This document shows positions 1 to 64,000 of a stretch of DNA of 64,000 nucleotides, piece after piece. The stretch covers positions 1 to 64,000 of the forward strand of contig JAAYVI010000117.1 in assembly GCA_012517235.1 (NCBI GenBank), given 5' to 3'. The position numbers were made by a program, and so were the translations under genes. Numbering within the stretch: position 1 is the first letter of the stretch; every line of letters starts with the position of its first letter. The stretch is from Elusimicrobiota bacterium. GTDB taxonomy: Bacteria; Elusimicrobiota; Elusimicrobia; Elusimicrobiales; UBA9959. The notes beneath the pieces were generated by a model, which made no database searches, was not told the origin of the DNA, and saw only the letters and a list, made by a program, of their open reading frames with translations.

Positions 1-7
1 AAATGAA

Positions 8-571
8 ATGTTAATAGGCGAATATTATTATTCTAAAGTAAGAGGCGATTATTCTTATGTGGATAATGGTCCGCTTTTTTTAGATCCCGGAGAAGATTAC
101 AAATTATGGTTTGAATATAATTATCCCGAGAATAGCGATAAATGGCCTAAGGATGCCGAGACGAGCTTTGAAAGCGATGTTAAGACGGATAAATGGGATT
201 TAGTGCATAAAGGGGATTTATTAAGAAGCGGTAATCCCGTATATCTTGCGATTAAATACGCGGAAGGCGATAAAGAAGGCAAGAAAGTTATATTTTTAAA
301 TAAGTTAAAGTTAATGGAATATGTCAGTAATAAGTGGAAAGAACGAGTTTTTATAGGCGATAGCGGAAGGATGGATGGCAAGGAAATAGAGATTAATTAT
401 TCCGGTATACCCGCAAGATATGAAGATGTAATATTTACAATTAACAAAAACAAAAGCGAAGACGAACTAAATATACATCTGTCAAGCGAAGGGATTCAAG
501 GCGAGATAAGATATTATTATAAGAGTAAAGAATTTGAATTTATTTCCGCCTCCGATTTTGCCGGCGAATAA
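8..571 (+). CDS. hypothetical soluble protein, possibly 5'-truncated by the window edge
   Basis: ORF open to the window start; Tyr/Asp/Glu/Lys-rich; no motif I recognise. Confidence 0.35.
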   Translation: MLIGEYYYSKVRGDYSYVDNGPLFLDPGEDYKLWFEYNYPENSDKWPKDAETSFESDVKTDKWDLVHKGDLLRSGNPVYLAIKYAEGDKEGKKVIFLNKLKLMEYVSNKWKERVFIGDSGRMDGKEIEINYSGIPARYEDVIFTINKNKSEDELNIHLSSEGIQGEIRYYYKSKEFEFISASDFAGE

Positions 572-765
572 ATATATTAAATTTTGCGACAAATAAGAAC
601 GTATTGAAAGGAAAAAGCAATGTTTCGTTGGAGGAGGCCGTCCGTGAGAAGATCCTACCTCTAAAAATTGTGTAAAAGTTTATATTAAACTATCTTAATT
701 TTGAATATTAAAGCAAGTATTTGCCTTATTTCGTATAAATATTATCTAATTCACGGTTAGTTAAT

Positions 766-794
766 TTGCCACATAATAATCAAAGAGTTATAAT
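766..794 (+). promoter_or_regulatory. sigma70-like promoter TTGCCA-N17-TATAAT about 40 nt upstream of the first gene of the complex-I-like operon
   Basis: TTGCCA at 766-771, 17-nt spacer, TATAAT at 789-794, read directly from the sequence. Confidence 0.4.
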
Positions 795-833
795 AAACTT
801 ATAAGGTTTTTTGAAAGTATTCGGATTTAATAT

Positions 834-2753
834 ATGATAATCATCCTGCTTGTCTGCGTTTTGTTTTTATCTTTTTCCTTTTTAAATTTATTTTTATCTT
901 CATATTCGAATATAAACAAAATTAATTCTTTTTTTTCTTTTTTACTTTCGGCGGCCGGATTATTTGCCTGCGCGGCGGGATTAATTTCTCAGGGCTCTTT
1001 TTTACCTTTTAAATCGCAATTTATAAATAATTATTTTTATTTCGATTATCTTTCTCATTTTTTTCTTTTGATTTTTTATATTTCTCTGTCCGCCGTTTCG
1101 CTTTATTCCGCTGGCTATTTAAAGAAAACGGAAGGAAAAAAATCTTTGAATTTCTTTTGGTTTAATTTTTATCTTCTCGCTTTTTCCATGCAGGCCGCTT
1201 TGATTTCTAAAAATTCGGTTTTATTTATTCTTTTCTGGGAATTGATGGCTTTTTCTTCTTTCTTTTTGGTTATGACAGATTTCCATAAAAAAGAAGTGCG
1301 TAAGGCAGGATTTATATATATGTGCGCAAACGGAGCCGGCGCCTTAATTTTGATAGCGGCTTTTTCTCTCTATTCCGATTCTTATTATAACTTTTCGGTC
1401 TCCTCTTATCCTTCCGCCGTTTTTTTTATGACTTTAATCGGATTCGGACTTAAAGCGGGTTTTATTCCTCTTCATATTTGGCTCCCCGAAGCTCATCCGG
1501 CCGCTCCGGGAAATATATCGGCTCTTATGAGCGGAATGATGATAAAAATGGGCATATACGGAATTTTAAGGACTCTTTCCCTGCTTTCTCCATGGAAAGA
1601 ATCCTGGGGCTGGACGATACTGATATTGGGCTCGCTCTCGGCGGTTTTGGGGATAATATTTTCTTTAGGTCAAAAAGAACTTAAGAAATTTTTGGCTTAT
1701 TCCAGCGTGGAAAACATAGGCATAATCTTAATTGCCCTGGGTTTGGCGATACTTCTCAATTGCAACGGATACTACGAATTATCCGTTATCGCTTTATTCG
1801 CGTCTTTATTTCACATTTTTAATCATTCTATTTTTAAAAATCTGCTTTTCATGTCCGCCGGGGCAATAGCTCAATCCGCCTCTACTTTGATTTTTGAGGA
1901 ATTGGGAGGTTTATCTAAAAAAATGCCTTATACGGCTTTTCTTTTTTTTATAGGCGCCTCCGCAGCCTCCGGATTGCCTTTGTTTAACGGCTTTGCCGGA
2001 GAGTTTTTGATTTATTACGTATCTTTTTCGTCTATAGGATTTAAAAGCGGAACTTTTTCGGTTTTTGCAGTATTATCCGTTTCCCTGACCGGCGCTTTGG
2101 CTCTGGCTTCTTTTGCCAAAATTTTTTCCGCGCTTTTCCATGGCGGATTAAAAAATGAAAATCATAGCGATATAAAAGACCCTTCTTTATATATGCTTTT
2201 GCCGATGGGATTTTTAGCTTTTATGTCTTTACTTGCCGGATTAATTCCATATTTGCCGTTTAAATTACTTTTTTCAAGTTTTAATTTCGCTTTTACTCAA
2301 AGCTCTCAATGGATATCGGTATCCAAATATTTACTTATGACTACTTGCTCTTACTGCGCTTTGATAATGTTTTTTTTAGCTTTTTATTATATGAGAAAAA
2401 GAATTTCCAAAGAAAACGAAACGAAAGAAGGAATTACATGGGATTGCGGATACGGCACTTCGTTACCTTCGGCAAAATACAGCGCCGCTTCTTTTTCTCA
2501 GCCCATAACCGAATTTTTTTCTTTTGACGGACAACGCTCTCGTTCTTATCCTAAAATTTTGGAATATTTCCCGAAAAGCGCTTTTTATTCGGGCAATACG
2601 AGAGCCGTATTCTACGAACTTTTTTACGCTCCGGCCGCTAAAAAAATCAAAAAAGCGGCTTCCCGCCTGTCGTTCATACAAAGCGGTCAGCTTAGATTCT
2701 ATATTTTGTATATATTTTTGACCTTGGCGGCTTTGCTTATATGGAAAATATAA
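834..2753 (+). CDS. NuoL/HyfB-like antiporter-type membrane subunit (hydrogenase-4 component B / FHL subunit 3 family)
   Basis: 639 aa polytopic protein; GFGLKAGFIPLHIWLPEAHPAAP...MSGMMIKMGIYGILR is the NuoL/HyfB signature. Confidence 0.85.
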   Translation: MIIILLVCVLFLSFSFLNLFLSSYSNINKINSFFSFLLSAAGLFACAAGLISQGSFLPFKSQFINNYFYFDYLSHFFLLIFYISLSAVSLYSAGYLKKTEGKKSLNFFWFNFYLLAFSMQAALISKNSVLFILFWELMAFSSFFLVMTDFHKKEVRKAGFIYMCANGAGALILIAAFSLYSDSYYNFSVSSYPSAVFFMTLIGFGLKAGFIPLHIWLPEAHPAAPGNISALMSGMMIKMGIYGILRTLSLLSPWKESWGWTILILGSLSAVLGIIFSLGQKELKKFLAYSSVENIGIILIALGLAILLNCNGYYELSVIALFASLFHIFNHSIFKNLLFMSAGAIAQSASTLIFEELGGLSKKMPYTAFLFFIGASAASGLPLFNGFAGEFLIYYVSFSSIGFKSGTFSVFAVLSVSLTGALALASFAKIFSALFHGGLKNENHSDIKDPSLYMLLPMGFLAFMSLLAGLIPYLPFKLLFSSFNFAFTQSSQWISVSKYLLMTTCSYCALIMFFLAFYYMRKRISKENETKEGITWDCGYGTSLPSAKYSAASFSQPITEFFSFDGQRSRSYPKILEYFPKSAFYSGNTRAVFYELFYAPAAKKIKKAASRLSFIQSGQLRFYILYIFLTLAALLIWKI

Positions 2754-3661
2754 AGATTTTTTTTCAAATACTCGTAATTTTTTCTCTGGCGCCTATTTTG
2801 CCGGGGATAATAAACAGAGTAAAAGCAAAATTTGCGGGAAGGCAAGGGAGAAGTATTTTTCAGCTATATTTCGATCTTTATAAGCTGATAAACAGAGGTA
2901 TGGTTTATCCGAAAGTTTCGGGGATTATTTTCAAGATGGCCGCTCCGTCGGTATTGGCTTTTACCGCCGCGTCGGCCGTAATTATGCCTTTTGGCGGTCA
3001 AAGCGGTTTATTGAGTTTTTCGGGAGATTTTCTTTTAATAGCTTATTTTTTGGCTTTTTCGAGATTTTTGTTAATTCTTTCGGCCATGGATACTTCTTCG
3101 GCTTTCGAAGGTATGGGGGCTTCCAGAGAAGCTCAATTCGCGGTATTTGCCGAGCCAGTTTTTTTTATGTCTATGCTGACTCTTTCGAGAATTACCGGGG
3201 AAACTTCCGTATACGGAATATTTTCAAAATTAAGTCCGGATTTATGGATACAAAACGCTCCGGTACTATCTTTAATAACGGGTTCTCTTTTCATCCTTCT
3301 TCTTTGCGAATCTTCCAGAGTTCCTTTCGACGATCCCGATACTCATCTGGAACTGACTATGATACATGAGGTTATGATACTGGATAATTCCGGAACCGAT
3401 CTGGCTTTTATGCTTTATGCTTCTTATTTAAAATTCTGGATCTATGCCTCTTTCGTATCCGCAATAATACTTCCGAGACACAGCGATTTTTTCTTTTCCG
3501 ATTCTTTTATATATATGAGCGGCCTATTTTTTACTTCCGTTGCCGCCGGAGTAACCGAATCGATAATGGCAAGAGTTCGTCTTTTGAGAGTACCTCAATT
3601 TTTGCTTGCGGCATTTTCGATTTCGGTAATGGCTTTTGTTTTTCAGGCCGTTAAAGGATGA
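2741..3661 (+). CDS. NuoH/HycD-like membrane subunit
   Basis: 306 aa and multi-TM; size and hydropathy match HycD/NuoH; overlaps the upstream gene by 13 nt. Confidence 0.75.
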   Translation: MENIKIFFQILVIFSLAPILPGIINRVKAKFAGRQGRSIFQLYFDLYKLINRGMVYPKVSGIIFKMAAPSVLAFTAASAVIMPFGGQSGLLSFSGDFLLIAYFLAFSRFLLILSAMDTSSAFEGMGASREAQFAVFAEPVFFMSMLTLSRITGETSVYGIFSKLSPDLWIQNAPVLSLITGSLFILLLCESSRVPFDDPDTHLELTMIHEVMILDNSGTDLAFMLYASYLKFWIYASFVSAIILPRHSDFFFSDSFIYMSGLFFTSVAAGVTESIMARVRLLRVPQFLLAAFSISVMAFVFQAVKG

Positions 3662-4326
3662 ATATGCATATAATATCTCAATTTCTCATTCTTGCGGTAA
3701 TTTTTTGCGACTTCTTTCTGCTTTCGTCTTACTCCACTTTTGAGCTTGTAAAATTTGCCGCCTTGCAGGGCGTTCTTACCGCTCTTTTGCCTTTGATGGC
3801 CGCCGAACATTTTGCGGCCGAAGGGATAGCTTTTGCTTTGTCGGTAATATTGCTTAAGGGATTTTTTTTCCCTTTTGTGCTTAGAAAATTGATAGTAAAA
3901 AATAATGCCTATGAAGAAAAGAAACGCGAATATTCGGGAGCTCTTTCCATAGCGGTTTATCTTTTCGTGTTTTTTGTATCGGTTTGGCTTTCTATTAAGT
4001 TAGATTTGGAAGTTAAAAGTCTGTCATGGATAATACCGGCTTCTTTTATGACCATATTTTCCGGTTTATTTTTAATAATACTTCGAACTCAAACCGTTTC
4101 TCAAATAGTGGGCTATATGGTTTTGGAAAACGGTATTTATTGTTTCGGCTCCGCCGTCTTTGTTCAACAGCCGCTTATGGTGGAAGCCGCTATATTGCTC
4201 GACATTTTTGTGGCGGTCTTTGTAATGGGAATGGCCGTTTTCCACATAGGCAAAGAATTTAATAATTCCGACAGCGAAAATTTGAACGAATTAAGAGAGG
4301 AAACGGGACAGGAGGCCGATATATGA
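3658..4326 (+). CDS. HyfE-like small membrane subunit (NuoK-like C-terminus)
   Basis: 222 aa membrane protein; intramembrane Glu in GYMVLENGIYCFG; 4-nt overlaps on both sides. Confidence 0.6.
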   Translation: MNMHIISQFLILAVIFCDFFLLSSYSTFELVKFAALQGVLTALLPLMAAEHFAAEGIAFALSVILLKGFFFPFVLRKLIVKNNAYEEKKREYSGALSIAVYLFVFFVSVWLSIKLDLEVKSLSWIIPASFMTIFSGLFLIILRTQTVSQIVGYMVLENGIYCFGSAVFVQQPLMVEAAILLDIFVAVFVMGMAVFHIGKEFNNSDSENLNELREETGQEADI

Positions 4327-5843
4327 GCTTCCTGTCTTCTTTTTTATATTTTTACGGCGCCGATAATTTCAAAGAACTTTCTTTATTTTTAATTTTAATG
4401 CCGACGGTTTTAGGCATATTGTCATTTTTGGTAAGTTCAAACGCTCAAAGACGTTCGATAATCTTCATAGGAAGTATTTTCCATTTTTTGATTACGGGAA
4501 TTTTAGTTCTTACTTTGGCAAATAGAGATTTATATGCCGTATCTAATTTTCCCGTTTTAATATTGAACTCATTTTCCGGCAATATTGAAAATGCCGTATT
4601 TTTAAGCGTAGTTTCGCTTCTGTTTTCGGGAGCTTCTTTTTATTCTTTGAAATATCTTAAATTGGAAGAAAAGAATATTAGAAAAGACGACGAGGGTTTT
4701 TTGATAAACGACGAACCAGAAGCTGTTTTTACCGGATTTATGATGTTCTTTCTTTCCGCTATGACTTTGGTATGCTTTTCCGCTCATATGGGTCTTCTTT
4801 GGGCTGCGGTTGAGGCGACCACGCTTTTTTCGGCGCCTTTGATATATTTTCATAGAAGCAGGAGATCTTTGGAAGCCACCTGGAAATATTTGGTTGTTTG
4901 TTCGGTAGGTATAGCCATAGCATTGCTGGGAACTTTTTTTCTTTCTCTCTCAGGCGGAAAAAGCGGAGGATCTTTGTATTTTTACGATATTATTTCTCAA
5001 GCTAAAAATTTTAATCCTTTGTGGCTAAAACTTTCTTTTATCTTTTTCTTCGTAGGTTACGGCACTAAAATGGGCCTGGCTCCTTTGCATACTTGGCTTC
5101 CGGACGCTCACAGCGAAGCTCCTTCCGTAGTTTCCGCTCTTTTATCGGGAGCGCTTCTAAACTGCGCCTTTTTAGGGATATGGAAGTCTTACTCTTTTAT
5201 GCGTATCGGCGGTTTGGGCGAATTTTCTTCTTCAATAATGATTTTTTTCGGAATATTTACCGTTTTTATTTCCGCTCTTTTTATCTTAAATCAAAAGGAA
5301 TATAAGAGAGCTTTGGCTTATTCCAGCGTGGAAAATATGGGGCTTATGTGTCTGCTTTTGGGTATTTCTTTTTATGTCGGCAGAGAAGCGGAAAAACTTG
5401 TTTTTTTAAGCGCGATAGGGCATTCTTTGATCAAATCCGGCATGTTTTTTATAGCCGGCATGGTTTTGTTTTACTATAAAAGTAAAAAGTACGCCGAAGT
5501 CGGACCCATGTTTTCCAAAACGCCTTTCACCGCGGGCATGTGGTTTTTAGGATTTATTCTTTTATCCGGAGCTCCGCCTTCTCCGTTGTTTTTCCCGAAA
5601 CTTTTCATATTCAAATTTATGCTTTTAGGAGGAAAATATTTTATTTCCGCTTTGATGATTTTTTTGTTTATTATCATATTTGCCGGTCTTGGAAAAATAT
5701 TTTATGAAACGATTTTTTCGGGAGCTAATAATCTGCAGGAAATTAAGGAAGATAAAACGATATTATTTCCGTCGCTATCGTTTTTTTCTATTTCTATTTT
5801 TATTTTTTTTGCGTTTTTTTATTTTTCTCGAGGAATAAAATGA
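4323..5843 (+). CDS. NuoN/NuoM/HyfF-like antiporter-type membrane subunit
   Basis: 506 aa; GLAPLHTWLPDAHSEAPSVVSALLSG motif. Confidence 0.85.
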   Translation: MSFLSSFLYFYGADNFKELSLFLILMPTVLGILSFLVSSNAQRRSIIFIGSIFHFLITGILVLTLANRDLYAVSNFPVLILNSFSGNIENAVFLSVVSLLFSGASFYSLKYLKLEEKNIRKDDEGFLINDEPEAVFTGFMMFFLSAMTLVCFSAHMGLLWAAVEATTLFSAPLIYFHRSRRSLEATWKYLVVCSVGIAIALLGTFFLSLSGGKSGGSLYFYDIISQAKNFNPLWLKLSFIFFFVGYGTKMGLAPLHTWLPDAHSEAPSVVSALLSGALLNCAFLGIWKSYSFMRIGGLGEFSSSIMIFFGIFTVFISALFILNQKEYKRALAYSSVENMGLMCLLLGISFYVGREAEKLVFLSAIGHSLIKSGMFFIAGMVLFYYKSKKYAEVGPMFSKTPFTAGMWFLGFILLSGAPPSPLFFPKLFIFKFMLLGGKYFISALMIFLFIIIFAGLGKIFYETIFSGANNLQEIKEDKTILFPSLSFFSISIFIFFAFFYFSRGIK

Positions 5844-7285
5844 AAGATTTTATAACGGGAAATTTGGAAGAAATAGAGTTTTTAGACAGAGATGTTTTTG
5901 TAAAAAGACTATCCGGAGAACTTTCTTTGGGCGCGGGAGTCCTTTCTTATTTTTCGGTTAAGTATAAAGAAGGAATTAAACTTTTTGTGTTTTTACTAAA
6001 AAAATCCGGAGAAATAGAGTTTTTTTCATGTAAAGCCGATAGTAAGATGCCTTCTTTGACTCCTTTCTATCCGCAGCTTCATCTTTTTGAGAGAGAAATA
6101 TCGGAAAAGACCGGAATTATTTTCGAGGGCCATCCTTTGCCAAATCCCGTAAGATACGAAAACGGTCTTACGGCCTCTTCCGGCTCATATTTCAAAGTAC
6201 AAGGAAACGAAATTCACGAAGTGGCCGTCGGGCCCGTTCATGCGGGCGTAATAGAGCCCGGACATTTTAGATTTCAATGTTTGGGCGAAAACGTATTTCA
6301 TTTGCAGATAGAATTGGGCTATCAGCATAGAGGCATAGAAAATGCGGTTATCTCCGTAGATAAAAAAAGAATGCTTCCTATGATAGAGACCGCGGCCGGA
6401 GACACTTCCATAGGCCATGCCTGGACTTACGCAAAAATAACCGAAGCGCTTTGCGAAGTTCAAATATCTAAGAGAGCTTCTTTTTTGAGAGGCGCTGCTT
6501 TGGAACTCGAAAGATTGGCAAATCATATAGGAGACTTAGGCGCGCTTAGCGGAGACGTCGCATATTTGCCTACCGCAAATTTTTGCGGAAGAATAAGAGG
6601 CGAAATATTAAATATTACCGCTTTGCTCTGCGGAAACAGATTCGGAAGAAATTTTATAATTCCGGGAGGAGTGGAGTATGACGTCGACGATAAACTTATA
6701 AAAGAGATAATGTCTCGCTTAGATTCGGCTTACGAAGACGCCGTTTCCGCCATATCTCTTTTATGGGAAAGAAAAACCGTTTTGGACAGATTTGAAAAAA
6801 CGGGAATCGTTTCTTTGGAAAAAGCTTTAAAACTCAGACTTGTCGGTCCCGCGGGAAGGGCCAGCGGAATAGACTGCGATTTAAGAAAAATATTCAAAAG
6901 CGAGCCTTACGAAGATTTTGAAAGCGAACCTTTGACTCTTAACGGAGATGTCTTTTCCAGAGCGTATATTAGATGGATGGAAATAAAAAAATCTTATAAA
7001 TTAATCAAAAATTGGCTTTCGAGATTGCCGCAAGGCGAAATAACTTTGGAAATAGGGCCGTTTAAGAAAAATTCTTTCGCTTTGGCTTTGACCGAAGGGT
7101 GGCGCGGAGAAATATGCCACGTATGTTTTACCGACGATAAAGGAGAAATATCTTTTTACAAAATAAAAGATCCTTCTTTTCATAATTGGCAGGGTCTTGC
7201 TATGGCTTTGAGGAACGCTCAAATTTCCGATTTTCCGCTTTGTAATAAGAGTTTTAATTTGTCTTATTGCGGACACGATTTATGA
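5840..7285 (+). CDS. fused NuoC-NuoD / HycE-like large subunit lacking the canonical [NiFe]-binding cysteine motifs
   Basis: N-terminal NuoC motif (EREISEKTGIIFEGHP); NuoD/large-subunit core (GPVHAGVIEPGHFRF, YQHRGIE); ETAAGDTSIGHAWTY sits where RxCGxCxxxH is expected; the C-terminus ...DFPLCNKSFNLSYCGHDL has no DPCxxC. Confidence 0.8.
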   Translation: MKDFITGNLEEIEFLDRDVFVKRLSGELSLGAGVLSYFSVKYKEGIKLFVFLLKKSGEIEFFSCKADSKMPSLTPFYPQLHLFEREISEKTGIIFEGHPLPNPVRYENGLTASSGSYFKVQGNEIHEVAVGPVHAGVIEPGHFRFQCLGENVFHLQIELGYQHRGIENAVISVDKKRMLPMIETAAGDTSIGHAWTYAKITEALCEVQISKRASFLRGAALELERLANHIGDLGALSGDVAYLPTANFCGRIRGEILNITALLCGNRFGRNFIIPGGVEYDVDDKLIKEIMSRLDSAYEDAVSAISLLWERKTVLDRFEKTGIVSLEKALKLRLVGPAGRASGIDCDLRKIFKSEPYEDFESEPLTLNGDVFSRAYIRWMEIKKSYKLIKNWLSRLPQGEITLEIGPFKKNSFALALTEGWRGEICHVCFTDDKGEISFYKIKDPSFHNWQGLAMALRNAQISDFPLCNKSFNLSYCGHDL

Positions 7286-7292
7286 GGAGAAA

Positions 7293-8048
7293 ATGATAAA
7301 AGAAATATTGGCCAGAATAAAACAAGGATATAGGACTTTGCCTTTTCCTTTTGAAAAAATAAAATTATCTGAAAGGTATAAAGGATATCCCAAATTGGAT
7401 TTTTCAAATTTGAAAGAAAGCGAAATAGAAGAGCTTTTATCGGTTTGTCCCAACTCATGTATTTATAAGGATGCGGGAAAAATAAATTTAGACTTAGGCA
7501 ATTGCACTTTTTGCGCTATTTGCGAAAAAAAATTACCTCAAGCCGTCAAATTTTCAAAAGACTGGTCTATGGCTTTTTCTTCCAGAGAGGACTTGATTTT
7601 ATCTCAAGATACTAAGAAAAAATCATATGTTCTAAGAGAAGAAATAAGAAAACTTTTCGGCCGTTCATTAAGGCTCAGACAGGTAAGCGCAGGCGGATGC
7701 AATGCCTGCGAAGCCGATTGCAATGTTCTGGGAACTCCCGCTTTCGATATGGGCAGATTCGGCATACAATTTGTAGCTTCTCCGAGACATGCCGACGGAA
7801 TTTTGATAACCGGTCCCGTAAGCGAAAATATGTATACCGCTTTGATAAAGACATATCGGGCCGTGCCGGATCCGAAAATAGCCATAGCGGTAGGCGCATG
7901 CGCCATAGGCGGCGGAATTTATAGGAATTTGCCGAAAGTCAAAGGCATATCGGAGGAAATAAATATAGATCTTTATATTCCCGGATGTCCGCCCAATCCC
8001 ATTACCATTCTCGACGCCCTTTTGCGCTTTATCGGAAGAATAAAATAA
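7293..8048 (+). CDS. ferredoxin-like N-terminal domain fused to a NuoB/HycG-like small subunit
   Basis: N-terminal CPNSC...CTFCAIC; C-terminal GGCNACEAD, GACAIGGG and PGCPPNP, which are the [4Fe-4S] ligands of NuoB and hydrogenase small subunits. Confidence 0.8.
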   Translation: MIKEILARIKQGYRTLPFPFEKIKLSERYKGYPKLDFSNLKESEIEELLSVCPNSCIYKDAGKINLDLGNCTFCAICEKKLPQAVKFSKDWSMAFSSREDLILSQDTKKKSYVLREEIRKLFGRSLRLRQVSAGGCNACEADCNVLGTPAFDMGRFGIQFVASPRHADGILITGPVSENMYTALIKTYRAVPDPKIAIAVGACAIGGGIYRNLPKVKGISEEINIDLYIPGCPPNPITILDALLRFIGRIK

Positions 8049-8171
8049 TATTGTTTTCGCGGTTATATTAAATTGGATAATTTATTATTGATTATGGTTT
8101 ATCTTTTATTTACAAAACTATTAGAGCTATCTTGAATAATGTATAATATTTTTTACTAAGGGGAAGAATTT

Positions 8172-10421
8172 ATGAAGATTATTTTTGCTATTTTCATATT
8201 CATCTTTAATTTAAATCTCTATTCTATCGAGACATTTACATATAAGGAAATATCAAAAGATATTTCTAAACAGATAAAAGAATCGGAAAAGAATAATATA
8301 AAAGTTGCTGTCTTTGATTTTGCATATTATGACGGAAAAATATCTCCCGCGCTCAGGCAAATATCCGAGTCTTTAACCATAAATTTGGCTAAAAATTCTA
8401 TAACCATAGTTGAAAGAAATCAAATTGAAAAAATTCTCCAGGAGAAGAAGCTTCAAATGTCCGGCATGTTCGACGAAAAAACAGTAACCGAAGTGGGAAC
8501 ATTTGTGGGAGCGGAAGCCATTTTGACCGGCACGGTCGAAGATATGGAAAATGGCAAGTCTAAAATTAATATAAAAGTTCTTAACGTAAAAACTTCCGTC
8601 ATAATAGCGGCCGGGGAATATATTATAGATAGGACCTGGGAGTTGTATAAGCCCAAGCAAGAACCTGAAAAAAAAGAAACAAAGATATATTCCGAAATAA
8701 AATTTGAAATAGAAAAACTTCCAAAATTAGAATCTTCATCGTTTCATATGGAGGAAATACACTTAGATTTTAATAATATGGATATAGATAAGCTGGAAAA
8801 ATACAACGAAATAACAGAACTTGAGAAAAAGACTACGGACTATCTTTTAATAGCCGAGAAATGGGATATATTCGGCAAAGAAGTGCCCGAATACCGTGAG
8901 ATTTCGATTAAAAGAGCAAATGAGTTGAGAGATCATTATAATAAAATCATAAAATTTGAAGAAGATAAAAAGAAGATAAGAGAACAGATGAGAGCGGATT
9001 TTGAAAAACTGATGAGGATATTGAAACTAAAAATAATTTCTTCGGATAAAAAAGATGAATTTTGCCAAAAATTTATTGATGCGTATTCAGAATACGAATT
9101 TGAAGAATTCAGTAAATATTATTTAAAACTTAGGCGGTATATGATTCGCCAGTGCATAGATGAAGATAAAGTGGGTTTTGCTTTATGCTACGAAGACGGA
9201 AGTATAGCGATGACAAATGTCGATCGGTATAATAACGGTTTTTCAATGGAAGGTCTAATACCAGCACTTTACTGGGTAAATGGAAGCCGTAAATATGGGC
9301 CGGTTTTAGATATACATAGCGCGCGTCCTGATTATATGACTTCAGTATGGGAACCGTGTTATTTTTTTATAGATAAAAAAGGCAGTATTAAAATTCCTCC
9401 CGACGGCAGCTGTATATATTCAGACGTACGAAATTTTAGTAATGGACTGGCCATGGTGAGAGAAAAATATTCCGGGAAATGGGGTTATGTCGATAAAAAT
9501 GGCAAGCTGATTATAGACTATAAGTTTGACGACTATTTTTTGAGTGATTTTTCAGACGGTTTCGCCACTGTTAGATTAAACAGGAAGTGGGGGCTTATAG
9601 ATAAAACCGGAAACACTGTTATACCTTTCAAATATGATTACATTTCCGATGCCGCAAGATGTCCATATTATGTAAAATTAAACGATAAGACTTTTTACAT
9701 CAATAGAAAAGATCAAATAGTGCAGGATAATAAGAAAAATAAAATGTATGCCATAAGAGATGAAGATGGAAATCTTACGACTTCTTATATTTTTGAAGAT
9801 ATAGAAACTTGCGACAACCATTTTCAGAAGGTGAAAAAAAACGATAAATACGGGTTTTATTTAAAGAAAGGTAAGGAAATAATTAAACCAAAATATGATT
9901 GGGCCGGATGTTATTTTAATTCTCTTGCGGCAGTATGCGGTCAAAAGTGCGGCTTTGTGGATGAGAACGGAAAAGTTGTAATTCCGATTAAATATGACGG
10001 TATAACCAGTTTTATGGGTGAAACCGCTGCGGTTAAAGAAAATAATAAGTGGCTTTTAATAAACAAAGAGGGAGAGGTTTTAAAAGAATTACAAACTTAT
10101 GATACTATTTCCAATTTAGATGATGAATTTTTTGTCGTATCAAAAAATAAAAAATACGGTTTAATCGATACAAGCGGAAATAAAATTACCGCGTTAAAAT
10201 ACGATGGTATTCCACTAAATGGTATTGATTTTATTGCGGTAGAATTGAACGGGAAATACGGTTTTATAAGAAAAAAAGACTCGGCTGAGATAACGCAAAT
10301 AAAATATGATAACTGGTCATTTGACGGCATAGATTTCATATCTGTAGAATTTATGGGCAAAAAAGGAATTGTCGATTTATTCGGCAGAGAGTTATACGCG
10401 GATGAAGACAAAAAAAAGTAA
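8172..10421 (+). CDS. secreted multidomain protein: CsgG/LpoB/FlgO-like N-terminal domain, central coiled coil, C-terminal WG (KWG/KYG) beta repeats
   Basis: signal peptide MKIIFAIFIFIFNLNLYS; N-terminal domain KVAVFDF...IVERNQIEKILQEKKLQMSG...AEAILTGTV; at least seven repeats of the type KWGYVDKNGKLIIDYKFD and KYGLIDTSGNKITALKYD. Confidence 0.7.
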   Translation: MKIIFAIFIFIFNLNLYSIETFTYKEISKDISKQIKESEKNNIKVAVFDFAYYDGKISPALRQISESLTINLAKNSITIVERNQIEKILQEKKLQMSGMFDEKTVTEVGTFVGAEAILTGTVEDMENGKSKINIKVLNVKTSVIIAAGEYIIDRTWELYKPKQEPEKKETKIYSEIKFEIEKLPKLESSSFHMEEIHLDFNNMDIDKLEKYNEITELEKKTTDYLLIAEKWDIFGKEVPEYREISIKRANELRDHYNKIIKFEEDKKKIREQMRADFEKLMRILKLKIISSDKKDEFCQKFIDAYSEYEFEEFSKYYLKLRRYMIRQCIDEDKVGFALCYEDGSIAMTNVDRYNNGFSMEGLIPALYWVNGSRKYGPVLDIHSARPDYMTSVWEPCYFFIDKKGSIKIPPDGSCIYSDVRNFSNGLAMVREKYSGKWGYVDKNGKLIIDYKFDDYFLSDFSDGFATVRLNRKWGLIDKTGNTVIPFKYDYISDAARCPYYVKLNDKTFYINRKDQIVQDNKKNKMYAIRDEDGNLTTSYIFEDIETCDNHFQKVKKNDKYGFYLKKGKEIIKPKYDWAGCYFNSLAAVCGQKCGFVDENGKVVIPIKYDGITSFMGETAAVKENNKWLLINKEGEVLKELQTYDTISNLDDEFFVVSKNKKYGLIDTSGNKITALKYDGIPLNGIDFIAVELNGKYGFIRKKDSAEITQIKYDNWSFDGIDFISVEFMGKKGIVDLFGRELYADEDKKK

Positions 10422-10547
10422 TTTCTAAACGATATTTTAAAGCAATATTCGGCTATAACAATTTCAAATTGCCTTATATTAAAAACTGCGTCAATTATAA
10501 TCGGAAATTATTTATTTGTATAATTAACTTGTGTTTGAGGAGGATTT

Positions 10548-11366
10548 ATGCAGGAGATGAACGTAAATTTTGATAAAAGGATTTTAAGTTCCATAGGCGG
10601 TTTCTTTGCCGCATTTCTTTTAGCGGTAATATTTTTAACTTCTTTTTTTATCGTTTCGCCCGGCACCGTGGCGATAAAAACAAGACTCGGGAAAATAGCC
10701 GGTTCTTACGGTGAAGGAATTCATTTTAAAATACCTTTGATAGAAAGCGTAACCAAATTTTCGATACAAATACAAAGAGCCGATATAAAAACTCAGGCTT
10801 TTTCCAAAGATTTGCAGACTATGGAAGTTCATATGGTGGTAAATCACAGGATACAGCAGGAAACGGTAGTAAGCATATATAGAAATTTGGGGCCTTATTA
10901 CGTAAATACCGTAGTCGATCCGGTAGTACAGGAAGTTTTTAAATCGATATCGGCAAAATATTCCGCCGAAAAAATCATAGGCGACAGAAACGAGCTCGTA
11001 AGGGAAGTTAACGACGAAGTTAAGCAAAGGCTTATGACAAAAGAAATCATAGTAACGGATATTTCGGTGGTAGATTTGGATTTTACGGATCAATTCTTAA
11101 AAGCGGTAGAAGATAAACAGATAGCCGAACAACAGGCCAAGATGGCCGAAAAATTGGTAGAAAAAGCCAAGAAAGACGCCGAACAGCAAATAGCCAAAGC
11201 AAGAGCGGAAGCCGAATCTTTGAGAATGCAAAGAGAAGCCGTTACGAGCCAGCTTATAGAATTAAGAAAAGTCGAAGCTCAAATTAAAGCCATAGAAAAA
11301 TGGAACGGAGTTCTGCCCGGGTACGTAGGCGGCGGAGTTCCTTTCATATCTTTGGAAAAAAAGTAA
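10548..11366 (+). CDS. SPFH/band-7 (prohibitin/HflC-like) membrane protein
   Basis: N-terminal TM segment, SPFH core, C-terminal Ala/Glu/Lys-rich coiled coil. Confidence 0.8.
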   Translation: MQEMNVNFDKRILSSIGGFFAAFLLAVIFLTSFFIVSPGTVAIKTRLGKIAGSYGEGIHFKIPLIESVTKFSIQIQRADIKTQAFSKDLQTMEVHMVVNHRIQQETVVSIYRNLGPYYVNTVVDPVVQEVFKSISAKYSAEKIIGDRNELVREVNDEVKQRLMTKEIIVTDISVVDLDFTDQFLKAVEDKQIAEQQAKMAEKLVEKAKKDAEQQIAKARAEAESLRMQREAVTSQLIELRKVEAQIKAIEKWNGVLPGYVGGGVPFISLEKK

Positions 11367-11393
11367 AAAAACTTAGTTAAAAATATTTCTTCT

Positions 11394-12620
11394 ATGATTG
11401 CGGTATTAATATTATTTGCGGTATTTTTACTTATTTCCGTAAGGCAAATAGGCAGTTTAAAATTGGAAATATGGCAGATAATGTCCGGTGGGGCCGTTTT
11501 GGCTTTGCTTGGCGGTTCGATAAGTTTTTCCGACGCTTTAAAAGCCGTAGATTACGACGTGATAATTTTCCTATTCGGTATGTTTGTTTGCGGAGCTTTA
11601 TTTGAAATAAGCGGTTATCTTTCTTACAATCAGCATAGGATTTTCAAAAAAGCCGATACTTGCGAAAAAATGCTTTTTCTTTTTATTTTTTTCTTCGGAT
11701 TATCTTCGGCTTTGGTGATGAACGATACCGTCGCCGTCATAGGAGTACCGGCTTCGGTTTCACTTTCAAAAAAATATAATTTTCCTTTAAAGATTTTGCT
11801 TTTGGCTTTGGCATTTTCGGTTACCATAGGAAGCGTTTTCAGCCCGATAGGAAATCCTCAAAATCTTTTGATAGCGATAAAATCGGCTATGTCGAATCCT
11901 TTTATAGTTTTTTTAAAATATTTGTTTATTCCTACGATATTAAATCTTTTTTTGCTTTTTCTAATTTTCAGAGCCGTATATTCTCGGTATTTTTCCGATT
12001 TGCCCGATATGGGACATTATATTCCCGAAAAAAAGAAATGGCTTTATTTCCTGTCGAATTTGACTATGGCGATAATTTTAGTCGGAATATCGGCTAAAAT
12101 ATGGTTTTCTTTGAAAGGCGAAAGTTTTCGTCTAACATGGATAGCGGTTTTTGCTTCTATGCCGGCTTTGCTTTTAAGTTTCAAACAAGGGGAGATAATA
12201 AAAAAAACGGATTGGAAAACTTTGATATTTTTTGCCGCCATGTTTATTTTAATGAAAAGCGTTTGGGATAGCGGTTTTTTTCAAAAAATAATACAAAACA
12301 ATGCCTTTGACATTTTATCTTTGCCGTTTATTTTTATTCTTTGCGTTATATTGAGCCAATTTATTTCAAATGTGCCTTTGATAGCTTTGCTTTTGCCGCT
12401 TTTTACTTTGAAGGGGGCAGGGGAAAATCATTTCATAGCTTTGGCCGCCGCTTCCACTTTGGCCGGCAATCTTTCCATACTCGGCGCTGCGAGCAATGTA
12501 ATAATAATACAAGGCGCGGAAAATAGAAAGGAAGGCACCATATCTTTTTGGGAATTTTTTAAAATCGGAGCGCCGCTTACGGCTTTAAATTGCTTTATAT
12601 ATTGGCTTTTTTTAAGATAG
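11394..12620 (+). CDS. ArsB/NhaD-superfamily anion permease
   Basis: 408 aa polytopic protein with SPIGNPQNLLIAI motif. Confidence 0.65.
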   Translation: MIAVLILFAVFLLISVRQIGSLKLEIWQIMSGGAVLALLGGSISFSDALKAVDYDVIIFLFGMFVCGALFEISGYLSYNQHRIFKKADTCEKMLFLFIFFFGLSSALVMNDTVAVIGVPASVSLSKKYNFPLKILLLALAFSVTIGSVFSPIGNPQNLLIAIKSAMSNPFIVFLKYLFIPTILNLFLLFLIFRAVYSRYFSDLPDMGHYIPEKKKWLYFLSNLTMAIILVGISAKIWFSLKGESFRLTWIAVFASMPALLLSFKQGEIIKKTDWKTLIFFAAMFILMKSVWDSGFFQKIIQNNAFDILSLPFIFILCVILSQFISNVPLIALLLPLFTLKGAGENHFIALAAASTLAGNLSILGAASNVIIIQGAENRKEGTISFWEFFKIGAPLTALNCFIYWLFLR

Positions 12621-12673
12621 AATAATAATAAAGATACGGGCAGAAAAAAATCTCCGCCCATAAGGAGTTTTTT

Positions 12674-13474
12674 ATGATGGAAGAAAATATAATTAAAATT
12701 TTAAGCGATGCTATAAGCGAAAGAAAAAATGCGGCTTTTATAACGATAATTTCATCGGGCGGATCCACTCCCAGAGACGCGGGTTCCAAAATGATAGTTT
12801 ATGAAAACGGCTCGATAGCCGGGACCATAGGCGGGGGGAAAATAGAAGCTCTTGCGATAAAAACCGCTCTGGATTGTCTTAAAAAAGGGGAAGGCGGAAA
12901 ATTCGTTTTCGATTTGACTCCCAAAGGCATAGGTATGGCCTGTATGGGTAAAGTGGAAATTTTTATAGACATATACAAAACTCCTTTGAAGGTTTTTATT
13001 TGCGGAGGCGGTCATGTGGCTAAACAATTGGCAAAGGTTCTGGATATAGCCGGCTTTCCTTATGCCGTTGCGGACGACAGAGAAGAATTTGCAAATAAGA
13101 ATAATTTTCCGGGCGCTTACGAAATAATAAACGAATTTCCCGACAAGGCTTTCAAAAAAGCGAAAATAGATTCCGATACTTATATAGTCATAATGACCAG
13201 AGGTCATATGCTGGACGCCGAGTGTTTGATAGAAGCGGTTAAAACAAAGGCCGCTTATATAGGAATGATAGGCAGCGCTTCGAAAGTTAGAACTGTTATG
13301 TCGGATCTTAAGAAGAAAGGCGTGAAAATAGATAAAAGAGTCTATTCTCCTATAGGATTGGATTTGGGCGGTAAAACTCCGGGAGAAATAGCCGTATCCG
13401 TAGCGGCAGAAATACTTAAAATACATTACGGCCGAAGCGGAAATCATATGAGCGTAAATTTGGAGGCAAAATGA
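12674..13474 (+). CDS. xdhC: XdhC/CoxI-family molybdenum-cofactor insertion chaperone
   Basis: N-terminal AAFITIISSGGSTPRDAGSKMIV; Rossmann-like VFICGGGHVAKQLA; 4-nt overlap with the downstream Mo-subunit gene. Confidence 0.8.
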   Translation: MMEENIIKILSDAISERKNAAFITIISSGGSTPRDAGSKMIVYENGSIAGTIGGGKIEALAIKTALDCLKKGEGGKFVFDLTPKGIGMACMGKVEIFIDIYKTPLKVFICGGGHVAKQLAKVLDIAGFPYAVADDREEFANKNNFPGAYEIINEFPDKAFKKAKIDSDTYIVIMTRGHMLDAECLIEAVKTKAAYIGMIGSASKVRTVMSDLKKKGVKIDKRVYSPIGLDLGGKTPGEIAVSVAAEILKIHYGRSGNHMSVNLEAK

Positions 13475-15741
13475 GCAAAGATTTATTTTCTTTCGTCGGC
13501 AAATCATTGGAAAGAGTAGACGGCGCGGTTAAAGCCGAAGGCAAAGCTCTTTACGGAGACGACATATCTTTCCCGAATATGATTTACGCGGCGGCGGTTA
13601 GAAATCCCAAACCGAGAATAGAAATAAGAAAAATGGACGATTCTTTGGCAAAAAAAATAAAAGGATATTTCGGCATAGTTTCTTTTAAGGATATAAAAGG
13701 CAAAAACAGCTGGCCTTTGGTTATGAACGATTATCCTTTTTTACCGGAAAAGGAAGCGAAATTTTACGGAGAAACCTTAGCTTTGGTTTTGGCGGAAAAT
13801 CAAAGAACGGCAAAAAAAGCCGCGGCTTGTGTCAGATTGGATTATAAAGAATTGCCTTTTATAGACGATCCTTTGAAAGCTTTGGAAAAAAAATCTTTGA
13901 AAATATACGGCAAAGATAATATCATATCTTCTTTCAAAATAATAAAGGGCGATGCGGATAAAGCTTTTAAAGACTGCGATGTGGTAATAGAAAAAGAATT
14001 TAGGACAAATTATCAAGTCCATGCTTATTTGGAAACTCAAACCGCTACGGCCGTTCCGGAACCCGACGGTTCTATTACGGTTTATTCTTCTACTCAATGT
14101 CCTTTTTACGTATTGGACGCCGTCGCGGCGGCTTGCGGTTTGCCCAATAATAAGGTCAAGGTAATACAAACCGTTACCGGAGGCGGATTCGGCGGTAAAG
14201 AAGACGTGCCGGCTTTGGTTGCGGCTCATGCGGCTATTTGCGCTTTGAAATTTAACCGTCCGGTAAGGCTTGCCTATGACAGAAAGGAAGATTTTATGAG
14301 TATGTCGAAAAGACATCCTTCTTGGGCCAGAGTAAAATACGGCGCCGATAAAAACGGAAAAATAAAGGCTTGTAAAGTTAAATATGTTTTGGACGGCGGC
14401 GCTTATGCTACTTTGTCGCCGATAGTTTTATGGAGAGGGACGGTTCATGCGGCCGGTCCTTATAAAATAGAAAACGTGTTCATAGAAACTTATGCAGCCG
14501 CGACAAATAAAGTCCCCTGCGGAGCTTATAGAGGATTCGGTCAGCCTCAAATATGCTTCGCGCAGGAATCTTTGATAGACGATCTGGCCGAAAAATTGGG
14601 AATAGATCCGATAGATTTAAGACTTAAAAATATGATTCAAAGCGGAGATAAAACCGCTACGGGTCAGAAAATTGACGAATCCTGCGGATTAAAAGAGCTT
14701 ACGGAAATAGTAAGAAAAAAATCAAGATGGGATAAATCCGAAGTTAAAATAAACGGAGACAAAAGAAGAGCTTTGGGTTTTTCTTGCGCTTATTACGGAG
14801 TCGGACTCGGAGCGAAAGGCAGATATTTGGATAGAGCGGGAGCTTTCGTAAACATATACAGAGACGGTTCGGTTCAGGTAAATGTCGGCAATACCGAAAT
14901 GGGACAAGGCGCTTTAACCGTTCTTTCTCAAATAGCCGCGGAAACTCTTAATGCTCCGATGAAAAATATAAAACTTGCCGAAGTAGATACCTCAAAAGTG
15001 CCTGACAGCGGACCCACGGTAGCCAGTAGAACCACTTTGATGAGCGGAAATGCGATAATAGAAGCTTGCCTGCCTTTGAGAGAAAATATATTCTCGGCCG
15101 CCGCCGAACTTTTAAAAGCCGGTAAAAATAAAATTACCGCTTACGGCGGATTTTTTTACTTCGGGAAAAAGAAAATTTCATTCGAAGAAGCGGTAAAGGA
15201 ATGCTGGTCTAAAAGATTAAAGATGAGCGAACAAGGCTGGTATGCGGCTCCCAATACCACATTTGACATAAATAACGGTCAAGGCAATGCTTATGTTATC
15301 TACTCTTATAGCGCCGATATAGCCGATGTGGAAGTGGATATAAAAACCGGCGAAAAGACAGTTCATAAGATATACGCCGCTTACGATGTAGGGCGCATAA
15401 TAAATCCCAAATTGGCTCACGCTCAAGCTCACGGCGGCATACTTCAAGGTATGGGCTGGGCAATAATGGAAAATTTAATAGTAAAAGACGGAATAATGAA
15501 AAATCCTAATTTTACCGATTATGTCCTTCCCATTTCTACCGACGCCCCTCAGTACGATATAAGTTTCTCGGAGAAGCTCTACAAACACGGGCCTTATAAG
15601 GCTAAAGGTATGGGAGAAGTGCCTTTGATAGGGGTGGCTGCGGCGGTAAGAAATGCGGTTAAAAGAGCTTGCGGAGTTTCTCTGACTTATTGTCCTATGA
15701 TATCGGAAAAAACGCTCAAGACGATAAACGACAAAAAATGA
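13471..15741 (+). CDS. xanthine dehydrogenase-family molybdopterin-binding large subunit (set 1)
   Basis: 756 aa; VTGGGFGGKE and GQGALTVLSQIAAETL motifs. Confidence 0.9.
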   Translation: MSKDLFSFVGKSLERVDGAVKAEGKALYGDDISFPNMIYAAAVRNPKPRIEIRKMDDSLAKKIKGYFGIVSFKDIKGKNSWPLVMNDYPFLPEKEAKFYGETLALVLAENQRTAKKAAACVRLDYKELPFIDDPLKALEKKSLKIYGKDNIISSFKIIKGDADKAFKDCDVVIEKEFRTNYQVHAYLETQTATAVPEPDGSITVYSSTQCPFYVLDAVAAACGLPNNKVKVIQTVTGGGFGGKEDVPALVAAHAAICALKFNRPVRLAYDRKEDFMSMSKRHPSWARVKYGADKNGKIKACKVKYVLDGGAYATLSPIVLWRGTVHAAGPYKIENVFIETYAAATNKVPCGAYRGFGQPQICFAQESLIDDLAEKLGIDPIDLRLKNMIQSGDKTATGQKIDESCGLKELTEIVRKKSRWDKSEVKINGDKRRALGFSCAYYGVGLGAKGRYLDRAGAFVNIYRDGSVQVNVGNTEMGQGALTVLSQIAAETLNAPMKNIKLAEVDTSKVPDSGPTVASRTTLMSGNAIIEACLPLRENIFSAAAELLKAGKNKITAYGGFFYFGKKKISFEEAVKECWSKRLKMSEQGWYAAPNTTFDINNGQGNAYVIYSYSADIADVEVDIKTGEKTVHKIYAAYDVGRIINPKLAHAQAHGGILQGMGWAIMENLIVKDGIMKNPNFTDYVLPISTDAPQYDISFSEKLYKHGPYKAKGMGEVPLIGVAAAVRNAVKRACGVSLTYCPMISEKTLKTINDKK

Positions 15742-15837
15742 TGGGATATTTTAATTTTTGAGGATATGCCTGTTACATAAGTTAAATGAAAAAAAACGGT
15801 AAAATATGCTATTATTAATCTTTGGAGGTTTCCATAT

Positions 15838-16986
15838 ATGTTTAAAAAATTAATTTTGTCTTTGATTTTGTTGTCTTCTTCCGTTTATGCTCAAGACTCT
15901 TACGATAAATTGGCTTCGGAACTGTCTTCAAAATCCGAAGGTATAAAAAAGTTGGCCATAATACCCTTTTCCTACGCCGATAATACTTCTTCCACAAAAG
16001 ACGGCGCCGTCATAGCGGAAAGATTGACAATGAAGCTTATTAATATGCAGAAGTTTGAAATAATAGAAAGAAGCGTATTGAATAAAGTTTTGGACGAATT
16101 AAAACTTCAAAATTCGGGAGCCATAGACGCCGGCAGCGCGAAAGAACTCGGAAAAGTTTTGGGCGTGGACGCTCTTATAACCGGAACTTTGATACCTACC
16201 GCTTCCGGAATAGAAGTTAATGCCAGAGTTATAAAAACGGAAACCGCTCAAGCCATAGCCGCTTCTCAAGTTACCGTACAGAAGGATTGGTACGGCGGCG
16301 ACGTACAGGCTATGCCTCAAAAGACGGAATATCAACAGCCGCAAGCTCAAACGCAGAAACAGCCGATATCTCGAGTAAGAAGCCCTAACGAATACGGATT
16401 TTTTGACGTTATGGTAGGCGCCGGTTCTCAAACGGTGGATATAAAATGGGATACTACAAAATTCGGCGGTTTAGAAATGAACGCTCTCACGGCCAGCGGA
16501 GGCGGACCAATAGGCCTTAGGGTCGGCGGCTTCGGCAAAGGCGTGGTAGGCGGAGATTTTGAATTTTCGGTATCTAAACATTATACCGACGCTCAAAAAG
16601 GCACAATAACTTTTCCTCTTATAGCCAATGTCAATTATCCAGCCGGATTAATAGACGCCACTTCCATAGGCCTTAGCGGAGACTTGCTTTTTAGAACTTT
16701 GACAAAAGCTCAATTCTATTTGGGTATAGGTTTGGGACTGTCTATAAATAATATACAATCTACCGTAATAAAAGACTACTATAATAAGCTTTTGAACGAG
16801 ACCGCCGTAGGATTTATGTTTAGAGTACCGATAGGTTTGAGATTTAACGCCGATAATGTCACTTTCTTTATGGAATATAGGGCGGAAATTAACGCTACGA
16901 GCTTTAACAGAGGATTCGGAAACGAAACTAATAATCTTACTTTCAACGGTTCGAGATTTGTTTTCGGAGTGGGATCTAAATTCTAA
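15838..16986 (+). CDS. outer-membrane protein: periplasmic CsgG/LpoB-like N-terminal domain plus Gly-rich beta-barrel-like C-terminal half
   Basis: signal peptide ending AQD; N-terminal domain paralogous to that of the 8172-10421 protein; C-terminal residue is Phe (RFVFGVGSKF). Confidence 0.6.
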   Translation: MFKKLILSLILLSSSVYAQDSYDKLASELSSKSEGIKKLAIIPFSYADNTSSTKDGAVIAERLTMKLINMQKFEIIERSVLNKVLDELKLQNSGAIDAGSAKELGKVLGVDALITGTLIPTASGIEVNARVIKTETAQAIAASQVTVQKDWYGGDVQAMPQKTEYQQPQAQTQKQPISRVRSPNEYGFFDVMVGAGSQTVDIKWDTTKFGGLEMNALTASGGGPIGLRVGGFGKGVVGGDFEFSVSKHYTDAQKGTITFPLIANVNYPAGLIDATSIGLSGDLLFRTLTKAQFYLGIGLGLSINNIQSTVIKDYYNKLLNETAVGFMFRVPIGLRFNADNVTFFMEYRAEINATSFNRGFGNETNNLTFNGSRFVFGVGSKF

Positions 16987-16988
16987 AA

Positions 16989-17453
16989 ATGAAAAAATTT
17001 CCGCTTAGCTGCGAAATTAACGGTAAAAAAATAAAAAAGGAAATAGATTCTTCTTTAAGACTAATAGATTTCATAAGAGAAGATATGGGCCTTAAAGGCA
17101 CCAAAGAAGGCTGCGGCGAAGGCGAATGCGGTGCCTGTATGGTTTTGCTCGACGGTAAAGCCGTAAATTCCTGTCTTATGATGGCCGTTCAAATACATGG
17201 CAAGAAATTGGTTACCATAGAGGGAATACACGAACATAAATACGGCAAAGAACTTCAAGATTCCTTTGTAAAAGAGGCCGCCGTGCAATGCGGTTTTTGT
17301 ACGCCGGGTTTTATAATAGCCGCTCAGGAAATACTTGCAAAAAATCCCAAAGCCTCTTTGGAAGAAATTAAAGAAGGTCTTGCCGGTAATTTATGCAGAT
17401 GCACCGGATATGAAAATATTTTTAAAGCCGTAGATAAAGCTCGTAAGAAGTAA
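16989..17453 (+). CDS. xanthine dehydrogenase-family [2Fe-2S] small subunit (set 1)
   Basis: CGEGECGACMV...SCLM and QCGFCTPGFII...GNLCRCTGY. Confidence 0.9.
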   Translation: MKKFPLSCEINGKKIKKEIDSSLRLIDFIREDMGLKGTKEGCGEGECGACMVLLDGKAVNSCLMMAVQIHGKKLVTIEGIHEHKYGKELQDSFVKEAAVQCGFCTPGFIIAAQEILAKNPKASLEEIKEGLAGNLCRCTGYENIFKAVDKARKK

Positions 17454-17471
17454 AATTTACTATTTGAGAAT

Positions 17472-18314
17472 ATGCCGGAAATAATAGAAAAATACTATTC
17501 TTTAAAAGAACTTTGGTCTTCCTTAAATAAACTTAATAAAAGCAGAAAATATTTGGCGGGCGGAACGGATTTAACAATATCTTTGTCTTACGGCGAAGAA
17601 AAAACCGAACTTTGGATAGATATAAGCGACATAAAAGAGTTGTCCTTGATAGAGGATAGGAAAGAATTCGTATTTATAGGCGCCGGAATTAAAGTTTCTC
17701 AGCTTGAAAATAATCCGATAGTGAAAAAATGGGTTCCCGCTTTGGCCGAAAGCGTTAAATATTACGCTTCGCCTTCTATTAGAAATACGGCCACTTTGGG
17801 CGGAAATTACGTAAACGCTTCGCCTTGCGCGGACGGAGTTTTAGCTTTGGCGGCTTCTCAAGCTTCGGTCGTTTTAAACCTGAAAAACCGAAGAAGAACT
17901 TTGCCTTTGCTTTCTATTATAAAAGGGCCTAAAAAAATAGATTTAAAAAAAGACGAAATAGCCGAAGGATTTTTGGTACCGAAAATAAAACACGAAGCCG
18001 TTTTTTACAAAATGATGGCAAGAAAAAGATTCGGTATTTCCAAGGCCGGACTTTGTATATGCTATAGGGCGAATAATAAAAAATTAGAATATGTATCTAT
18101 CGCTTTGTCTTCGGTCGCTCCTTCGATAGTAAAGGCGCCAAAAACCGAAGAATTCCTGAAAAATAAGAAAATCGATCAAAATATCGTAAAAAAAGCCTGT
18201 GAAATTATTAAAAGCGAGATAAGTCCGATCGACGACATACGTTCTCAAGCGGAATATAGAAAAGAAATAATTTCCGTTTTCTTGCAAAGAGCTTTGCAAA
18301 AAACTATAGGTTAA
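17472..18314 (+). CDS. xanthine dehydrogenase-family FAD-binding subunit (set 1)
   Basis: YLAGGTDL and TLGGNYVNASPCAD motifs (FAD_binding_5-like). Confidence 0.85.
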   Translation: MPEIIEKYYSLKELWSSLNKLNKSRKYLAGGTDLTISLSYGEEKTELWIDISDIKELSLIEDRKEFVFIGAGIKVSQLENNPIVKKWVPALAESVKYYASPSIRNTATLGGNYVNASPCADGVLALAASQASVVLNLKNRRRTLPLLSIIKGPKKIDLKKDEIAEGFLVPKIKHEAVFYKMMARKRFGISKAGLCICYRANNKKLEYVSIALSSVAPSIVKAPKTEEFLKNKKIDQNIVKKACEIIKSEISPIDDIRSQAEYRKEIISVFLQRALQKTIG

Positions 18315-18341
18315 TTTTTAAAAGTTAAAAGCGGAGGAATA

Positions 18342-20033
18342 ATGAAAATTAAATTTCTTTTGACCGGCGTTTTATTTTTTCTTTCTTCTTTTTCTTATTG
18401 TCAGGAAGACGTAATTTTGAAAGCCGCCAAGAAAGAGTTAAACCGTTCTTTTTCGGAACTTAAAAATGCGGAAAAAGCCCCTCTTTATTTCCTTCAATAC
18501 GAAATATGGCAAGATAAAAACTATTGGGTATCCGCCAATTTGGGCGCTTTGGTTTCCGAAGGAGAAAACGAGCAAAATACCGCTACGGCCGACATAAGAA
18601 TAGGTTCGAGAGAATTGGATAATACTCACGAGATAAAAGGCAAAGAAAGCAGAAACTGGGAATCAAATTCCAAAGAGATAGAAACGGAACTTTTGACTAA
18701 AGGCGACGAAAATGCGATAAGGGCCAAACTTTGGAATCTCACCGATGCGGCTTACAAGGACGCTCTTAACAAATATATGAAGGTAGAGGCCAATAAACAG
18801 GTTACGGCCGGCGAAGAAGATAAGAGCGGAGATTTTTCTCAGGAAAAAACTACAGACGTTTATTACTCCAAAGCGGAAGATATAAAAATAGACAAAGACG
18901 AGATGAGAAAAAAAATAAAAGAGCTTTCTCTTATTTTCAAGAAATACGATTTTATACTGAATTCCTGGACGAGTTTTTCATTGGAATCTCAAAACAGATA
19001 TATAGTCAATTCCGACGGCGCGGAAATAGTAGCCGGAAATAATTACATGAGCATATCTTACGGACTTACGGCGAGAACTACCGACGGTATGGACTTAAGC
19101 AGAAATAAACAATATCATTTTGACAAAGTTTCCGACATTCCTTCTTTTGAAAAAATAGCGGCCGACATGGAAAATTCCGTAAAAGAACTAAAAGCTTTGA
19201 TCGGTTCTCCGTCTCAAGAACCTTATACCGGACCCGCCATATTGGAAAATCAAGCCGCGGCCGTATTTTGGCACGAAATATTCGGACATAGAATAGAAGG
19301 ACACAGACAAAAAAGCGAAAGCGAAGGTCAGACATTCGCAAAGAAAATAGGCGAAAAAATAATGCCGGATTTTTTAAATATCTACGACGATCCGAATATA
19401 AGATATTTTAAAGGAAAATTTTTAAGAGGATATTATTCTTACGACGACGAAGCCGTAAGGGCGCAAAAAGCTTCATTGGTGGAAAAAGGAGTTTTAAAAG
19501 GATTTTTGATGCAGAGAGTCCCTCTGGAAAAATTCCCCAAATCTAACGGTCACGGAAGAAGAAGCGAAGGCAATATGACTGTCGCCAGACAGGGCAATCT
19601 CATAGCCGAGTCTTCCAATAAAGTGCCTTACGAAAAACTCAGAGAAATGCTTTTGGATGAAGTCAAAAAACAAGGAAAACCCTACGGAATAATAATAAAA
19701 GACATAGCCGGCGGCTTTACCATAACTCAAAGATTCCTTCCTCAAAGCTACACTATCTTGATAAAATACGCGGTTAGAGTATATCCCGACGGCCGTCTAG
19801 ACGAGCCCATAAGAGGACTTAATATGATAGGTACGCCTTTGCAGACATTCGGACGAATTTTAGCCGCAGCCGACGACGACGACATATTTAACGGCACATG
19901 CGGCGCGGAATCGGGGTGGGTGCCTGTGTCCGCCGTAAGCCCGAGCCTTTTATTTTCCGAAATAGAAACGGAAAAACTTCAGAAATCAAACGAGATGCCG
20001 CCGATACTTAAAAATCCGATTTTTGAAAAATAA
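18342..20033 (+). CDS. secreted TldD-like metallopeptidase (TldD/PmbA family with HExxGH)
   Basis: signal peptide MKIKFLLTGVLFFLSSFSYCQ; catalytic-type motif FWHEIFGHRIEGH; 563 aa. Confidence 0.75.
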   Translation: MKIKFLLTGVLFFLSSFSYCQEDVILKAAKKELNRSFSELKNAEKAPLYFLQYEIWQDKNYWVSANLGALVSEGENEQNTATADIRIGSRELDNTHEIKGKESRNWESNSKEIETELLTKGDENAIRAKLWNLTDAAYKDALNKYMKVEANKQVTAGEEDKSGDFSQEKTTDVYYSKAEDIKIDKDEMRKKIKELSLIFKKYDFILNSWTSFSLESQNRYIVNSDGAEIVAGNNYMSISYGLTARTTDGMDLSRNKQYHFDKVSDIPSFEKIAADMENSVKELKALIGSPSQEPYTGPAILENQAAAVFWHEIFGHRIEGHRQKSESEGQTFAKKIGEKIMPDFLNIYDDPNIRYFKGKFLRGYYSYDDEAVRAQKASLVEKGVLKGFLMQRVPLEKFPKSNGHGRRSEGNMTVARQGNLIAESSNKVPYEKLREMLLDEVKKQGKPYGIIIKDIAGGFTITQRFLPQSYTILIKYAVRVYPDGRLDEPIRGLNMIGTPLQTFGRILAAADDDDIFNGTCGAESGWVPVSAVSPSLLFSEIETEKLQKSNEMPPILKNPIFEK

Positions 20034-20045
20034 TTTGGAGGAAAA

Positions 20046-21731
20046 ATGAATATAATTTTAGCCGTTTTTTTAATTTTGACAGCTTCGAATATCAAGGCTC
20101 AAGAGGATAATGTTTTAAAAGCCGTTTCCGACGAGGTAAATAGAACCGCGGCAAAGCTTAAAATAGAAAAATCTTCCGCTCCTTATTTCGCTTCGTGTTA
20201 CGTAGCCGACAGTTCGGAGACTTATATTTCGGCTTCTTTCGGAGAAATAAAGGAAAGCAAGTCTTATTTTAACAGAAACGGCAGATTTGAAGTCAGAATA
20301 GGAAACGAAATGTTTGACAGTTCTCATTATATTTCCAATTTCAGAGATTATAGGCCCGTATTTAGGAATTTGCCGGTTGAAGACGATTATGACAGCATAA
20401 GAAAAAGTCTTTGGCTTATGGCCGACGAAGCTTATAAAATCGCCGTTGAAAGATATTCTCAAAAAGAAGCTTATAGAAAGAAAAAAGACATAAAAGAAAT
20501 TTACGGAGATTTAAGTATTGAAAAACCGAACAGGTATTTTGAAAAAAATTCTTCTTGCGGAAATTTGGATAAACAGAGATGGGAGAAAAGACTTAAGAAT
20601 ATTTCTCAATTATTTAGAAAATATCCCAATATTTCAGATTCCGACATAAATGCCAGATTTTCTTCGGTAACCAGAAGGTTTTCCGATTCTCAAGGCTTTT
20701 CGTATAAAACATATTCCTGCGAAGCTTATGTTTCTATTTTTGTCTATATGCAGAACGAAGAAGGATATAAATTGAAAGACAATAAAGATTTTCTATATGC
20801 TTCGTGGAAAGAGGCGGAAGAGGATAATATAGAAGCGAAGGCGGAAGAATATGCGAAGTCATTAAACGATTCGTATAAAGCGGAAAAGATAGATTATTAT
20901 GTGGGTCCGGCTCTTTTCACTCAAGAAGCCGCGGCCGAATTTTTAAATCAGCTTTTTGTAAGAAATATTTCTTTCAATCCGAAACCCTGGGCCGATAAAG
21001 ACGAATGGCTCAAGTATTATTATGAAATTCCCAAATTAAAAGACAGAATAGGCAAAAGAATTTTGCCGGGATTTATTTGGGTTTACGACGATGCTAAGGC
21101 AAAAGAATACGAAGGCAGGAAACTTGCCGGATATTATGAGATAGATTCCGAAGGAATAGCGCCTTTGAAATTAGAACTGGTAAAAAAAGGAAAACTCGAA
21201 ACGATATACGCTTCCAGAAATCCCGACGAAAAAATAAGAAATTCCAACGGAAGGGGGAGAGCTTCTTATAATTTTTTCCCTTATGCTACCGCGGCAAACG
21301 TTTTCTTTATGTCGGATAAAAAATTAGATTCGCCTTCGGTAAAAGAAAAATTAATTTCTCTGGGAAAAGAACAGGAATTGGATTATGTTCTCGTAGTAAA
21401 GAAAATCGCTTCCTACAAAGATTCCGAAAGCAATCTCGGCAATCCTATTTTGGCTTATAAATTGGATCTTAAAACGGGCAAAGAAACTCCTTTAAACATA
21501 TCGGAATTCGAAGGGATAGGCCTCAGGGCTTTAAGAGACATCGAAGCGGTTTCTTCAAAAAATCAGGTGTATAATTTTTACCAGAGAGGCCCGTATTCGT
21601 ATTCGGCAAGCGCCGTACCTACTTCTATTATTTGTCCTCAAGACATATTAATCAGAGAAATAGAAATAAAGAAAACTCAGGATAAACCGGAAAAAAAACC
21701 GTATCTCAAACATCCGTATTTTACCAAATAG
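20046..21731 (+). CDS. secreted TldE/PmbA-like partner lacking HExxGH
   Basis: signal peptide MNIILAVFLILTASNIKAQ; same architecture as the upstream gene but LNQLFVRN occupies the HExxGH position. Confidence 0.65.
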   Translation: MNIILAVFLILTASNIKAQEDNVLKAVSDEVNRTAAKLKIEKSSAPYFASCYVADSSETYISASFGEIKESKSYFNRNGRFEVRIGNEMFDSSHYISNFRDYRPVFRNLPVEDDYDSIRKSLWLMADEAYKIAVERYSQKEAYRKKKDIKEIYGDLSIEKPNRYFEKNSSCGNLDKQRWEKRLKNISQLFRKYPNISDSDINARFSSVTRRFSDSQGFSYKTYSCEAYVSIFVYMQNEEGYKLKDNKDFLYASWKEAEEDNIEAKAEEYAKSLNDSYKAEKIDYYVGPALFTQEAAAEFLNQLFVRNISFNPKPWADKDEWLKYYYEIPKLKDRIGKRILPGFIWVYDDAKAKEYEGRKLAGYYEIDSEGIAPLKLELVKKGKLETIYASRNPDEKIRNSNGRGRASYNFFPYATAANVFFMSDKKLDSPSVKEKLISLGKEQELDYVLVVKKIASYKDSESNLGNPILAYKLDLKTGKETPLNISEFEGIGLRALRDIEAVSSKNQVYNFYQRGPYSYSASAVPTSIICPQDILIREIEIKKTQDKPEKKPYLKHPYFTK

Positions 21732-21752
21732 CCTATTTTTATTCTCTTAATC

Positions 21753-21804
21753 GGTGACAATTATCCGACGGCCGTCTAATAACTGTCACCTTTGGTTTCT
21801 ATTT
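21753..21804 (+). terminator. rho-independent terminator after the TldE-like gene
   Basis: GGTGACAATTATCCGACGGCCGTCTAATAACTGTCACC stem-loop followed by TTTGGTTTCTATTT. Confidence 0.6.
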
Positions 21805-21904
21805 ATTGATGGCGGGAATTTTAAAAAAGACGGATGAGAACGTATTTTAACTAAAGCCATTTTTCGGTTATTTTTATATAATATTTTTATTAATAGGAGG
21901 GAGT

Positions 21905-22738
21905 GTGAATATAAAACAAGTTTATTTCCCAAAAACTCTCAAAGAGGCTTTGTCTTTAACAAAGAAAAAAAATTCGGTTTTCATAGCCGGTTCTTCTTAT
22001 TCTTTTAAAAATATCCCGTCTCAAGCGGAGATAGCGGTAATGGGTTCGAATTTGCCTCTGACTTACATAAAAAAAGATTCCAAAAACTTAATTCTGGGAG
22101 CCGGCGCGACATTCGCCGATATGGAGGAAAACAAAATTTGTAAAACTCTTTTCGGAGGAGTACTTGCAAAAGCCGCTTCGGCTTGCTCAAGCCAGCTTAT
22201 AAGGAATATGGCTACGGTAGGCGGAAATCTCGCTCATCCCAACGCTTTTAATCTTATGCCTTTGCTATGTTCCTGTATGGACGCAAAAGTTAAAATAATG
22301 TCTTCTTCGGGAACTAAAACTGTTTTATGGAAAGAAATATACGGCGGAAAATATAAAGCGGGAAAAGATTTTCTCATAACCGAAATCCTTTTCCCTTTGT
22401 CTTATTCCAAAAATATTTTTTATTTTGAGAAGGTTTCTAAAATAAAATCTTCCTGGGATTCTTATATAACCGTCTGTTTTTCTCTCGAACTTAAAAAATC
22501 GGCGGTTAAAAATATATCTTTGGCTTTTTCCGCTTTGAGAGCCATACCCATAAGAGCTTTAGAAGCCGAAAAAAAACTCATAGGCAAAACGCTCGACTCT
22601 CAAACGATAAGCGAGGCCGCCGATTTATGCGCTCAAGAAATACTTTCCGTTCACAAAGGTTCTTCGTGGGAGTATAAGGCGAAACTCGCCGGGAATTTGA
22701 CTTCTTATTTTCTTTCTACGGCCGCGGAGGCAAAATGA
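21905..22738 (+). CDS. xanthine dehydrogenase-family FAD-binding subunit (set 2, divergent)
   Basis: GTG start with AGGAGG ribosome-binding site; ATVGGNLAHPNAF...LLCSCMDAKV; the AGGTDL position reads AGSSY. Confidence 0.75.
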   Translation: MNIKQVYFPKTLKEALSLTKKKNSVFIAGSSYSFKNIPSQAEIAVMGSNLPLTYIKKDSKNLILGAGATFADMEENKICKTLFGGVLAKAASACSSQLIRNMATVGGNLAHPNAFNLMPLLCSCMDAKVKIMSSSGTKTVLWKEIYGGKYKAGKDFLITEILFPLSYSKNIFYFEKVSKIKSSWDSYITVCFSLELKKSAVKNISLAFSALRAIPIRALEAEKKLIGKTLDSQTISEAADLCAQEILSVHKGSSWEYKAKLAGNLTSYFLSTAAEAK

Positions 22739-23235
22739 AAAGCGAAAATCTTACTTTAAATAAAAACGGGAAATTCGAAATAAATTTTACTCTTAACGGA
22801 AAAGAAATTTCCGCGCAAGTAAAACCTAAAGAAACTTTATTGGAAGCTTTAAGAGCTTTGGGTTATAAAGGCACAAAGAAAGGATGCGACACCGGAGATT
22901 GCGGTTCTTGCGCGGTAATTTTTAACGGAAAACCTAAAGTATCTTGTCTTATGCCGGCTTTCGCCGCGCATAAAGCCGAGATAATTACGATAGAAGGTAT
23001 AGGAAGCGTTTCCAAACCTCATCCGATACAGGAAGCTTTTGTCGAAGCCGGCGCCGTGCAATGCGGATACTGCATACCCGGAATGATAATTTCTACGAAA
23101 GCGCTTTTGGATAAAAATCCGAATCCGAGCGAAGAAGAGATAAAGCATTCTTTGGACGGCAATCTCTGCAGATGCACCGGATATGTGAAACAAATAGAAG
23201 CGGTTAAATTAGCCGCCAAGAAATTGGCGAAATAA
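22735..23235 (+). CDS. xanthine dehydrogenase-family [2Fe-2S] small subunit (set 2)
   Basis: CDTGDCGSCAVI...SCLM and QCGYCIPGMII...GNLCRCTGY. Confidence 0.9.
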   Translation: MKSENLTLNKNGKFEINFTLNGKEISAQVKPKETLLEALRALGYKGTKKGCDTGDCGSCAVIFNGKPKVSCLMPAFAAHKAEIITIEGIGSVSKPHPIQEAFVEAGAVQCGYCIPGMIISTKALLDKNPNPSEEEIKHSLDGNLCRCTGYVKQIEAVKLAAKKLAK

Positions 23236-23246
23236 TCGGAGAAAAT

Positions 23247-25571
23247 ATGAACGAAACAAAAAATTTCAAATGCGTAAACAAGAGAGTGGCTAAAATAGAT
23301 TCTTTGGGTTTGGCCTGCGGCGAACCGATGTTTGCCGACGACATAGATATAAAAGGACTTCTTCACGCAAAAATTTTATGGAGTCCTCACGCTCATGCCA
23401 AAATAAAAAACATAGACGTTTCCAAAGCTTTGAAAATAAAAGGCGTAAAAGCGGTTTTAACTTATAAAGACGTGCCGAGAATACCTCATACCACGGCCGG
23501 ACAGGGTTATCCCGAACCTTCTCCCTACGACACTTATGTTTTGGACAATAAAGTAAGATATGTCGGAGACAGAGTAGCCGCCGTTGCCGCGGAAACTCTT
23601 GAAGCCGCTGAAGAAGCTTTGGCCGCGATAAAAGTGGATTATGAAATTTTGCCGGCCGTTTTCGATCAGTTGGACGCTTTAAAGGACGGCGCGCCGGTAA
23701 TACACGACGAAAAAGATTCTAAAAATATTCCGGACGCAAAAAGAAATATAGCGGCAAAATTCGATTTTGAAGTCAAAAATTCGGAATGGTTCAAAGAAGC
23801 CGACTATGTGATAGAACAAACATACAGAATACCTTACTTTCAACATTGCGCCATAGAGCCGCATACCACTATCTGTTATTTCGATCATCAAAACAGATTG
23901 ATAATAAGAACCTCCACTCAGGTGCCTTTCCATGTTAGAAGAATAGTGGCTCAGGCATTAAACATACCGGTTAAAAACATAAGAGTGATAAAACCGAGAA
24001 TAGGAGGAGGATTTGGTTCAAAACAGGAAGTTTTGGAAGACATAGTAGCCGCTCTGGCTTTGAAAACCAATAACCCGGTTAAATTGGAATATACCAGAAA
24101 AGAAGTTTTTGTTTCTTCGAGAACCAGACATCCGGCATTCATGCGTCTTAAAACCGGAGTAAAAAAAGACGGAACAATAACCGACGCCGATATGGAAATA
24201 ATATTAAATACCGGCGCCTACGGCTCTCACGCTCTTACGGTTATGATGTGTTCCGGTTCGCATACCATTCCGATGTATAAAGTGAAAAATAATATAAGAT
24301 TTTCCGGCAAAAGCGTATACACAAATATGCCTGTGGCCGGAGCTTATAGAGGATACGGAGCTACTCAGGGATTTTACGGCTGGGAAACTCAGATGGATAT
24401 GATGGCCGAAAAAATCGGCATGGATCCCGTGGAATTTAGAAAGAAAAACTATATAAAATTGGGAGAAGGCTCTCCCGTTTTTAAGGCTATGGGCGAAGGC
24501 AGGGAAGGCGTAGAACAGGTTATAACTTCCATAGGCCTCGACGAAGCCATAGAAAGAGGACTGAAAGAAATAAAATGGTACGATAAAAAAGCCGAATATG
24601 AAAAATTCAATAAAACCTCTTCAAGAATAAAAAAAGGTTTGGGTATGGCTTGCCTTATGCAGGGTTCGGGTATTCCGGAAATAGATATGGCCAGCGCAAC
24701 CATAAAAATGAACGAAGACGGCTCTTTCAATCTTTCCGTCGGCGCGACCGATCTGGGCACCGGTTCCGATACCATACTTGCTCAAATAGCCGCAGAGGTA
24801 TTATGTGTGCCCAATACCGACATAATAGTTTATTCTTCCGACACGGATCTTACGCCTTTTGACGTAGGAGCTTACGCTTCCAGCACGACTTTTATTTCGG
24901 GAAACGCCGTAAGAAAAACCGCCGAAAAAGTAAGAGATATGATAATAGAAGTGGCGGCTAAAATATTGGAGGAAAAAGCGGAGAATTTATATTTGGCCGA
25001 CAAACATGTTTTCTCCAAAGACGGCAAAAAGGTTTCTTTCTCTGAAGTAGCCAATACTTCTTTATACTACTACAATCAGCATCAAATAATAGCCAGCGCT
25101 TCCCATACCGCGCATACGTCTCCGCCGCCTTTTTCGGCTCATTTTGCCGACATAGAAGCCGATACGGTAACGGGGGAAATAACCGTTAAAGAATATGTTT
25201 CCTGCATAGACTGCGGTACGGCCGTAAATCCTACTTTGGCGGAAGGTCAAAACGACGGCGCGGTTGTAAACGGAATAAGCCATACATTGGCGGAAGGTCT
25301 TGAATTTTCTCCAAACGGCACGCCTCTAAACGCCAATTTCAGGCGATATAAAATATTTACTTCAAAAGACATAGAAAAAATTAAAACCATACTTATTCCG
25401 ACTTACGAACCCAACGGACCTTTCGGCGCCAAGTCGGTTTCCGAAATAGGCATAAACGGACCTTTGCCGGCTATAAACAATGCCATTTACGACGCTTTAA
25501 AAATAAGGCTTTTCGAAGCGCCTTTTACTCCCGACAAAGTCCTTTCCGCCTTGGAGAAAAAAGTCGGATAA
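23247..25571 (+). CDS. xanthine dehydrogenase-family molybdopterin-binding large subunit (set 2)
   Basis: 774 aa; IGGGFGSKQE motif. Confidence 0.9.
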   Translation: MNETKNFKCVNKRVAKIDSLGLACGEPMFADDIDIKGLLHAKILWSPHAHAKIKNIDVSKALKIKGVKAVLTYKDVPRIPHTTAGQGYPEPSPYDTYVLDNKVRYVGDRVAAVAAETLEAAEEALAAIKVDYEILPAVFDQLDALKDGAPVIHDEKDSKNIPDAKRNIAAKFDFEVKNSEWFKEADYVIEQTYRIPYFQHCAIEPHTTICYFDHQNRLIIRTSTQVPFHVRRIVAQALNIPVKNIRVIKPRIGGGFGSKQEVLEDIVAALALKTNNPVKLEYTRKEVFVSSRTRHPAFMRLKTGVKKDGTITDADMEIILNTGAYGSHALTVMMCSGSHTIPMYKVKNNIRFSGKSVYTNMPVAGAYRGYGATQGFYGWETQMDMMAEKIGMDPVEFRKKNYIKLGEGSPVFKAMGEGREGVEQVITSIGLDEAIERGLKEIKWYDKKAEYEKFNKTSSRIKKGLGMACLMQGSGIPEIDMASATIKMNEDGSFNLSVGATDLGTGSDTILAQIAAEVLCVPNTDIIVYSSDTDLTPFDVGAYASSTTFISGNAVRKTAEKVRDMIIEVAAKILEEKAENLYLADKHVFSKDGKKVSFSEVANTSLYYYNQHQIIASASHTAHTSPPPFSAHFADIEADTVTGEITVKEYVSCIDCGTAVNPTLAEGQNDGAVVNGISHTLAEGLEFSPNGTPLNANFRRYKIFTSKDIEKIKTILIPTYEPNGPFGAKSVSEIGINGPLPAINNAIYDALKIRLFEAPFTPDKVLSALEKKVG

Positions 25572-25677
25572 AATATTTGCTCTTATCTGAAAAGCTGTAG
25601 GTATTACAGTTCTATTATGGAACTAAAATAACACAAAACAGTGCTATTGCAGCACCATATTTGATATAATTTATTTT

Positions 25678-26841
25678 ATGGAAATAAATAACATAATAAG
25701 AAATTTTGAGGAAATCCATAAAAGACTTATAGACTCTCTGCCGCAAAGAATAAGGCCGGTAAGTTTGGAATCGAATATAAGCGAAAAGAGAGCGGTTATA
25801 GTGTACGGACTTAGGGGAGTCGGTAAAACCGTATTTCTTTTAAATGCGTCTAAAAACAAAAATTTTCTTTATTTCTCCGCGGATAACCCTTTAATATATA
25901 ATATCCCCATAATAGAGTTAATCGATAAAATATTTAAATCCGGTTATGACGGAGTAGTAATAGACGAGATTCATTTTTCTAAGGATTGGGCGGCCCATTT
26001 GAAATCCGCTTATGACAGTTATCCTTCAAAAACAATATGGGTAAGCGGCAGCAGCAATCTTGTTTTGAAAAAAGGCCTTGCCGATTTATCGAGAAGATTT
26101 TTGTCCGTACATCTTCCTTTGCTTTCTTTTAGAGAATATATATATTTAAAAGAAGGGATAATGCTGGATAAGATAAATCTATTTGAGAGCATAAAAAACT
26201 ACGATAATATTAAATCTAAAAAAATAAATGTTTTAAAACTTTTTAAAGAACATATAAACGGCGGAATAAGGCCGATATTTTATGAAGGCGATTATAGTGA
26301 AAGGCTTAAAAATATGATTGAAAAAAGTGTTTTTTACGACATTCCTTTTTACATAAATACGATTACCGACAATTATTTAAGATTAATGAACGGCATAATC
26401 GGCCATTTGATAACTTCTCCTATCCCGACCTTAAATATCTCAAAAATGACCTCCGAGTGGGAGATAGGCAAACATAAATTGTATTTTTTGCTTGAAATTA
26501 TGGACAAAATGGAATTGATAAAAATTATAAAACCTAAAAATAAAAAACATACATATACAAAGGGCTCAAAAATATTTTTGACCGACTCTTCGATATATTC
26601 TTGTTTTAACGGAAATCTGGGAAATATAAGAGAATCCTATTTCGTAAACTCCGTTTCCAAATCCTATCCGATTTGTTCAAGCGAAAACGAAGATGAGTAT
26701 GATTATCTGGTCGGCGATTTAAAATTGGAAATAGGCGGCAAATCTAAATCGCTTAAAAAAGCCGATTTTGTCATAAGCGACGATATTGAAATGCCGGTTA
26801 AAAATAGAATACCTTTGTGGATGGCGGGACTTACTTACTAA
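25678..26841 (+). CDS. AAA-type ATPase of the AAA_14/DUF4143 family
   Basis: Walker A YGLRGVGKT; Walker B VVIDEIH; gene is visibly lower in GC than its neighbours. Confidence 0.7.
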   Translation: MEINNIIRNFEEIHKRLIDSLPQRIRPVSLESNISEKRAVIVYGLRGVGKTVFLLNASKNKNFLYFSADNPLIYNIPIIELIDKIFKSGYDGVVIDEIHFSKDWAAHLKSAYDSYPSKTIWVSGSSNLVLKKGLADLSRRFLSVHLPLLSFREYIYLKEGIMLDKINLFESIKNYDNIKSKKINVLKLFKEHINGGIRPIFYEGDYSERLKNMIEKSVFYDIPFYINTITDNYLRLMNGIIGHLITSPIPTLNISKMTSEWEIGKHKLYFLLEIMDKMELIKIIKPKNKKHTYTKGSKIFLTDSSIYSCFNGNLGNIRESYFVNSVSKSYPICSSENEDEYDYLVGDLKLEIGGKSKSLKKADFVISDDIEMPVKNRIPLWMAGLTY

Positions 26842-27009
26842 AACATTTTTATGTTATTTTAGATATTAGGGAAAAAAGATAATACCAAAATACGAAAAAA
26901 TATCTCTATTTTAAAAAAATCAACTTAAAATTAGAAAAGTTGATTTCGGCGCTTTCCAAAAAATGTATAATTTTACTGTTGCCTTAAAAAGATTTTAAGG
27001 AGGCCCGCC

Positions 27010-28332
27010 GTGGATAAAAAAGAGATTCTTAAAAAGATAGAAAAAGAAAATATAAATTTCATAAAGCTTTGTTTTGTCGATATTTTGGGACAGCTCAAAG
27101 CTTTTGCCATAACCAAAAGAGAATTGGAACACGCTTTAAACGAAGGCATGGGTTTTGACGGCTCTTCGGTCGAAGGTTTTGCCAGAATTTACGAATCCGA
27201 TTTGAGATTACTGCCCGATTGCGAAACTTTTAACATACTGCCGGTTTCTTTCGACGGTACAAAAACGGCGGTGATGTTCGGAGATATAATAACACCCGAG
27301 GGGAAAAATTACGAGGGAGATACTAGATTTATATTAAAGAAAAATTTGGCGGAAATGAAAAAAATGGGTTTTGACAGATTTATGGTCGGTCCGGAACTCG
27401 AATATTTTTATTTTTCAAATTCGTCGAAGCCTCAAATACTCGATAACGGCGGATACTTCGACAGCGTTCCTGTGGACGAATCCAGCGATTTAAGAAAAGA
27501 AACCATACTTGTTTTGGAAGAGATGGGCATACCGGTAGAATATTCCCATCACGAAGTGGCTCCCAGTCAGCATGAAATAGATCTCAGATACGACGAAGCC
27601 TTGAAAATGGCCGATAAAGTTATACTCTATAAACTTATCGTAAAGCAAATAGCGGCCAGAAAAAATATTTACGCTTCTTTTATGCCCAAACCTCTAAACG
27701 GAGTAAACGGCAGCGGAATGCATGTTCATCAATCTCTTTTCAAGGGAGATAAAAATACTTTTTTTGACAAAAAAGACGAGAATTTTTTATCCGATACCGC
27801 CAAAGCGTATTCCGCCGGCATACTTAAACATGTAAGGGAAATTTGCGCCGTAACAAATCAATGGGTAAATTCTTATAAAAGACTTGTTCCCGGATTTGAA
27901 GCTCCGGTTTATATAGCATGGGCGAGAAGAAACAGATCGGCTTTGGTAAGAATCCCTCAGTCTTTGGTAGGCCATGAAAAATCCACGAGAATAGAAGCGA
28001 GATTTCCCGACCCCGGCGCCAATCCGTATCTTGCTTTTTCGGTTATGTTGAAAGCGGGATTGGAGGGAATAAAAAATAATTATAAGCTGCCCAAAGCCGT
28101 AGAAGCCGATATTTACGAAATGGACGAAATCGAGAGAAAGGCAAATAAAATAAATACTTTGCCCGGTTCTCTTTTGGAAGCTCTGGAAGAATTTGAAAAA
28201 TCGAAAATAATGAAAGAGGCTTTGGGCGAACATGTTTTTGAAAAGTTTTTGGAAAATAAGAAAATAGAATGGGATAATTATAGAATTAAAGTTACGGATT
28301 ACGAGGTAGACAGATATTTGCCAATATTGTAG
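27010..28332 (+). CDS. glnA: glutamine synthetase type I
   Basis: GTG start after AAGGAGG; FDGSSVEGF and KPLNGVNGSGMHVHQSL motifs; 440 aa. Confidence 0.9.
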   Translation: MDKKEILKKIEKENINFIKLCFVDILGQLKAFAITKRELEHALNEGMGFDGSSVEGFARIYESDLRLLPDCETFNILPVSFDGTKTAVMFGDIITPEGKNYEGDTRFILKKNLAEMKKMGFDRFMVGPELEYFYFSNSSKPQILDNGGYFDSVPVDESSDLRKETILVLEEMGIPVEYSHHEVAPSQHEIDLRYDEALKMADKVILYKLIVKQIAARKNIYASFMPKPLNGVNGSGMHVHQSLFKGDKNTFFDKKDENFLSDTAKAYSAGILKHVREICAVTNQWVNSYKRLVPGFEAPVYIAWARRNRSALVRIPQSLVGHEKSTRIEARFPDPGANPYLAFSVMLKAGLEGIKNNYKLPKAVEADIYEMDEIERKANKINTLPGSLLEALEEFEKSKIMKEALGEHVFEKFLENKKIEWDNYRIKVTDYEVDRYLPIL

Positions 28333-28335
28333 TTT

Positions 28336-29082
28336 ATGGAAAACATATTAAGCGGAGCATTTGCGTCTTTTGCGGCGGGAATGGCCACTTTATTGGGCGC
28401 TTTGCCCGTTTTTTTTCTTAAAAAAGAGCTTTCTCATAAGTCGTATTCCGCCATGCTGGGTATCTCGGGCGGGATAATGCTGGCCGCTACTTTTTTTAGC
28501 CTTCTTATCCCGGCCATAGAAAGAGGCGGGGCTTATACCGCGGCGGCGGGATTCCTTTCGGGAGTTCTATTTATAGAACTTGCCGCAAGGTTTATACCTC
28601 ACGAACATTTTTTTAAAGGCAAAGAAGGTCCGAAGGCTAACATAAAAAGAATAGTTCTTTTCGCTCTGGCCATAACCATACATAATTTTCCCGAAGGGAT
28701 GAGCGTAGGAGTCGCTTGGGCCTTGCCGGAAAGAGCCAAAGCTATGTCTTTGGCTTTCGGCATAGGAATACAGAATATCCCCGAAGGAGCTTCCATAGCT
28801 CTTCCTCTTTTGGCTTTGGGTTATTCTCCCGCTTATTGTTTTTTTATTTCTTTTTTAAGCGCCGTAGTCGAACCCGTAGGCGGACTTATAGGCATTACCG
28901 CCGTAACTTTTTTTTCTTCTTTTTTGCCTTTCGCTCTGGCTTTTGCTTCCGGATGTATGCTTTATGTGATAAGCGGAGAAATGATACCGGAATCTCACGA
29001 AAAAGGTTACGGCAAATTGGCTACATGGTGGCTTGTGATAGGTTTTGTGATAATGATGCTTTTGGATAATCTTTTCGGATAA
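28336..29082 (+). CDS. zupT: ZIP-family zinc transporter
   Basis: HNFPEGMSVG and GIQNIPEG motifs; 248 aa. Confidence 0.85.
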   Translation: MENILSGAFASFAAGMATLLGALPVFFLKKELSHKSYSAMLGISGGIMLAATFFSLLIPAIERGGAYTAAAGFLSGVLFIELAARFIPHEHFFKGKEGPKANIKRIVLFALAITIHNFPEGMSVGVAWALPERAKAMSLAFGIGIQNIPEGASIALPLLALGYSPAYCFFISFLSAVVEPVGGLIGITAVTFFSSFLPFALAFASGCMLYVISGEMIPESHEKGYGKLATWWLVIGFVIMMLLDNLFG

Positions 29083-29084
29083 TT

Positions 29085-30350
29085 ATGAAACTTCTATTAT
29101 TTTTATTTTTTATTCCTTCCTTATGGGCCGAAAAATACGATATCGACTCTTATGTGAAAAAAGTTTTGTCCGTATCTAACGAAATAAAGTATTACGAAGA
29201 AAATTTACAATTGAAGAAGAAGGCTTCGGCTTCCGCTTTTGCGGCTTTGTATATTCCTTCGGCGTATTATAAATTTTCTTCGGACTTATACTCTTCTTCA
29301 AAGAAGAATTTTTCGCTTCAAAAAGATTATTCTTCTTCGGATTTGGTGTTTTCATACGACATTTTTTCAAACCTCTCTTCGAGTTTTGATTTTAAAAAAT
29401 CAAAAATAGAACTCGATTCGGCTAATAGAGATTTATGGCTTAAAAAACAGGAAGTAATTTATTCGGCAATGAAAAAATACTGCGACGCTTTGAAATATGC
29501 CAAACTTCTGGAAGTCAATAAAGCTTCGGAAAAGTCTTATGCCGACGAATACGAAAAAGCTTCGCAATATTACAAAGAAGGGCTTAGAAGTTATTCCGAT
29601 TTGCTTAAATCCAAATTGAACTATAAAAATGCAAAACTGTATTCTGTTTATTCCGAGAACGCTTATAAAAGCTCTTTAATGGAGCTTAATTACGGAATAT
29701 ACGAAGATCCTTTAAACAAAAACGAATTGTCGGATATTTCGCAGGAATTTTTGGAAAAACAACTCGGATACGAAGAAGCGGTAAAATATGCCGTAGAAAA
29801 TAGGAAAGAACTTCAAAACCTTAAAGCCGAAGAAAAATATTTGATATTGGAACTTAAAAAAAAGACGGGAGATTATTTGCCTCTTTTGAATCTTTCAGCT
29901 CAGTATTCCAGAGGAGGTATTTTTAATTTTTCTCCGGCGCCTTCGCCTAAAGAATCTTATCTTTTAAATCTGTCTTTAAAAATTCCTTTCGGCTCGGAAC
30001 TTTTCTCCAAAAGCGAAAATTATAATTTGGCTTATACGGCTCTCGAAAGAAAAAAAAGAGAGATAGCCGAATACGAACTTAAAATTAAAAAAGAAGTTTT
30101 GATATTGGTTTTGGAATTGGATTATGCTCTGGAAAAATACGAGGTTTCGAAAACAAATTCGGAAATTTCAAAAAATAATTTGGAAATAATAAAGCAAAAA
30201 TACGGCGAAGGCAAAGCTTCGGTACTGGAACTTATAGAAGCTCAGAAAGACGATTTGTCGGCTCAAAGCCAATTGGCGGAATCGTTCTACGACTTATATC
30301 TTAAGAGAGCCGAATATAAAAAAGCTTTGGGAATAGATTTGGAGAGATAA
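29085..30350 (+). CDS. TolC-like outer-membrane efflux protein
   Basis: signal peptide; two coiled-coil-rich halves; first gene of an efflux operon. Confidence 0.75.
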   Translation: MKLLLFLFFIPSLWAEKYDIDSYVKKVLSVSNEIKYYEENLQLKKKASASAFAALYIPSAYYKFSSDLYSSSKKNFSLQKDYSSSDLVFSYDIFSNLSSSFDFKKSKIELDSANRDLWLKKQEVIYSAMKKYCDALKYAKLLEVNKASEKSYADEYEKASQYYKEGLRSYSDLLKSKLNYKNAKLYSVYSENAYKSSLMELNYGIYEDPLNKNELSDISQEFLEKQLGYEEAVKYAVENRKELQNLKAEEKYLILELKKKTGDYLPLLNLSAQYSRGGIFNFSPAPSPKESYLLNLSLKIPFGSELFSKSENYNLAYTALERKKREIAEYELKIKKEVLILVLELDYALEKYEVSKTNSEISKNNLEIIKQKYGEGKASVLELIEAQKDDLSAQSQLAESFYDLYLKRAEYKKALGIDLER

Positions 30351-30351
30351 A

Positions 30352-31272
30352 ATGAAGAAAAAATATATATATGCGATTATTTCGGTTTTATTAATATCCG
30401 CGGCTTATTTTTTATATCCGATTTATAAAAAATATTCCGTAGTGGAAGCCGAGATAGAAAAAGCCCAGGCATATAAGGGCGACATAGAAGTTACTTTCCA
30501 GGACATAGGCGACATAAGTCCTAAAAATGTGATAGAAATTAGGTCTTTGGCGTCTGGAGAACTTAAAGAAGTATTGGTCAGAGAAGGCGATTTTGTAAAA
30601 AAAGGTCAAAAGCTGGCCGTAGTTTTGCCCGGCCAAAGCGCGGCGGATAAGTTTATGCCGGTTGAAGTTTTAAGTCCGATAGACGGAACGGTTTTAAAAT
30701 GCGAGGGACAGGGATATTACGACGAACCTGAAATAAAAAAACCGGGCGAAAGAGTAACCGGAGCAAGCGATTATAATCCGACTTGCATAATGAAGGTGGC
30801 CGATTTGAAAGAAATGATAGTAAAACTCGAAGTAGGCGAATCGGAAGTTATGAAGCTTAGAAAAGGAATGCCGGTATCTATTTTTGCCGAAGCGGCTAAG
30901 AAAAATTTCAAAGGCAGAGTTTCGGTAGTTTCTCCTAATGCCAAAAAAGAAAGAAACGGCGGGGTAAAGACTTTTCCCGTAGAAATAGAAATATTAGGAA
31001 ATCCAAATGTGCTTCCCGGTATGACGGCCAGAGTAAGCGCGGTGCTTGAAACCAAAAAAAATGTTCTTTTAATTCCGATATCGGGCGTATTCGAATCCAA
31101 AGGCAGAAATTTTGTTTATCTTTATAACGATAAAACACGCAAAGCTATTAAAACTTTCGTAACTTTGGGCATAAGAAACGAAATGGAAGCCGAAGTCCTT
31201 TCCGGTTTGAAAGAGGGCGACAGCGTGTATACGGATAAACCTTTAAACATAGAAAATGATAAAGTGTCTTAA
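30352..31272 (+). CDS. periplasmic adaptor (HlyD/MacA-type membrane fusion protein)
   Basis: N-terminal TM anchor and beta-rich lipoyl/barrel-like regions; lies between the TolC-like and ABC genes. Confidence 0.7.
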   Translation: MKKKYIYAIISVLLISAAYFLYPIYKKYSVVEAEIEKAQAYKGDIEVTFQDIGDISPKNVIEIRSLASGELKEVLVREGDFVKKGQKLAVVLPGQSAADKFMPVEVLSPIDGTVLKCEGQGYYDEPEIKKPGERVTGASDYNPTCIMKVADLKEMIVKLEVGESEVMKLRKGMPVSIFAEAAKKNFKGRVSVVSPNAKKERNGGVKTFPVEIEILGNPNVLPGMTARVSAVLETKKNVLLIPISGVFESKGRNFVYLYNDKTRKAIKTFVTLGIRNEMEAEVLSGLKEGDSVYTDKPLNIENDKVS

Positions 31273-31924
31273 CTTAAAAAAGATATATCCTTTAAAATCC
31301 GCGCTGGGTTATGCGGCTTTGAAAGGAATAAACATAGAAATAAGAAAAGGGGAATTTGCCGCAGTTTGCGGACCTTCCGGCTGCGGAAAATCGACATTGC
31401 TTAACATACTCGGATTTTTGGACATACCTACGGAAGGAAAATACTTTTTCATGGGAGAGGACGCAAGCTCTTTTTCCGATTCCAAAAGGTCTTTTTTAAG
31501 GAGAAAAAAAGCGGGTTTTGTCTTTCAGTCTTTTAATCTTTTGCCCAAGCTTAGCGTAATAGAAAACGCCATGCTTCCCCTTTTATATCTGGGAGTATCG
31601 AGAAAAGACGCTCATAAGAAGGCATATTCTTTATTGGAAAGAGTAGGCCTTTCCTCTAAATCCGAAAATGACATAATGGAGCTTTCCGGCGGAGAAAGGC
31701 AGAGGGTCGGTCTGGCGAGGGCTTTATCCAATGATCCGGAAATCTTATTGGCCGACGAGCCGACAGGGAATCTGGATTCGGAGAACTCTTTGCAGGTTTT
31801 AACTCTTTTGACGGAAATAAATAAAGAAAGAAAAATGACGGTTATAATGGTTACTCACGATATGAAACTTGCGGCAAAGGCCGAAAGAATAATAAAAATA
31901 AAAGACGGAGAGATTCAAGAATGA
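31256..31924 (+). CDS. ABC transporter ATP-binding protein (MacB/LolD type)
   Basis: Walker A GPSGCGKST; ABC signature LSGGERQRVGLARA; Walker B LLADEPTGNLD. Confidence 0.9.
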   Translation: MIKCLNLKKIYPLKSALGYAALKGINIEIRKGEFAAVCGPSGCGKSTLLNILGFLDIPTEGKYFFMGEDASSFSDSKRSFLRRKKAGFVFQSFNLLPKLSVIENAMLPLLYLGVSRKDAHKKAYSLLERVGLSSKSENDIMELSGGERQRVGLARALSNDPEILLADEPTGNLDSENSLQVLTLLTEINKERKMTVIMVTHDMKLAAKAERIIKIKDGEIQE

Positions 31925-33216
31925 GATTTTCCGAAATTTTAAGAATAGCTTTGATAGAAATAAAAGCTCACAAAATGCGTTCTTTTTTGAGTTTTTTTTC
32001 CATTTCCATAGGCGTAATTTCCATAATGTATACTTTGACTTTAATATACTCGATGAATTATAGGCTTAAAAAAGCCATAGAGGTAGCGGGCCCCGGAAGA
32101 ATAAACGTAGAGCTAAAAAAAAGATGGGAAGCTCAAAGCGATATGGAAAAAAAACAAGGCAGAGAAGCTTTGACATATCAGGATGCGGCCGCTTTGTCCA
32201 GAGTTTTCCCGCAATTGTATATGGTTTCTCCGTATATGGATAAATGGGTCGAGTTCTCGGACGGCTATTTCAGCGATTATATAGGAGTAAGAGGCATAAC
32301 TCCGCAGTGGAAAAAGAGGGGATGGGTTTATAAGCTTAAAGGCAGATTTATAAACGAATACGACGTGCAAAACGCGCAAAGAGTATGCGTTATAGTAAAA
32401 GAGGGGGGATGGATAAAAAAGCCAAAATGGATGAAATTTTATTCTTATAAAGATCCTTTGCAAAATTACGTGAAACACAGCGAACTTTTGGGAAAAACAA
32501 TAAAACTCGGCAGCGGATTATTTAAAGTGGTCGGAATACTCGAAGAACCTCCCGCAGAAAAAAATCCGAGAAGTTTCGTCGGAGTAGGAATGTGGGAACC
32601 TAAAGTTTTGGTGCCTTTAAGTACGGCTCAAAAATTCTTATCGGGCTGGAGCGAGTTAGGTTCCGACGATATAGACGGAATACACGTGGATACCGGCGAT
32701 CCGCAAACGATAGAAAAATATAAAAGATTGATAGAAGAAACTCTAAAGTCTTTACACGGTAAAAAACTCCTTTTTAACATAAAAGATTACAGAGAAATAA
32801 TGAAAGACCAAATGGCCGATAAAAAAAGAGATATGCTTACCGTTATGATAATAGGAGCAATAGCCATTTTGGCCGGCGGCATAGGAATAATGAACGTATC
32901 TCTGGCGGCAATTTATTCCAGAATAAAAGAAATAGGCGTAAGAAGGGCCATAGGGGCGGATAAAAAAGATATTATGCTTCAATTTATGACCGAGGCCATG
33001 CTTTTGGGTTTTTTCGGCGGTTTGGCGGGAGTAATAGTCGGATTTATAGGAATTCAATACTTAGCTTATAAAGGCGATCAAAATATGGCCATGCTTTCGT
33101 GGTGGATGCCTTTGGCGGCGATTGCCGCCGCGGTATTTACCGGTTTTGCGGCTTCGATATATCCGGCAAAAACGGCCGCCAATCTGGACCCCATAGAAGC
33201 TTTGAGATACGAATAA
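31921..33216 (+). CDS. ABC transporter permease, FtsX/MacB type
   Basis: N-terminal TM segment, large periplasmic domain, C-terminal three-TM FtsX-like region. Confidence 0.8.
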   Translation: MRFSEILRIALIEIKAHKMRSFLSFFSISIGVISIMYTLTLIYSMNYRLKKAIEVAGPGRINVELKKRWEAQSDMEKKQGREALTYQDAAALSRVFPQLYMVSPYMDKWVEFSDGYFSDYIGVRGITPQWKKRGWVYKLKGRFINEYDVQNAQRVCVIVKEGGWIKKPKWMKFYSYKDPLQNYVKHSELLGKTIKLGSGLFKVVGILEEPPAEKNPRSFVGVGMWEPKVLVPLSTAQKFLSGWSELGSDDIDGIHVDTGDPQTIEKYKRLIEETLKSLHGKKLLFNIKDYREIMKDQMADKKRDMLTVMIIGAIAILAGGIGIMNVSLAAIYSRIKEIGVRRAIGADKKDIMLQFMTEAMLLGFFGGLAGVIVGFIGIQYLAYKGDQNMAMLSWWMPLAAIAAAVFTGFAASIYPAKTAANLDPIEALRYE

Positions 33217-33711
33217 CTATTTTGAAGAAGAGCCTTTTACGGTAGGATATCCTTTGGCTTTCCAATCTACTATGCCGCCTTTTATGTGATGTATGTCTTT
33301 AAATCCGAGTTCTTTCATCATTTCCAGAGCAAGTCCTGTCCTTCTTCCCGTTCTGCAGTATATAAGATATTTCGCGTTTTTATCCAATTCGTTTAATTTG
33401 GTTTTAAAGTCTTCGGCGTAAAAATCTATGTTATAAGAAACATTTTCAAGCCTTTCTTCTTCGTATTCCTGAGGAGTTCTTATGTCTATTATTATCGGAT
33501 TTTTGGAAATTATAAAATCGTAGGCCTCGTCTGCTCCGATTTCTATCGGCGTGGTGCAATTGCCGGGCTTTTCCTGCGAAAAAGAAAATTTTATTTCGCC
33601 AAGGTCGAAGGAAGAAAAAGAATTTCTGTTTATGTTTTCCAAAGACAGATAATTTGCTTTACAAAATGACGCATAGATAAAAAATAAAGCCAAAAATATT
33701 GCGATTTTCAT
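33217..33711 (-). CDS. secreted single-domain rhodanese (sulfurtransferase)
   Basis: signal peptide; active-site loop YCRTGRRT. Confidence 0.8.
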   Translation of the reverse strand: MKIAIFLALFFIYASFCKANYLSLENINRNSFSSFDLGEIKFSFSQEKPGNCTTPIEIGADEAYDFIISKNPIIIDIRTPQEYEEERLENVSYNIDFYAEDFKTKLNELDKNAKYLIYCRTGRRTGLALEMMKELGFKDIHHIKGGIVDWKAKGYPTVKGSSSK

Positions 33712-33719
33712 TTTTTCTC

Positions 33720-35465
33720 CTATTTATATATCGGTTCCAAACTCTTTGTCTCTATTTCTTTTTTAATCGAAGAAATAAATTCTTGAGTGTTTACGCCGAA
33801 TATGTTTTTATTGCCTTTAAGCCTGAGAGAAATATTTCCGCTTTCTTTTTCTTTTTTGCCCGCTACTATCAAGTAAGGTATTTTTTGAGAAGAAGCGTTT
33901 CTTATCTTGGCGTTTATCGTATCGTTGGATATGTCGGCTTCGGCTCTTATCCCTTCGGACAATAATTTGTCTTTTAAAGAAATAGCATAATCTTCTTCGT
34001 TGGAAGTTATATTTAGAATTCTCACCTGAACGGGAGCCAGCCATAGGGGAAAATTCCCGGCATAATGTTCTGTTAGCACGCCGAAGAATCTTTCCAACGA
34101 ACCTAAAAGCGCTCTATGAATCATATAAGGTCTGTGCTTTTTACCGTCGGATCCGGTATATTCCATATCGAATCTTTCGGGAAGATTAAAGTCGAATTGA
34201 ATGGTGGTTGTTTGCCATTCTCTTCCTATGGCGTCTTTTATTTTAAGATCTATTTTCGGTCCGTAAAAAGCGCCGCCGCCTTCGTCTTTTTCGTAGGGAA
34301 GTCCTTCTTTTTCCACCGCTTTCATTAAGCTTTTTTGCGCTTCTTCCCATCTCGACGGATCGCCTACCGCGTCATTTGGTCTTGTCGCTATATAAGCTTT
34401 GATTTCCGAAAAACCGAAAGTTTTCCAGATATTTAAACTAAATCTTAAAACTCTTAATGTTTCTTCTTCTACTTGCTCGGGAGAACATATTATGTGAGCG
34501 TCGTCCTGGGTAAATCCTCTGACTCTTAAAAGGCCGTGCAATACTCCCGCTTTTTCAAATCTATATACCGTGCCTAATTCGGCCCATCTCAAAGGCAAAT
34601 CTCTATAAGAGCGGGACGCGCTTTTATATACCTGTATGTGAAAAGGACAATTCATCGGCTTTACATAATATTGTATCTGGTCTATGTCCATAGGAGAATA
34701 CATGGAATCTTTGTAAAAATCCAGATGGCCGGATGTCTGCCAGAGATTGGCTCTTCCTATATGCGGAGTATAGATAAGTTCGTATCCGCCTTTGAAATGT
34801 TCGTTTTTCCAATAATTTTCTATCTCGTGGCGTATTCTTGCGCCTTTAGGATGCCAGAGTATGAGTCCCGGCCCGACGGTTTCGCTTACGGAGAAAAGAT
34901 CCAATTGTCTTCCCACTTTTCTATGATCTCTTTTCTCGGCTTCTTCCATTCTTTTCAAATATTCGTCCAATTCTTCTTTGGTTTCGAAAGCGACCCCGTA
35001 TATTCTCTGCAGCATCGGATTTTTTTCGCTGCCTCGCCAGTAGGCTCCGGCTATGGACATCAATTTAAAGTGCTTAAGCTGTCCCGTATGTTCCACATGA
35101 GGGCCTTTGCATAAATCTTCGAAATTTCCGTTTTTATATATAGTTATTTTTTCCGTTTCTGGCAAATCTTTTATTAGTTCTACTTTATAGTTTTCTCCCA
35201 GAGAAGAAAAATACTCCAGGGCTTTGCTTCTTTCTATTTCTCTGCTTTCGAATTTTTGAGCTTGAGCGGTTATATGCTTCATCTTTTTTTCTATCAGAGG
35301 CAAATCTTCCGGAACAAATCTATGCTCGCAATCGAAATCGTAATAAAATCCGGTTTCCGTGGCGGGGCCTATGCCTAACTTTACCGGTCCGAAAAGTTCT
35401 TTTACGGCTTGAGCCATTACATGAGAAAAGCTATGTCTTATTTTGTGAAGTTTGTCGTTTTCCAT
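33720..35465 (-). CDS. thrS: threonyl-tRNA synthetase lacking the N-terminal TGS domain
   Basis: begins directly in the editing domain (HSFSHVMAQAVKELFGPVKLGIGPATETGFYYDFD); class II core and anticodon-binding domain present; 581 aa. Confidence 0.9.
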   Translation of the reverse strand: MENDKLHKIRHSFSHVMAQAVKELFGPVKLGIGPATETGFYYDFDCEHRFVPEDLPLIEKKMKHITAQAQKFESREIERSKALEYFSSLGENYKVELIKDLPETEKITIYKNGNFEDLCKGPHVEHTGQLKHFKLMSIAGAYWRGSEKNPMLQRIYGVAFETKEELDEYLKRMEEAEKRDHRKVGRQLDLFSVSETVGPGLILWHPKGARIRHEIENYWKNEHFKGGYELIYTPHIGRANLWQTSGHLDFYKDSMYSPMDIDQIQYYVKPMNCPFHIQVYKSASRSYRDLPLRWAELGTVYRFEKAGVLHGLLRVRGFTQDDAHIICSPEQVEEETLRVLRFSLNIWKTFGFSEIKAYIATRPNDAVGDPSRWEEAQKSLMKAVEKEGLPYEKDEGGGAFYGPKIDLKIKDAIGREWQTTTIQFDFNLPERFDMEYTGSDGKKHRPYMIHRALLGSLERFFGVLTEHYAGNFPLWLAPVQVRILNITSNEEDYAISLKDKLLSEGIRAEADISNDTINAKIRNASSQKIPYLIVAGKKEKESGNISLRLKGNKNIFGVNTQEFISSIKKEIETKSLEPIYK

Positions 35466-35544
35466 AAATAAATTATAACATTTTGAGAAATCAAAGGGGG
35501 GAAATAGGGGCCGGTTTGATACGGCCCCGTATAGGATTTACGGA

Positions 35545-35715
35545 TTAATTTTCCGGTTCGAAATCCGCTTTTGTGACTCCGCAGACGGGACATACCCAGG
35601 TATCGGGTATTTTTTCGAAAGGAGTTCCCGGCGCTATATTGCTGTCGGGATCTCCTACCGCCGGATCATAAATGTATCCGCAGACTTTGCAGACATATCT
35701 TTTCATTTCGCTCAT
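35545..35715 (-). CDS. rubredoxin
   Basis: CKVCGY...CPVCG; start placed at MSEMKRY after a GGAGG ribosome-binding site. Confidence 0.85.
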
Positions 35716-35732
35716 TTTTCCTCCGCTGTTTT

Positions 35733-36110
35733 TTAGGCCGCTTTCCAAAGGCCGTGAAGGTTGCAGTATTCTCTCGCTTCAACTTTTTCCGCTTTAACGC
35801 AAAAAAAAGCTTCCGGTTTTTCTCCGGGTTTTAGGAATTTTCTATGAGAAACTCCGTCGGCTATGAGTTCTATCCATTCTATGTAATGCTTGTCTTCCAT
35901 GGGATGAGCCACCGAACCGACTTTAACGAGATATCCTTCCGCCGTTTTTTCTATTACCGGCACGTGTTTTTCCTTCGCGCCGTCGGTAGTATTTTCTTTA
36001 AAGTATTTCATTTCTTTTCCGCAGCATACCAAAGCACCGGCTCCGGTGTGGAGAACTTCTACGATATTTCCGCATACTTCGCATTTGTAAATACCTTTTA
36101 ATTGAGTCAT
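35733..36110 (-). CDS. dfx: desulfoferrodoxin (two-iron superoxide reductase)
   Basis: N-terminal desulforedoxin CEVCGN...CCG followed by a neelaredoxin domain. Confidence 0.9.
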
Positions 36111-36119
36111 TTTTCCTCC

Positions 36120-36683
36120 TTAATTTTCTTGAGCTATTTCCTTTAAAGCTTTGAGGGCTTCTTCGTAATTTGGCTCTTGGGTAACTTCGGGAACTATTTG
36201 GACATATCTTATTACCGAATTTTTGTCGGCTATAAATATCGCTCTTGCCAAAAGACGAAGATCTTTTATCAAAACCCCGTAAGCCTTGCCGAATTCGGCT
36301 TTCATATAATCGGAATAAGTTTTAACTCTTTTTACGCCCGCGGCTCCGCACCAGCGAGATTGCGCGAAAGGTAAGTCCATGCTTATAGTAACAATCTCTA
36401 TTTCCGGAGAAAGTTTTTCCGCTTCGGAGTTAAATTTTCTCGTTTCCAAATCGCATACCGGAGTATCCAAAGAAGGAACCGAACTTATCAGAACGGTTTT
36501 GCCGGAATATGTCCTTTTAAATTTCATAGGCAGCATATCGTTGGCTATCACTTTAAAGTCCGGAGCCGGAGATCCTATATTTATTTCTTCGCCTTGAAGA
36601 ATCATAGGTCGGCCTTTCATCGTAACCGTTCTTTTTATTTCTTGAGATTCTCGATTCGAGTTTTCGTTTAAATTTTCTTCCAT
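36120..36683 (-). CDS. tpx: thiol peroxidase (Tpx-type peroxiredoxin) with N-terminal extension
   Basis: SVPSLDTPVCDLE motif. Confidence 0.85.
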   Translation of the reverse strand: MEENLNENSNRESQEIKRTVTMKGRPMILQGEEINIGSPAPDFKVIANDMLPMKFKRTYSGKTVLISSVPSLDTPVCDLETRKFNSEAEKLSPEIEIVTISMDLPFAQSRWCGAAGVKRVKTYSDYMKAEFGKAYGVLIKDLRLLARAIFIADKNSVIRYVQIVPEVTQEPNYEEALKALKEIAQEN

Positions 36684-36692
36684 TTTATCTCC

Positions 36693-37274
36693 TTACCAGT
36701 TTTCCGCAAGTAATTCGAAATAATCTTTGGGATGCGCGCAGGCGGGACAGGAAGCGGGAGCTTCCGTTCCTTCGTGTACATATCCGCAGTTAAGACATCT
36801 CCATTTTTCTTTTTTCTCTCTCTTGAAAACTTTTCCGGCCTCTATGTTTGCCGCTAATTCTTTGTATCTTTTCTCATGCTGTTTTTCCGCCACGGCTACG
36901 GCTTCGAAAACCTTGGATATGGTTTCAAATCCTTCTTCTTTTGCGGTTTTTGCAAAATCCGGATACATATGTCCCCATTCGTAACCTTCTCCTTCGGCGG
37001 CGTGAATGAGATTCGTTTTGGTATCTGCTATGGTCCCGGCGGGGAAAGCGGCATTTGCGTTTAGGTTAAGCTCTCCGCCTTCCAGAAATTTATAAAATCT
37101 TTTTGCATGTTCTTTTTCCTGTTCGGCGGTTTCTTCGAATATTTTGGATATCTGAACATATCCTTCTTTTTTGGCAACAGAAGAGTAGAAGGTATATCTG
37201 TTGCGGGCCTGAGATTCTCCCGCAAAAGCGGTAAGAAGATTTTTTTCGGTTTTCGTTCCTTTTATAGACGGCAT
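36693..37274 (-). CDS. rbr: rubrerythrin
   Basis: diiron ferritin-like ExxH motifs plus C-terminal rubredoxin-like CLNCGY...CPACAHP. Confidence 0.9.
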   Translation of the reverse strand: MPSIKGTKTEKNLLTAFAGESQARNRYTFYSSVAKKEGYVQISKIFEETAEQEKEHAKRFYKFLEGGELNLNANAAFPAGTIADTKTNLIHAAEGEGYEWGHMYPDFAKTAKEEGFETISKVFEAVAVAEKQHEKRYKELAANIEAGKVFKREKKEKWRCLNCGYVHEGTEAPASCPACAHPKDYFELLAENW

Positions 37275-37363
37275 TTTGCCTCCGTATTAGAGTATAAACG
37301 ACTCTGCTTAGAATTTTATACCGATTTCCCTTAATAATATTTTAGCAATTTGCGAAAATAAAA

Positions 37364-38122
37364 TCATTTAAAATTTTTAAGTATGCCTGTTCTCGTTATT
37401 GAGAAATCGTATTTAACCGGATCTTGCGGATTTATTTTTCTAAAAAAAGAAGTTATCTCTTCGGCCGTTTTCATTGAGCCGTCTTTTCTTTTTGTTATGC
37501 CTAATTTTTGAGAAATAGAAAGCATGTGGGTATCCAGAGGTATTATAAGACCTTTGGGAGAAATATTTTTCCAAACGCCCAAATCTATTTTATCTTTTCT
37601 TATCATCCATCTGAGATATAAGTTAAACCTTTTGAAAGAACTTTTCTTTTCGGGACAAGGAGTAAGCGTAGGCGCGCAGGCGGAATAGTTTAATTCGTTG
37701 ACAAATCTATATAAACAGCCTATATAATTTTTTTCTTCTTCTCTTATGTTTTTTACGAATAGATTTTCCAGAGTTCCGTATTTGATCAGTACTTTTTTGA
37801 TGTTTATTAGAAATACGGTCAATTCTCCTCCGGTAGTAAATCTATGTTTGAAACTTAAAAAATCTTTCGCTATTTCATGATTTTTTTTCTTTTCGAGATA
37901 AAGGCGCGGTGATTTTCCCATAACTAAAAAAACTTTACCGAGAGATTTTAGTATTTGCTTTACATTGCCGTAAGCCAGAGAAGATGCTATCAATCCGGCT
38001 ATTTCCGCGTCCAAATGATTTTTTTCGTAGTTATAGACCAGACTTATGGGGTCGCTGAAAGCATAAGAACGGTTATTGTATTTTTTATAAAGATTTTCAA
38101 AAAAAGCTTTGTCGGCAAGCAT
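37364..38122 (-). CDS. DUF2400/TIGR02757-like conserved hypothetical protein
   Basis: about 250 aa with LIIPLDTH motif; family assignment is from memory. Confidence 0.5.
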   Translation of the reverse strand: MLADKAFFENLYKKYNNRSYAFSDPISLVYNYEKNHLDAEIAGLIASSLAYGNVKQILKSLGKVFLVMGKSPRLYLEKKKNHEIAKDFLSFKHRFTTGGELTVFLINIKKVLIKYGTLENLFVKNIREEEKNYIGCLYRFVNELNYSACAPTLTPCPEKKSSFKRFNLYLRWMIRKDKIDLGVWKNISPKGLIIPLDTHMLSISQKLGITKRKDGSMKTAEEITSFFRKINPQDPVKYDFSITRTGILKNFK

Positions 38123-38181
38123 AGAGAAATTATATCAAAACGGCGGGCCGAACCGGCCCGCCGTTTCTTTTTAGGGAAGGA

Positions 38182-39837
38182 TTATACCTTGCTTAGTTTT
38201 AATATGGTTTTTAAGTCTTCTTCGGCGGTTTTTACCGGCATAATATTAAATTTCTCTACGAGAACTTTTAATACGGCCGGAGTTATGAAAGCGGGTAAGG
38301 AAGGTCCTATCCTTATATTTTTTATACCCAGGTATAACAAGGTCAGGAGTATGCATACCGCCTTTTGTTCGTACCAGGAAAGAATCAGAGAAAGAGGCAG
38401 TTCGTTTACCGATACGTTAAAAGCTTTTGATAAAGCCAAAGCTATTTGTATGGCCGAATATGCGTCGTTACATTGTCCGGCGTCCAAAAGACGAGGAATA
38501 CCTTCTATATTCCCGAATTCCATTTTATTGAATCTGAATTTTCCGCAAGCCAAAGTAAGTATTATCGTATCCTTGGGAGCTTTTTCGGCAAATTCCGTAT
38601 AATAATTTCTTCCCGGTTTGGCGCCGTCGCAGCCGCCTATCAAAAAGAAATGTTTTATTTTGCCTTTCTTTACGTTTTCTATTACGGCGGGAGCGGCGGA
38701 AATCACCGCGTTTCTCGCAAATCCCACGGTTATTGTCTTTTCTTCTTCGTCTTTTTCAAATCCTTTTTCGTTTAAAGCGGCTTCTATGACGGGGGAGAAA
38801 TCTTTATTTGATACATGTTTTACGCCCGGCCATTGAACCAAACCGCTCGTAAAAATTCTTTTTTCATATCCTTTCGGTTCTTGTATGCAGTTGGTGGTCA
38901 TAAGTATGGCGCCCGGGAATTTTTTGAATTCTTTTTGTTGGTCCTGCCAAGCTCCGCCGTAATTTCCGGCCAAGTGTTTATATTTTTTAAGTTTTGGATA
39001 ACCGTGGGCGGGAAGCATTTCGCCGTGAGTGTATATGTTTATACCTTTGCCTTCGGTTTGCTTTAGAAGTTCTTCCAAATCTTTTAGATCGTGTCCCGAT
39101 ACGAGTATCGCTTTTCCTTTTAGCGGAGTAATTCTTACTTGAGTGGGAACGGGATGACCGTAAGCGTCGGTATTGGCTTTATCCAAAAGTTCCATTACTC
39201 TTAAATTTATTTCTCCGCATTTCATATTCGTCGCAAATAATTCTTCTACCGTATGACTATCTTTGGTTAGGAAAGAAAGCGCTTCGTGAAAAAAAGCAAA
39301 TACTTTTTCGTCGGTTTGTCCCAGTATCATCGCATGGTCGGCATAGGCGGCCGTTCCTTTGAGTCCGTAGGTCAAAAGTTCTCTAAGAGCGGTTATGTCG
39401 TCTCCGTCTTTCTTTTGAGAGCTTTTTATTCCGTTTTCATAAGCGAAATTTATAAGGTCCGAAAGTTTTTCCGAAGGCTGCCATTTTGAGTGCGGAGGAA
39501 TTTCTTTTTCGTTAAGTCCCGCTTTTTTGTATTGATTTGCCAGCTCTTTTTTTATCTCTTGGCCTTCTTTTATTATATTCCTTATATTTTCCGAGTCGAA
39601 ATTGACATTTGTTACCGTGGTAAAAAGAGATTCTATTACGTATTTGTCGGCTTTGGAAGTTTTTATGCCTTTTTTATTTAAAGCGTTTGCATAAAACGAA
39701 ATTCCTTTGACTTGATAAACCAAAAGATCCTGCATCAAAGCCGTTTCGGGGTCTTTGCCGCAAATACCTATGCTGTCGCATCCTTTTCCGCCTTTGGCTT
39801 GTTCGCATTGGTAGCAAAACATTTTTTCAGATGACAT
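38182..39837 (-). CDS. hcp: hybrid cluster protein (hydroxylamine reductase / NO-detoxifying Hcp)
   Basis: N-terminal CYQCEQAKGGKGCDSIGICGK; 551 aa. Confidence 0.9.
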   Translation of the reverse strand: MSSEKMFCYQCEQAKGGKGCDSIGICGKDPETALMQDLLVYQVKGISFYANALNKKGIKTSKADKYVIESLFTTVTNVNFDSENIRNIIKEGQEIKKELANQYKKAGLNEKEIPPHSKWQPSEKLSDLINFAYENGIKSSQKKDGDDITALRELLTYGLKGTAAYADHAMILGQTDEKVFAFFHEALSFLTKDSHTVEELFATNMKCGEINLRVMELLDKANTDAYGHPVPTQVRITPLKGKAILVSGHDLKDLEELLKQTEGKGINIYTHGEMLPAHGYPKLKKYKHLAGNYGGAWQDQQKEFKKFPGAILMTTNCIQEPKGYEKRIFTSGLVQWPGVKHVSNKDFSPVIEAALNEKGFEKDEEEKTITVGFARNAVISAAPAVIENVKKGKIKHFFLIGGCDGAKPGRNYYTEFAEKAPKDTIILTLACGKFRFNKMEFGNIEGIPRLLDAGQCNDAYSAIQIALALSKAFNVSVNELPLSLILSWYEQKAVCILLTLLYLGIKNIRIGPSLPAFITPAVLKVLVEKFNIMPVKTAEEDLKTILKLSKV

Positions 39838-39846
39838 ATTATCTCC

Positions 39847-40248
39847 TTATAAGTCTTTTATTTTTGCCGCTAATAATTTCTCGAAGGCAAAATTAACCGT
39901 ACGCAAAAAAGAGCTCAACTGACAATTCTTCCTTTTGCATGTTCCGGAAGAAAAGCAGGAAGCGTACGAGGTTTCGCCTTCTACGGCGGAGAGTATGTCC
40001 GAAAGAGACGAATTTCTGCCTTTGTCCGTCAAAACATATCCTCCCCGCGGGCCTCTGAGAGTGTTCAGAAGCTTTTTTCGGGCAAGCCTTTGCAAAACCT
40101 TGCTTAGGTGATTGTAAGAAACTTTCATATCTTCGGCCATCTTTTTGGCCGCGAAAGATTCTTCTTTCGAATTAATCATATGCAAAACGGCGTGCACCGC
40201 TATTACCGAAGCCTCGGAAATTTTTATCAAAGTTTTGTTTTCGGACAT
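39847..40248 (-). CDS. Rrf2-family transcriptional regulator (NsrR-like, three Cys)
   Basis: wHTH region; YASCFSSGTCKRKNCQ cysteine triad; directly upstream of hcp. Confidence 0.85.
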   Translation of the reverse strand: MSENKTLIKISEASVIAVHAVLHMINSKEESFAAKKMAEDMKVSYNHLSKVLQRLARKKLLNTLRGPRGGYVLTDKGRNSSLSDILSAVEGETSYASCFSSGTCKRKNCQLSSFLRTVNFAFEKLLAAKIKDL

Positions 40249-40353
40249 ATTGTCTCCTTATAAGGTTAAATAGGATTTATGATACCAATATACCAATTTA
40301 AACCTAAAAAAACAAACTTTTGATTTTCCGTTTTCGGTCTTTTAAGAGAGCGC

Positions 40354-40383
40354 TTGACTTAATGATACTAAAAATGTATCATT
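40354..40383 (+). promoter_or_regulatory. promoter TTGACT-N17-TATCAT overlapped by a perfect palindrome AATGATAC-N7-GTATCATT (candidate Rrf2 operator)
   Basis: direct reading of the divergent region between the Rrf2 gene and the ccsB-like gene. Confidence 0.45.
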
Positions 40384-40428
40384 TCTAAAAAGACTTGTCA
40401 AGAGTTTCTTAAAAAGATATCTTAAAAT

Positions 40429-41370
40429 ATGCGAAATTTTAAAGATAGAATGAAGAAAACGATAGAAATAATTTCTTCCGTAAATTTTTTTGCTTTCGTA
40501 TCTTCTCTTTTCGCATTTTTTTTGGTTTATGAAACTCTTGTTTACAAAGGCGATCCGGGAAAATTTTATTTTATTTACGCTTTTTTGGGGATTCTGATCG
40601 TTTTAAATATTTTTTTATGTTCCGCTTCCCGGTTTTTTGGAAAAATAAAGTCGAAACCGCACTTCAAACTTATACATTGGGGAATTATAATAGTCATATT
40701 GGGATTTATTTTTAGCGGAATTTTTTCTTTTCAAGGGGAGATGTTTCTTGTTAAAGGAGAGGAAAGCAATCTGGTTCAAAGCGCGGACGGAATTTATAAA
40801 CTGCCTTTTAGAATAAAATTAGAAGGTTTTTATATAGAGTATTATAAAGATCCCAAACCGTATATATATTTTAAAGACGAAACGAACGGTAAAGTATCGG
40901 CCGAAAAAGGAGTTAAATTAAAAAAAGGAGATATTTCCTGCGAAGTAGAGAATTTTTATTCGGATTTTTCCATAAAGGGAGACGGTAAATTTTTTTCCAA
41001 AACTCTTTATTATAATAATCCCGCAGTTCTTTTGTCTTGTTATTCGGGGAAAAATAAAAGCAGATTTTGGCTTTTCGAAAAAAAATCGGGACATATCTCG
41101 GAAAATTTGCCTTTCGAACTCAAAATAGAAGATGCCGATATAAAAGATTTTAAAAGCGAAATATCTATATTTTATAAAGGCGATTCGGTTAAAGCGGATG
41201 TGTCCGTAAATAACCCTTTTTCGTTTGAAGGCTATAAGATTTATCAGACAAGTTACGAACCTTCTCAGGGAGAAGCTTCGATTTTAACCGTAAAAAAAGA
41301 CAAATGGTTTTGGCTTGTCATGTTAGGATTTATTTCTCTGTCTCTGGGAGTTTTATTATGGATAATTTGA
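40429..41370 (+). CDS. ccsB: short ResB/CcsB-like cytochrome c biogenesis membrane protein
   Basis: N-terminal TM segments, periplasmic domain, C-terminal TM; 13-nt overlap with ccsA; 313 aa. Confidence 0.55.
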   Translation: MRNFKDRMKKTIEIISSVNFFAFVSSLFAFFLVYETLVYKGDPGKFYFIYAFLGILIVLNIFLCSASRFFGKIKSKPHFKLIHWGIIIVILGFIFSGIFSFQGEMFLVKGEESNLVQSADGIYKLPFRIKLEGFYIEYYKDPKPYIYFKDETNGKVSAEKGVKLKKGDISCEVENFYSDFSIKGDGKFFSKTLYYNNPAVLLSCYSGKNKSRFWLFEKKSGHISENLPFELKIEDADIKDFKSEISIFYKGDSVKADVSVNNPFSFEGYKIYQTSYEPSQGEASILTVKKDKWFWLVMLGFISLSLGVLLWII

Positions 41371-42119
41371 TAAATTCTTCTCTTCTTTTCTCTTTGGTTT
41401 CTCTGGTATTCTATTTTTTGCACGGCATATTTAAGGTTAAAAAAACTTCTTCTCTATTCGTTGTTTCTTTGTTTTTATCTTGGCTTTTTTCTTTGCTTTA
41501 TTTTGTCCTATATTCTTTCAAAAACGCAAGGCTGCCCCTTTCAAATCAATACGAATCGGTTTTGCTTCTTTCTCAGGCCGCTTTTGCCGGAGGATTTTAT
41601 TTTTACTTTGGAAAAGGGAAAAATATTCAAAATCTTTTGCCTTCGGCCGTTTCGGGGGCAATTTTGCTCTCTTTGCTTAATCTTTTGGATTCTTCGGCCC
41701 GTCCTTTGATGCCGGCTTTAAGGTCTAATTGGCTGTTTTTTCACGTATTTACCGCCATGATTTCTTACGCTTTTTTCTTCTTGGCCGCGATAAAAGGATT
41801 TCTGGATCTTTTATCTAAAAAAGAAAATGAAAACTCTTACGAATTGCCTTTGGTAAAATCCGGTTTTGCCATGCTTACATTGGCGATAATTACCGGCGCG
41901 GTATGGGCCGAGAACGCATGGAACAGATATTGGAGCTGGGATCCCAAGGAAACATGGTCTTTGATAACTTGGCTTTATTACGGCTGCGTACTGCATTTAA
42001 ACAAGAAGTATTTTACGCGCAAAATGTTTTATGTTTCCTTGATTATAGGCATTTTTGTCGTGATATTTACTTATTTCGGAGTTAATTATCTTTTGAGCGG
42101 TTTGCATAGTTATGCTTAA
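41358..42119 (+). CDS. ccsA: cytochrome c assembly protein CcsA (system II heme lyase)
   Basis: WWD domain WAENAWNRYWSWDPKETWSLITW; alternative in-frame start at 41304. Confidence 0.8.
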   Translation: MDNLINSSLLFSLVSLVFYFLHGIFKVKKTSSLFVVSLFLSWLFSLLYFVLYSFKNARLPLSNQYESVLLLSQAAFAGGFYFYFGKGKNIQNLLPSAVSGAILLSLLNLLDSSARPLMPALRSNWLFFHVFTAMISYAFFFLAAIKGFLDLLSKKENENSYELPLVKSGFAMLTLAIITGAVWAENAWNRYWSWDPKETWSLITWLYYGCVLHLNKKYFTRKMFYVSLIIGIFVVIFTYFGVNYLLSGLHSYA

Positions 42120-42591
42120 AAAAATAAGAACGATTTTATTAAAAAACTCATTTTTAATTTTTTGGGCTTCCGCTTTGGCTTTTACGGGGGCGGCGGTTTC
42201 CTTGCCTCCTATCGTCCATTTTTCGGAAAGTTCTTTTTTTTGCGGCTTATGTCATTCTATGAAAGATCAATATAAAACCTGGAGCGTTTCCAGACACAGA
42301 ACGCTAAAATGCGTCGACTGCCACTTGCCTAATTCCAATAAGGCCGAGCATTTTTTTTGGAAAGCGGTGGACGGCAATAAAGATTTGATAAGCGAAACAT
42401 TAGGTTTAAAAGAAGATTATGAAATACGGCTTTCGTCTCACGGAAAGAAAGTTTTGCAGGAAAACTGCATAAGATGCCACGCCGATGTCGTTTCCAGAAT
42501 GAATACCAAAAGAAACTGCGTCGATTGTCATAGAGGCGTTTCTCATATTAAAACCGCGGCGGTTTGTTCTTATAATACGGAGGTAAAATGA
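42112..42591 (+). CDS. nrfH: NrfH (NapC/NirT-family tetraheme quinol dehydrogenase)
   Basis: four CxxCH motifs (CGLCH, CVDCH, CIRCH, CVDCH); N-terminal TM; 159 aa. Confidence 0.85.
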   Translation: MLKKIRTILLKNSFLIFWASALAFTGAAVSLPPIVHFSESSFFCGLCHSMKDQYKTWSVSRHRTLKCVDCHLPNSNKAEHFFWKAVDGNKDLISETLGLKEDYEIRLSSHGKKVLQENCIRCHADVVSRMNTKRNCVDCHRGVSHIKTAAVCSYNTEVK

Positions 42592-44027
42592 AGAATAAAA
42601 TATTTTATCCGCTTTTTTGTCTTGTCTTTGCGGCATGTTCGAAAAGCGCGGATCCGATTAAAATTTCGTCCATAGCGGATAAGGAGTACGAGCCTCAAAA
42701 ATGGCAGGCGAATTATCCGGCGGAATACGAATTATGGGAAAAAACAAAAGAACCCACGCCGGCGGGAAAAAGTTATTACAAAAAAGGCTGGGATACGGAC
42801 GGTAAAATTTACGATAAATTGTCGGAGTTTCCTTATATGCCTCTTTTATTTAAAGGATGGGGTTTCGGCATAGAATATAATGAGCCGAGAGGCCATTATC
42901 ATATGCTTAAAGACGTATTGGAGGTGGATTCCGCCAGAAGAAAAGCCGGAGGAGTTTGTCTTACATGTAAAACTCCTTACGCTCAGGAACTTAGAGACAA
43001 ATACGGCAAGGATTATTTTTCCAAACCTTTTGAAACGGTTCATTCGTGGATACCTAAAAATCACAGGGAACTGGGCGTGGCCTGCGTCTCGTGTCATAAA
43101 GGAGAAAACGCCGATTTGAGGATATTAAACGATTTTACTCTCGGCGCGGCTTTGAGAAATATGAATTTCGATTTGAAATCGGCTTCTCATCAGGATATGA
43201 GAACCTTGGTATGCGCTCAATGCCATGTTACATATGTGGTGAGCAAAGACAAGGAAATGAAATCTCAGAACGTATTTTTCCCTTGGAATAATTCAAAATA
43301 CGGGAAAATAAACATAGAAGACATAATAAAAACCATAAAAAGCGATCCGGCCAATTTGGAATGGACTCAAGCCGTTACGGGCTTTAAGTTGGGTTTTATA
43401 AGACATCCGGAATTTGAACTTTTCAGCAATCAAAGTCTGCACTGGAAAGCCGGTCTTTCTTGCGCCGATTGCCATATGCCTTATGTAAGATACGGTTCGT
43501 ATAAAGTTTCCGATCATAGAGTAATGAGCCCGCTTAAAAACGGTTTGCGCGCCTGCGTACAGTGCCATTCTCAAGGAGAAGAATGGTTGAGAGACAGAAT
43601 TAAATTTACTCAAGACAGAACCGTATCGATGCTTATAAGGAGCGGATATTCTACGGCCGTTTCGGCAAAAATATTCGAAAAGTTGAATAAAGCCCGCTCC
43701 GAAGGGAAAAATATAGATAAAAATCTTTACGATAAAGCCAGAGAATATTACGAGCAGGCTTTTTACAGAATAGTATTCATAGGAGCGGAAAACTCTTTGG
43801 GATTTCATAATCCTCAAGAAACATTGAGAGTATTGGCGGACGCTTCTTCCTTTGCGGCAAAAAGCGAGGCTCTTTTAAGACAGGCGGCCGCTCAAGCCGG
43901 GATATATCTGCCCGAGAAAATAGATCTGGAATTAAACAAATATTTGACCGACAGAGGCGAGAAAAAACTTAATTTTGATTCTAAGGTAGAATTTAAAGAC
44001 CCTTTTAAGATTCAGGATTATTTTTAA
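42588..44027 (+). CDS. nrfA: cytochrome c552 nitrite reductase, pentaheme catalytic subunit
   Basis: CLTCK (CXXCK active-site heme) plus CVSCH, CAQCH, CADCH and CVQCH. Confidence 0.9.
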   Translation: MKNKIFYPLFCLVFAACSKSADPIKISSIADKEYEPQKWQANYPAEYELWEKTKEPTPAGKSYYKKGWDTDGKIYDKLSEFPYMPLLFKGWGFGIEYNEPRGHYHMLKDVLEVDSARRKAGGVCLTCKTPYAQELRDKYGKDYFSKPFETVHSWIPKNHRELGVACVSCHKGENADLRILNDFTLGAALRNMNFDLKSASHQDMRTLVCAQCHVTYVVSKDKEMKSQNVFFPWNNSKYGKINIEDIIKTIKSDPANLEWTQAVTGFKLGFIRHPEFELFSNQSLHWKAGLSCADCHMPYVRYGSYKVSDHRVMSPLKNGLRACVQCHSQGEEWLRDRIKFTQDRTVSMLIRSGYSTAVSAKIFEKLNKARSEGKNIDKNLYDKAREYYEQAFYRIVFIGAENSLGFHNPQETLRVLADASSFAAKSEALLRQAAAQAGIYLPEKIDLELNKYLTDRGEKKLNFDSKVEFKDPFKIQDYF

Positions 44028-44036
44028 GGAGGTTTT

Positions 44037-45194
44037 ATGGGCGGTATAAATAAAAAAGAATTTATAAAAGAAGTATTAAAAAAATTATCCTCCGGCATGT
44101 CTTTTCAAGACGCCAAAAAGGAAGTTCTGTCAAAAATAGGCAATATCGAATCTTCCGAACTTTTTTTAATAGAACAGGAGCTTATTAACGAAGGAATATC
44201 TCCGGAAGAAATAAAAAGATTCTGCAATGTGCATGCTTTGCTTTTCGAAGGAATATTTGAAAATAAAATTTCGGATCCTTCTTCGCCGTCTCATCCGATT
44301 AATCTTTTTAAGTCGGAAAATAAAGCGATAAAAACAAAAACGGAAGAATTGAAAAAAAATATCGGGAAATCAGGCAAAGATGATATATTAAAATCGCTCG
44401 AAGAACTTAAAAGCGGCATATATGTTCATTACGAGAGAAAAGAGCAAATACTCTTTCCTTACTTGGAAAGAAAAGGTTTTTTCGGCCCTTCCAAAGTAAT
44501 GTGGGGAAAAGATAACGAAGTAAGAGATCTTTTTAAAAAAGCTTTTGACAATATAAATTTCGAAAATTTTGAAAAAGATTATCTAAATCCTTTATTGGAA
44601 GAGATAGACTCAATGATATTTAAGGAAGAGAATGTTCTTTTTCCGACTTCTCTGGAAAAATTGGAACCTTCGGATTGGACCGAGATTTTTAAACAAAGCG
44701 CTTCCTCAGGGTATGCTTTCATAGAGCCGCCGAAAGAAAATTTTGAAGTTCAAGATTTGAATAAAAGATCCGTAAGATCTTTTTTTGAAGACGGGAAAGT
44801 GAATTTTCCTACGGGAAAAGTTTCTTTGGAGGAACTTAGAAAGCTATTGGATTGTCTTCCCGTAGATTTGACTTTTGTCGACAAGGACGGAAAAGTCGCT
44901 TATTTCTCCAATTCTTCGGAAAGAGTTTTTTTAAGAACTCCTTCGGTAATAGGCCGGGAAGTTAAGAACTGTCATCCTCCTCAAAGTTTGCCCGCGGTGG
45001 AAAAAGTTATCGAAGACTTGAAGAACGGAATAAAAAAATATCATGATTTTTGGCTCAATATAAAAGGCAGAACCGTATATATCAGATATTTTCCGGTAAG
45101 AGACGAATTCGGAACTTTTATGGGAATTTTGGAAGTTACTCAGGATATAACCGAAATAAAGAAGATAGAAGGCGAGAAAAGACTCGCAAGCTGA
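44037..45194 (+). CDS. DUF438/hemerythrin-like/PAS domain protein
   Basis: architecture typical of DUF438-PAS proteins; C-terminal PAS-like region; family assignment is from memory. Confidence 0.6.
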   Translation: MGGINKKEFIKEVLKKLSSGMSFQDAKKEVLSKIGNIESSELFLIEQELINEGISPEEIKRFCNVHALLFEGIFENKISDPSSPSHPINLFKSENKAIKTKTEELKKNIGKSGKDDILKSLEELKSGIYVHYERKEQILFPYLERKGFFGPSKVMWGKDNEVRDLFKKAFDNINFENFEKDYLNPLLEEIDSMIFKEENVLFPTSLEKLEPSDWTEIFKQSASSGYAFIEPPKENFEVQDLNKRSVRSFFEDGKVNFPTGKVSLEELRKLLDCLPVDLTFVDKDGKVAYFSNSSERVFLRTPSVIGREVKNCHPPQSLPAVEKVIEDLKNGIKKYHDFWLNIKGRTVYIRYFPVRDEFGTFMGILEVTQDITEIKKIEGEKRLAS

Positions 45195-45201
45195 GGAAAA
45201 T

Positions 45202-45432
45202 ATGGAAGAAAAAATAATAAATCCGGATTGGACTTTATTTGAAATACTGGAAAAATATCCCCAGGCGGAAAATGTTTTGTATAGTTTGGGTTTTGCCGGA
45301 GTTAAAAATCCGGTTATGAAAAACACTCACGCAAGAATTATGACTTTAAGAAAGGGATGTTCTCATTTGGGTATAGAAGAAAAAAAAGTTAAAGAAGAGC
45401 TTGAGAAAGCGGGATTTAAAATAAGTTTTTGA
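45202..45432 (+). CDS. DUF1858 small protein
   Basis: 76 aa; WTLFEILEKYPQAENVLYSLGFAG. Confidence 0.55.
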   Translation: MEEKIINPDWTLFEILEKYPQAENVLYSLGFAGVKNPVMKNTHARIMTLRKGCSHLGIEEKKVKEELEKAGFKISF

Positions 45433-46451
45433 TGAGGCTTAAGTATTATTTCGAATACTATAAAGATAAAATTCAGATTTTAAGGCTGATATCTCTTTCT
45501 TTTTTTTCGTTCTTGGCCGTATCGGCCGGAATAAAATTTCATCTTTTTATAAAAAGTCTGGAAACTGGTCAAGTCTTAGAAAGACCTCCCGGCGCCGACG
45601 CTTTTTTACCCATAAGTTCTTTGATGAATATAAGGCATTTATTTGAATTTAAAAGCGTTCATTCGGCGCATCCGGCCGGTTTTTTTATTCTGCTTGCGGC
45701 TTTGTTTTCTTCCTGGCTTTTTTCGAAATCTTTTTGCTCTTGGGTTTGTCCTTTCGGATTCTTCTCGGAGTTTTTGACGAATATTAGAAAAATTCTCATA
45801 AATAAAGATTTTAAGATCCCGGTTTTTTTGGATTATCCTATGAGGGGGATAAAATATCTCATATTGACCTTCTTTATTTATGTTATTTTTTTCGCAATGG
45901 ACGCAGATTCCATAAAATTGTTTTTGGATTCCGATTATAATAAAATTTCGGATATTAAGATGTATCTTTTCTTTGCGCAAATTACTCCTTTTGCTCTGAA
46001 GATAATTTTGGTTTTAATCGTTTTAACTTTCTTTTTTAACTTTTTTTGGTGTCGTTATTTATGTCCTTACGGAGCTTTGACAGCTTTGAGCGGTTTTTTG
46101 TCGCTTTTTAAAATAAAAAGAACGGCAAGCGGATGCGTAAATTGCGGCTCTTGCGCCGACGCTTGTCCGCATAATATAAAAACAGACAAGATTAATACCG
46201 TCTTTTCAGACGATTGCACTTTTTGTCTTTTATGCGTAAGTTCTTCCAAATGCGGCGTTTTAAATGTTTCTCCGATATTTTCAAATAAAAGAATAAGTCC
46301 TTATCTGGTATTTTTTTCCGTAATTTTTATTTTTGCTTTTTTTAAATATTTTGCCGTGTTTCAAGGTTTGTGGCAAAATAATATAAAACCGCAGGAATAT
46401 AAAGTACTTTACGAGAAAAGAAATTACTTAGATCATCCGCGCGGATATTAA
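45429..46451 (+). CDS. NapH/MauN-like membrane polyferredoxin (4Fe-4S-binding)
   Basis: CSWVCPFG and CRYLCPYG TM motifs plus C-terminal CVNCGSCADACP and CTFCLLCVSSSKCG. Confidence 0.6.
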   Translation: MMRLKYYFEYYKDKIQILRLISLSFFSFLAVSAGIKFHLFIKSLETGQVLERPPGADAFLPISSLMNIRHLFEFKSVHSAHPAGFFILLAALFSSWLFSKSFCSWVCPFGFFSEFLTNIRKILINKDFKIPVFLDYPMRGIKYLILTFFIYVIFFAMDADSIKLFLDSDYNKISDIKMYLFFAQITPFALKIILVLIVLTFFFNFFWCRYLCPYGALTALSGFLSLFKIKRTASGCVNCGSCADACPHNIKTDKINTVFSDDCTFCLLCVSSSKCGVLNVSPIFSNKRISPYLVFFSVIFIFAFFKYFAVFQGLWQNNIKPQEYKVLYEKRNYLDHPRGY

Positions 46452-47683
46452 AATTTTACCGAAGTAAGCTTTCTTACCAATTCGTCATATCCGAAAGAAG
46501 AATCTTCTACCGTCATATCGGCGGCTTCGCTGTCGAGATTATCTATTAAAATAGGTATTTCGCTTCTTTTTTCCTGGTATTTCGGTATGGTTTGAGTTAC
46601 GCAGTGAATCGATCCGCCCGAAGTTATCGAATCGTCGGAGTTTACTTGTACCACGCTTATTCCGGGAATGCCTTGCTTATAAGCGTTTTCGGCTTTTATG
46701 TTGTCTTCGTCGTGCCCGGAATAAGAAGGCATTATGACTACGGAATTGACTATCAAAGAATTGGTATAAGTATACCATGTGCCGGAATACCATCCGCCGC
46801 CGTCATACCAGCCTTTTACGGTTATTATTTTGTAAGGATGTCCGTCCGGAGCGGTTTTGTTTTTGAAAAATTCTATCGCTTTTTGAGAATTACTCTTAAA
46901 GGGTTCTTGTTCGGCTGTGGAAATTAAAACGGTATGATCGTTTAAAAGTTTCATGAACATATCTATGTGCCCCGTTCCGTCTTTCGGTTCTCCCGGAAAG
47001 CCCGCATATTCGAAAACATATATGTTCTTTGCTTTGAAAGCGCTTTTAAGAGCGGCGTCTACCTGTTCTTTGCTCATATTTGAATTCCAGATATATGTTC
47101 TTTCCGTGGTAAAAAGATTACCGTAAGAATCTATCATGAAGTTGCCGCCGTCTAAAATCAATTCGGTTTGATATACGGGTATGTTTTTTGTTTTGCCTAT
47201 TACTTGAGGAACGGCATCGTCGTTTCTTCTATATTGATAATGTCTGTAAACCGTATCCACTATGGCCGGCTTTACCCCGGAAGAAGACAAACCGAAAGGG
47301 CCGTAATCTCTTACCCATACCGTGTCCACGGGGGCGGGAATTCTTTGCCAGCATTTTGTGTCCAGTCCGCTTATCGATTGAGGAGCGGCGTTTACCCATA
47401 CTTTGGCATTGCCTTTTTCGCAAGCCGCTTTTGCTATTTGAGTAAGCATACCGGTATATCCGGCCCAAGATATTACTACAGCCGATATCGGTTCGTATTC
47501 GGCCGGTATTCTAAAATCGGAAGGCACGGAGGCTCTGGTATGAAGCAGAAAAGGACCTTTGCCGTCCGGAGTTTCTCTATTGGGATCTATCCAATTGGGA
47601 AGAGGCTTTTGTAAGTCTAAAGAAAACGAGAAAGATACGAGATAAAAAATAAAAAATACCGATATGAAAGATCTTTTTTTCAT
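46448..47683 (-). CDS. secreted agmatine-deiminase / Porphyromonas-type peptidylarginine deiminase family enzyme
   Basis: signal peptide MKKRSFISVFFIFYLVSFSFS; C-terminal catalytic-Cys motif GGSIHCVTQTIP; start placed at MKKRSF after GGAG. Confidence 0.75.
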   Translation of the reverse strand: MKKRSFISVFFIFYLVSFSFSLDLQKPLPNWIDPNRETPDGKGPFLLHTRASVPSDFRIPAEYEPISAVVISWAGYTGMLTQIAKAACEKGNAKVWVNAAPQSISGLDTKCWQRIPAPVDTVWVRDYGPFGLSSSGVKPAIVDTVYRHYQYRRNDDAVPQVIGKTKNIPVYQTELILDGGNFMIDSYGNLFTTERTYIWNSNMSKEQVDAALKSAFKAKNIYVFEYAGFPGEPKDGTGHIDMFMKLLNDHTVLISTAEQEPFKSNSQKAIEFFKNKTAPDGHPYKIITVKGWYDGGGWYSGTWYTYTNSLIVNSVVIMPSYSGHDEDNIKAENAYKQGIPGISVVQVNSDDSITSGGSIHCVTQTIPKYQEKRSEIPILIDNLDSEAADMTVEDSSFGYDELVRKLTSVKF

Positions 47684-47778
47684 ATTATTCTCCGGATTTT
47701 GTCGATTGCGGGAAAACATATATTAATAAATATATTTTAGCAATTAAACTGACCCAAACAAGGGCCAAAGGTCCTAAT

Positions 47779-48957
47779 TTACTTTACTCTGAGTAAAGCA
47801 AAATTTAAATATCTGGTTTCTTCCATCCCGGCAAGTATGGGATGGTCTTTGGATTGGTATCTGTGTTCGAGTAAAAAAGTTTTTCTTGACGATATCATCG
47901 CGGCATTTTTTATGATGTCTTCGAAAGTAAAAGGCGATATGTGCTGAGAGCATGTGGAAAAAGCGGCATATCCGCCCGATGGCAAGGCTCTTAAAACTTT
48001 CGACAAAAGCTTAGCGTAAAGTTTTTCGGCTTGAGGAGAATTTTTTTTGCTTCTAATGAAATTTGGAGGATCCAGAAGTATAAAATCCGGTTTTTCCGGA
48101 AGTTCTCCCTTTTCCAAGGCGTCAAGCATCTTTTCCGCGTCGCATTTTTGAAAAATTATCTTATCTTCTTTTATCTTGTTTAATTGCGCATTTTTTTGAG
48201 CCAATTCTACGGCTTTTTCGCTGGAATCGGCGCCCCAAACTATTTCGGCTCCGTTTTTTGCCGCCAATACGGAAAAAGCTCCCGTGTAGCAGTAAAGATC
48301 CAATACTTTTTTGCCTTCAAAAAAGGGAATAAGAAAAGCGCGATTTTCTCTCTGGTCGAAATACCATCCGGTTTTTTGTCCCAGAGCCAAATCGACCTCA
48401 TACTTGCAGCCGTTTTCTTCTATGATTATTTTCTTCGGAAGTTTTCCCAATATTTCGTCTTCTTTTTTCTCGATACCTTCCAAGTGTCTATATTGATGAT
48501 CTCTTTTTATTATAATAGCTTTCGGCGAAAATAATTCGTATAAAGCCTGCGATATTTTTGCGCTTAATAGTTCGGCTCCGGCTGAGATAATTTGAACGCA
48601 GAATATGTCTCCGTATCTGTCTATTACAAGACCGCCTATGAAATCGGATTCCCCGAAGAAAATTCTGCAGTATTTATCAAGTCCCAAAGCTTTTCTGTGT
48701 TCGAAAGCCGCGGCTATTCTGTCTTTTACGAAATTATCGTCCAAAGAATAAGAATTTTTTACCAATAATCTTCCGCTTATCAAACTGTGAGGATTAAAAA
48801 AACCGACTCCGCACGGCGCTCCGTTTGAATATTCGAATCTGCATATTTCTCCAGGATTTATGTCGGTTCTTATCTTTTCCAGCTCATTGGAAAAAATCCA
48901 CCAATGGCCGTATTTCAATCTGTTATTGAAAGGCGCTTTTAATTTTAAAGTTTCCAT
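47779..48957 (-). CDS. RlmI/RlmK-like class I SAM-dependent rRNA methyltransferase (PUA + MTase)
   Basis: VLDLYCYTGAFSV SAM motif and DFILLDPP motif; start at METLKL overlapping the upstream stop (TAATG). Confidence 0.75.
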   Translation of the reverse strand: METLKLKAPFNNRLKYGHWWIFSNELEKIRTDINPGEICRFEYSNGAPCGVGFFNPHSLISGRLLVKNSYSLDDNFVKDRIAAAFEHRKALGLDKYCRIFFGESDFIGGLVIDRYGDIFCVQIISAGAELLSAKISQALYELFSPKAIIIKRDHQYRHLEGIEKKEDEILGKLPKKIIIEENGCKYEVDLALGQKTGWYFDQRENRAFLIPFFEGKKVLDLYCYTGAFSVLAAKNGAEIVWGADSSEKAVELAQKNAQLNKIKEDKIIFQKCDAEKMLDALEKGELPEKPDFILLDPPNFIRSKKNSPQAEKLYAKLLSKVLRALPSGGYAAFSTCSQHISPFTFEDIIKNAAMISSRKTFLLEHRYQSKDHPILAGMEETRYLNFALLRVK

Positions 48958-49322
48958 TATATAAGCTGATTCTTTACCGTTTTTATTATGTCTTCTTTTT
49001 TTGCGGGTTTTGTTATGTAAGTATTGGCTCCGTAAATCATACAATGCTGTATATCCGACGGACTGCCTTCGACGGTAAGCATTATGACCGGTATGTTTTT
49101 TAACATAGGATCTGATTTGATTTCTTTCAATGTTTGTATGCCGTTTTTATTGGGCATATGTATGTCGAGCATTATCAAAGAAGGGAGTTCTTTTTTCGCT
49201 TTTTCCAAAGCTTCCATGCCGTCATTGGCTTTTATAACCAAATATTTTTCGGCGGAAAGTATTTCGGAAAGAAGATTCAACATATTCGAATCGTCGTCCG
49301 CTATTAATATTTTATGTTCCAT
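48957..49322 (-). CDS. stand-alone CheY-like receiver domain
   Basis: MEHKILIADDD...LIMLDIHMP...KP; the ORF-track N-terminal extension is antisense translation of the tRNA. Confidence 0.8.
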   Translation of the reverse strand: MEHKILIADDDSNMLNLLSEILSAEKYLVIKANDGMEALEKAKKELPSLIMLDIHMPNKNGIQTLKEIKSDPMLKNIPVIMLTVEGSPSDIQHCMIYGANTYITKPAKKEDIIKTVKNQLI

Positions 49323-49336
49323 AAGTAAATTGAAGT

Positions 49337-49408
49337 TGCCGCGGGTTGGGATCGAACCAACGACACCTGGTTTTTCAGACCAGTGCTCTACCACTGAGCT
49401 ACCGCGGC
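49337..49408 (-). tRNA. tRNA-Phe (anticodon GAA)
   Basis: cloverleaf GCCGCGG-TA-GCTCAGTGGTAGAGC-A-CTGGT-CTGAAAA-ACCAG-GTGTC-GTTGGTTCGATCCCAAC-CCGCGGC-A; CCA is not encoded. Confidence 0.9.
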
Positions 49409-49543
49409 AACACGGCATTTAGCCGATAATATTATTAAATCAAATTTTAAATTTATTGGCAAGAAGCTCAAAAGATAGAGGCACGGATGTATGGAAGTGT
49501 GAAGTATGGATGCGGGAAGGTATTGAAGCTTAAAATAGTATTG

Positions 49544-50323
49544 TTAAATTTCTACTATGGCTTCGACTTTATCTCCGCTTTTTACGCCGTATTCTTTGGC
49601 AAAGTCGCCGTTTCTTACGGAAAATTCCAGATAATCGTAAGCGCCTATTACGCATAAAGCCGATTTTTCCGCAACCGAAGCGTATGTCGGTTTTAATCCG
49701 CTTATTGTTTTTTCTCCTACGGTAAAAACCGAATTTATGGTTATATATTCTCTGGTTATGTTTGTTATCGCGTTTCCGAATCTGTCTACTGCGATTATTT
49801 CGCCTACTACTTTATTTCCTATTCTTACCGGATGCGGATAAGGAAATTTTCTGTAATCGGAAAAGACGGGTCCTATTTTTTCCTCGCTTAAACCTTTTGC
49901 TATTTGAGCCGCGGCCGGGGACAGAATATCTCTGCCGTGAAAAGTCATACTTATCTTATCTAAGAAAATTGAAGAATTATTTAAAGCTCTGGCTTCTATT
50001 ATTTTTTCTTTTTCTTCTATCCAGCTTATTATGCCGTTATCGGGCGTTAAAAATTGATAGTTTTTAGTTTTTATCCATAAAGCGGCCCTGCCGGTTCCGA
50101 CATAGGGGTCCACTACGGCCAAAAAAAGAGTATTTTTAGGCATATACTCCATGGTTACCATAAGATAAAAAGCGCATGTTTTTATGTCTTGCGGCGGAAT
50201 ATTATGCGTTATGTCTATTATGGAAACTTTCGGATTTTTTGAAAGTATGACGCCTTTCATCGAAGCGACAAAAGGGTCGTTTGTGCCGAAATCGCTCAGT
50301 AAAGCGATATGAGAAGCTTTCAT
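49544..50323 (-). CDS. SAM hydroxide adenosyltransferase (DUF62, fluorinase/chlorinase-like fold)
   Basis: N-terminal IALLSDFGTNDPFVASMKGV. Confidence 0.75.
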   Translation of the reverse strand: MKASHIALLSDFGTNDPFVASMKGVILSKNPKVSIIDITHNIPPQDIKTCAFYLMVTMEYMPKNTLFLAVVDPYVGTGRAALWIKTKNYQFLTPDNGIISWIEEKEKIIEARALNNSSIFLDKISMTFHGRDILSPAAAQIAKGLSEEKIGPVFSDYRKFPYPHPVRIGNKVVGEIIAVDRFGNAITNITREYITINSVFTVGEKTISGLKPTYASVAEKSALCVIGAYDYLEFSVRNGDFAKEYGVKSGDKVEAIVEI

Positions 50324-50324
50324 A

Positions 50325-50900
50325 TTATCTGTTATTGCTTTGTATGACCGTAAGAGGTATTTTCTGCCGGCACATAGGGCAATTATCCGGATGATATAGT
50401 TCCAGAGGATATGATATCAAAGCTCTTAGAGGAACCGAGACGGACGGTTCTCCGTCCGACCTGTCGACTATGGCCGCTATCCCTATTACCTTTGCTTTAA
50501 AATTTCTCGCCAGAGAAATGGCTTCGTTGCATAGTTTACCGGTATTGAAAACATCGTCTACGACCAATACCTTTTCGCCTTCGTTTATTTTAAAATCTCT
50601 TTTTAAAACGGTAACCCCGTTGGACCTTTCCGCGAAAATAGATCTTGCTTTTTTTATTCTCGCTATTTCCTGTCCCAGGGCCAGAGAAGCGGGAGAGGAA
50701 GATATGACGACATTTATTTCCTGCGGAAATTTTTCCGCCATTTCTTTTGCTATTTTTTGAGCTATGTGAGGATATTGAAGAACGGCCGAAGTTTGAATAT
50801 ATGTTTGAGAATGAAAGCCGTTTGGAAGCTGAAAATGACCTGAAAGTATGGCTCCGTGCTCTTCCAGAACGGAAACTATGTCGAATTTCACTTTTGCCAT
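50325..50900 (-). CDS. type I phosphoribosyltransferase, PyrE-like, with C-terminal CPMC
   Basis: PRPP-binding VLVVDDVFNTGKL; N-terminal GHFQLPNGFHSQTY resembles OPRTase. Confidence 0.55.
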   Translation of the reverse strand: MAKVKFDIVSVLEEHGAILSGHFQLPNGFHSQTYIQTSAVLQYPHIAQKIAKEMAEKFPQEINVVISSSPASLALGQEIARIKKARSIFAERSNGVTVLKRDFKINEGEKVLVVDDVFNTGKLCNEAISLARNFKAKVIGIAAIVDRSDGEPSVSVPLRALISYPLELYHPDNCPMCRQKIPLTVIQSNNR

Positions 50901-53041
50901 TTTACCTCCGAGTTTACGAACTTGTCTTTTTCCAGATTTATTCCGGCGTCTATCGCTTTTTTTATGATTTCCGGATTATTGTTAGGATCTAAAATTTTTG
51001 TTTCGTTATTTTTAAATTTGCCTTTGAGTTTGAAAGCCAATGCCGGTCTTCCTTTGGCGTCCGTCAAAGCTTCGGGCAAACCGCCCATGGCGTGAAATTT
51101 ATTATTTAAAACATATACGGATAAATTCATCGTTTCTTCTTTGAAATCCATTTCGCCTTTTGTATAAGCCATAAAGTCTTTGCCGTCTATATAGAAACTG
51201 TTCAATACTATTTTACCATTATTTAGAGAATAATCCGCGGCCGTTTGAGAAAAATCTATGTTTTTAAGTTCCGAATTTAATCTAAAAGAACCGGCTCTGT
51301 TTAATTTATATATTGTGGTAATCGGAAGCGAAATAAGATGATAAATATTATTTTTTTCGGCATTGGATTGTATGTCGATAAAAGTTCCTTTTTCGGCTTT
51401 TACCGAAAAATCTCCGGAAATTTTCATAAAATCCGGATAAAATTTTGAGAATTTAGCCTGAAGAAAGACTTTGTCCGCTTTGCCGTATTCGTTATAGAAA
51501 GAATCGGAGTAAAAATATATGTTGAGTTTTTTGTCTATAAAATCGTACTTTTGAGAATTTTTCTTTTTAATATTTCTTTTTTTTATTTCCGATATATGTT
51601 TAAAAAAATTCGAAATTTCGTTTATGTCCGCTTTTGAGGAATAAACCGAGAACTCGCCTTCTCTTTTTACGGATTCGTTGTTTTTTATTATTCCTTTTAA
51701 AACGGTCTTTTTCCCGTTAAAAAAAGCCCTTCCGCTCATCTTTTCGATATTGCCTTCTTGCTCCCATTTAAAATTTATATTTCCGAAAACATTATTTCCC
51801 GATTTCGCTTCGCCTTTAAGTATATTTAAAGCTTTAAACGATTCGTTTAAAATCAGTTTTCCGCGCATTTTTGAAAACAAAGCAATGTCTTCCAAATCCG
51901 AAAAAGAAGAATCGTAAAAGTCGGCGCTTATATTCCATTTCTTTTCGCCTTTTCCTCCGGAAAAACGCATATCCAAATCCATTGTTCCGGCCGGTTTTTT
52001 TATATAGGGAGATAAAGTAAGTTTTATTTTTTCGGCTTGAAGAGATTTTACTCCGCAGGAAAAATTATACTCTATGTTTTTAGATTCCGTCCCCACAAAG
52101 CCTTCGGCCGAAGCTTTTATGCTTTCCAAAAAAGCTTTAAAACGCAAATATTTTAAGTTCTCATCCGACCAAATTCTTAATTTTATTTCGTTTTGAGGAA
52201 GATAAAATTCGTCTTTTAAAGGGAGTATGTCTTTTAAATTTGTGGCCGGCAACTCGAGAGAAAAAGATCCTTGAGGTACGGACAAATTTTTTAAGTTGCC
52301 TTTTGCGGAGTATATTTTTCCGTCCAAGTTAAGAGAAACCGAAATATTTTCCAAAGAGCATTCGCTTAAACTATCTCCGTGTATAAAATCCGCGTTTAAA
52401 TAAAAAGAAGCTTTTTCTTTGGTTTTTAAATACGAGCTTTTAAATTCCGTTGAGACGGTGAAGTTAGAATAAGCCGAATCCGAAGAGAAATCCGCCAAAA
52501 AGTCTATTTTTTCAAAATTATGATTAAGGGAATTTTTCATGTCTTCTATAAATACTTTTCCGTCTTCTACTGTTATTCCGTCTATTTTGGCGGAACCTTT
52601 TGATTTTCTTTTTTTCCATTTTTCTATTATGTCTTCAAATCTCCATTTTCCGTCCTGGTTTCTTCTCAGGAAAAATTCCGGAGAAATAAGTTTTATGTTA
52701 TTTATCTCCAATTTCCCGGATATTACGGAATACGGAGAAAATTTTCCCGTTATTCTGGGACAAACTATGAAATATTTTTGATTGTCTTTGGAGTAAATCT
52801 TAAGACCTTTGATCTGTAATCTTCCGTATGCGTCGAAAAAAACGCTTTCTATCGTGGTCGGTCTGGCGAAAAAATCCTGAAGCTGACCGGTAACCATAGA
52901 TTTAATTTCTTGTCTGGTAAAATAGTGGTTTATGACGTAGTAAAAAGCAAGATAAGAAAAAACCGCGGAAAAAGCCAAAAGTATAAAGGCAAATTTTAAA
53001 CCGTAGTAGATGTAGTAGATAATTTTGCCCGCTATTTTCAC
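50888..53041 (-). CDS. AsmA-like large membrane-anchored protein
   Basis: N-terminal TM followed by a long beta-rich repetitive region; 717 aa. Confidence 0.5.
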   Translation of the reverse strand: MKIAGKIIYYIYYGLKFAFILLAFSAVFSYLAFYYVINHYFTRQEIKSMVTGQLQDFFARPTTIESVFFDAYGRLQIKGLKIYSKDNQKYFIVCPRITGKFSPYSVISGKLEINNIKLISPEFFLRRNQDGKWRFEDIIEKWKKRKSKGSAKIDGITVEDGKVFIEDMKNSLNHNFEKIDFLADFSSDSAYSNFTVSTEFKSSYLKTKEKASFYLNADFIHGDSLSECSLENISVSLNLDGKIYSAKGNLKNLSVPQGSFSLELPATNLKDILPLKDEFYLPQNEIKLRIWSDENLKYLRFKAFLESIKASAEGFVGTESKNIEYNFSCGVKSLQAEKIKLTLSPYIKKPAGTMDLDMRFSGGKGEKKWNISADFYDSSFSDLEDIALFSKMRGKLILNESFKALNILKGEAKSGNNVFGNINFKWEQEGNIEKMSGRAFFNGKKTVLKGIIKNNESVKREGEFSVYSSKADINEISNFFKHISEIKKRNIKKKNSQKYDFIDKKLNIYFYSDSFYNEYGKADKVFLQAKFSKFYPDFMKISGDFSVKAEKGTFIDIQSNAEKNNIYHLISLPITTIYKLNRAGSFRLNSELKNIDFSQTAADYSLNNGKIVLNSFYIDGKDFMAYTKGEMDFKEETMNLSVYVLNNKFHAMGGLPEALTDAKGRPALAFKLKGKFKNNETKILDPNNNPEIIKKAIDAGINLEKDKFVNSEVKWQK

Positions 53042-53736
53042 AAAATCTCCTTAATAAGCGATAAAAGCTTTAAAGACGAAGAAAACATAAAAGCGGAAAT
53101 GCTTTTTAAATTTGAGAAACTCTCCCTAAAAAAAAGCGTTAAATTTGTTTTTTCCGGAAATAACATTTTTATTATGAAAGCGAAAAAGATCAAATTGAGA
53201 AAAAAAACGGCCATATATGAAAGAAAAACGGATTTTGTTTTTTTGAAATCGCTTTGTAAATCCGATGTCATTACCGAAATCGTGTTTGCGGCATGAAAAC
53301 ATATAAAAAAACCTTGCGCCGCTAAAAAAATATTTCTCCAATGTTTTATGTCCGCAAATAAAGATATTGCGAAAAAAATCAAGGCAAAAAGCGCGCAGTA
53401 AAAAGGGAATATGTAAGGCGCCAAGGATGTTATAAAATCGGGTTTTGCGCCGAAAGAAACATATCCGGAATCGGATTTAATCTTTATTTTTTTTATTTTG
53501 TTTCCCAAAATTATTCCGGCCATAGCGTGAGATAATTCGTGCGCCAAGATATATGGCTTTCTGAAAAACTCCGGAAAACGAACGTATAAAACGGCAAAAA
53601 TTATCGCTCCGGAAAAGAAAAATATGGGACCGCTTTTAAGCGATAAGATGGGGGAAAAAACGGAAAAAGAAAAAAGAACCGCAATGTTTAACGGAATAAA
53701 AAGAAAAGAAATAAGCGTTCTAAATGCGGCGGACAT
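53038..53736 (-). CDS. polytopic membrane protein with HExxH (M50B-like putative metalloprotease)
   Basis: AHELSHAMAG motif next to TM segments. Confidence 0.45.
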   Translation of the reverse strand: MSAAFRTLISFLFIPLNIAVLFSFSVFSPILSLKSGPIFFFSGAIIFAVLYVRFPEFFRKPYILAHELSHAMAGIILGNKIKKIKIKSDSGYVSFGAKPDFITSLAPYIFPFYCALFALIFFAISLFADIKHWRNIFLAAQGFFICFHAANTISVMTSDLQSDFKKTKSVFLSYMAVFFLNLIFFAFIIKMLFPEKTNLTLFFRESFSNLKSISAFMFSSSLKLLSLIKEIL

Positions 53737-53738
53737 CT

Positions 53739-54146
53739 TTATTTAAGAGGTTTTGTTTTAAGAATCTTATGTATCAGCGAAGAGAGAATATTAACTTTTA
53801 TCGGTTTCTCTACGAATTCCTTTACATTAGGTTCTTGTTTTATAAGTTCTATGGTGGTTCTGTCGGCATATCTGCCGGTTATTATGATTATGGGTATGGA
53901 AGCCGTTTCGTAAGATTGAAGTTCCCTTAGAATTTCAAAACCTCCGTATCCGGGAAGCATCAAATCCAAAAGAATAAGATCCGGATTTAGATTTTTAGCT
54001 TTTTCCAGAGCGCTTTTCCCGTCGGCGGCTTTTTCTATTTTAAATCCTTCTTTCTTTACGACAAATTCCAAGAGATCTCTTATGCTGTCGTCGTCGTCGA
54101 CTATCAGAACCAGTTTTTCTTGAGGTTTTCCTAAATTTTCCTGCAT
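53739..54146 (-). CDS. stand-alone response-regulator receiver domain
   Basis: LIVDDDDSIRDLL...LILLDLMLPG. Confidence 0.8.
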   Translation of the reverse strand: MQENLGKPQEKLVLIVDDDDSIRDLLEFVVKKEGFKIEKAADGKSALEKAKNLNPDLILLDLMLPGYGGFEILRELQSYETASIPIIIITGRYADRTTIELIKQEPNVKEFVEKPIKVNILSSLIHKILKTKPLK

Positions 54147-54147
54147 A

Positions 54148-54378
54148 TTAAAGATTGGTAGTTACCAAAGTTTCGGTGGTTTGAACGCCGTGAATACCTC
54201 TAATCTCTCTTACTATCAAACCGCTAAGTTTATCCATAGTGTCCGCTTCGGCGACCAAAATTGCGTCCCAAGCTCCGAAAGTGAGGTATACGTCTTTTAC
54301 TCCGCGTATGCTTTTTATTTGACCTATGGCTTTTTGCTCCAATCCCGCCACGAGTTTGCACAAGATAAAAGCTATCAT
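54148..54378 (-). CDS. stand-alone Lrp/AsnC-type RAM (ligand-binding) domain protein
   Basis: 76 aa; beta-alpha-beta-beta-alpha-beta-like, GVKDVYLTFGAWDAILV. Confidence 0.6.
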   Translation of the reverse strand: MIAFILCKLVAGLEQKAIGQIKSIRGVKDVYLTFGAWDAILVAEADTMDKLSGLIVREIRGIHGVQTTETLVTTNL

Positions 54379-54393
54379 TTCTCCTCCGTAAAA

Positions 54394-55095
54394 CTAAATT
54401 CTATTTATCCAAGAACTATTATAATATTTATTATAAGCAATTTCTCCTATTTTTTCCATATCTTGAGGTTTTGCCGTATACTCTTGCCACGAAACCGAGT
54501 GGCTTTGAGAAAAAGCTTCGATAAAAATTTGCGAGTAAAAGTCTTGTTTTTCTCTCGCGTCGTCTATTTGAAAAGATGCTTGATAGAGCATATAATCGGA
54601 AAATTTTCTAAGGGCGCCTCCGAGAACTTTTTTTCCCGAAATCATAAGATCTTTTTCTACCGGTTTTGAAAAGCAATCCATTGCCGGAGAACTTACGGCG
54701 TAACTTGCGGTTTTGGAATTTAGTATTTCCAGATTTATATTTTCTTTTGAGAAAGCTTCGTTTACGGCCGTATGAAGTTTTTCGTATAGAGCGTGAGGAT
54801 TAAATTCTCCGGGATTATGGAATATAAAGGAAAAAGTCAAATCTTTTTTGTGAAAAACTATTCCTCCTCCGGTCGGTCTTCTTGTGCGGGGCAAATCGAT
54901 GTCTTCCTTCGGAAGCTGAGATAAGACTTCTGCCGATCTTTGAGAAAAACCGAATGTTATTCCCGGTTTTCCCCAATTGAAAAACCTGAGCAAATATCTT
55001 TCCGGCATTCTTTCGCAGAAAAATTCGTCGGCCGCCATTTGATTAAAAACATCCAGAGGCGGCGTTTTTATTATAAGGCCTTTGTTCGCTACCAT
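54394..55095 (-). CDS. lipoate-protein ligase / octanoyltransferase family protein (LplA/LipB catalytic domain only)
   Basis: BPL_LplA_LipB fold with catalytic-lysine region ISGKKVLGGALRK; 7-nt overlap with gcvPB. Confidence 0.7.
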   Translation of the reverse strand: MVANKGLIIKTPPLDVFNQMAADEFFCERMPERYLLRFFNWGKPGITFGFSQRSAEVLSQLPKEDIDLPRTRRPTGGGIVFHKKDLTFSFIFHNPGEFNPHALYEKLHTAVNEAFSKENINLEILNSKTASYAVSSPAMDCFSKPVEKDLMISGKKVLGGALRKFSDYMLYQASFQIDDAREKQDFYSQIFIEAFSQSHSVSWQEYTAKPQDMEKIGEIAYNKYYNSSWINRI

Positions 55096-56540
55096 TTTAT
55101 ATTTGGCTGTCTTGCCGCCAGGACTTCGTCCAAACGTTTAACCGGCATGGTATGAGGAGCGTTTTTTACAAATTCCGGATTATTTAAAGCCTCTTCGTTT
55201 ATTTTTCTCATCGTTTCTATGAAAGAGTCCAAAGTCTCTTTGCTTTCGGTCTCGGTCGGTTCTATCATTATGGCTTCGTGAACTATGAGAGGGAAATATA
55301 CCGTAGGCGCGTGAAAACCGTAATCCAAAAGTCTTTTTGCTATGTCTAATGTTTTTATACCTTTATCGGCAAGCTCTTTTGACGGAGCCAAAACGCATTC
55401 GTGCATGCAGTATTCTTTGGAGTAAGGCGGAAACAAATTTTCCAAAGCGGATTTGACATAGTTTGCGTTTAATATGGCATTTTCCGCTATTTCGGCAAAT
55501 TCTTTGGGACCGTGTTTGAGCAAATATGCGTATGCTCTGAGTAAAACTTGAGTATTGCCGAAATGAGATTTTATCCTTCCTATGGACAAAGGCAGGTTTT
55601 CGTTTAAGAAATATTTACCGTCTTTTTTTTCTACTTTGGGCTTGGGAAGATAGGGAGATAATTTCTTCTTGACCAAAATCCCGCCGGCTCCCGGTCCTCC
55701 TCCTCCGTGAGGGGTGGAAAAAGTTTTATGCATATTCAAATGCATCATGTCTATTCCGAAATCGCCCGGTTTTATCAGGCCTATGAGAGCGTTTAAATTG
55801 GCTCCGTCCATATATACGAGCGTTCCGTTTTTATGGGAGAGTTCGCAAATTGTTTTTATGTTTTTTTCGAAAATGCCCAAAGTGTTCGGAACGGTCATCA
55901 TTATTACCGCAGTTTTGGAATTTAGATGTTTTTTTAAAGTTTCTATGTCCAAAAGACCTTCGGGAGTCGATTGAATATTTATCGTCTTAAATCCGGCCAT
56001 CGAAGCCGTGGCCGGATTTGTGCCGTGAGCGGAATCCGGAACTATTATTTCGTCTCTTTCTTCTCCTATTACGGAGAAATGTTTTTTTGCCAAAAGTATG
56101 CCCGTATATTCCCCGTGCGCTCCGGCTACCGGCCAGAGTGTGGCGTCGTCCATGCCGCAAAGCTCGCAAAGCCTTTGATGGGCGTCGTATATTATTTCCA
56201 AAGTTCCTTGAGAGTTTTCGTCTAATGACATAGGATGCAGGGAAGTAAAGCCTTCCAAAGAACTTACCTCTTCGTTTATTCTCGGATTGTATTTCATCGT
56301 GCACGAACCCAAAGGATAAAAATGAGTGTCTACGGAGAAATTATATTTGGAAAGTCTTGTGAAATGTCTTACGGCGTCAAATTCCGAAAGTTGGGGAAGT
56401 TTAGGCTCGGACTTTCTGGCGGCTTCGAGTGGGATATTTGCTTGGCAGGAAGGACAATTAAAATGAAGCCCTCTCTTGCCGGTTCTGGATTTTTCTATGC
56501 TGAGTTCATTGTCGAATTTCATTATATCGTTCATAAGCAA
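55089..56540 (-). CDS. gcvPB: glycine dehydrogenase (decarboxylating) subunit 2
   Basis: PLP-lysine region HLNMHKTFSTPHGGGGPG. Confidence 0.9.
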   Translation of the reverse strand: MLMNDIMKFDNELSIEKSRTGKRGLHFNCPSCQANIPLEAARKSEPKLPQLSEFDAVRHFTRLSKYNFSVDTHFYPLGSCTMKYNPRINEEVSSLEGFTSLHPMSLDENSQGTLEIIYDAHQRLCELCGMDDATLWPVAGAHGEYTGILLAKKHFSVIGEERDEIIVPDSAHGTNPATASMAGFKTINIQSTPEGLLDIETLKKHLNSKTAVIMMTVPNTLGIFEKNIKTICELSHKNGTLVYMDGANLNALIGLIKPGDFGIDMMHLNMHKTFSTPHGGGGPGAGGILVKKKLSPYLPKPKVEKKDGKYFLNENLPLSIGRIKSHFGNTQVLLRAYAYLLKHGPKEFAEIAENAILNANYVKSALENLFPPYSKEYCMHECVLAPSKELADKGIKTLDIAKRLLDYGFHAPTVYFPLIVHEAIMIEPTETESKETLDSFIETMRKINEEALNNPEFVKNAPHTMPVKRLDEVLAARQPNIKW

Positions 56541-57862
56541 GCCTCTATTGATTTTTTAAGTTCGAATATGTCGCTTTCGTTTTTTGTTTCGGTTAAACAT
56601 ACCATAAGCGAGTTCTCAAAATCTTTTCCCATATGTGATAGGTCCAATCCCGGATCTATTGAAAACATTTCGGAGACTTTTTTTCTAAGCTCCGAGGCTT
56701 TCATAGGAAGTTCCAAAACAAATTCGTTAAAGAAAGGCGCTTTGTATTTCAATTTTACGTCTTTTATCGACGTAAGTTCTTTGGCCGCTTTTACCGCCAG
56801 ACTATTATTTATCATACAAGCTTCTTTAAGACCTTTAGGTCCCAAAAGAGCGCAGTAAATAGTAGCTCCCAAAGCGCAAAGCGCCTGATTTGAGCAGATA
56901 TTTGAAGCCGCTTTGTCTCTTCTTATGTGCTGTTCTCTCGCTTGAAGAGTAAGAACAAAACCTCTTTTCCCGTCTTTATCTTTGGTCATTCCGCATATCC
57001 TTCCCGGCATTTGCCTTATATGTTCTTTTCGGCAGGTAAAAATTCCCAAATAAGGTCCGCCGTAAGACATGGGAAGTCCCAAAGATTGTCCTTCTCCTAC
57101 GGCAAAATCAAATCCGCATTCGCCCGGAGTCTTCAAAGCTCCCAGAGAAAAAGGATCCGCGCAGCATATTGTCAAAATATTTTTACTTTTGGCGGTCTTA
57201 TTTAATATCTCTATATTTTCTATTAATCCGAAATAATTGGGGTTTGCCGCCGCAAAACATGCGGTCGAATCGTCTATCTTTTCGGCCAAATATTTCTCGT
57301 CGGTTAAACCTCCGCTCAAAGGTATCTCTTCGAAAATATATTTAGGATCGTTTGCCAAATATGTTTTTGCCGTTTCTATATATCTTGGATTTATAGCCGC
57401 GGAATATAAAATTTTGTTTTTTCCGCTGATTCTTAAACAGGCTTTTACTGCTTCGGCAAAGGATGTGGAGCCGTCGTACATTGAGGCGTTGGAACAATCC
57501 ATATCGTATAAGGCGCACATCGAACTTTGATATTCGTATATTGTTTGAAGAAGTCCTTGGCTGGCTTCCGGCTGATAGGGGGTATATGCGGTTAAGAATT
57601 CTCCTCTGGATAGTATCGCTTTCATTGCCGCGGGAGTATATCTGTCGTAAACGCCGGCTCCCACGAAACTTTTTAATCTTTTATTTTTTTCGGATAATTC
57701 CCGCATTTTTTTGGAAATTTCTATCTCGCTTAAAGCGGCGGGAAGATTTATTTTAGGATTTAAAAATTCCTTGGGAACGGAAGAAATTAAATCTTCGAAT
57801 TTTTTGACTCCTATTTTCTCAAGCATTTCTTTTTTTTCTTGGTCGGTATTTGAAATATACAT
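56531..57862 (-). CDS. gcvPA: glycine dehydrogenase (decarboxylating) subunit 1
   Basis: GcvPA-type N-terminal half of P-protein; 443 aa. Confidence 0.9.
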   Translation of the reverse strand: MYISNTDQEKKEMLEKIGVKKFEDLISSVPKEFLNPKINLPAALSEIEISKKMRELSEKNKRLKSFVGAGVYDRYTPAAMKAILSRGEFLTAYTPYQPEASQGLLQTIYEYQSSMCALYDMDCSNASMYDGSTSFAEAVKACLRISGKNKILYSAAINPRYIETAKTYLANDPKYIFEEIPLSGGLTDEKYLAEKIDDSTACFAAANPNYFGLIENIEILNKTAKSKNILTICCADPFSLGALKTPGECGFDFAVGEGQSLGLPMSYGGPYLGIFTCRKEHIRQMPGRICGMTKDKDGKRGFVLTLQAREQHIRRDKAASNICSNQALCALGATIYCALLGPKGLKEACMINNSLAVKAAKELTSIKDVKLKYKAPFFNEFVLELPMKASELRKKVSEMFSIDPGLDLSHMGKDFENSLMVCLTETKNESDIFELKKSIEACL

Positions 57863-57927
57863 AAATGCCTCTTGTTTTGGGAAAGGAAAATGCCGCGCGA
57901 AATTTCGCGCGGCGGATAATTGTCAAT

Positions 57928-58311
57928 TTAGTGGGCTTCGTTATTCGCAAATTCCGAATATGCGTTCCAATCGAGCAAATCGGAAGTATCCGCGGAAGAA
58001 ACCTTCATTTTGAAAAGCCAGCCGTTTTCCAGCGGAGATTGATTTACCAATGCGGGTTCGTCGGAAAGTTTCGTGTTTACTTCGACTACTTCTCCCGAAA
58101 CAGGCGAGTAAATATCGAAAGCCGATTTCACCGATTCGACCACGCAGGCCTGTTTTCCTTTTTCTTTTTTATCCCCTATTTTGGGTAAATCCACAAAAAC
58201 TATGTCGCCCATTTGATGCTGAGCGTGATCAGAAACGCCTATTACGGCGATGTCTCCTTCTATCTTTATCCATTCGTGAGTTTTTGTATATTTGACTTCT
58301 TCTGGTTTCAT
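57928..58311 (-). CDS. gcvH: glycine cleavage system H protein
   Basis: lipoyl-lysine motif VESVKSAFDIYSPVSGEV. Confidence 0.9.
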   Translation of the reverse strand: MKPEEVKYTKTHEWIKIEGDIAVIGVSDHAQHQMGDIVFVDLPKIGDKKEKGKQACVVESVKSAFDIYSPVSGEVVEVNTKLSDEPALVNQSPLENGWLFKMKVSSADTSDLLDWNAYSEFANNEAH

Positions 58312-58365
58312 TTTTCCTCCGTTAATGCAAATATATTCTATATTTTTGCCCGCCGATTTACAAAA

Positions 58366-59493
58366 TTAAGACTCAATGTAGACCTTACCGAAAGCGCCGC
58401 CTTTATAAAAAGGAACTTCGTGTACAAAAGAAGGAACTTTTTTATCTCTTATTTCCACCTCCAGAGAATCTCCCGGTTTAAGATCGGGTATGTCGAAATA
58501 TCCCACTCCTATTCCTTTTTTTAGAGTGGGAGAGAAAGTCGCGCTTTGAAGAGTGCCTATCTGCCTTCCGTCTTTGAAAACCTTGCATCCTTCTCTGGGT
58601 ATGCCGGTTTGAGTCGTAAGGCCGGTAAGCCTTATTTTTACTCCTTCGGCTTTTTGCTTTTCGTATATGTCTTTGCCGATGAATTTTTCTTTTTTAAGTT
58701 TTACTACCCATCCGTAATTTGCTTCGTATGAAGTATGCTCGTCGTCTATGTCGTTTCCGTATAGCAAATATCCGCTTTCGAGCCTTAATGTGTCTCTTGA
58801 ACCCAATCCGCAAGGAATAAGTTCTTCGGATTTTCCGAGTTCGAAAAATTTATCCCATATTTGGTTTATTACTTTGTGCGGCGCGGCCACTTCGAAACCG
58901 TCTTCTCCGGTATATCCCGTTCTGCTTACGAATATTTTTTCGCCCATAAAAGAAGATTCGACTACCGAGAATCTTCCGAACTTAAGTATGGCGGGTTCGA
59001 ATTTTTTCATTATGGATATGGTCTTTGGGCCTTGTAAAGCCACCATGGAATAATCGTCGCTTTTGTTTTCTATTTTAACCTGGAATCCTTTTGAGTTTTT
59101 TAAAAACCACTCGTAATCTTTTGTCGAAGTCGTCGCGTTTACTATTACCAGATATCTGCCTTCTTCTTTGTTTAAGCAGAAATTTATTACGTCGTCGACT
59201 ATTCCTTTTCTGCCGTTAGGCAAATGCGAATAGCAGCCTTGATTATTTTGAAGTTTTTTTACGTCGTTTGCGTTTACATAATCCAAAAAAGCCGCGGCGT
59301 CTTTTCCCGTAACAAAAATTTGTCCCATGTGAGATACGTCAAAAATTCCGGCTCCGTTTCTCACCGTATTGTGTTCTTTTGTTATGCCTTCGAACTGTAT
59401 CGGCAGTTCCCATCCGTGAAAATCTACCATCTTACCGCCGTATTTCCGGCAGGTTTCGTTTAAAGCCGTCTTTTTTAAAGTTGAAGATTGCAT
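58366..59493 (-). CDS. gcvT: aminomethyltransferase (glycine cleavage T protein)
   Basis: GcvT fold; 375 aa. Confidence 0.9.
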   Translation of the reverse strand: MQSSTLKKTALNETCRKYGGKMVDFHGWELPIQFEGITKEHNTVRNGAGIFDVSHMGQIFVTGKDAAAFLDYVNANDVKKLQNNQGCYSHLPNGRKGIVDDVINFCLNKEEGRYLVIVNATTSTKDYEWFLKNSKGFQVKIENKSDDYSMVALQGPKTISIMKKFEPAILKFGRFSVVESSFMGEKIFVSRTGYTGEDGFEVAAPHKVINQIWDKFFELGKSEELIPCGLGSRDTLRLESGYLLYGNDIDDEHTSYEANYGWVVKLKKEKFIGKDIYEKQKAEGVKIRLTGLTTQTGIPREGCKVFKDGRQIGTLQSATFSPTLKKGIGVGYFDIPDLKPGDSLEVEIRDKKVPSFVHEVPFYKGGAFGKVYIES

Positions 59494-59604
59494 TTTTCCT
59501 CCGATTGTCGTATAAAAATATCCTATAAAAAGAAAAATTAAATATCAAGGAAAGCAAATCGGCCTACCGATGAACGGAAAATATATATAGAGGAGCAGAT
59601 ATGT

Positions 59605-60369
59605 TTATAAACTAATTTCTGCGGCCAAAGGACAGTGGTCCGATCCCTGAACTTTATCCAGAGCATAAGCCTTTTTTAAAAGCGGCAAAGCTTGCGGAGA
59701 AAAAAAGAAATAGTCTATTCTCCAGCCCACGTTTCTTTCTCTGGCTTTTGTTTTATAGTCCCACCACGTATATTGTATTTTTTGCGGGTGAAGATGTCTA
59801 AAAGCGTCCGTCCAGCCCATATCGGTTATTTTATCCAACCAATCTCTTTCTATCCTTAAAAAACCCGTATTATTTTCGTTTTCTTTCGGTCTTGCCAAAT
59901 CTATTTCTTTATGAGCCGTATTTACGTCGCCGAAAAAAATTACCGGTTTTTTTGTTTCTCTTAATTTTTCTACGTAAGATAAAAAAGCTTCGTAAAATTC
60001 AAGTTTATATTTTATTCTTTCGGGACCCTGTCCTCCGTTTGGGAAATAAACATTCAGCAGATGAAAATCTTTATATTCCGCGGCGGATATTCTGCCTTCT
60101 CTGTCAAACTTTGATATGCCGATATCGCCGTAAAATTTTTCCGGCTTAGTTTTGGAAAATAAAACCGTTCCGCTGTATCCTTTTTTTTCCGGAATCGAAA
60201 AGAAACTTTCATATCCCGAAGGATTGATTTCTTCTTTTTTAAGTTGTTCGGGCCAAACTTTTGTTTCCTGAAGACCTAATATGTCCGGTTTTTCGGTTTC
60301 AATAAAGCTCAAAAATCCTTTTTTTAATACCGCGCGGTAACCGTTTACGTTCCATGATATTATTTTCAT
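59605..60369 (-). CDS. xth: exodeoxyribonuclease III
   Basis: MKIISWNVNGYRA...LGLQETK. Confidence 0.9.
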   Translation of the reverse strand: MKIISWNVNGYRAVLKKGFLSFIETEKPDILGLQETKVWPEQLKKEEINPSGYESFFSIPEKKGYSGTVLFSKTKPEKFYGDIGISKFDREGRISAAEYKDFHLLNVYFPNGGQGPERIKYKLEFYEAFLSYVEKLRETKKPVIFFGDVNTAHKEIDLARPKENENNTGFLRIERDWLDKITDMGWTDAFRHLHPQKIQYTWWDYKTKARERNVGWRIDYFFFSPQALPLLKKAYALDKVQGSDHCPLAAEISL

Positions 60370-61706
60370 TTAAACAAAGCCTCTTTTATGATTTCGCTCA
60401 TAGTGGGATGCGCGAAAATCATAGAACGCAAGTCTTTTATATCGGCTTTCGTTTTAACCGCGAAAGCCGCCAAATGTATGATTTCCGTAGCCGGACCTCC
60501 GGCTATTTGAGCTCCGATTACCTTGTCGTTTTCGTCGGTTATTATTTGACAAAATCCTTCGGTATTCATGGAGGCTACCGCTCTTCCCAAAACCTGATAA
60601 AAAGATTTTCTCACTTTGACTTTTATTCCCTTTTCTTCCGCTTTTTTCTTTGTCAAACCTACGGAAGCTATTTCGGGCCAGGTATATATGCAGGAAGGAA
60701 CTATGGAAGAGTCAAATTCTTCCGATTTGCCGAATATGTTTTCGGCGGCTATTTCTCCTTGCCTTTCCGCGCTATGAGCCAAAAGAGATATTCCGTTGGC
60801 GTCTCCCACGCAGAAGATTTTCGGATTGGATGTTTTTAAATCGGGAGAAACCTTTATCCATTTTGAGTGTTCTACTCCCGCCTTTTCCAAATTTAAACCG
60901 TCAAAATACGCTTTTCTTCCGGCGGCCGCCAAAATTTCGTCTGCCTCTATTCTTGACCCTTTGTCGGTTAATATTATTTTTTTCCCGTTTTCAAAAGAAA
61001 GAGAGGAAATTTTTTCCGCTAATTTGAAAACAATTCCTCTTTTTTCGAACGATTTTTTTAAAACCGCCGCCGCTTGAGGATCTTCAAAAGGAAGTATCTC
61101 TGGCATAAGCTCTATTATTTCGACCGCGCTTCCCAAAGAATTAAAAAAACACGAAAGTTCCAATCCTATGACTCCCGCTCCTATTACGGTAAGTTTTTTT
61201 GGAAATTTTTCCAAATCGAAAATTTTATCGGAATCCGTTATTTTATCTCTATGTCCGTCAAGAGGCGGAGGATAAAAGGGAGACGTTCCGCAAGCTATTA
61301 CCGCATAGTCGAATGTTTCCGATCTTTCTCCTTGAAGCGTCTTTATCTTTACCGAAGATTCGCTTTCAAAAGAAGCTTCTCCGGATATTATTTCTATTTT
61401 TTTCATCGCGAAAAGTTTTTCAAGAGAAGTTTTTATCGAATTTACGATTAAACTTTTATGTTCTTTTATCTTTTCCCATGAAAATTCCGCTTTTATATCC
61501 GAGTTTTCGCAAAATTTCAAAATTTCTTCGAAAGAATGTTTCCTGTGTCCTATTTCCAATAAGGCTTTGGAAGGTATGCAGCCTCTGTTTAAACATGTTC
61601 CTCCGAATTGAGCTTTTTCCACAACGGCTACGTCGGCTCCCAGAGATTTAAGTTTCAGAGCCGCGGGATATCCTCCGGGTCCTCCTCCTATTACTATTAC
61701 TTTCAT
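60366..61706 (-). CDS. lpdA: dihydrolipoyl dehydrogenase (L-protein / E3)
   Basis: GGGPGGYPAA...GGTCLNRGCIPSK. Confidence 0.9.
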   Translation of the reverse strand: MKVIVIGGGPGGYPAALKLKSLGADVAVVEKAQFGGTCLNRGCIPSKALLEIGHRKHSFEEILKFCENSDIKAEFSWEKIKEHKSLIVNSIKTSLEKLFAMKKIEIISGEASFESESSVKIKTLQGERSETFDYAVIACGTSPFYPPPLDGHRDKITDSDKIFDLEKFPKKLTVIGAGVIGLELSCFFNSLGSAVEIIELMPEILPFEDPQAAAVLKKSFEKRGIVFKLAEKISSLSFENGKKIILTDKGSRIEADEILAAAGRKAYFDGLNLEKAGVEHSKWIKVSPDLKTSNPKIFCVGDANGISLLAHSAERQGEIAAENIFGKSEEFDSSIVPSCIYTWPEIASVGLTKKKAEEKGIKVKVRKSFYQVLGRAVASMNTEGFCQIITDENDKVIGAQIAGGPATEIIHLAAFAVKTKADIKDLRSMIFAHPTMSEIIKEALFK

Positions 61707-62899
61707 AAATCCTCCTTCCCGAGTATTTTAATCAAAATATTTCTTTCAAAATCCAAAACCGCTTTTTTAAAAGCTTCCGCCGCAGTTTCTGAAAAATCCT
61801 GCTTTATCTTTACTTTGGAAAAATCCGATTGAGCGTCGAAATTCAATTTAAGTTCTTTTGCCGATAAGTCTGCTTTTATTTCGTCCCTTCTAATATTAAA
61901 ATCGCAAACCGAAGAAAAGTTAAGACTTATAAGATTTGAATCGGCGGAAAATTTTATTTCCGATTTAAGATCTTTGGTCCAAGCCGAAAAATTGGCTTCT
62001 TTTAGAATAAACTCTTTTTCTTTGGCTATGTTTTTGCCTAAGGCCTTTTCGACGGAACCGACATATTTCATTACCGAAGAGTATGTGTCGTTTGAAGAAG
62101 GAATAAATAAGTCTTTTAAATAGAGATCGGTTTTATAATTTCTTTTTTCTTTTTTATTTAAAGACATAAACTCGCCTTTGAAAAGAGCTTCTTGAGCGGA
62201 AATATCGGAATAAAAAATTTTATTTAATTTTGTCTTGGTTTTTAAAGCGCTAAGATCCGCATAGGAATATATCAGTTCGTTTTGAGAATCTATTTCGAAA
62301 GAAATAAGTTTGCCGTTTATAAGAGCGTCCGCCGAGGCCGATACGGATAAGGAAAAATTACCGCCCAAAGAAGATCTATGACTTAAACTTACGAAGGCGT
62401 TTTTAAGAGTTATTTCTTTGCCTGTGTCGGATTCGTAAAAATATAAATCAAAATTTTCAAAAGATATTTCTTTCGCGTTCCATACCAAATGAATAGGTTT
62501 TCTTGACGGGGGGAGAAGATTTGATAAGTCCTGGAAATTCCATATTCCGTTTTCTTTTGTTATTCTGGCTTTCCCCGAATAAAATCTTGCTTTTTCAAAT
62601 AAGAGATTTCCTTTTAAAAATTCTTTTTCGTTTATTTTTATTTCGGCTTTTTCAAAAGATAAAAAGTTTTTTTCCCCGGAAAGTTCTTTTATTTGCGCGT
62701 TTTTTATCGTTATACCGTCCAAGACGGAATAGTAAATTTTTTCAATGACCGTTTTTCTGCCGGTTTTCTTCGACAGATATTCCGCCGTCTTCGATGTTAT
62801 TTCGTTGCCTTTTTTCTTAAAGTATAAATATCCCAAAGAAGATATAAGGGAAAATGAAACTAAAACGGAAATTATTAAAATCTTTTTTTTTGAAGGCAT
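61703..62899 (-). CDS. membrane-anchored hypothetical protein (possibly AsmA/DUF748-like)
   Basis: N-terminal TM, beta-rich remainder, 4-nt overlap with lpdA. Confidence 0.4.
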   Translation of the reverse strand: MPSKKKILIISVLVSFSLISSLGYLYFKKKGNEITSKTAEYLSKKTGRKTVIEKIYYSVLDGITIKNAQIKELSGEKNFLSFEKAEIKINEKEFLKGNLLFEKARFYSGKARITKENGIWNFQDLSNLLPPSRKPIHLVWNAKEISFENFDLYFYESDTGKEITLKNAFVSLSHRSSLGGNFSLSVSASADALINGKLISFEIDSQNELIYSYADLSALKTKTKLNKIFYSDISAQEALFKGEFMSLNKKEKRNYKTDLYLKDLFIPSSNDTYSSVMKYVGSVEKALGKNIAKEKEFILKEANFSAWTKDLKSEIKFSADSNLISLNFSSVCDFNIRRDEIKADLSAKELKLNFDAQSDFSKVKIKQDFSETAAEAFKKAVLDFERNILIKILGKEDL

Positions 62900-62963
62900 A
62901 TAGAAATTGTATTAAAAAAAACAAATGTTATAAAATATAAGCGGTAAAAATTTCGGAGGCGAT

Positions 62964-64000
62964 ATGGACGTTTTGTTCTTATCTCGGCTGCAATTTGCGG
63001 TAACGGCGGCTTTTCATTTTTTATTTGTCCCGATGACTTTGGGCGTCGTAGTGCTTGTGGCTTTTATGCAGACTCTCTGGTATAAAACCGGAGAAGAATA
63101 TTGGCTTAAACTTACAAAATTTTTCGGAAAACTGTTTTTAATTAATTTTGCCATAGGAGTGGTTACCGGAATTTCTTTGGAGTTTCAGTTCGGAATGAAT
63201 TGGTCTGCGTATTCAAAATATGTCGGAGACATATTCGGAGTTCCTCTGGCCATAGAAGCTACGGCGGCTTTCTTTTTGGAGTCGGTGTTCTTGGGTTTGT
63301 GGATATTCGGTTGGGATAAAATTAGCAAAAGAGTACACCTTTTATCCATATGGCTTGTGGCAATAGGTTCGAATTTATCGGCTCTATGGATATTATTTGC
63401 CAATGCTTTTATGCAAAATCCCGTCGGATACAAAATAGCCGAAGGAAGAGTCGAACTGACGGATTTTGCGGCTTTTATGCTTAATCCTTACGGCTGGGTT
63501 AAGTTTTTTCATACGATTTTTGCCGCATATTGCGTGGGAGCTTTTTTTGTAATGGGAATTTCGGCGTATCATATTCTCAAAAAAAGAAACGTAGAAGCAT
63601 TCTCAAAATCTTTTAAGCTTGCGTCTTATTTTTGCGCTTTTTCCGCGCTTATGGTTTTTGTATTCGGCGATTTCCACGCAAAGGACATATCCAAGTATCA
63701 GCCCTCAAAATTTGCCGCTATGGAATCGGTTTGGGAAACTCAAAAAGGAGCCGGATATCCTATTCTGGTTTTACCGGACGAAAGCGGCGAAAAAAATACG
63801 GTTGAAGCTCTGAAAATACCTTATATGCTTAGCATATTAGCCACTTATGATCCTTTCGGAGAAGTCAAAGGACTTAAGGAATTTCCAAAAGAAGAAAGAC
63901 CTCCGGTATTTTTAACTTTTGCTTCTTTCAGAGCTATGGTCGGTCTTGGTTTTTTATTCATAGCCTTGTCTTTGCTTTCCGTATGGCTTTCGTGGAAAAA
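62964..64000 (+). CDS. cydA: cytochrome bd ubiquinol oxidase subunit I, 3'-truncated by the window edge
   Basis: MDVLFLSRLQFAVTAAFHFLFVPMTLG...GMNWSAYSKYVGDIFGVPLAIE; GGAGG ribosome-binding site at 62956-62960; not in the ORF track because no stop is reached. Confidence 0.85.
   Translation, partial: MDVLFLSRLQFAVTAAFHFLFVPMTLGVVVLVAFMQTLWYKTGEEYWLKLTKFFGKLFLINFAIGVVTGISLEFQFGMNWSAYSKYVGDIFGVPLAIEATAAFFLESVFLGLWIFGWDKISKRVHLLSIWLVAIGSNLSALWILFANAFMQNPVGYKIAEGRVELTDFAAFMLNPYGWVKFFHTIFAAYCVGAFFVMGISAYHILKKRNVEAFSKSFKLASYFCAFSALMVFVFGDFHAKDISKYQPSKFAAMESVWETQKGAGYPILVLPDESGEKNTVEALKIPYMLSILATYDPFGEVKGLKEFPKEERPPVFLTFASFRAMVGLGFLFIALSLLSVWLSWK

Follow-up and report, generated by a model that had tools for sequence, protein, structure and literature searches.

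Locus organization

The window, a 64,000-nucleotide stretch of an Elusimicrobiota metagenome-assembled genome, carries six co-directional genes close to its start, ehrA to ehrS (Table 1). ORF calling places them at exactly the coordinates given in a first-pass annotation of this DNA. The Pfam and NCBIfam domain identities agree with the subunit types proposed there, every score lying below the NCBIfam equivalog cut-off. Most of the genes overlap: the first four junctions are overlaps of 13, 4, 4 and 4 nt, and a 7-nt gap separates ehrL from ehrS. None of the six ORFs is disrupted, and their translation is coupled. Within the 262 bp preceding ehrA (gap 572–833), the best promoter-like match is a weak candidate for the ehrA promoter, and the number of such sites near ehrA does not exceed the shuffled expectation.

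Table 1. Features of the ehr locus and of its surroundings in the window.
Feature	Position	Strand	Description	Basis
putative sigma-70-like promoter	766..794	+	TTGCCA-17-TATAAT, 11/12 (weak)	best match in gap
ehrA	834..2753	+	639 aa; HyfB/HycC/NuoL-like, antiporter-type	Proton_antipo_M/HyfB (Pfam, NCBIfam)
ehrB	2741..3661	+	306 aa; HycD/NuoH-like membrane anchor of the peripheral arm	NADHdh/HycD-like (Pfam, NCBIfam)
ehrC	3658..4326	+	222 aa; HyfE-like, C-terminal half NuoK-like	HyfE (Oxidored_q2)
ehrD	4323..5843	+	506 aa; HyfF/NuoN-like, antiporter-type	Proton_antipo_M/HyfF
ehrL	5840..7285	+	481 aa; fused NuoC-NuoD/HycE-like large subunit without [NiFe] ligands	Complex1_30kDa+Complex1_49kDa
EhrL β1-β2 loop	6230..6280	+	residues 131-147, GPVHAGVIEPGHFRFQC	invariant in 120 closest homologues
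EhrL former L1 motif	6386..6418	+	residues 183-193, ETAAGDTSIGH	structure alignment
EhrL former L2 and C-terminus	7223..7282	+	residues 462-481, ISDFPLCNKSFNLSYCGHDL; no C-terminal extension	
ehrS	7293..8048	+	251 aa; small subunit	NuoI-like+Oxidored_q6
EhrS ferredoxin-like region	7410..7535	+	residues 40-81	
EhrS proximal [4Fe-4S] ligands	7698..7988	+	C136-x-x-C139, C203, C232	alignment
candidate lineage-specific partner block	12674..18314	+	XdhC, xanthine-dehydrogenase-family Mo subunit, CsgG-like lipoprotein, [2Fe-2S] subunit, FAD subunit (weak)	

The former [NiFe] site of EhrL

Residue-level alignment to solved structures (MbhL, HycE) demonstrates that all four [NiFe] cysteine positions of EhrL are replaced, and conserved cysteine pairs are absent at both L1 and L2. 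At L1, ETAAGDTSIGH is found where MbhL has ERMCGICSFSH and HycE has DRVCGICGFAH: the arginine is changed to threonine and the two cysteines to A186 and T189, while the glycine and the histidine are retained. At L2, the HycE sequence SLDPCYSCTDR corresponds to SFNLSYCGHDL, in which S475 and G478 occupy the third and fourth cysteine positions. The stop codon follows directly, at the point where mature HycE has its C-terminus, and this end of EhrL carries the Ehr family signature NKSFNLSY.G.D. The first-pass claims of a cysteine-free L1 with its histidine kept, of a missing L2 motif and of a missing C-terminal extension are thus borne out. Each of the 120 closest homologues carries these replacements, which are therefore not a chance pattern. 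Neither RxCGxCxxxH nor DPCxxC occurs in any L-type ORF detected across 80 related genome loci.

In place of the ligands, the site displays the nearly invariant motifs IEPGHFRFQC, AGDT and CNKSFNLSYCGxDL. The pocket residues E139, G187-D188-T189, H193, N469-K470 and S475-Y476 are invariant in the family. Two additional cysteines vary, C468 being replaced by N or V and C477 by S or A in 8 of the 79 large subunits compared within the family. E139 aligns with the proton-transfer glutamate E21 of MbhL. The positions which bind the quinone head group in complex I, His38 and Tyr87 of Nqo4, are occupied by I138 and G187. The predicted EhrL model (AF2, pTM 0.88) finds its best fold match in HycE (7z0s_E, TM 0.83). 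Since these motifs are nearly invariant and dN/dS lies between 0.05 and 0.18 for all six ehr genes, the former active site is not decayed but replaced and under purifying selection. The ligands are lost, as previously annotated, but not by decay.

The small subunit and its iron–sulfur clusters

EhrS comprises a NuoI/HycF-like half (residues 1 to ~110) and a NuoB/HycG-like half (~116 to 251). This fusion, initially regarded as unusual, is the norm of the family (52/52 aligned small subunits). The four proximal-cluster cysteines C136, C139, C203 and C232 are kept, as annotated, and their CxxC spacing is of the hydrogenase type, not the tandem CC of complex I.

The remaining ligands were assigned to clusters by reference to MbsN. 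The medial-cluster ligands C52, C71, C74 and C77 are retained, whereas leucine occupies the distal-cluster positions 40, 48 and 81 and isoleucine the distal-cluster position 45. Exactly these four ligands are missing and no others. Of 121 small subunits, the one in the window and the 120 homologues nearest to it, 29 lack the same ligands, as do all Elusimicrobia loci that were directly inspected; other phyla retain them. Cysteines are indeed missing from the motif once described as degenerate, but what is observed is a clean, Elusimicrobia-specific loss of the distal [4Fe-4S] ligands. From the ligand pattern, the loss of this cluster cuts the wire of the Elusimicrobia lineage from three clusters to two.

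The membrane arm

Conservation in the membrane arm was assessed across 52 family members. EhrA retains E136 (TM5), K207 (TM7), K238 (TM8), H327/H331/K335 and E390 (TM12); an acidic loop, VPFDDPDTHLELTMIHEV, is conserved in EhrB, and so are E157 and E176 in EhrC. EhrD contains E164, K249 and K371 and deviates from the family at position 426 (Lys for Glu) and at S363 (His in the family). By these alignments, the Glu, Lys and His residues with which antiporter-like subunits translocate ions are kept in the four-subunit membrane arm of EhrA, EhrB, EhrC and EhrD.

The best PDB match of EhrA is HycC (7z0s_C, 9e-50). EhrB matches HycD (5e-27), MbhM (3e-12) and MbsM (5e-4), and no NuoH of complex I at E≤0.01. 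With EhrL closest to HycE, the complex as a whole lies nearest to formate hydrogenlyase.

Distribution and related systems

Both Ehr signature peptides occur in at least 596 species genomes, and the gene order spans more than 10 phyla, Geobacteraceae included. All six genes are in order in 52 of 80 related loci, most of the remaining ones ending at a contig edge. In the literature, Ehr (energy-converting / Ech-hydrogenase-related) is defined by the same traits, a six-gene architecture and a large subunit devoid of [NiFe] ligands; it has been published for Elusimicrobia before, and redox-coupled charge translocation is suspected for complexes of this class. Judged from its sequence, the module is an intact, ordinary Ehr member, a six-subunit membrane complex and a relative of complex I and of the hydrogenases that evolve H2. 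The alignments, the conserved architecture and the published definition support an Ehr-type assignment, for which a redox-linked ion-translocating complex is more likely than a [NiFe] hydrogenase.

The earlier label ‘Ehr/Mbx-type’ holds for Ehr but not for Mbx. MBS/Mbx keeps two of the four [NiFe] cysteines and has a three-cysteine proximal cluster, whereas the Ehr of the window keeps none and has a four-cysteine CxxC cluster. Furthermore, MBS lacks the proton-transfer glutamate that EhrL retains. Quinone reducers also differ from Ehr, by their tandem cysteines at the proximal cluster.

A rough NJ tree places a Hyq-type cluster as sister to Ehr. The GDT and NKSFNxSY motifs are common to both, the additional cysteines of EhrL are mostly absent from the Hyq type, and this type adjoins Ehr in two loci (L005 and L035). 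Hyq of Azorhizobium caulinodans is described as a six-subunit ‘endo-hydrogenase’ whose large subunit lacks both CxxC motifs. Evidence from genetics and physiology links hyq to the uptake, recycling and evolution of H2 in vivo; these claims come from work without purified enzyme or metal analysis, whose authors, writing of the NiFe site, use the words ‘uncertain, if not unlikely’.

Genomic context

As annotated previously, hyp and hycI are absent from the window: Pfam scans detected no Hyp or HycI family in its 56 ORFs of 120 aa or more, which leave intergenic gaps of at most 1.1 kb. A MocA-like gene lies directly upstream of ehrA. Downstream, three unrelated genes precede the xanthine-dehydrogenase-type block, whose synteny with Ehr is shared by the closest relatives of the window (Ehr-XdhC-XdhL-XdhS-XdhM, 71% identity); two loci (L081 and L082) contain XdhC and no Xdh catalytic subunits. 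In three other Elusimicrobia loci a DAO-BFD trio adjoins Ehr, on either side of the operon. Neither an Xdh- nor a DAO-type partner was found in 80 loci from other phyla, a ferredoxin gene lies beside Ehr in 0/87 loci, and the loci examined show no linkage of sulfur-metabolism genes to the operon. As no redox partner conserved family-wide was found at these loci, the most parsimonious donor is a soluble carrier. The window also encodes a quinol-dependent NrfH/NrfA and a NapH-like protein, which makes a quinone pool in the host likely.

Proposed mechanism and alternatives

We propose, with a probability of about one half, that Ehr is not a [NiFe] hydrogenase but an oxidoreductase between a low-potential donor and a membrane acceptor, coupled to ion translocation: a minimal complex-I-like machine which would descend from group-4 hydrogenases of the formate hydrogenlyase type. 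EhrL and EhrS form a two-subunit peripheral arm whose [4Fe-4S] wire ends in EhrL, at the former [NiFe] pocket. Electrons would enter the NuoI-like domain of EhrS from a low-potential cytoplasmic donor, presumably reduced ferredoxin in most phyla; for NDH-1, the sequence in which electrons travel from ferredoxin has been published. The lack of adjacent ferredoxin genes speaks against this donor. In Elusimicrobia, its place may be taken by a flavo/FeS dehydrogenase that docks to the complex, for instance the neighboring xanthine-dehydrogenase-type enzyme, although the Xdh and DAO neighborhoods are lineage-specific and L081/L082 lack the catalytic subunits. From the medial cluster, electrons would pass to the proximal one and on to an acceptor bound at the EhrL/EhrS/EhrB interface, most likely membrane menaquinone. 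Glu139 may provide the proton uptake route, and the free energy would drive H+/Na+ export via EhrA, EhrD and EhrC; the reverse reaction could also occur. Against menaquinone stand I138 and G187, the CxxC spacing, the resemblance of EhrB to HycD/MbhM rather than NuoH, and the reported occurrence of Ehr in genomes of Margulisbacteria and Saganbacteria that yielded no pathway for quinone biosynthesis.

The first and the last of these observations, together with pocket residues found solely in Ehr and Hyq, would also suit a non-quinone acceptor. Here the pocket would reduce polysulfide or another small, possibly hydrophobic oxidant, at the proximal cluster or close to it, while ions are pumped; MBS offers the precedent of a former [NiFe] cavity put to new use. 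MBS, however, has a three-cysteine catalytic cluster against the four cysteines of Ehr and lacks the glutamate that Ehr retains, and sulfur genes do not accompany Ehr in the loci examined; we consider this reading rather improbable. A tentative proposal, with a modest chance of being right, is that the FeS/FAD subunits of the neighboring Xdh-family enzyme or, in other Elusimicrobia, a DAO-BFD/Pyr_redox_2/DUF1667 enzyme pass electrons straight to EhrS. Such a supercomplex would parallel formate hydrogenlyase or the FDH-Ehr association proposed for Margulisbacteria. The synteny, including the MocA-like gene, the DAO-BFD trio and the lineage-specific loss of the distal cluster favor it, but three genes intervene in the window, catalytic subunits are missing from L081/L082, other phyla have no such partner, and the synteny may reflect plain inheritance among close relatives.

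The in vivo H2 claims for Hyq weigh against the proposed non-hydrogenase reading of Ehr. They keep alive the view that a different catalytic center is bound at its invariant non-canonical site (among others Glu139, Asp188, His193 and Cys468/477) and that the complex oxidizes or evolves H2. The sister relationship, shared motifs and adjacency of Hyq, the retained E139 and hydrogenase-type CxxC, and a whole body nearest to formate hydrogenlyase are consistent with it. This is nonetheless quite unlikely given the complete lack of [NiFe] cysteines, the variable C468/C477, the lack of maturation genes in the window and the limits of the Hyq work; in addition, Geobacter workers consider Ehr unable to oxidize H2. 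The last alternative, already assumed for Geobacter KN400, is a non-functional relic of a hydrogenase operon on which selection is relaxed; a 2026 paper calls Ehr ‘nonfunctional’, and such a relic might explain the missing EhrS ligands. This is highly improbable: the conservation data count strongly against it, as do the six intact, coupled ORFs, the low dN/dS, site motifs invariant across phyla and a loss confined to four ligands. Moreover, all Ehr subunits were detected in G. sulfurreducens proteomes, at higher levels on formate.

The operon and its family

The six co-directional open reading frames that the first-pass annotation had placed between positions 834 and 8048 were recovered with identical boundaries, all on the forward strand. 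They are tightly packed, with successive overlaps of 13, 4, 4 and 4 nt and a 7-nt gap before ehrS. Scans for sigma-type promoters and terminators around the operon gave nothing above background. The NCBIfam scores of all six proteins lie below the curated equivalog cut-offs, and the subunits are relatives of Hyf and Nuo proteins rather than their orthologues.

Coordinates of the Ehr operon, of its neighbours in the window and of selected features at related loci (Ehr subunits assigned with Pfam and NCBIfam)
Feature	Sequence	Position	Strand	Assignment or remark
ehrA	window	834-2753	+	Proton_antipo_M, closest to hydrogenase-4 subunit B (HyfB)
ehrB	window	2741-3661	+	NADHdh
ehrC	window	3658-4326	+	HyfE, C-terminal half NuoK-like
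ehrD	window	4323-5843	+	Proton_antipo_M, closest to HyfF
ehrL	window	5840-7285	+	Complex1_30kDa plus Complex1_49kDa
ehrS	window	7293-8048	+	NuoI/HycF-like N-terminus plus Oxidored_q6
WG-repeat protein, 749 aa	window	8172-10421	+	directly after ehrS; N-terminal domain related to the CsgG/FlgO/LpoB-like lipoprotein
XdhC	window	12674-13474	+	first Xdh set
Mo subunit	window	13471-15741	+	first Xdh set
CsgG/FlgO/LpoB-like lipoprotein	window	15838-16986	+	between Mo and FeS subunits of first Xdh set
[2Fe-2S] subunit	window	16989-17453	+	first Xdh set
FAD subunit	window	17472-18314	+	first Xdh set
TldD/PmbA-like pair	window	18342-21731	+	between the two Xdh sets
FAD subunit	window	21905-22738	+	second Xdh set
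[2Fe-2S] subunit	window	22735-23235	+	second Xdh set
Mo subunit	window	23247-25571	+	second Xdh set
Nitrite reduction region	window	40429-46451	+	ResB/CcsA cytochrome c maturation, NrfH, NrfA (cytochrome c nitrite reductase), DUF438-hemerythrin-PAS, NapH-like membrane FeS protein
HTH_17+PTS_EIIA_2 gene	L016	4096-4803		GIAIPHVRN motif
HTH_17+PTS_EIIA_2 gene	L007	2076-2753		GIAIPHVRN motif
MobA/MocA-like NTP_transf_3 gene	L081	169-780		directly upstream of ehrA
MobA/MocA-like NTP_transf_3 gene	L083	4209-4802		directly upstream of ehrA
DAO+Fer2_BFD set	L085	1276-4269
DAO+Fer2_BFD set	L086	1370-4363
DAO+Fer2_BFD set	L087	14818-17802
Hyq-type six-gene cluster	L005	13257-20575		adjoins Ehr
Hyq-type six-gene cluster	L035	about 218-9974		adjoins Ehr

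The operon shares its gene order with related loci from over 10 phyla. Among the 80 such loci kept for analysis, the order A-B-C-D-L-S is complete in 52, most of the others ending at contig edges, and 19 carry a tandem second ehrA. This sample includes Geobacteraceae, Geomonas, Geothrix, Leptospiraceae, Desulfovibrionaceae and Cloacimonadaceae; five Geobacteraceae loci (L005, L007, L022, L025 and L038) share the signature motifs with the window at 47-51% identity. Homologues of the large subunit EhrL with more than 50% identity number in the thousands, in Elusimicrobia, Planctomycetota, Verrucomicrobiota, Hydrogenedentota and other phyla. When one genome per species was scanned, at least 596 species genomes from more than 10 phyla encoded both IEPGHFRF and CNKSFNLS. 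All six genes show dN/dS values of 0.05-0.18 between the window and its two closest relatives, with dS being saturated.

Gene set, gene order and missing NiFe ligands are the architecture which defines the Ehr complex. It was first described in Geobacter sulfurreducens (EhrA-1, EhrB, EhrC, EhrD, EhrL and EhrS; GSU0739-45), and elsewhere as energy-converting hydrogenase-related complexes without NiFe-binding residues. The references for it, as cited in later papers, are Coppi 2005 and Marreiros et al. 2013, the latter defining Ehr. Its presence in Elusimicrobia is already published, and no biochemical characterisation was found in the literature searched, up to 2026. Ehr is among the commonest complex I relatives without an assigned reaction, and evolutionary schemes place it between hydrogenases and complex I. 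Pipeline names such as 'hydrogenase' or 'NADH-quinone oxidoreductase subunit C' for Ehr proteins mislead metabolic reconstructions; the window EhrL itself is 100% identical to an Elusimicrobiota metagenome protein named 'hydrogenase' at NCBI.

The former NiFe site of the large subunit

Residue-level alignment with solved structures sets ERMCGICSFSH of MbhL and DRVCGICGFAH of HycE over ETAAGDTSIGH of the window EhrL at the N-terminal ligand motif (L1). At the C-terminal motif (L2), SLDPCYSCTDR of HycE lies over SFNLSYCGHDL, next to which stands the stop codon. The four NiFe cysteine positions are occupied by A186, T189, S475 and G478, and the L1 histidine is kept as H193. The first-pass annotation had proposed a loss of the [NiFe] ligands, with cysteine replaced by alanine and threonine and the histidine retained, and had reported neither a DPCxxC motif nor a cleavable extension. 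The structure alignment bears this out: there is no conserved Cys pair at L1 or L2 when these are mapped against HycE and MbhL, and the protein ends at the position of the mature HycE C-terminus. Neither RxCGxCxxxH nor DPCxxC is present in any L-type ORF detected in the 80 related loci. Likewise, hyp and hycI maturation genes, described as lacking from the window, remained so in Pfam scans, which gave no Hyp or HycI family among the 56 ORFs of 120 aa or more and left only small gaps uncovered.

The residues now lining these positions are strongly conserved. In the 120 closest EhrL homologues the β1-β2 loop GPVHAGVIEPGHFRFQC is invariant, as are G187, D188, H193 and the C-terminal FPLCNKSFNLSYCG.DL. 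Equally invariant is E139, the counterpart of MbhL E21, a residue that is central to proton transfer in the hydrogenase and that MBS and complex I lack. The positions of Nqo4 His38 and Tyr87, the quinone head-group ligands of complex I, correspond to I138 and G187. Since the former NiFe pocket is under strong constraint and carries its own signature, it is a real site. EhrL has been remodelled rather than degraded.

A new metal cluster on C147, C468 and C477 was also considered and is less likely. In 8 of the 79 family large subunits of the 80-genome sample, N or V stands in place of C468 and S or A in place of C477, and the Hyq-type proteins discussed below lack most of the three cysteines. 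Being frequent but not universal, C468 and C477 argue against an obligatory Cys-ligated metal centre; the core NKSF(N/S)LSY.G.D persists where the extra cysteines vary. An AF2 model of EhrL alone (pTM 0.88) has its best PDB fold match in HycE (TM 0.83), with the fused E. coli NuoCD in second place. Its pLDDT falls below 50 precisely at residues 130-141 and 469-481, so that no site geometry can be derived for the β1-β2 loop and the C-terminal tail. Such values would be expected if the invariant loop and tail were ordered solely by partner subunits or a ligand.

The cluster wire of the small subunit

The four cluster cysteines which had been reported as retained in the small subunit EhrS (C136, C139, C203 and C232) are indeed present in the window and in all 120 closest homologues. 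The proximal-cluster motif CNAC has the CxxC spacing of hydrogenases, not the tandem CC of enzymes that reduce quinones, and full four-Cys ligation. The fusion of a ferredoxin domain to the NuoB-like domain had been considered unusual. It turned out to be the rule of the family, both domains being found in 52/52 small subunits from genome loci, each about 250 aa long.

In 47-49 of these 52 proteins, the N-terminal domain contains eight cysteines (Cx4CxxCxxxCP ... CxxCxxCxxxCP). According to the assignment made for MbsN, the first three cysteines of motif 1 and the last of motif 2 bind the distal cluster, and the remaining four the medial cluster; the same is said to apply to MBH, NDH and complex I. 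In the window, the distal positions are L40, I45, L48 and L81, and the medial C52, C71, C74 and C77 are kept. The first-pass annotation had called the CxxxC / CxxCxxC motif of this domain degenerate: cysteines are indeed lost, but the loss is a clean, lineage-specific removal of four ligands and not degeneration. It affects 29 of 121 small subunits (the window and its 120 closest homologues) and every Elusimicrobia locus examined, with substituting residues which vary by sub-lineage, while the non-Elusimicrobia members keep all eight cysteines. The electron wire of Elusimicrobia is thereby shortened from three to two [4Fe-4S] clusters, as a lineage-specific trait.

The membrane arm

The ion-translocation residues of the antiporter-like subunits are conserved family-wide and present in the window. 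Conserved positions are E136, K207, K238, H327, H331, K335 and E390 in EhrA, E164, K249 and K371 in EhrD, and E157 and E176 in EhrC; EhrB retains an acidic loop. Compared with the family consensus, the window EhrD has S363 for His, G366 for Asn and K426 for Glu in TM12. The last replacement need not impair function, because Lys and Glu both occur there in complex I. In the PDB, EhrA matches HycC and MbhH best. EhrB matches HycD (5e-27), MbhM and MbsM, and none of its matches is NuoH of complex I.

A Hyq-type sister family

A second, paralogous six-gene cluster adjoins Ehr at two loci, L005 (Geobacteraceae) and L035. Its large subunits are 38% identical to the window EhrL and sister to Ehr in a rough tree. 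They carry the motifs xGDTT/SxAH and (C/V)NKSFNxSYSGxD, lack the Ehr cysteines and end in ...CNKSFNASYSGHDL or ...VNKSFNLSYSGTDR. The small subunit in L005 is devoid of a ferredoxin domain and has its CxxC at residues 55 and 58, a numbering identical to that reported for HyqI of Azorhizobium caulinodans. Its counterpart in L035 (L035b) has a one-cluster ferredoxin domain, like the window EhrS. These proteins form a graded series, from Ehr with a two-cluster ferredoxin domain, through Elusimicrobia Ehr and L035b with one cluster, to Hyq with no such domain. The series links Ehr to its only relatives with a reported physiology.

Hyq (hyqRBCEFGI) of A. caulinodans, termed an 'endo-hydrogenase', is described as a six-subunit core homologue of complex I, and both CxxC motifs are missing from its large subunit. 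Genetic data and gas measurements have tied it to the recycling of nitrogenase-derived H2 and, under microaerobiosis, to the evolution of H2; this work did not include a purified enzyme, and its own authors doubt a NiFe site. HyqG has three conserved cysteines, at 258, 491 and 497 in A. caulinodans numbering; judged by distance from the C-terminus, C491 alone would have a counterpart in EhrL, C468. Like the window Ehr, Hyq has six structural subunits in the same order and a fused NuoC-NuoD protein, and the Hyq-type large subunits of both loci share the GDT and (C/V)NKSFNxSY motifs with EhrL while differing in their conserved-Cys pattern. HyqI lacks the NuoI-like domain, whereas in the window EhrS a NuoI-like stretch of 135 residues precedes the CxxC. 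Unlike Ehr, Hyq belongs to the nif regulon of aerobic diazotrophs, with in vivo H2 turnover claimed.

Genomic neighbourhood

Clustering of neighbouring genes at Ehr loci was initially dominated by shadow ORFs overlapping the operon, which were filtered out. After their removal, no redox partner recurs family-wide, be it a formate dehydrogenase, a hydrogenase maturation gene or a ferredoxin, and a small ferredoxin gene adjoins none of the 87 Ehr loci. The sole frequent neighbour combines HTH_17 and PTS_EIIA_2 domains in about 235 aa; its gene immediately precedes ehrA in 43 of 80 loci across many phyla, and neither the window nor any Elusimicrobia locus has it. This gene is a possible counterpart of Azorhizobium hyqR and suggests control of the operon by PTS(Ntr)-type phosphorylation where it is present.

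In the window, ehrS is followed by three unrelated genes and then by XdhC and two sets of Mo, FeS and FAD subunits of molybdenum hydroxylases of the xanthine dehydrogenase family. Their best NCBIfam matches are PucD/XdhA, with scores that do not reach the cut-offs. Synteny of the first set with the Ehr operon is seen in L083 and L084, two Elusimicrobia loci with 71% large-subunit identity, where XdhC and the Mo subunit lie immediately downstream of ehrS; in the longer L083 the FeS and FAD subunits follow farther on, and a MocA-like gene immediately precedes ehrA. In L081 and L082 (73% identical), the MocA-like gene and XdhC are present and the Xdh catalytic subunits absent. The position of the CsgG/FlgO/LpoB-like gene in the set is kept in L083 and L081. 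MobA/MocA-like NTP_transf_3 proteins act in molybdenum cofactor nucleotidylation. In these closest relatives one of them is encoded immediately ahead of ehrA, so that Mo-cofactor maturation genes stand on both sides of the Ehr operon; the window ORF upstream of ehrA (8-571, 187 aa) has no family match. In three more distant Elusimicrobia loci, Ehr adjoins a different set (DAO+Fer2_BFD, a small ORF, Pyr_redox_2 and DUF1667), upstream in two and downstream in one, which resembles an anaerobic glycerol-3-phosphate dehydrogenase set.

The Ehr family, its defining ligand loss, its occurrence in Elusimicrobia and the exact window protein, deposited at NCBI, are already known. As family and Elusimicrobia presence have been published, the window locus itself adds little novelty. 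We have not seen described the Elusimicrobia-specific distal-cluster deletion, the Xdh and DAO neighbourhoods, the HTH-EIIA regulator and the Hyq-type paralogue at Ehr loci. These additions are modest, yet they make Ehr function more tractable: Elusimicrobia offer a natural two-cluster variant beside candidate donor dehydrogenases, which eases testing.

Comparison with known systems

The Ehr of G. sulfurreducens shares with the window subunit set and order, a large subunit without both CxxC NiFe motifs and a four-Cys cluster in the small subunit. A putative orthology is deduced through other members, from Geobacteraceae, Geomonas and Citrifermentans, which agree with the window in order and motifs at 47-51% identity; a homology search seeded with a Geomonas EhrL returned no G. 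sulfurreducens protein named EhrL among its matches. Many Geobacteraceae loci, among others, have two ehrA genes where the window has one, and this duplication fits the G. sulfurreducens names 'EhrA-1' and 'ehrA-2'. Unlike Geobacter Ehr, the window EhrS misses the distal [4Fe-4S] ligands.

The best structural and sequence matches are found in formate hydrogenlyase and hydrogenase-4 (E. coli Hyc/Hyf, group 4a; PDB 7Z0S). EhrA, EhrB and EhrL correspond to HycC, HycD and HycE, and EhrS matches HycG and HycF strongly, combining in one protein parts that are separate in Hyc. Both systems have a fused NuoC-NuoD large subunit, an E21-type glutamate and a CxxC proximal cluster. In contrast to Hyc/Hyf, the window Ehr has no NiFe ligands, no C-terminal extension and no HycB/FdhF module.

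The first-pass annotation had named the module 'Ehr/Mbx-type'. The Ehr half of this label stands by subunits, order and motifs, and the MBS/Mbx half does not. MBS of Pyrococcus furiosus, a sulfane-sulfur reductase (PDB 6U8Y), is, like Ehr, derived from a hydrogenase whose NiFe catalysis was lost and whose cavity was repurposed, and has a ferredoxin-fed, three-cluster wire. However, MBS keeps two NiFe cysteines, has a three-Cys catalytic proximal cluster and a full Mrp module and lacks an E21 equivalent, whereas Ehr has no NiFe cysteine, four proximal cysteines, the glutamate and only HyfB/E/F-type subunits. The window operon, with four membrane subunits only, does not contain the full Mrp-type antiporter module. 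MBS is also the weakest PDB match to Ehr (5.7e-14 for L, 5e-4 for the anchor).

The Q-module of complex I and NDH-1 (NuoB, C, D, H and I) resembles Ehr in fold and modular logic, with antiporter-like subunits and an FeS wire that runs to a pocket where D, B and H meet. Ferredoxin-fed NDH-1 is the nearest functional analogy. Unlike complex I, Ehr has no equivalents of His38 and Tyr87, CxxC in place of the tandem CC of cluster N2, and no NuoA, NuoJ or separate NuoK.

Proposed mechanism and alternatives

The operon encodes a coupled six-gene unit under purifying selection, with intact pump residues, no NiFe ligands and a two-cluster wire which ends at a conserved pocket with a retained proton-transfer glutamate. 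We propose that electrons of a low-potential donor would enter EhrS at its NuoI-like domain, by analogy with NDH-1 and MBS, in which ferredoxin feeds the corresponding clusters. An acceptor, for which we favour menaquinone, would be reduced at the EhrL/S/B interface, and this reduction would drive ion export, or the reverse reaction would take place. We give this whole scheme a probability of about 0.5. Two points favour menaquinone: quinols are evidently used by the organism, and the majority of Ehr hosts are respirers that contain quinones. The genes at 40429-46451 indicate a putative quinol-linked nitrite ammonification in the Elusimicrobia genome, and the quinol-dependent NrfH/NrfA and NapH-like protein suggest a quinone pool. 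The missing His38/Tyr87, the CxxC proximal cluster and the HycD-like anchor count against this acceptor, as do reports of Ehr in genomes without quinones.

A non-quinone acceptor, in the manner of MBS, is unlikely. Slightly less doubtful, although still a minority view, is a variant of the main scheme in which a dehydrogenase docks onto Ehr in Elusimicrobia; the Xdh and DAO sets beside the two-cluster EhrS speak for it, and the absence of Xdh catalytic subunits from L081 and L082 does not. A cryptic hydrogenase, resembling the claimed activity of Hyq, seems improbable: of the traits of group-4 [NiFe] hydrogenases, E139 and C136-x-x-C139 are present, and all four NiFe cysteines are absent. The dN/dS values and motif invariance led us to reject a pseudogene or relic, a reading to which we attach next to no weight despite the lost distal-cluster ligands.

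A bolder reading, which we hold to be quite unlikely, is that a catalytic or cofactor site not described before, and common to Ehr and Hyq, is built from the residues replacing the NiFe ligands. The proposed site comprises E139, G187-D188-T189, H193, N469-K470 and S475-Y476, with C147/C468/C477 in most members. It would be a fourth chemical solution in the complex I superfamily beside NiFe, quinone and the MBS cluster, and, should the Azorhizobium data prove correct, might even convert hydrogen without a canonical four-Cys NiFe centre. The two-cluster Ehr of Elusimicrobia would then be a naturally minimised version which plugs directly into a dehydrogenase.

Other genes of the window

An oxidative and nitrosative stress cluster on the reverse strand (35733-40248) encodes an Rrf2 regulator, a hybrid cluster protein, DUF2400, rubrerythrin, peroxiredoxin and desulfoferrodoxin. 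A tRNA-Phe(GAA) gene lies at 49335-49409 (reverse strand); because the mechanically called ORF 48957-49418 overruns it, the true start of the response-regulator gene must be farther downstream. At 54394-61706 on the reverse strand, all components of a glycine cleavage system are encoded (T, H, P in two parts and a dihydrolipoyl dehydrogenase resembling the L-protein), together with a lipoate-protein ligase.

Follow-up and report, generated by a model that had tools for sequence, protein, structure and literature searches.

A 64-kb window of DNA (the whole stretch of 64,000 nucleotides analysed here, from an Elusimicrobiota metagenome contig) holds two sets of molybdenum hydroxylase genes, among which genes for exported envelope proteins are embedded. 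This arrangement raises two questions, namely which substrates the enzymes act on and whether the envelope proteins serve the same pathway. Gene content, residue signatures and synteny with its variants were read directly from the sequences. On balance, we lean towards one conserved Elusimicrobiota cluster, in which a purine-catabolic core, composed of a xanthine dehydrogenase (XDH) and a YgfM-XdhD-type enzyme, has received envelope modules that are co-expressed with it but are not obligatory for substrate delivery.

Gene order and transcription units

All ten genes of the region 12674-25571 lie on the plus strand (Table 1), and their coordinates match exactly those of an earlier note on this DNA, whose ORF positions and domain identities are borne out by ORF calling and Pfam searches. 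As that note had also claimed, the two sets are mirror-ordered, set 1 reading Mo-FeS-FAD and set 2 FAD-FeS-Mo, here on one strand. An N-terminal scan agreed with its division of the products into hydroxylases without signal peptides and three exported proteins, the outer-membrane protein (OMP) and two peptidase-like proteins: a hydrophobic N-terminal segment was found only in these three and in the upstream permease, and no twin-arginine motif occurs in any protein of the cluster scanned. The layout is unusual, yet its components are all known.

Table 1. Features of the locus, with position in the window, strand and supporting evidence.
Feature	Position	Strand	Evidence
CitMHS/IT-superfamily anion permease	11394..12620	+	Pfam CitMHS 152 bits; NCBIfam DASS match weak
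XdhC-family Moco insertion/maturation factor	12674..13474	+	Pfam XdhC_CoxI + XdhC_C
Set-1 molybdopterin subunit (Mo-1), canonical xanthine-dehydrogenase-type active site	13471..15741	+	Pfam Ald_Xan_dh_C + MoCoBD_1 + MoCoBD_2
Exported two-domain OMP: periplasmic LpoB/FlgO/CsgG-like domain, disordered linker, small beta-barrel	15838..16986	+	Pfam, AF2 model, Foldseek
Set-1 [2Fe-2S] subunit	16989..17453	+	Pfam Fer2 + Fer2_2; NCBIfam XdhC_XDHase 185.9 bits
Set-1 FAD subunit, AGGTDL and TLGGN motifs	17472..18314	+	Pfam FAD_binding_5 + CO_deh_flav_C; alignment
Exported TldD-like zinc metallopeptidase, predicted catalytic partner	18342..20033	+	PmbA_TldD_3rd 7e-31; N-terminal signal peptide
Exported TldE/PmbA-like partner without HExxxH	20046..21731	+	PmbA_TldD_3rd 8e-13; sequence
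Imperfect hairpin followed by T-rich tract; possible attenuating terminator	21753..21790	+	Within the 173-bp TldE-FAD2 spacer; sequence
Set-2 FAD subunit, putative YgfM counterpart, AGSS variant, TVGGN retained	21905..22738	+	Pfam FAD_binding_5 + CO_deh_flav_C; alignment; YgfM comparison
Set-2 [2Fe-2S] subunit, equivalent of the E. coli XdhD N-terminal domain	22735..23235	+	Pfam Fer2 + Fer2_2
Set-2 molybdopterin subunit (Mo-2), XdhD type	23247..25571	+	Pfam Ald_Xan_dh_C + MoCoBD_1 + MoCoBD_2; XdhD similarity
Type I glutamine synthetase	27010..28332	+	TIGR00653 512.6 bits > 429 cut-off

The earlier note had divided the region into two operons separated by a strong terminator behind the TldE-like gene. 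A hairpin with a T-rich run is indeed present there, but "strong" overstates it, since a terminator pattern scan did not call it and its fold (-20.8 kcal/mol over 99 nt) hardly stands out from that of shuffled sequence (z-score -1.8). In relatives, the gap between the TldE-like gene and the set-2 FAD gene measures only 8-20 bp and leaves no room for a hairpin; therefore, two operons would be at most a local trait of the present genome. That two independent operons merely lie side by side, with a terminator between them and no significance to their arrangement, is highly improbable. Such a reading could draw on the hairpin in its 173-bp spacer and on a second spacer of 96 bp before the OMP gene, but the same order occurs elsewhere with these short or even overlapping junctions, and the two hydroxylase sets are adjacent in every examined relative having both.

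The two hydroxylases and their probable substrates

Set 1 comprises the molybdopterin domains together with separate [2Fe-2S] and FAD subunits, all scoring above the Pfam gathering thresholds. Alignment of Mo-1 with bovine xanthine oxidase (XO; 3sr6_C) showed that Q209, E244, R322, F356 and E716 correspond to the retained residues Gln767, Glu802, Arg880, Phe914 and Glu1261, and that R354 is the equivalent of Arg912; these active-site residues are conserved in four of four orthologs. Residues of the Gln767/Glu802/Arg880/Phe914/Glu1261 type bind and activate the purine substrates of XO (PMC3311054). The equivalent of Phe1009 reads Leu, in a place where the alignment is locally uncertain because this Leu adjoins a gap with a two-residue insertion. 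With its substrate narrowed by this active-site signature, set 1 is probably a xanthine/hypoxanthine dehydrogenase.

In its domain set and in the same five residues, set 1 resembles the xanthine oxidoreductases (XOR) of cattle and Rhodobacter capsulatus and PucCDE of Bacillus subtilis (PMC3311054). The best NCBIfam match of Mo-1 is likewise pucD, and, as a further shared trait, an XdhC-type chaperone gene is adjacent. On the other hand, identity to these enzymes amounts to only ~30-35%, the Phe1009 position reads Leu in the locally uncertain stretch of the alignment, the OMP gene splits the operon, and Mo-1 stays below the curated equivalog cut-offs of pucD (529.2 against 783.65), XdhA and XdhB. 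E. coli XdhA carries Gln and Ala at the Glu802 and Arg880 positions, so that set 1 is closer to the bovine/Rhodobacter/PucD type.

Set 2 matches a different E. coli enzyme. Mo-2 shares 38% identity with XdhD (493 bits), compared with 33% (407 bits) with XdhA; together with its orthologs it reaches 38-43% identity and 493-594 bits to XdhD, higher than to XdhA. In two relatives (L006 and L113), one tblastn match to E. coli XdhD starts at XdhD residue 3 and extends without a break from the FeS gene of set 2 to the Mo gene behind it. Motifs common to Mo-2 and XdhD are GGGFGSKQ[ED] (GGGFGSKQE in Mo-2 itself), MQ[GK]SGIP-ID and KS[VI]SEIG, and Cys replaces Arg880 in Mo-2. Furthermore, a GEG loop with the equivalent of XdhD Glu606 is present in five of five Mo-2 orthologs and deleted in both XdhA and Mo-1. 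For this glutamate a role has only been proposed, via structure prediction, in a preprint (bioRxiv 10.1101/2025.05.19.654654), which also describes the reduction of urate to isoxanthine by XdhD-YgfM and the presence of the SsnA family in Elusimicrobiota.

The FAD-FeS-Mo order of set 2 is that of ygfM-xdhD. The XdhD-like fusion of FeS and Mo domains is not found in set 2, where the two are encoded by separate genes, and Mo-2 falls under the curated cut-offs of TIGR03313 and NF043082 (Se_sel_red_Mo 601.9 against 1101.9, for a model that includes the fused FeS domain; XdhA_XDHase 690.9 against 780). From these similarities, set 2 appears to be a split-gene counterpart of the E. coli YgfM-XdhD urate reductase, with substrate and reaction direction as would follow from that likeness.

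Alignment confirmed that the set-2 FAD subunit reads AGSSY where set 1 has AGGTDL. The accompanying suggestion that this subunit may not bind FAD is weak, as AGSS is near the AGGS that E. coli YgfM reads at this position and the second motif, T-x-GGN, is intact. AGSS is limited to the present genome and its closest relative, orthologs having AGGT or AGST, and is a lineage-specific variant.

The reductive uric-acid locus of E. coli (xdhABC; ygfK-ssnA-ygfM-xdhD; mocA, yqeB) offers a close comparison for the pair, since there too two XDH-family enzymes have different purine roles, XdhA oxidizing xanthine to urate and XdhD-YgfM acting on urate. The neighbourhood in relatives resembles it as well. 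In L121, SsnA directly follows Mo-2 and passes its equivalog cut-off (484.4 against 444), and an 8-oxoguanine deaminase is encoded upstream (643.9 against 532); the full clusters of L098, L107 and L113 have YgfK-like and SsnA-like genes on their upstream side. A MocA-like gene also occurs near the cluster, as does one of the XdhC family. SsnA, the YgfK-like protein and 8-oxoguanine deaminase beside the relatives' double set are genes of the reductive uric-acid pathway. Unlike the E. coli locus, in which the two enzyme loci are 18 kb apart, the sets here are contiguous and interleaved with exported envelope genes, and the 64-kb window lacks the downstream pathway genes: no homolog of SsnA, YgfK, HyuA or YgeW/X/Y was found in it. 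Combined, the XDH-type residues of set 1, the XdhD/YgfM match of set 2 and the purine neighbours in relatives make the view that the substrate cannot be told from sequence too pessimistic.

It is improbable that the two enzymes instead serve another catabolic pathway, with aldehydes, nicotinate-type N-heterocycles or aromatic acyl-CoA as their substrates. The best PDB sequence match of both Mo subunits is the alpha subunit of 4-hydroxybenzoyl-CoA reductase (4-HBCR; 328 and 365 bits), XdhC scores best with the maturation model for aldehyde oxidoreductases (NCBIfam XdhC_rel_AOR, 252.7 bits, under the 350 cut-off), neither set reaches an equivalog cut-off, and the window contains no further purine-pathway gene. 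However, the Glu802/Arg880 pair of Mo-1 is missing in 4-HBCR (GGGFGARTE). The beta (FAD) subunit of 4-HBCR carries an extra [4Fe-4S] insertion, and the FAD subunits here, at 277-280 aa, are too short for this loop. A PaoABC-like TAT signal is likewise lacking, and the XdhD-specific motifs with the Glu606 loop in Mo-2, as well as the purine genes flanking the cluster in relatives, also speak for purines. As specific candidates, 4-HBCR (4hydrxCoA_B 82.7 and 32.5 against 404.55; alpha 471.6 and 550.5 against 994.55) and periplasmic PaoABC (hydroxylase subunits with neither a TAT motif nor a hydrophobic N-terminus; PaoC 302 and 294.6 against 1180) were both rejected.

The exported proteins

The N-terminal domain of the OMP matches Pfam CsgG (44.5 bits) and FlgO (34.4 bits), both over the cut-offs. 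An AF2 model (pLDDT 84.7) combines an LpoB-like domain with a small OmpW/OprG/OmpX-like barrel; in Foldseek searches the former superposed on the LpoB C-domain (4q6l, TMt 0.73-0.74) and the latter matched 8-strand-class barrels of OprG, OmpW and OmpX. The OMP differs from these known proteins in carrying both domains in one polypeptide, a fusion unmatched among the solved structures hit, as each PDB match covers either the barrel or the N-terminal domain only. It also differs from CsgG, being without the nonameric channel architecture, and from lipoproteins, the lipobox Cys being absent from a signal that ends in SSSVYA, followed by QD. According to the model, the protein is anchored in the membrane by its predicted C-terminal beta-barrel instead of by lipid. 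All OMP homologs carrying a source name are from Elusimicrobiota; in L004, the OMP is accompanied by a small CsgG-like gene and adjoins ClpB.

The two peptidase-like proteins both contain the PmbA_TldD C-terminal domain, and only one of them has HExxxH with a Cys ligand. This motif of the TldD-like protein (HEIFGH and Cys520) is invariant in 17 homologs and aligns to that of E. coli TldD (5nj5_A). In these respects, and in being a two-gene pair, they resemble the heterodimeric metalloprotease TldD/TldE (PmbA; peptidase U62) of E. coli (PDB 5NJ5). In contrast to the cytoplasmic E. coli proteins, the pair here bears Sec-type signal peptides, with hydrophobic segments followed by A-x-A-like cleavage sites, as do homologs from other phyla, and is ~80-110 residues longer. 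The TldD-like protein matches E. coli TldD only weakly (49 bits) and scores far below the curated equivalog cut-off (88.5 against 635), while the TldE-like protein gave neither an NCBIfam nor a PDB sequence match.

The TldE-like gene adjoins the TldD-like gene wherever the locus reaches far enough downstream, and the exported pair stands alone in ~70 loci of other phyla. In these and in other Elusimicrobiota TldD/E loci, no Mo genes were found within 10 kb and no neighbour is conserved. The exported pair is thus a self-contained module present in many phyla. The pair here is part of a widespread subfamily of exported TldD/E proteins, for which our literature search yielded no paper.

Conservation of the cluster and the place of the envelope modules

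The synteny that the earlier note had proposed to check is conserved: distant Elusimicrobiota have all ten genes in the same order, with genes that overlap. In L006, spacings from XdhC through GlnA are overlapping or at most 70 bp, the start and stop codons of Mo1 and OMP overlapping; in L120, the FAD1-TldD and TldE-FAD2 junctions overlap. The insertion sites stay the same even where OMP identity falls to 41-44%, and over a GC range of 0.36-0.60. At the same time, L121 and L110 have the order XdhC/Mo1-FeS1-FAD1-FAD2-FeS2-Mo2 with neither OMP nor TldD/E, whereas the OMP alone is missing from L112 and L120, and TldD/E alone from L108. In a neighbour-joining tree, three loci (L112, L108 and L094) branch from within the clade of full clusters. 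The same operon thus exists without the OMP, without TldD/E or without both, which is what the earlier note had named as evidence of a chance insertion.

A sister clade (L099, L100, L102, L109 and L114) encodes an unrelated exported MA-clan zinc peptidase after FAD1, with a signal peptide, HEFGHE, a PD40 propeller and a C-terminal barrel, and in two of its five loci a FlgO-like exported protein lies between Mo1 and FeS1. These proteins look like non-orthologous replacements. Since the same slots are filled by an unrelated exported peptidase and a FlgO-like protein, co-expression may be selected; together with the conserved sites and the overlapping codons, this suggests selection for the gene combination rather than mere passengers.

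These observations bear on whether the envelope proteins form an integral part of the pathway, with TldD/E and the LpoB-like OMP acquiring or processing an external substrate, CitMHS importing the products and both Mo enzymes hydroxylating them. The exact gene order in distant genomes, the overlapping start and stop codons, the sister-clade proteins and the recurrence of the CitMHS permease upstream of XdhC (L002, L003, L005, L092, L093, L096 and L113) would fit this idea; the earlier note's "ArsB/NhaD" assignment of that permease is consistent with the CitMHS family. We nevertheless consider it rather doubtful. The five loci without one or both modules are otherwise identical, the losses are nested in the full-cluster clade, TldD/E is autonomous elsewhere, the modelled OMP barrel is one of the small OmpX/OmpW/OprG kind and no typical solute channel, and no known chemistry joins peptide cleavage and purine hydroxylation. 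The substrate-acquisition or processing pathway suggested before is therefore not established. A regulatory or functional link is still plausible, because the insertions are widely kept and tightly coupled and the sister clade has another exported peptidase. Nucleoprotein or necromass and a peptide-linked heterocycle are examples of substrates for an integral pathway.

We therefore return to a purine core with inserted envelope modules, for which we infer the substrates, the catalytic direction, co-transcription and the reason for co-expression. The core would be an anaerobic purine-catabolic operon of XdhC, the three-subunit set 1 and the three-subunit, split-gene set 2, with XdhC and the MocA-type cytidylyltransferase encoded near the cluster in relatives maturing the molybdenum cofactor for both enzymes. 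Set 1 would convert hypoxanthine and xanthine to urate, and set 2 would reduce urate to isoxanthine by reductive dehydroxylation; isoxanthine would then undergo YgfK/SsnA-type ring reduction and cleavage, the genes for which would be elsewhere or absent in the present genome. The operon of one sublineage would have gained two envelope modules. The first, placed between the Mo and FeS genes of set 1, is the LpoB/FlgO-like protein anchored in the outer membrane; the second, placed between the sets, is the exported TldD/TldE zinc peptidase, a heterodimer in which only one of the two subunits would be catalytic. The products of these modules would act in the periplasm or outer membrane and would not be hydroxylase parts.

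Most likely, the modules would be co-expressed with purine and nitrogen catabolism in a scavenging response, the cluster being followed by glutamine synthetase. A stronger version, in which Elusimicrobiota deliberately co-produce cytoplasmic purine hydroxylases, envelope zinc peptidases and LpoB/FlgO-like OMPs as one scavenging unit, for example for nucleoprotein or necromass nitrogen, gains support because non-homologous exported proteins fill the post-FAD1 and Mo-FeS slots across clades; we hold it to be unlikely. If true, it would also give a first clue to the physiology of the widespread subfamily of exported TldD/E proteins. The glutamine synthetase gene itself is found after Mo2 in L005, L006 and L007 as well, and may be part of the same nitrogen-related neighbourhood.

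Gene organization of the cluster and its surroundings

The cluster comprises ten open reading frames in a window of low GC content (about 0.35-0.42). Their coordinates exactly match those proposed in the earlier note from the sequence, and each of its domain calls was confirmed by Pfam. Set 1 (Mo-1, FeS-1 and FAD-1) and set 2 (FAD-2, FeS-2 and Mo-2) encode hydroxylase subunits, OMP is an exported outer-membrane protein, and the TldD-like and TldE-like proteins form an exported peptidase pair. As had also been noted, these last three are the only cluster proteins that possess a hydrophobic N-terminus with a small-residue cleavage site; a twin-arginine motif is absent from every cluster protein. 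The lack of TAT and Sec signals rules out periplasmic hydroxylases like PaoABC.

Genes of the cluster and the basis of their assignment
Gene	Position	Strand	Basis
XdhC	12674-13474	+	ORF + Pfam
Mo-1	13471-15741	+	ORF + Pfam
OMP	15838-16986	+	ORF + Pfam
FeS-1	16989-17453	+	ORF + Pfam
FAD-1	17472-18314	+	ORF + Pfam
TldD-like	18342-20033	+	ORF + Pfam
TldE-like	20046-21731	+	ORF + Pfam
FAD-2	21905-22738	+	GTG start; ORF + Pfam
FeS-2	22735-23235	+	ORF + Pfam
Mo-2	23247-25571	+	ORF + Pfam

The strong terminator previously assigned to the end of the first operon was not recovered: an imperfect hairpin with a T-rich tail is located at 21753-21790, but the pattern scan made no call and its fold z-score of -1.8 is unremarkable. 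Another hairpin, with a 12-bp stem (12635-12662), lies between the stop codon of the upstream permease, a member of the CitMHS family, and the ribosome-binding site of xdhC. It has no Rfam family match and could be the permease terminator or a regulatory element. An Rfam scan of the whole window revealed no riboswitch (Moco, purine or other), the sole match being a tRNA.

Directly upstream, a six-gene membrane-bound [NiFe] hydrogenase-like operon (834-8048) encodes a large and a small subunit of the Complex1_49kDa and Oxidored_q6 families, respectively, along with NADHdh, two Proton_antipo_M subunits and a small membrane protein. The hydrogenase-permease-XdhC junction is also present in L002, one of the homologous loci (L-numbers) compared with the window. 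On the other side, an AAA_14 ATPase gene (25678-26841) separates Mo-2 from GlnA, whereas in L006 GlnA directly follows Mo2; the ATPase gene was probably inserted locally. The downstream order GlnA-OEP-membrane fusion protein-ABC-MacB is common to both loci, except that in the window GlnA and OEP are separated by an additional ZIP transporter gene. Further downstream, a nitrite ammonification module is suggested by the combination of genes for the cytochrome c552 nitrite reductase NrfA (42588-44027), for cytochrome c assembly (ResB/CcsA, 40429-42119), for a DUF438-hemerythrin-PAS protein (44037-45194) and, on the minus strand, for a hybrid-cluster protein (38182-39837).

Predicted purine-type hydroxylases

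The core of the cluster is a predicted purine operon, which combines a xanthine dehydrogenase (XDH), an XdhD/YgfM-type enzyme and XdhC. None of the hydroxylase subunits of either set reached an NCBIfam equivalog cut-off, and the best PDB sequence match of both large subunits, Mo-1 and Mo-2, is 4-hydroxybenzoyl-CoA reductase. Residue-level comparison is more informative on hydroxylase identity than either of these measures. In the alignment of Mo-1 with bovine xanthine oxidase chain C, Gln767 and Glu802 correspond to Q209 and E244 (the latter in GGGFGGKE), Arg880, Arg912 and Phe914 to R322, R354 and F356, and the catalytic Glu1261 to E716. These residues are responsible for purine binding and activation in bovine/Rhodobacter XOR (PMC3311054), and their Mo-1 equivalents are kept in four orthologs. 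At the Phe1009 position, Mo-1 shows a Leu beside a short insertion, where the placement is uncertain. Despite the best PDB match, a 4-hydroxybenzoyl-CoA reductase identity was ruled out by the active-site residues and by the length and scores of the FAD subunit.

Mo-2 retains the catalytic Glu, while a Gln occupies the Glu802 position and a Cys the Arg880 position. It is more similar to E. coli XdhD (38% identity, 493 bits) than to XdhA (33%, 407 bits) and has XdhD-type motifs in common with the former. The XdhD Glu606 insertion loop (GEG) is found in all five Mo-2 orthologs compared, whereas it is deleted in XdhA and Mo-1. Furthermore, the FAD-FeS-Mo order of set 2 is the ygfM-xdhD order of E. 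coli with the FeS-Mo fusion split, which explains the mirror layout of the two sets. XdhD-YgfM was reported to reduce urate to isoxanthine, while XdhA oxidizes xanthine; YgfK and SsnA act after XdhD-YgfM, YgfM co-purifies with active XdhD, and the SsnA family occurs in Elusimicrobiota (2025 preprint, 10.1101/2025.05.19.654654).

The AGSS motif of FAD-2, which had raised the idea that this subunit may not bind FAD, is restricted to the window and L119, its closest relative, with AGGT or AGST in the other orthologs. Since YgfM of the active E. coli enzyme itself reads AGGS here, the orthologs vary at this position and the T-x-GGN motif of FAD-2 is intact, a loss of FAD binding appears unlikely.

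In relatives, purine genes flank the cluster. The order in L121 is 8-oxoguanine deaminase, MocA-like, XdhC, Mo1, FeS1, FAD1, FAD2, FeS2, Mo2 and SsnA, whereby the deaminase (643.9 ≥ 532) and SsnA (484.4 ≥ 444) pass their equivalog cut-offs. YgfK-like and SsnA-like genes are situated just upstream of the full clusters in L098, L107 and L113, and a YgfK-like gene is also found upstream in L006, L088, L093 and L003. The window's 64 kb contain none of these flanking purine genes. Two assignments in relatives were dropped: the upstream amidohydrolase taken as SsnA or GuaD-like is the 8-oxoguanine deaminase equivalog, and the M20 peptidase near L120 taken as YgeY-like is PepT. L122 (9001-20274) harbors three tandem XDH-family sets, the first two of which are separated by MocA and XdhC; envelope genes are absent. 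With the predicted purine operon, the reductive uric-acid pathway, which was described only recently, would also be represented in an uncultured phylum, where it is compact, has split genes and combines an XdhD-type enzyme with an adjacent canonical XDH. Literature searches on Elusimicrobia and xanthine dehydrogenase returned nothing relevant.

Exported proteins encoded within the operon

The structure model of OMP (pLDDT 84.7) shows an LpoB-like periplasmic domain (TMt of 0.74 to LpoB 4q6l), followed by a disordered linker and a small C-terminal beta-barrel of the OprG/OmpW/OmpX class. For a barrel of this class, a role as anchor is more probable than one as solute channel. A purine channel of the Tsx/FadL type was rejected, as the barrel fits the small class and FadL matches gave TM < 0.2. 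All OMP homologs with a source name are from Elusimicrobiota, as are, with one exception, the Mo-1 homologs with a source name, whose identities go as low as about 51%. A 749-aa exported protein (8172-10421) carries an OMP-type FlgO/LpoB/CsgG-like N-domain fused to six WG_beta_rep (KWG) repeats, and this domain family appears to be expanded in the organism.

In the TldD-like protein, HExxxH and the Cys ligand, which are invariant across 17 homologs, coincide with the motif of E. coli TldD in the alignment, whereas the TldE-like partner lacks both, which makes the two a canonical active/inactive TldD/E pair. Unlike canonical TldD/E, both proteins are exported. Such exported pairs occur in Acidobacteriota, Planctomycetota, Polyangia, Obscuribacterales, Verrucomicrobia, Ignavibacteria and other Elusimicrobiota, and the two genes are adjacent in every locus that reaches far enough. 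Outside one Elusimicrobiota lineage, no Mo-subunit or OMP gene is located within 10 kb of them. No conserved neighbor was found across 79 loci from other phyla; the best family, present in 13, probably reflects lineage synteny. In three Acidobacteriota genomes (L038, 7422-13431; L047; L051), XdhC and MocA-like genes lie ~1.5-3.4 kb upstream of exported TldD/E, although Mo-subunit genes are absent within 10 kb. This is a second XdhC-TldD/E adjacency, in another phylum. Searches on exported TldD/E and on Elusimicrobia with TldD yielded nothing relevant, so that this subfamily, present in many phyla, is flagged here as one for which no published description was found.

In a sister clade (L099, L100, L102, L109 and L114), Mo1-FeS1-FAD1 is directly followed by a ~920-aa exported protein (L109, 14245-17013). 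It carries a signal peptide, a Peptidase_MA_2 (MA-clan) domain with HEFGHE and a propeller of the PD40/TolB-like type, and its C-terminal stretch, which ends in GPVF, reads like a beta-barrel. In L109 and L114, a gene for a FlgO-like exported protein of 238-241 aa additionally separates Mo1 from FeS1, and start and stop codons overlap there. That the same two operon slots are held by different exported proteins argues that the combination is selected, though not obligatory.

Conservation and variants of the operon

L005, L006, L007 and L113 have exactly the order XdhC-Mo1-OMP-FeS1-FAD1-TldD-TldE-FAD2-FeS2-Mo2. L106, with a contig that begins inside Mo1, and L119, with an additional small CsgG-like gene, agree with it as far as they extend. 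These full-order loci include OMP identities as low as 41-44% and GC contents between 0.36 and 0.60; their genes overlap or lie at most 70 bp apart, and GlnA is situated downstream. OMP and TldD/E are probably co-expressed with the hydroxylases.

The earlier note had regarded otherwise identical operons without the envelope genes as evidence of chance insertion that would refute its proposal. Such operons exist: OMP and TldD/E are both absent from L110 and L121, and partial cases lack either OMP (L112, L120) or TldD/E (L108). In a coarse neighbor-joining tree of the Mo-1 C-terminus, L112, L108 and L094 branch within the clade of full clusters, a position suggestive of secondary loss, although the polarity of loss and gain is provisional with about 230 residues and no bootstrap support. 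Combined, OMP and exported TldD/E are lineage-specific insertions that are widely retained and occasionally lost. The substrate-acquisition role previously proposed for them is possible as a direct role but unproven. The variants with and without OMP or TldD/E, or with another peptidase, provide a natural series for testing a link of envelope peptidases to purine/nitrogen catabolism.

In L004, OMP and a small CsgG-like gene are located beside ClpB, and the Mo genes are absent. L003 lacks set 1 (Mo1, FeS1 and FAD1), and its OMP (392 aa) is 62% identical to that of the window, compared with 44% for the 441-aa OMP of L005. The set-2 FAD subunits of L003 and L005 are nearly identical, and their other shared genes are near-equal in identity to those of the window, suggesting a recent segment replacement.

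Follow-up and report, generated by a model that had tools for sequence, protein, structure and literature searches.

TldD/E is known as a chambered protease of the cytoplasm, which matures microcin B17 and degrades CcdA (PMC5810440), and which removes RiPP leaders (PMC10885120). The locus analysed here raises the question of whether an enzyme of this type might also act outside the cytoplasm: in the window (the whole analysed stretch of DNA, 64,000 nt of an Elusimicrobia genome), two neighbouring genes, here called A and B, had been predicted to encode enlarged TldD/TldE-like paralogs with N-terminal signal peptides, the first with and the second without the HExxGH motif. We consider it likely, at a probability of roughly 0.7, that A and B together make up an exported metallopeptidase of the TldD/TldE type (MEROPS M103), one subunit each, which would be soluble in the periplasm. 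Our literature search found no study of an exported, periplasmic or Tat-dependent TldD/PmbA/U62 protein; a 2022 review of the family (Microbiol Res 265:127186) may mention such proteins.

Gene layout and N-terminal signals

The features of the locus are as follows.

18333..18337, forward strand: Shine-Dalgarno sequence GGAGG, 4 nt before the ATG of gene A (sequence reading)
18342..20033, forward strand: gene A, open reading frame of 563 aa, putative exported TldD-like catalytic subunit (MEROPS M103 / PmbA_TldD family)
18342..18401, forward strand: predicted Sec signal peptide of A, residues 1-20, MKIKFLLTGVLFFLSSFSYC, with cleavage before QED
19272..19289, forward strand: HEIFGH, residues 311-316 of A, the HExxxH metal-binding and catalytic motif
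19899..19901, forward strand: codon for Cys520 in GTCGAESG of A, equivalent to the third metal ligand in alignments to TldD
20037..20041, forward strand: Shine-Dalgarno sequence GGAGG, 4 nt before the ATG of gene B (sequence reading)
20046..21731, forward strand: gene B, open reading frame of 561 aa, putative exported, catalytically dead partner with the TldD/E fold
20046..20102, forward strand: predicted Sec signal peptide of B, residues 1-19, MNIILAVFLILTASNIKA, with cleavage before QED
20946..20963, forward strand: NQLFVR, residues 301-306 of B, degenerate counterpart of HExxxH in the A/B alignment
21753..21790, forward strand: hairpin GGUGACA...UGUCACC with a U-rich stretch, 22 nt past the stop codon of B (RNA folding)

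The stop codon of A and the start codon of B are separated by 12 nt, and no further TldD-like gene is present within the window. An NCBI MAG protein, 'TldD/PmbA family protein [Elusimicrobia bacterium]', is 100% identical to A. The hairpin after B might conceivably terminate the transcription unit; its z-score is only -1.4, and it is absent from the list of a simple terminator scan.

Both proteins are predicted to begin with Sec-type signal peptides, judging from the composition of the N-termini, their conservation among homologs and the fusion proteins described below. The best N-terminal Kyte-Doolittle hydrophobicity over 10 residues is 2.67 for A and 3.30 for B, as compared to 1.49 for TldD and 1.40 for TldE of E. 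coli, and the predicted mature forms both open with QED-x-[IV]LKA. An equivalent signal-peptide-like N-terminus is found in 116 of 120 A homologs and in 41 of 48 B homologs; among the remaining B homologs there are truncated and mis-started sequences as well as ones with a Tat-type N-terminus (SRRHFL). In AlphaFold2 monomer models, pLDDT is ~50 for residues 1-20 of either protein, and rises beyond them to at least 89 in A and to 96 in B. A reading as lipoproteins was rejected: Cys20 of A is preceded by F-S-Y and there is no lipobox, while a lipobox-like motif occurs in only 6/120 A and 5/48 B homologs.

If the start codons had been mis-called, the signal peptides would be an artefact and A and B ordinary cytoplasmic TldD and TldE. 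We regard the chance of this as practically negligible: in both genes no start codon comes earlier than the ATG after the upstream in-frame stop (9 codons away in A, 4 in B), GGAGG precedes it, homologs from different phyla retain the hydrophobic N-terminus, and the A-B fusions keep a hydrophobic segment only at their N-terminus. The next Met (residue 146 in A, residue 89 in B) lies within a conserved, confidently modelled domain, and a start there would cost 88-145 residues of conserved folded domain; the possibility of a true start further downstream, raised together with the original prediction, thus fails, and the predicted signal peptides on both proteins stand.

A TolC-like outer-membrane protein is also encoded in the window, which fits a diderm envelope. 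The outer-membrane-vesicle proteome of Myxococcus xanthus includes MXAN_2519, a 'Peptidase U62' (PMC4158809); we found no tie between this protein and the exported A/B family, a homolog search with a Myxococcaceae member returning MAG proteins only.

Catalytic residues, fold and descent

The HExxGH motif expected in the first paralog is present as HEIFGH at residues 311-316 of A, and is accompanied by Cys520. Its aligned counterpart in E. coli TldD is HEAVGH at 262-267 (His262, Glu263, His267), and the metal ligands of that enzyme are His262, His267 and Cys454 (PMC5810440). Across 53 aligned A-family homologs H311, E312 and H316 are invariant, and Cys520, which aligns to Cys454, is at least 90% conserved; the family signature around the metal motif reads HE[IV]xGHRxEGHRQK. 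By alignment, Asp272 and Lys456, the residues that tether the clamp in E. coli TldD, are replaced by His321 and Ala522 in A, so that the geometry of the active site may differ from that of E. coli TldD.

In B, the segment aligned with HExxxH reads NQLFVR, and both His and the catalytic Glu are gone. The A/B alignment has no Cys at the position of Cys520, and a scan of the whole protein found no overlooked HExxxH anywhere in B. The active/inactive logic of TldD/TldE anticipated for this pair is therefore seen at the level of single residues, with all three ligands and the Glu in A and none of them in B. Nor is the loss peculiar to this copy, as HExxxH is missing in 86 of the 89 single-domain B-type proteins among the best 149 representatives found with the B profile. 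B homologs are 40-68% identical across Elusimicrobiota and bear the mark of purifying selection.

A and B are paralogs from end to end (26% identity, E 9e-50). The C-terminal domain of the PmbA/TldD family (Pfam PF19289) is recognised in both, in A with 7.2e-31 and 107.5 bits and in B with 8.3e-13 and 48.4 bits, against a gathering cut-off of 22. The AlphaFold2 models (mean pLDDT 90.8 for A and 91.9 for B) were used for a fold search of the PDB, and all 16 significant matches of each model are full-length alignments to TldD, TldE or PmbA chains, with TM-scores normalised to the target of 0.73-0.79 for A and 0.64-0.75 for B. The best Foldseek match is E. coli TldD for both A (5nj5_A, E 2.6e-32, TM 0.76) and B (E 5e-24, TM 0.71; TldE 5e-22), while in a profile comparison B is marginally nearer TldE (4.1e-9) than TldD (5.9e-5). 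A sequence search of the PDB with B gave no match, its relatives surfacing only through the fold search. As modelled, then, A and B each carry the complete two-domain TldD/E fold.

The greater length noted in the original prediction, ~560 aa against ~450-480 for the cytoplasmic proteins, holds for the open reading frames (563/561 aa, with 481 aa in E. coli TldD and 450 in TldE), and also for the predicted mature proteins (~543 aa for A and ~542 aa for B). The enlargement is nonetheless modest, about 60 residues in A and 90 in B, and does not involve any new domain; the additional residues are found in the N-terminal domain, in loops and in a C-terminal tail of ~25 residues that is conserved and rich in Pro.

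The distance to the canonical proteins is large at the sequence level. The first Pfam domain of the family, PmbA_TldD_1st, has no match in A or B at E <= 0.01, and the second (PF19290, PmbA_TldD_2nd) is not seen in B and in A falls short of its cut-off (20.1 bits against 20.9). Between A and B the N-terminal domains are recognisably similar (E 9e-17), and neither matches that of E. coli TldD or TldE. Both proteins miss the equivalog cut-offs of NCBIfam: A scores 43 bits against bacterial TldD (NF008006, cut-off 513) and 88.5 bits against archaeal TldD (NF040952, 4e-25, its best NCBIfam match, cut-off 635), PmbA gives 23 bits against 438, and B matches no NCBIfam model, TldE/PmbA NF008268 included. 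Judged by its sequence, A is thus TldD-like, yet no TldD ortholog by NCBI's criterion. With scores this far under the cut-offs and the first domain undetected, any transfer of function from E. coli crosses a large evolutionary distance.

A and B are far closer to each other (mutual scores of 239-402 bits) than either is to TldD or TldE (11-73 bits); the B-family HMM gives A 402 bits and E. coli TldE only 26.8 bits. Because B is so much nearer A than canonical TldE, it may be a dead TldD-like paralog instead of a TldE ortholog. We tentatively raise the possibility, which we hold to be somewhat less than even, that A and B form a distinct ancient M103 clade, an unrecognised class of self-compartmentalised periplasmic peptidases in which the dead subunit arose by duplication of an exported TldD-like gene, independently of TldE. 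Such a class would be widespread in non-model diderm phyla, among them Acidobacteriota, Planctomycetota, Myxococcota and Elusimicrobiota, and would often be a single chain of ~1100 aa. This proposal draws on the fact that A and B, N-terminal domains included, are far more alike than either is to TldD or TldE; alternatively, they may descend from a TldD/TldE pair whose members slowly co-evolved.

A two-gene module in many diderm phyla

The same pair is present in hundreds of other diderm bacterial species. Counted strictly, 72 of 80 species-representative loci carry a HExxxH-bearing A-like gene and, next on that strand, a B-like gene lacking the motif, and wherever there is room for both, the order is A then B in all loci except one (76/77); in several loci the two open reading frames overlap by 4 bp. 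The paired loci come from about ten diderm phyla: Elusimicrobiota, Acidobacteriota, Planctomycetota, Myxococcota and Verrucomicrobiota, and further Bacteroidota (Kapaibacteria), Gemmatimonadota, Proteobacteria, Melainabacteria and Calditrichota. The arrangement is peculiar neither to anaerobes nor to this genome.

Joint function is further indicated by natural fusions. Among the best 149 representatives (at 50% identity) found with the B profile, 60 are single-chain A-B fusions, all of them ordered A then B. HExxxH is restricted to the first half in 59 of these 60, and the B half lacks it in every one. A signal peptide is found at the N-terminus of 50 of the 56 full-length fusions. At the A-B junction, 53 of 56 have a hydrophilic linker, mostly 16-35 residues long, and no hydrophobic segment. 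We also considered fusions as artefacts of read-through or frameshift, and rejected this for the great majority, since read-through would retain the signal peptide of B at the junction. Frameshift does seem to account for two sequences, P0309 and P0323.

These observations also bear on whether A needs B at all. A could be active alone or as a homodimer, with B in a separate role such as that of a periplasmic binding protein, a chaperone or an inhibitor; a TldD homodimer of Sulfolobus is reported to be active (PMC3497727, discussed in PMC5810440), and in one locus (L028) no B lies next to the A-like gene. We nevertheless find such an arrangement distinctly improbable, given the 60 fusions, the nearly invariant gene order, the complete fold retained by B, and the requirement of E. 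coli TldD for TldE (PMC5810440). The fusions and the conserved order argue instead for obligate 1:1 co-function, and thereby support, indirectly but strongly, that A and B would form a 1:1 complex in the periplasm.

The surroundings of the pair vary between lineages, which suggests that the module is autonomous; when 69 upstream and 65 downstream neighbours were scanned with Pfam, no universal third gene emerged. The only recurrent neighbours are found downstream in Acidobacteriota, namely LptF/LptG-type LPS-export permeases, which are the immediate downstream gene on the same strand in 16 of 65 cases, and PASTA-domain proteins in another 7 of 65. These neighbours could suggest that the exported complex is instead an amidase or deacetylase whose substrate is not a peptide or belongs to the envelope, such as an LPS, peptidoglycan or lipoprotein intermediate, for which the TldD/E-like N-deacetylases reported in lincosamide biosynthesis offer a precedent (Vobruba et al. 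2022, as cited in PMC10885120), and the altered clamp-tethering residues of A would be compatible with this. We consider it unlikely, however, as the linkage to LptFG and PASTA genes is lineage-specific and missing from the window and from most phyla, and as E. coli TldD hydrolyses peptides with the same HExxxH-plus-Cys site (PMC5810440).

In the window itself the pair sits inside an apparent single operon with xanthine-dehydrogenase (XDH)-like genes, A beginning 27 nt past the gene of an FAD subunit with no terminator detected in between. The order XdhC, Mo subunit, CsgG-like, FeS, FAD, A, B, FAD, FeS, Mo subunit recurs in locus L001, and genes for XDH-type subunits flank the pair in L008; the A proteins of both loci are ~63% identical to A here. 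A and B might accordingly serve the flanking molybdoenzymes, in their maturation or in a shared catabolic pathway for purines and peptides, but we hold this to be highly improbable. XDH-type neighbours are absent from 6 other Elusimicrobiota loci and from all other phyla, and the XDH subunits have no signal peptide and would thus reside in a different compartment from A and B. Moreover, the conserved order in L001 runs on through glutamine synthetase and efflux-pump genes, and so looks like general collinearity of the genomes. We therefore judged the association to be lineage-specific synteny among close relatives, and rejected a functional tie.

Our preferred reading remains that of an exported peptidase. 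Synthesised with Sec signal peptides that are cleaved off, A and B would be set free as soluble periplasmic proteins and assemble into a 1:1 hollow shell like that of E. coli TldD/E. A would provide the sole active site, with Zn or Fe bound by His311, His316 and Cys520 and with Glu312 as general base, while B, with the same fold and no metal site, would close the chamber. By analogy to E. coli TldD/E, a narrow channel might admit only unfolded peptide ends, and peptides might be held through backbone β-strand contacts, independently of their sequence, and cut stepwise. The most likely role would be the breakdown of oligopeptides in the periplasm, for nutrition or for clearing fragments of envelope proteins.

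If this is true, a stepwise "pencil-sharpener" mechanism would be placed in the periplasm of many environmentally dominant, little-studied diderm phyla, with a possible contribution to peptide nutrition or envelope protein turnover. Separate genes together with natural fusions make a ready system to ask why an inactive partner is needed, and whether a dead subunit has arisen twice is an evolutionary question that can be tested. Databases label this large family only generically, as "TldD/PmbA family"; for exported proteins this name and "modulator of DNA gyrase" are misleading, and a curated subfamily model (HE[IV]xGHRxEGHRQK ... GxCGAESG plus signal peptide) would improve annotation.

Relation to known systems

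The closest known system is TldD/TldE (PmbA) of E. coli, family M103 (PDB 5NJ5; Ghilarov et al. 2017, PMC5810440). It has the same full-length fold as A and B, with paired function and the same division into one subunit with the HExxxH-plus-Cys metal site and one without any of the ligands. It differs in that TldD and TldE have no signal peptide, and in that tldD and tldE lie ~1 Mb apart, whereas A and B are neighbours in the window and in relatives are often fused. The roughly 60 and 90 extra residues of A and B, and N-terminal domains that are unrecognisable by sequence, further set the two systems apart.

The B model also matches the TldE/PmbA homodimers 1VL4 (T. maritima), 1VPB (B. thetaiotaomicron), 3QTD (P. 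aeruginosa) and 6J6A (T. kodakarensis) with E 6e-23 to 2e-19, and would share with them the TldD/E fold and the lack of a catalytic site (PMC5810440). B is ~110-130 residues longer than these chains of 428-442 residues, carries a predicted signal peptide and, unlike them, aligns end to end with a catalytic neighbour and has TldD as its best fold match.

Sso0660 of Sulfolobus solfataricus is a zinc protease of the HExxxH TldD type, as A is predicted to be, and is reported to be active as a homodimer without a dead partner, unlike A/B (PMC3497727). Finally, the TldD/E-like proteins of natural-product pathways, which remove RiPP leaders or scaffolds or act as lincosamide N-deacetylases (LmbIH/CcbIH), resemble the present pair in being encoded side by side, and are dedicated to one job (PMC10885120). 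They are, however, cytoplasmic and lie within biosynthetic clusters, while no precursor-peptide or biosynthetic genes adjoin the A/B pair here or in 80 related loci.

Predicted export signals of the gene pair

The pair comprises A, a TldD-like gene with an HExxxH motif, and B, an adjacent paralog of the TldD/TldE fold that lacks the metal ligands.

18342..20033, + strand: A, ORF of 563 aa
20046..21731, + strand: B, ORF of 561 aa, in tandem with A

A deposited protein of a metagenome-assembled genome (MAG), 'TldD/PmbA family protein [Elusimicrobia bacterium]', matches A at 100% identity, and a 'hypothetical protein' on the same 122-kb contig matches B equally, which makes the source an uncultured member of the Elusimicrobia. 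The generic PmbA/TldD C-terminal domain is the sole Pfam model above cut-off for either (A, 7.2e-31; B, 8.3e-13), and the Pfam search detected the N-terminal domain of the family in neither; both proteins also lie far below the NCBIfam equivalog cut-offs, with no model at the curated cut-off for A and no NCBIfam match at all for B.

The original prediction held that both proteins carry signal peptides. Mis-called start codons would offer another explanation for the hydrophobic N-termini; an in-frame stop lies only 9 codons before the ATG of A and 4 before that of B, the next Met is residue 146 in A and residue 89 in B, and a GGAGG read from the sequence stands 4 bases 5' of both ATGs, so that the starts withstood this check. 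The N-termini read MKIKFLLTGVLFFLSSFSYC in A and MNIILAVFLILTASNIKA in B, each followed after the predicted cleavage site by QED, so the predicted mature start is identical in the two. In both, the short start is basic or neutral, the hydrophobic core spans 12-15 residues and the residues at -3/-1 are small. The maximal 10-residue hydrophobicity of the N-termini is 2.67 (A) and 3.30 (B), compared to 1.49 for E. coli TldD and 1.40 for TldE. In the AlphaFold2 models, residues 1-20 have a pLDDT of ~50 in both proteins and the confident fold follows directly; its first helix has the motif D-x-[VL]L-x-A[ML]-x-x-E[LM]-x-R, common to both families.

An equivalent N-terminus was found in 116 of 120 A homologs and 41 of 48 B homologs, which supports the predicted signal peptides; the remainder are gene calls that are cut short or run too far, or proteins with a twin-arginine motif. 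The latter is seen as SRRHFL in three B homologs of 28% identity (P0159-P0161), whose N-terminus, MAPFSRRHFLIAAGLSAPA, is of the Tat rather than the Sec type, so export in the folded state may apply to part of the family. In Bacteroidota genomes, TldD/PmbA proteins are often annotated with a Tat signal. Few homologs have lipobox-like motifs (6/120 for A, 5/48 for B), making soluble exported proteins likelier than lipoproteins. A TolC-like outer-membrane factor and exported proteins of the CsgG/LpoB type are encoded elsewhere in the window, which fits a diderm envelope, and the default destination of A and B would thus be the periplasm. On sequence grounds, we put the probability that both proteins are exported at roughly 90%.

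A two-gene module and its natural fusions

A signature scan of one genome per GTDB species (HEI[FL]GHRxE; [VIT]F[NY]GxCGAES) gave at least 596 confirmed relatives, and the best 80 of these, at 40-63% identity, were taken for locus analysis. Similar pairs are not confined to this genome: the 80 loci come from Elusimicrobiota, Acidobacteriota, Planctomycetota, Myxococcota, Verrucomicrobiota, Kapaibacteria, Gemmatimonadota, Alpha- and Gammaproteobacteria, Melainabacteria, Calditrichota and Eisenbacteria. A strict script, requiring an A-like ORF with HExxxH and, after it on the same strand, a B-like ORF that lacks the motif, recovered the arrangement in 72 of the 80. At three of the other eight the contig stops right after A, and four do have a B-like gene (three with an over-extended called start, one 900 nt downstream); among the 77 loci with room, L028 alone lacks a neighbouring B-like partner. 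The A and B ORFs overlap by 4 bp in several loci, and four distant loci inspected singly show the same anatomy with signal peptides on both genes.

Some loci depart from the common form. At L028 the A-like gene (120-1847) is followed by convergent genes that resemble components of pili or of type II secretion; its contig carries the label 'Clostridia', possibly a binning error. A gammaproteobacterial MAG has two complete pairs in tandem in the order A, B, A, B (L075:4398-11432), which indicates duplication of the whole module. Some A-like proteins from Planctomycetota and Eisenbacteria (L017:31-2958; P0104, 979 aa; P0285, 938 aa) appear to have ~400 additional residues in front of the TldD-like part, which may represent either a genuine added domain or a gene call that starts too far upstream.

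An exhaustive search with a B-profile HMM against 1.84 billion representatives at 50% identity returned 6573 matches at E <= 1e-3 and 2113 at E <= 1e-30, counts that include the A family, since the two families are homologous. Single-chain A-B fusions make up 60 of the best 149 of the 6573 matches (~40%), always in the order A then B, and in 59 of the 60 HExxxH is present in the first domain only. A hydrophobic N-terminal signal is found in 50 of the 56 full-length fusions, and 53 of the 56 have no hydrophobic segment at the junction (median maximal hydrophobicity 0.69 at the junction vs 2.64 at the N-terminus); there the conserved A tail (KPPxLxxP) and a short hydrophilic linker lead directly into the first helix of B. 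Read-through as an artefactual source is ruled out for the great majority of the fusions, as the signal peptide of B would then persist at the junction. Examples among P0288-P0433, such as P0288, P0289 and P0291, are ~1100 aa long and consist of signal peptide, A domain, linker and B domain.

The 40-68% identity that B homologs keep across Elusimicrobiota shows that B is being maintained rather than decaying. Against the rival explanation that B has a function independent of A stand the fusions, classical 'Rosetta stone' evidence for joint action of the two, 1:1 and in the same compartment. Based on these sequence data, we regard an obligate A-B complex as probable.

Genomic neighborhood

A and B sit between two paralogous sets of xanthine-dehydrogenase/aldehyde-oxidase-type (XDH-type) genes (12674-25571), whose subunit order is mirror-like.

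12674-13474: XdhC
13471-15741: Mo subunit, first XDH-type set
15838-16986: exported CsgG/LpoB/FlgO-like + DUF3996 protein with signal peptide
16989-17453: 2Fe-2S subunit, first set
17472-18314: FAD subunit, first set
21905-22738: FAD subunit, second set
22735-23235: 2Fe-2S subunit, second set
23247-25571: Mo subunit, second set

A starts 27 nt past the FAD-subunit gene, with no terminator detected between the two, and a hairpin with a U-rich tail after B (21753-21790) is weak evidence for a terminator. This layout would suit a pair that serves the XDH-like enzymes, and among the two closest relatives with context the same XDH/A/B order recurs in L001, and in L008 the pair is likewise flanked by genes for XDH-type subunits. 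Across the 80 loci, however, no XDH-type neighbors were found in other Elusimicrobiota or other phyla; the collinearity of L001 with the window reaches glutamine synthetase and efflux-pump genes and so looks like general collinearity, and no XDH subunit has a signal peptide. We thus take the association as lineage-specific.

The exported CsgG/LpoB/FlgO-like gene between the Mo and FeS genes of the first set, an odd guest in an operon for a cytoplasmic enzyme, is likewise placed in L001. A second CsgG/LpoB-like exported protein is encoded within 8 kb (8172-10421; 749 aa, with six WG_beta_rep repeats behind an N-terminal CsgG/LpoB/FlgO-like domain). An AAA_14-type ATPase gene (25678-26841) between the second set and the glutamine synthetase gene is absent from L001 and could represent an insertion specific to this lineage. 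Downstream of the pair, at a distance of 6.6 kb, there is a gene for a ZIP-family zinc transporter (28336-29082), and in L004 a cation-efflux (CDF) transporter gene follows the pair immediately (11670-13103); the proximity of metal-transporter genes to a pair predicted to encode a zinc or iron enzyme may be coincidence.

Upstream neighbors are heterogeneous across the 80 loci. Of the 65 downstream neighbors, 16 are of the LptF/LptG type and 7 encode PASTA-domain proteins, essentially all in Acidobacteriota (L024, L033, L041, L046, L048, L049, L052, L059, L064, L072, L073, L077, L081, L083, L085 and others, at ~11.4-13.8 kb in locus coordinates). In Bryobacterales and Terriglobia an LPS-export permease of the LptF/LptG type (~770 aa) directly follows the pair on the same strand, typically after 5-16 nt, and in 'Acidoferrum' relatives a PASTA-domain protein of ~240 aa takes its place. 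This hints at an envelope connection of the pair in Acidobacteriota.

Fold, active site and relation to TldD/TldE

A and B align end to end with 26% identity (E 9e-50), and the only significant PDB matches of their models are TldD/TldE/PmbA chains; the next best have E > 0.01.

AlphaFold2 models of A and B and their PDB matches
A: pLDDT 90.8, pTM 0.89; best match E. coli TldD 5nj5_A, E 2.6e-32, TM 0.76; TldE/PmbA chains, E 1.1e-27 to 5.3e-22
B: pLDDT 91.9, pTM 0.90; best match 5nj5_A, E 5e-24, TM 0.71; TldE/PmbA chains, E 6e-23 to 6e-19

The metal ligands of E. coli TldD are the two HExxxH histidines, His262 and His267, together with Cys454; TldE lacks all three (PMC5810440). The division into one paralog with HExxGH and one without it, as originally proposed, is confirmed: A has HEIFGH at residues 311-316, aligned to the E. 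coli motif, and its Cys520 (in GTCGAESG) aligns to Cys454, whereas B has NQLFVR in place of HExxxH and no Cys at the ligand position. Across 53 homologs, the HExxxH residues and Cys520 of A are either invariant or conserved to at least 90%; the B-family alignment has no conserved His or Cys at the ligand positions.

We propose that A and B would be exported via Sec (Tat in some relatives), lose their signal peptides and assemble 1:1 into a TldD/E-like hollow shell. Zn or Fe would be coordinated by His311, His316 and Cys520 of A, Glu312 serving as the general base, and unfolded peptide termini would enter a narrow channel for processive, sequence-independent cutting, as in E. coli TldD/E (PMC5810440); the likely physiological role is periplasmic oligopeptide degradation. 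The rival reading, an envelope amidase, would sit well with the acidobacterial gene neighbors, and the analogy with E. coli TldD/E makes a peptidase moderately the more probable of the two.

A full-text literature search that covered few subscription journals found no paper on exported, periplasmic or Tat-dependent TldD/E, and in public databases the genes go by generic names ('TldD/PmbA family protein', 'metallopeptidase TldD-related protein', 'peptidase U62', 'predicted Zn-dependent protease'). The one experimental hint concerns a candidate member, MXAN_2519, 'Peptidase U62', from the outer-membrane vesicle (OMV) proteome of Myxococcus xanthus (PMC4158809); the A/B family is present in Myxococcaceae MAGs (L080, P0169-P0214), and if MXAN_2519 does belong to it, its listing in the OMV proteome would give a first experimental indication of export.

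The pair is also enlarged, as had been claimed: predicted mature A has ~543 aa and B ~542 aa, compared to 481 for E. coli TldD and 450 for TldE. By alignment boundaries, the surplus of A over TldD is split between the N-terminal half (~29 residues), the C-terminal domain (~17) and a C-terminal tail (~16), and B exceeds TldE mainly after the SNGHGR motif; neither has an additional domain, each model being one compact fold. In each family the Pro-rich tail is conserved (A, ...PPILKNPIFEK; B, ...KPYLKHPYFTK) and is modelled with lower confidence; that the tails act at the subunit interface is speculation.

Profile comparisons, with E. coli sequences as the only TldD/TldE reference
A family: vs TldD, 5.6e-17; vs TldE, 1.6e-5
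B family: vs TldE, 4.1e-9; vs TldD, 5.9e-5
A-family HMM: on B, 239 bits; on E. coli TldD, 72.6 bits
B-family HMM: on A, 402 bits; on E. coli TldE, 26.8 bits; on E. coli TldD, 11.2 bits

A and B resemble each other in their N-domains (E 9e-17), neither of which matches that of E. coli TldD or TldE; in the fold search B is marginally closer to TldD than to TldE, and it has the length of A. Two histories are possible: an ancestral TldD/TldE pair gained signal peptides and then evolved slowly, or duplication of an exported TldD-like gene was followed by loss of the site in one copy, in parallel to TldE.

The pair is a real, well-supported feature and, judged from its sequence, represents a variant of a known protease family that is exported and so far uncharacterised, and that occurs beyond this Elusimicrobia genome. 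The signature around the A active site is HE[IV]xGHRxEGHRQK, in which a third conserved His, His321, stands beside the metal site (HExxxHxxEGH).

19293-19304: A residues 318-321, including the His321 site
19905-19907: A residue 522, the Ala522 site

E. coli Glu270 is retained as Glu319 in A. In E. coli TldD the clamp is tethered by a salt bridge between Asp272 and Lys456 (PMC5810440), whereas in the exported family these two positions are the nearly invariant His321 and Ala522.
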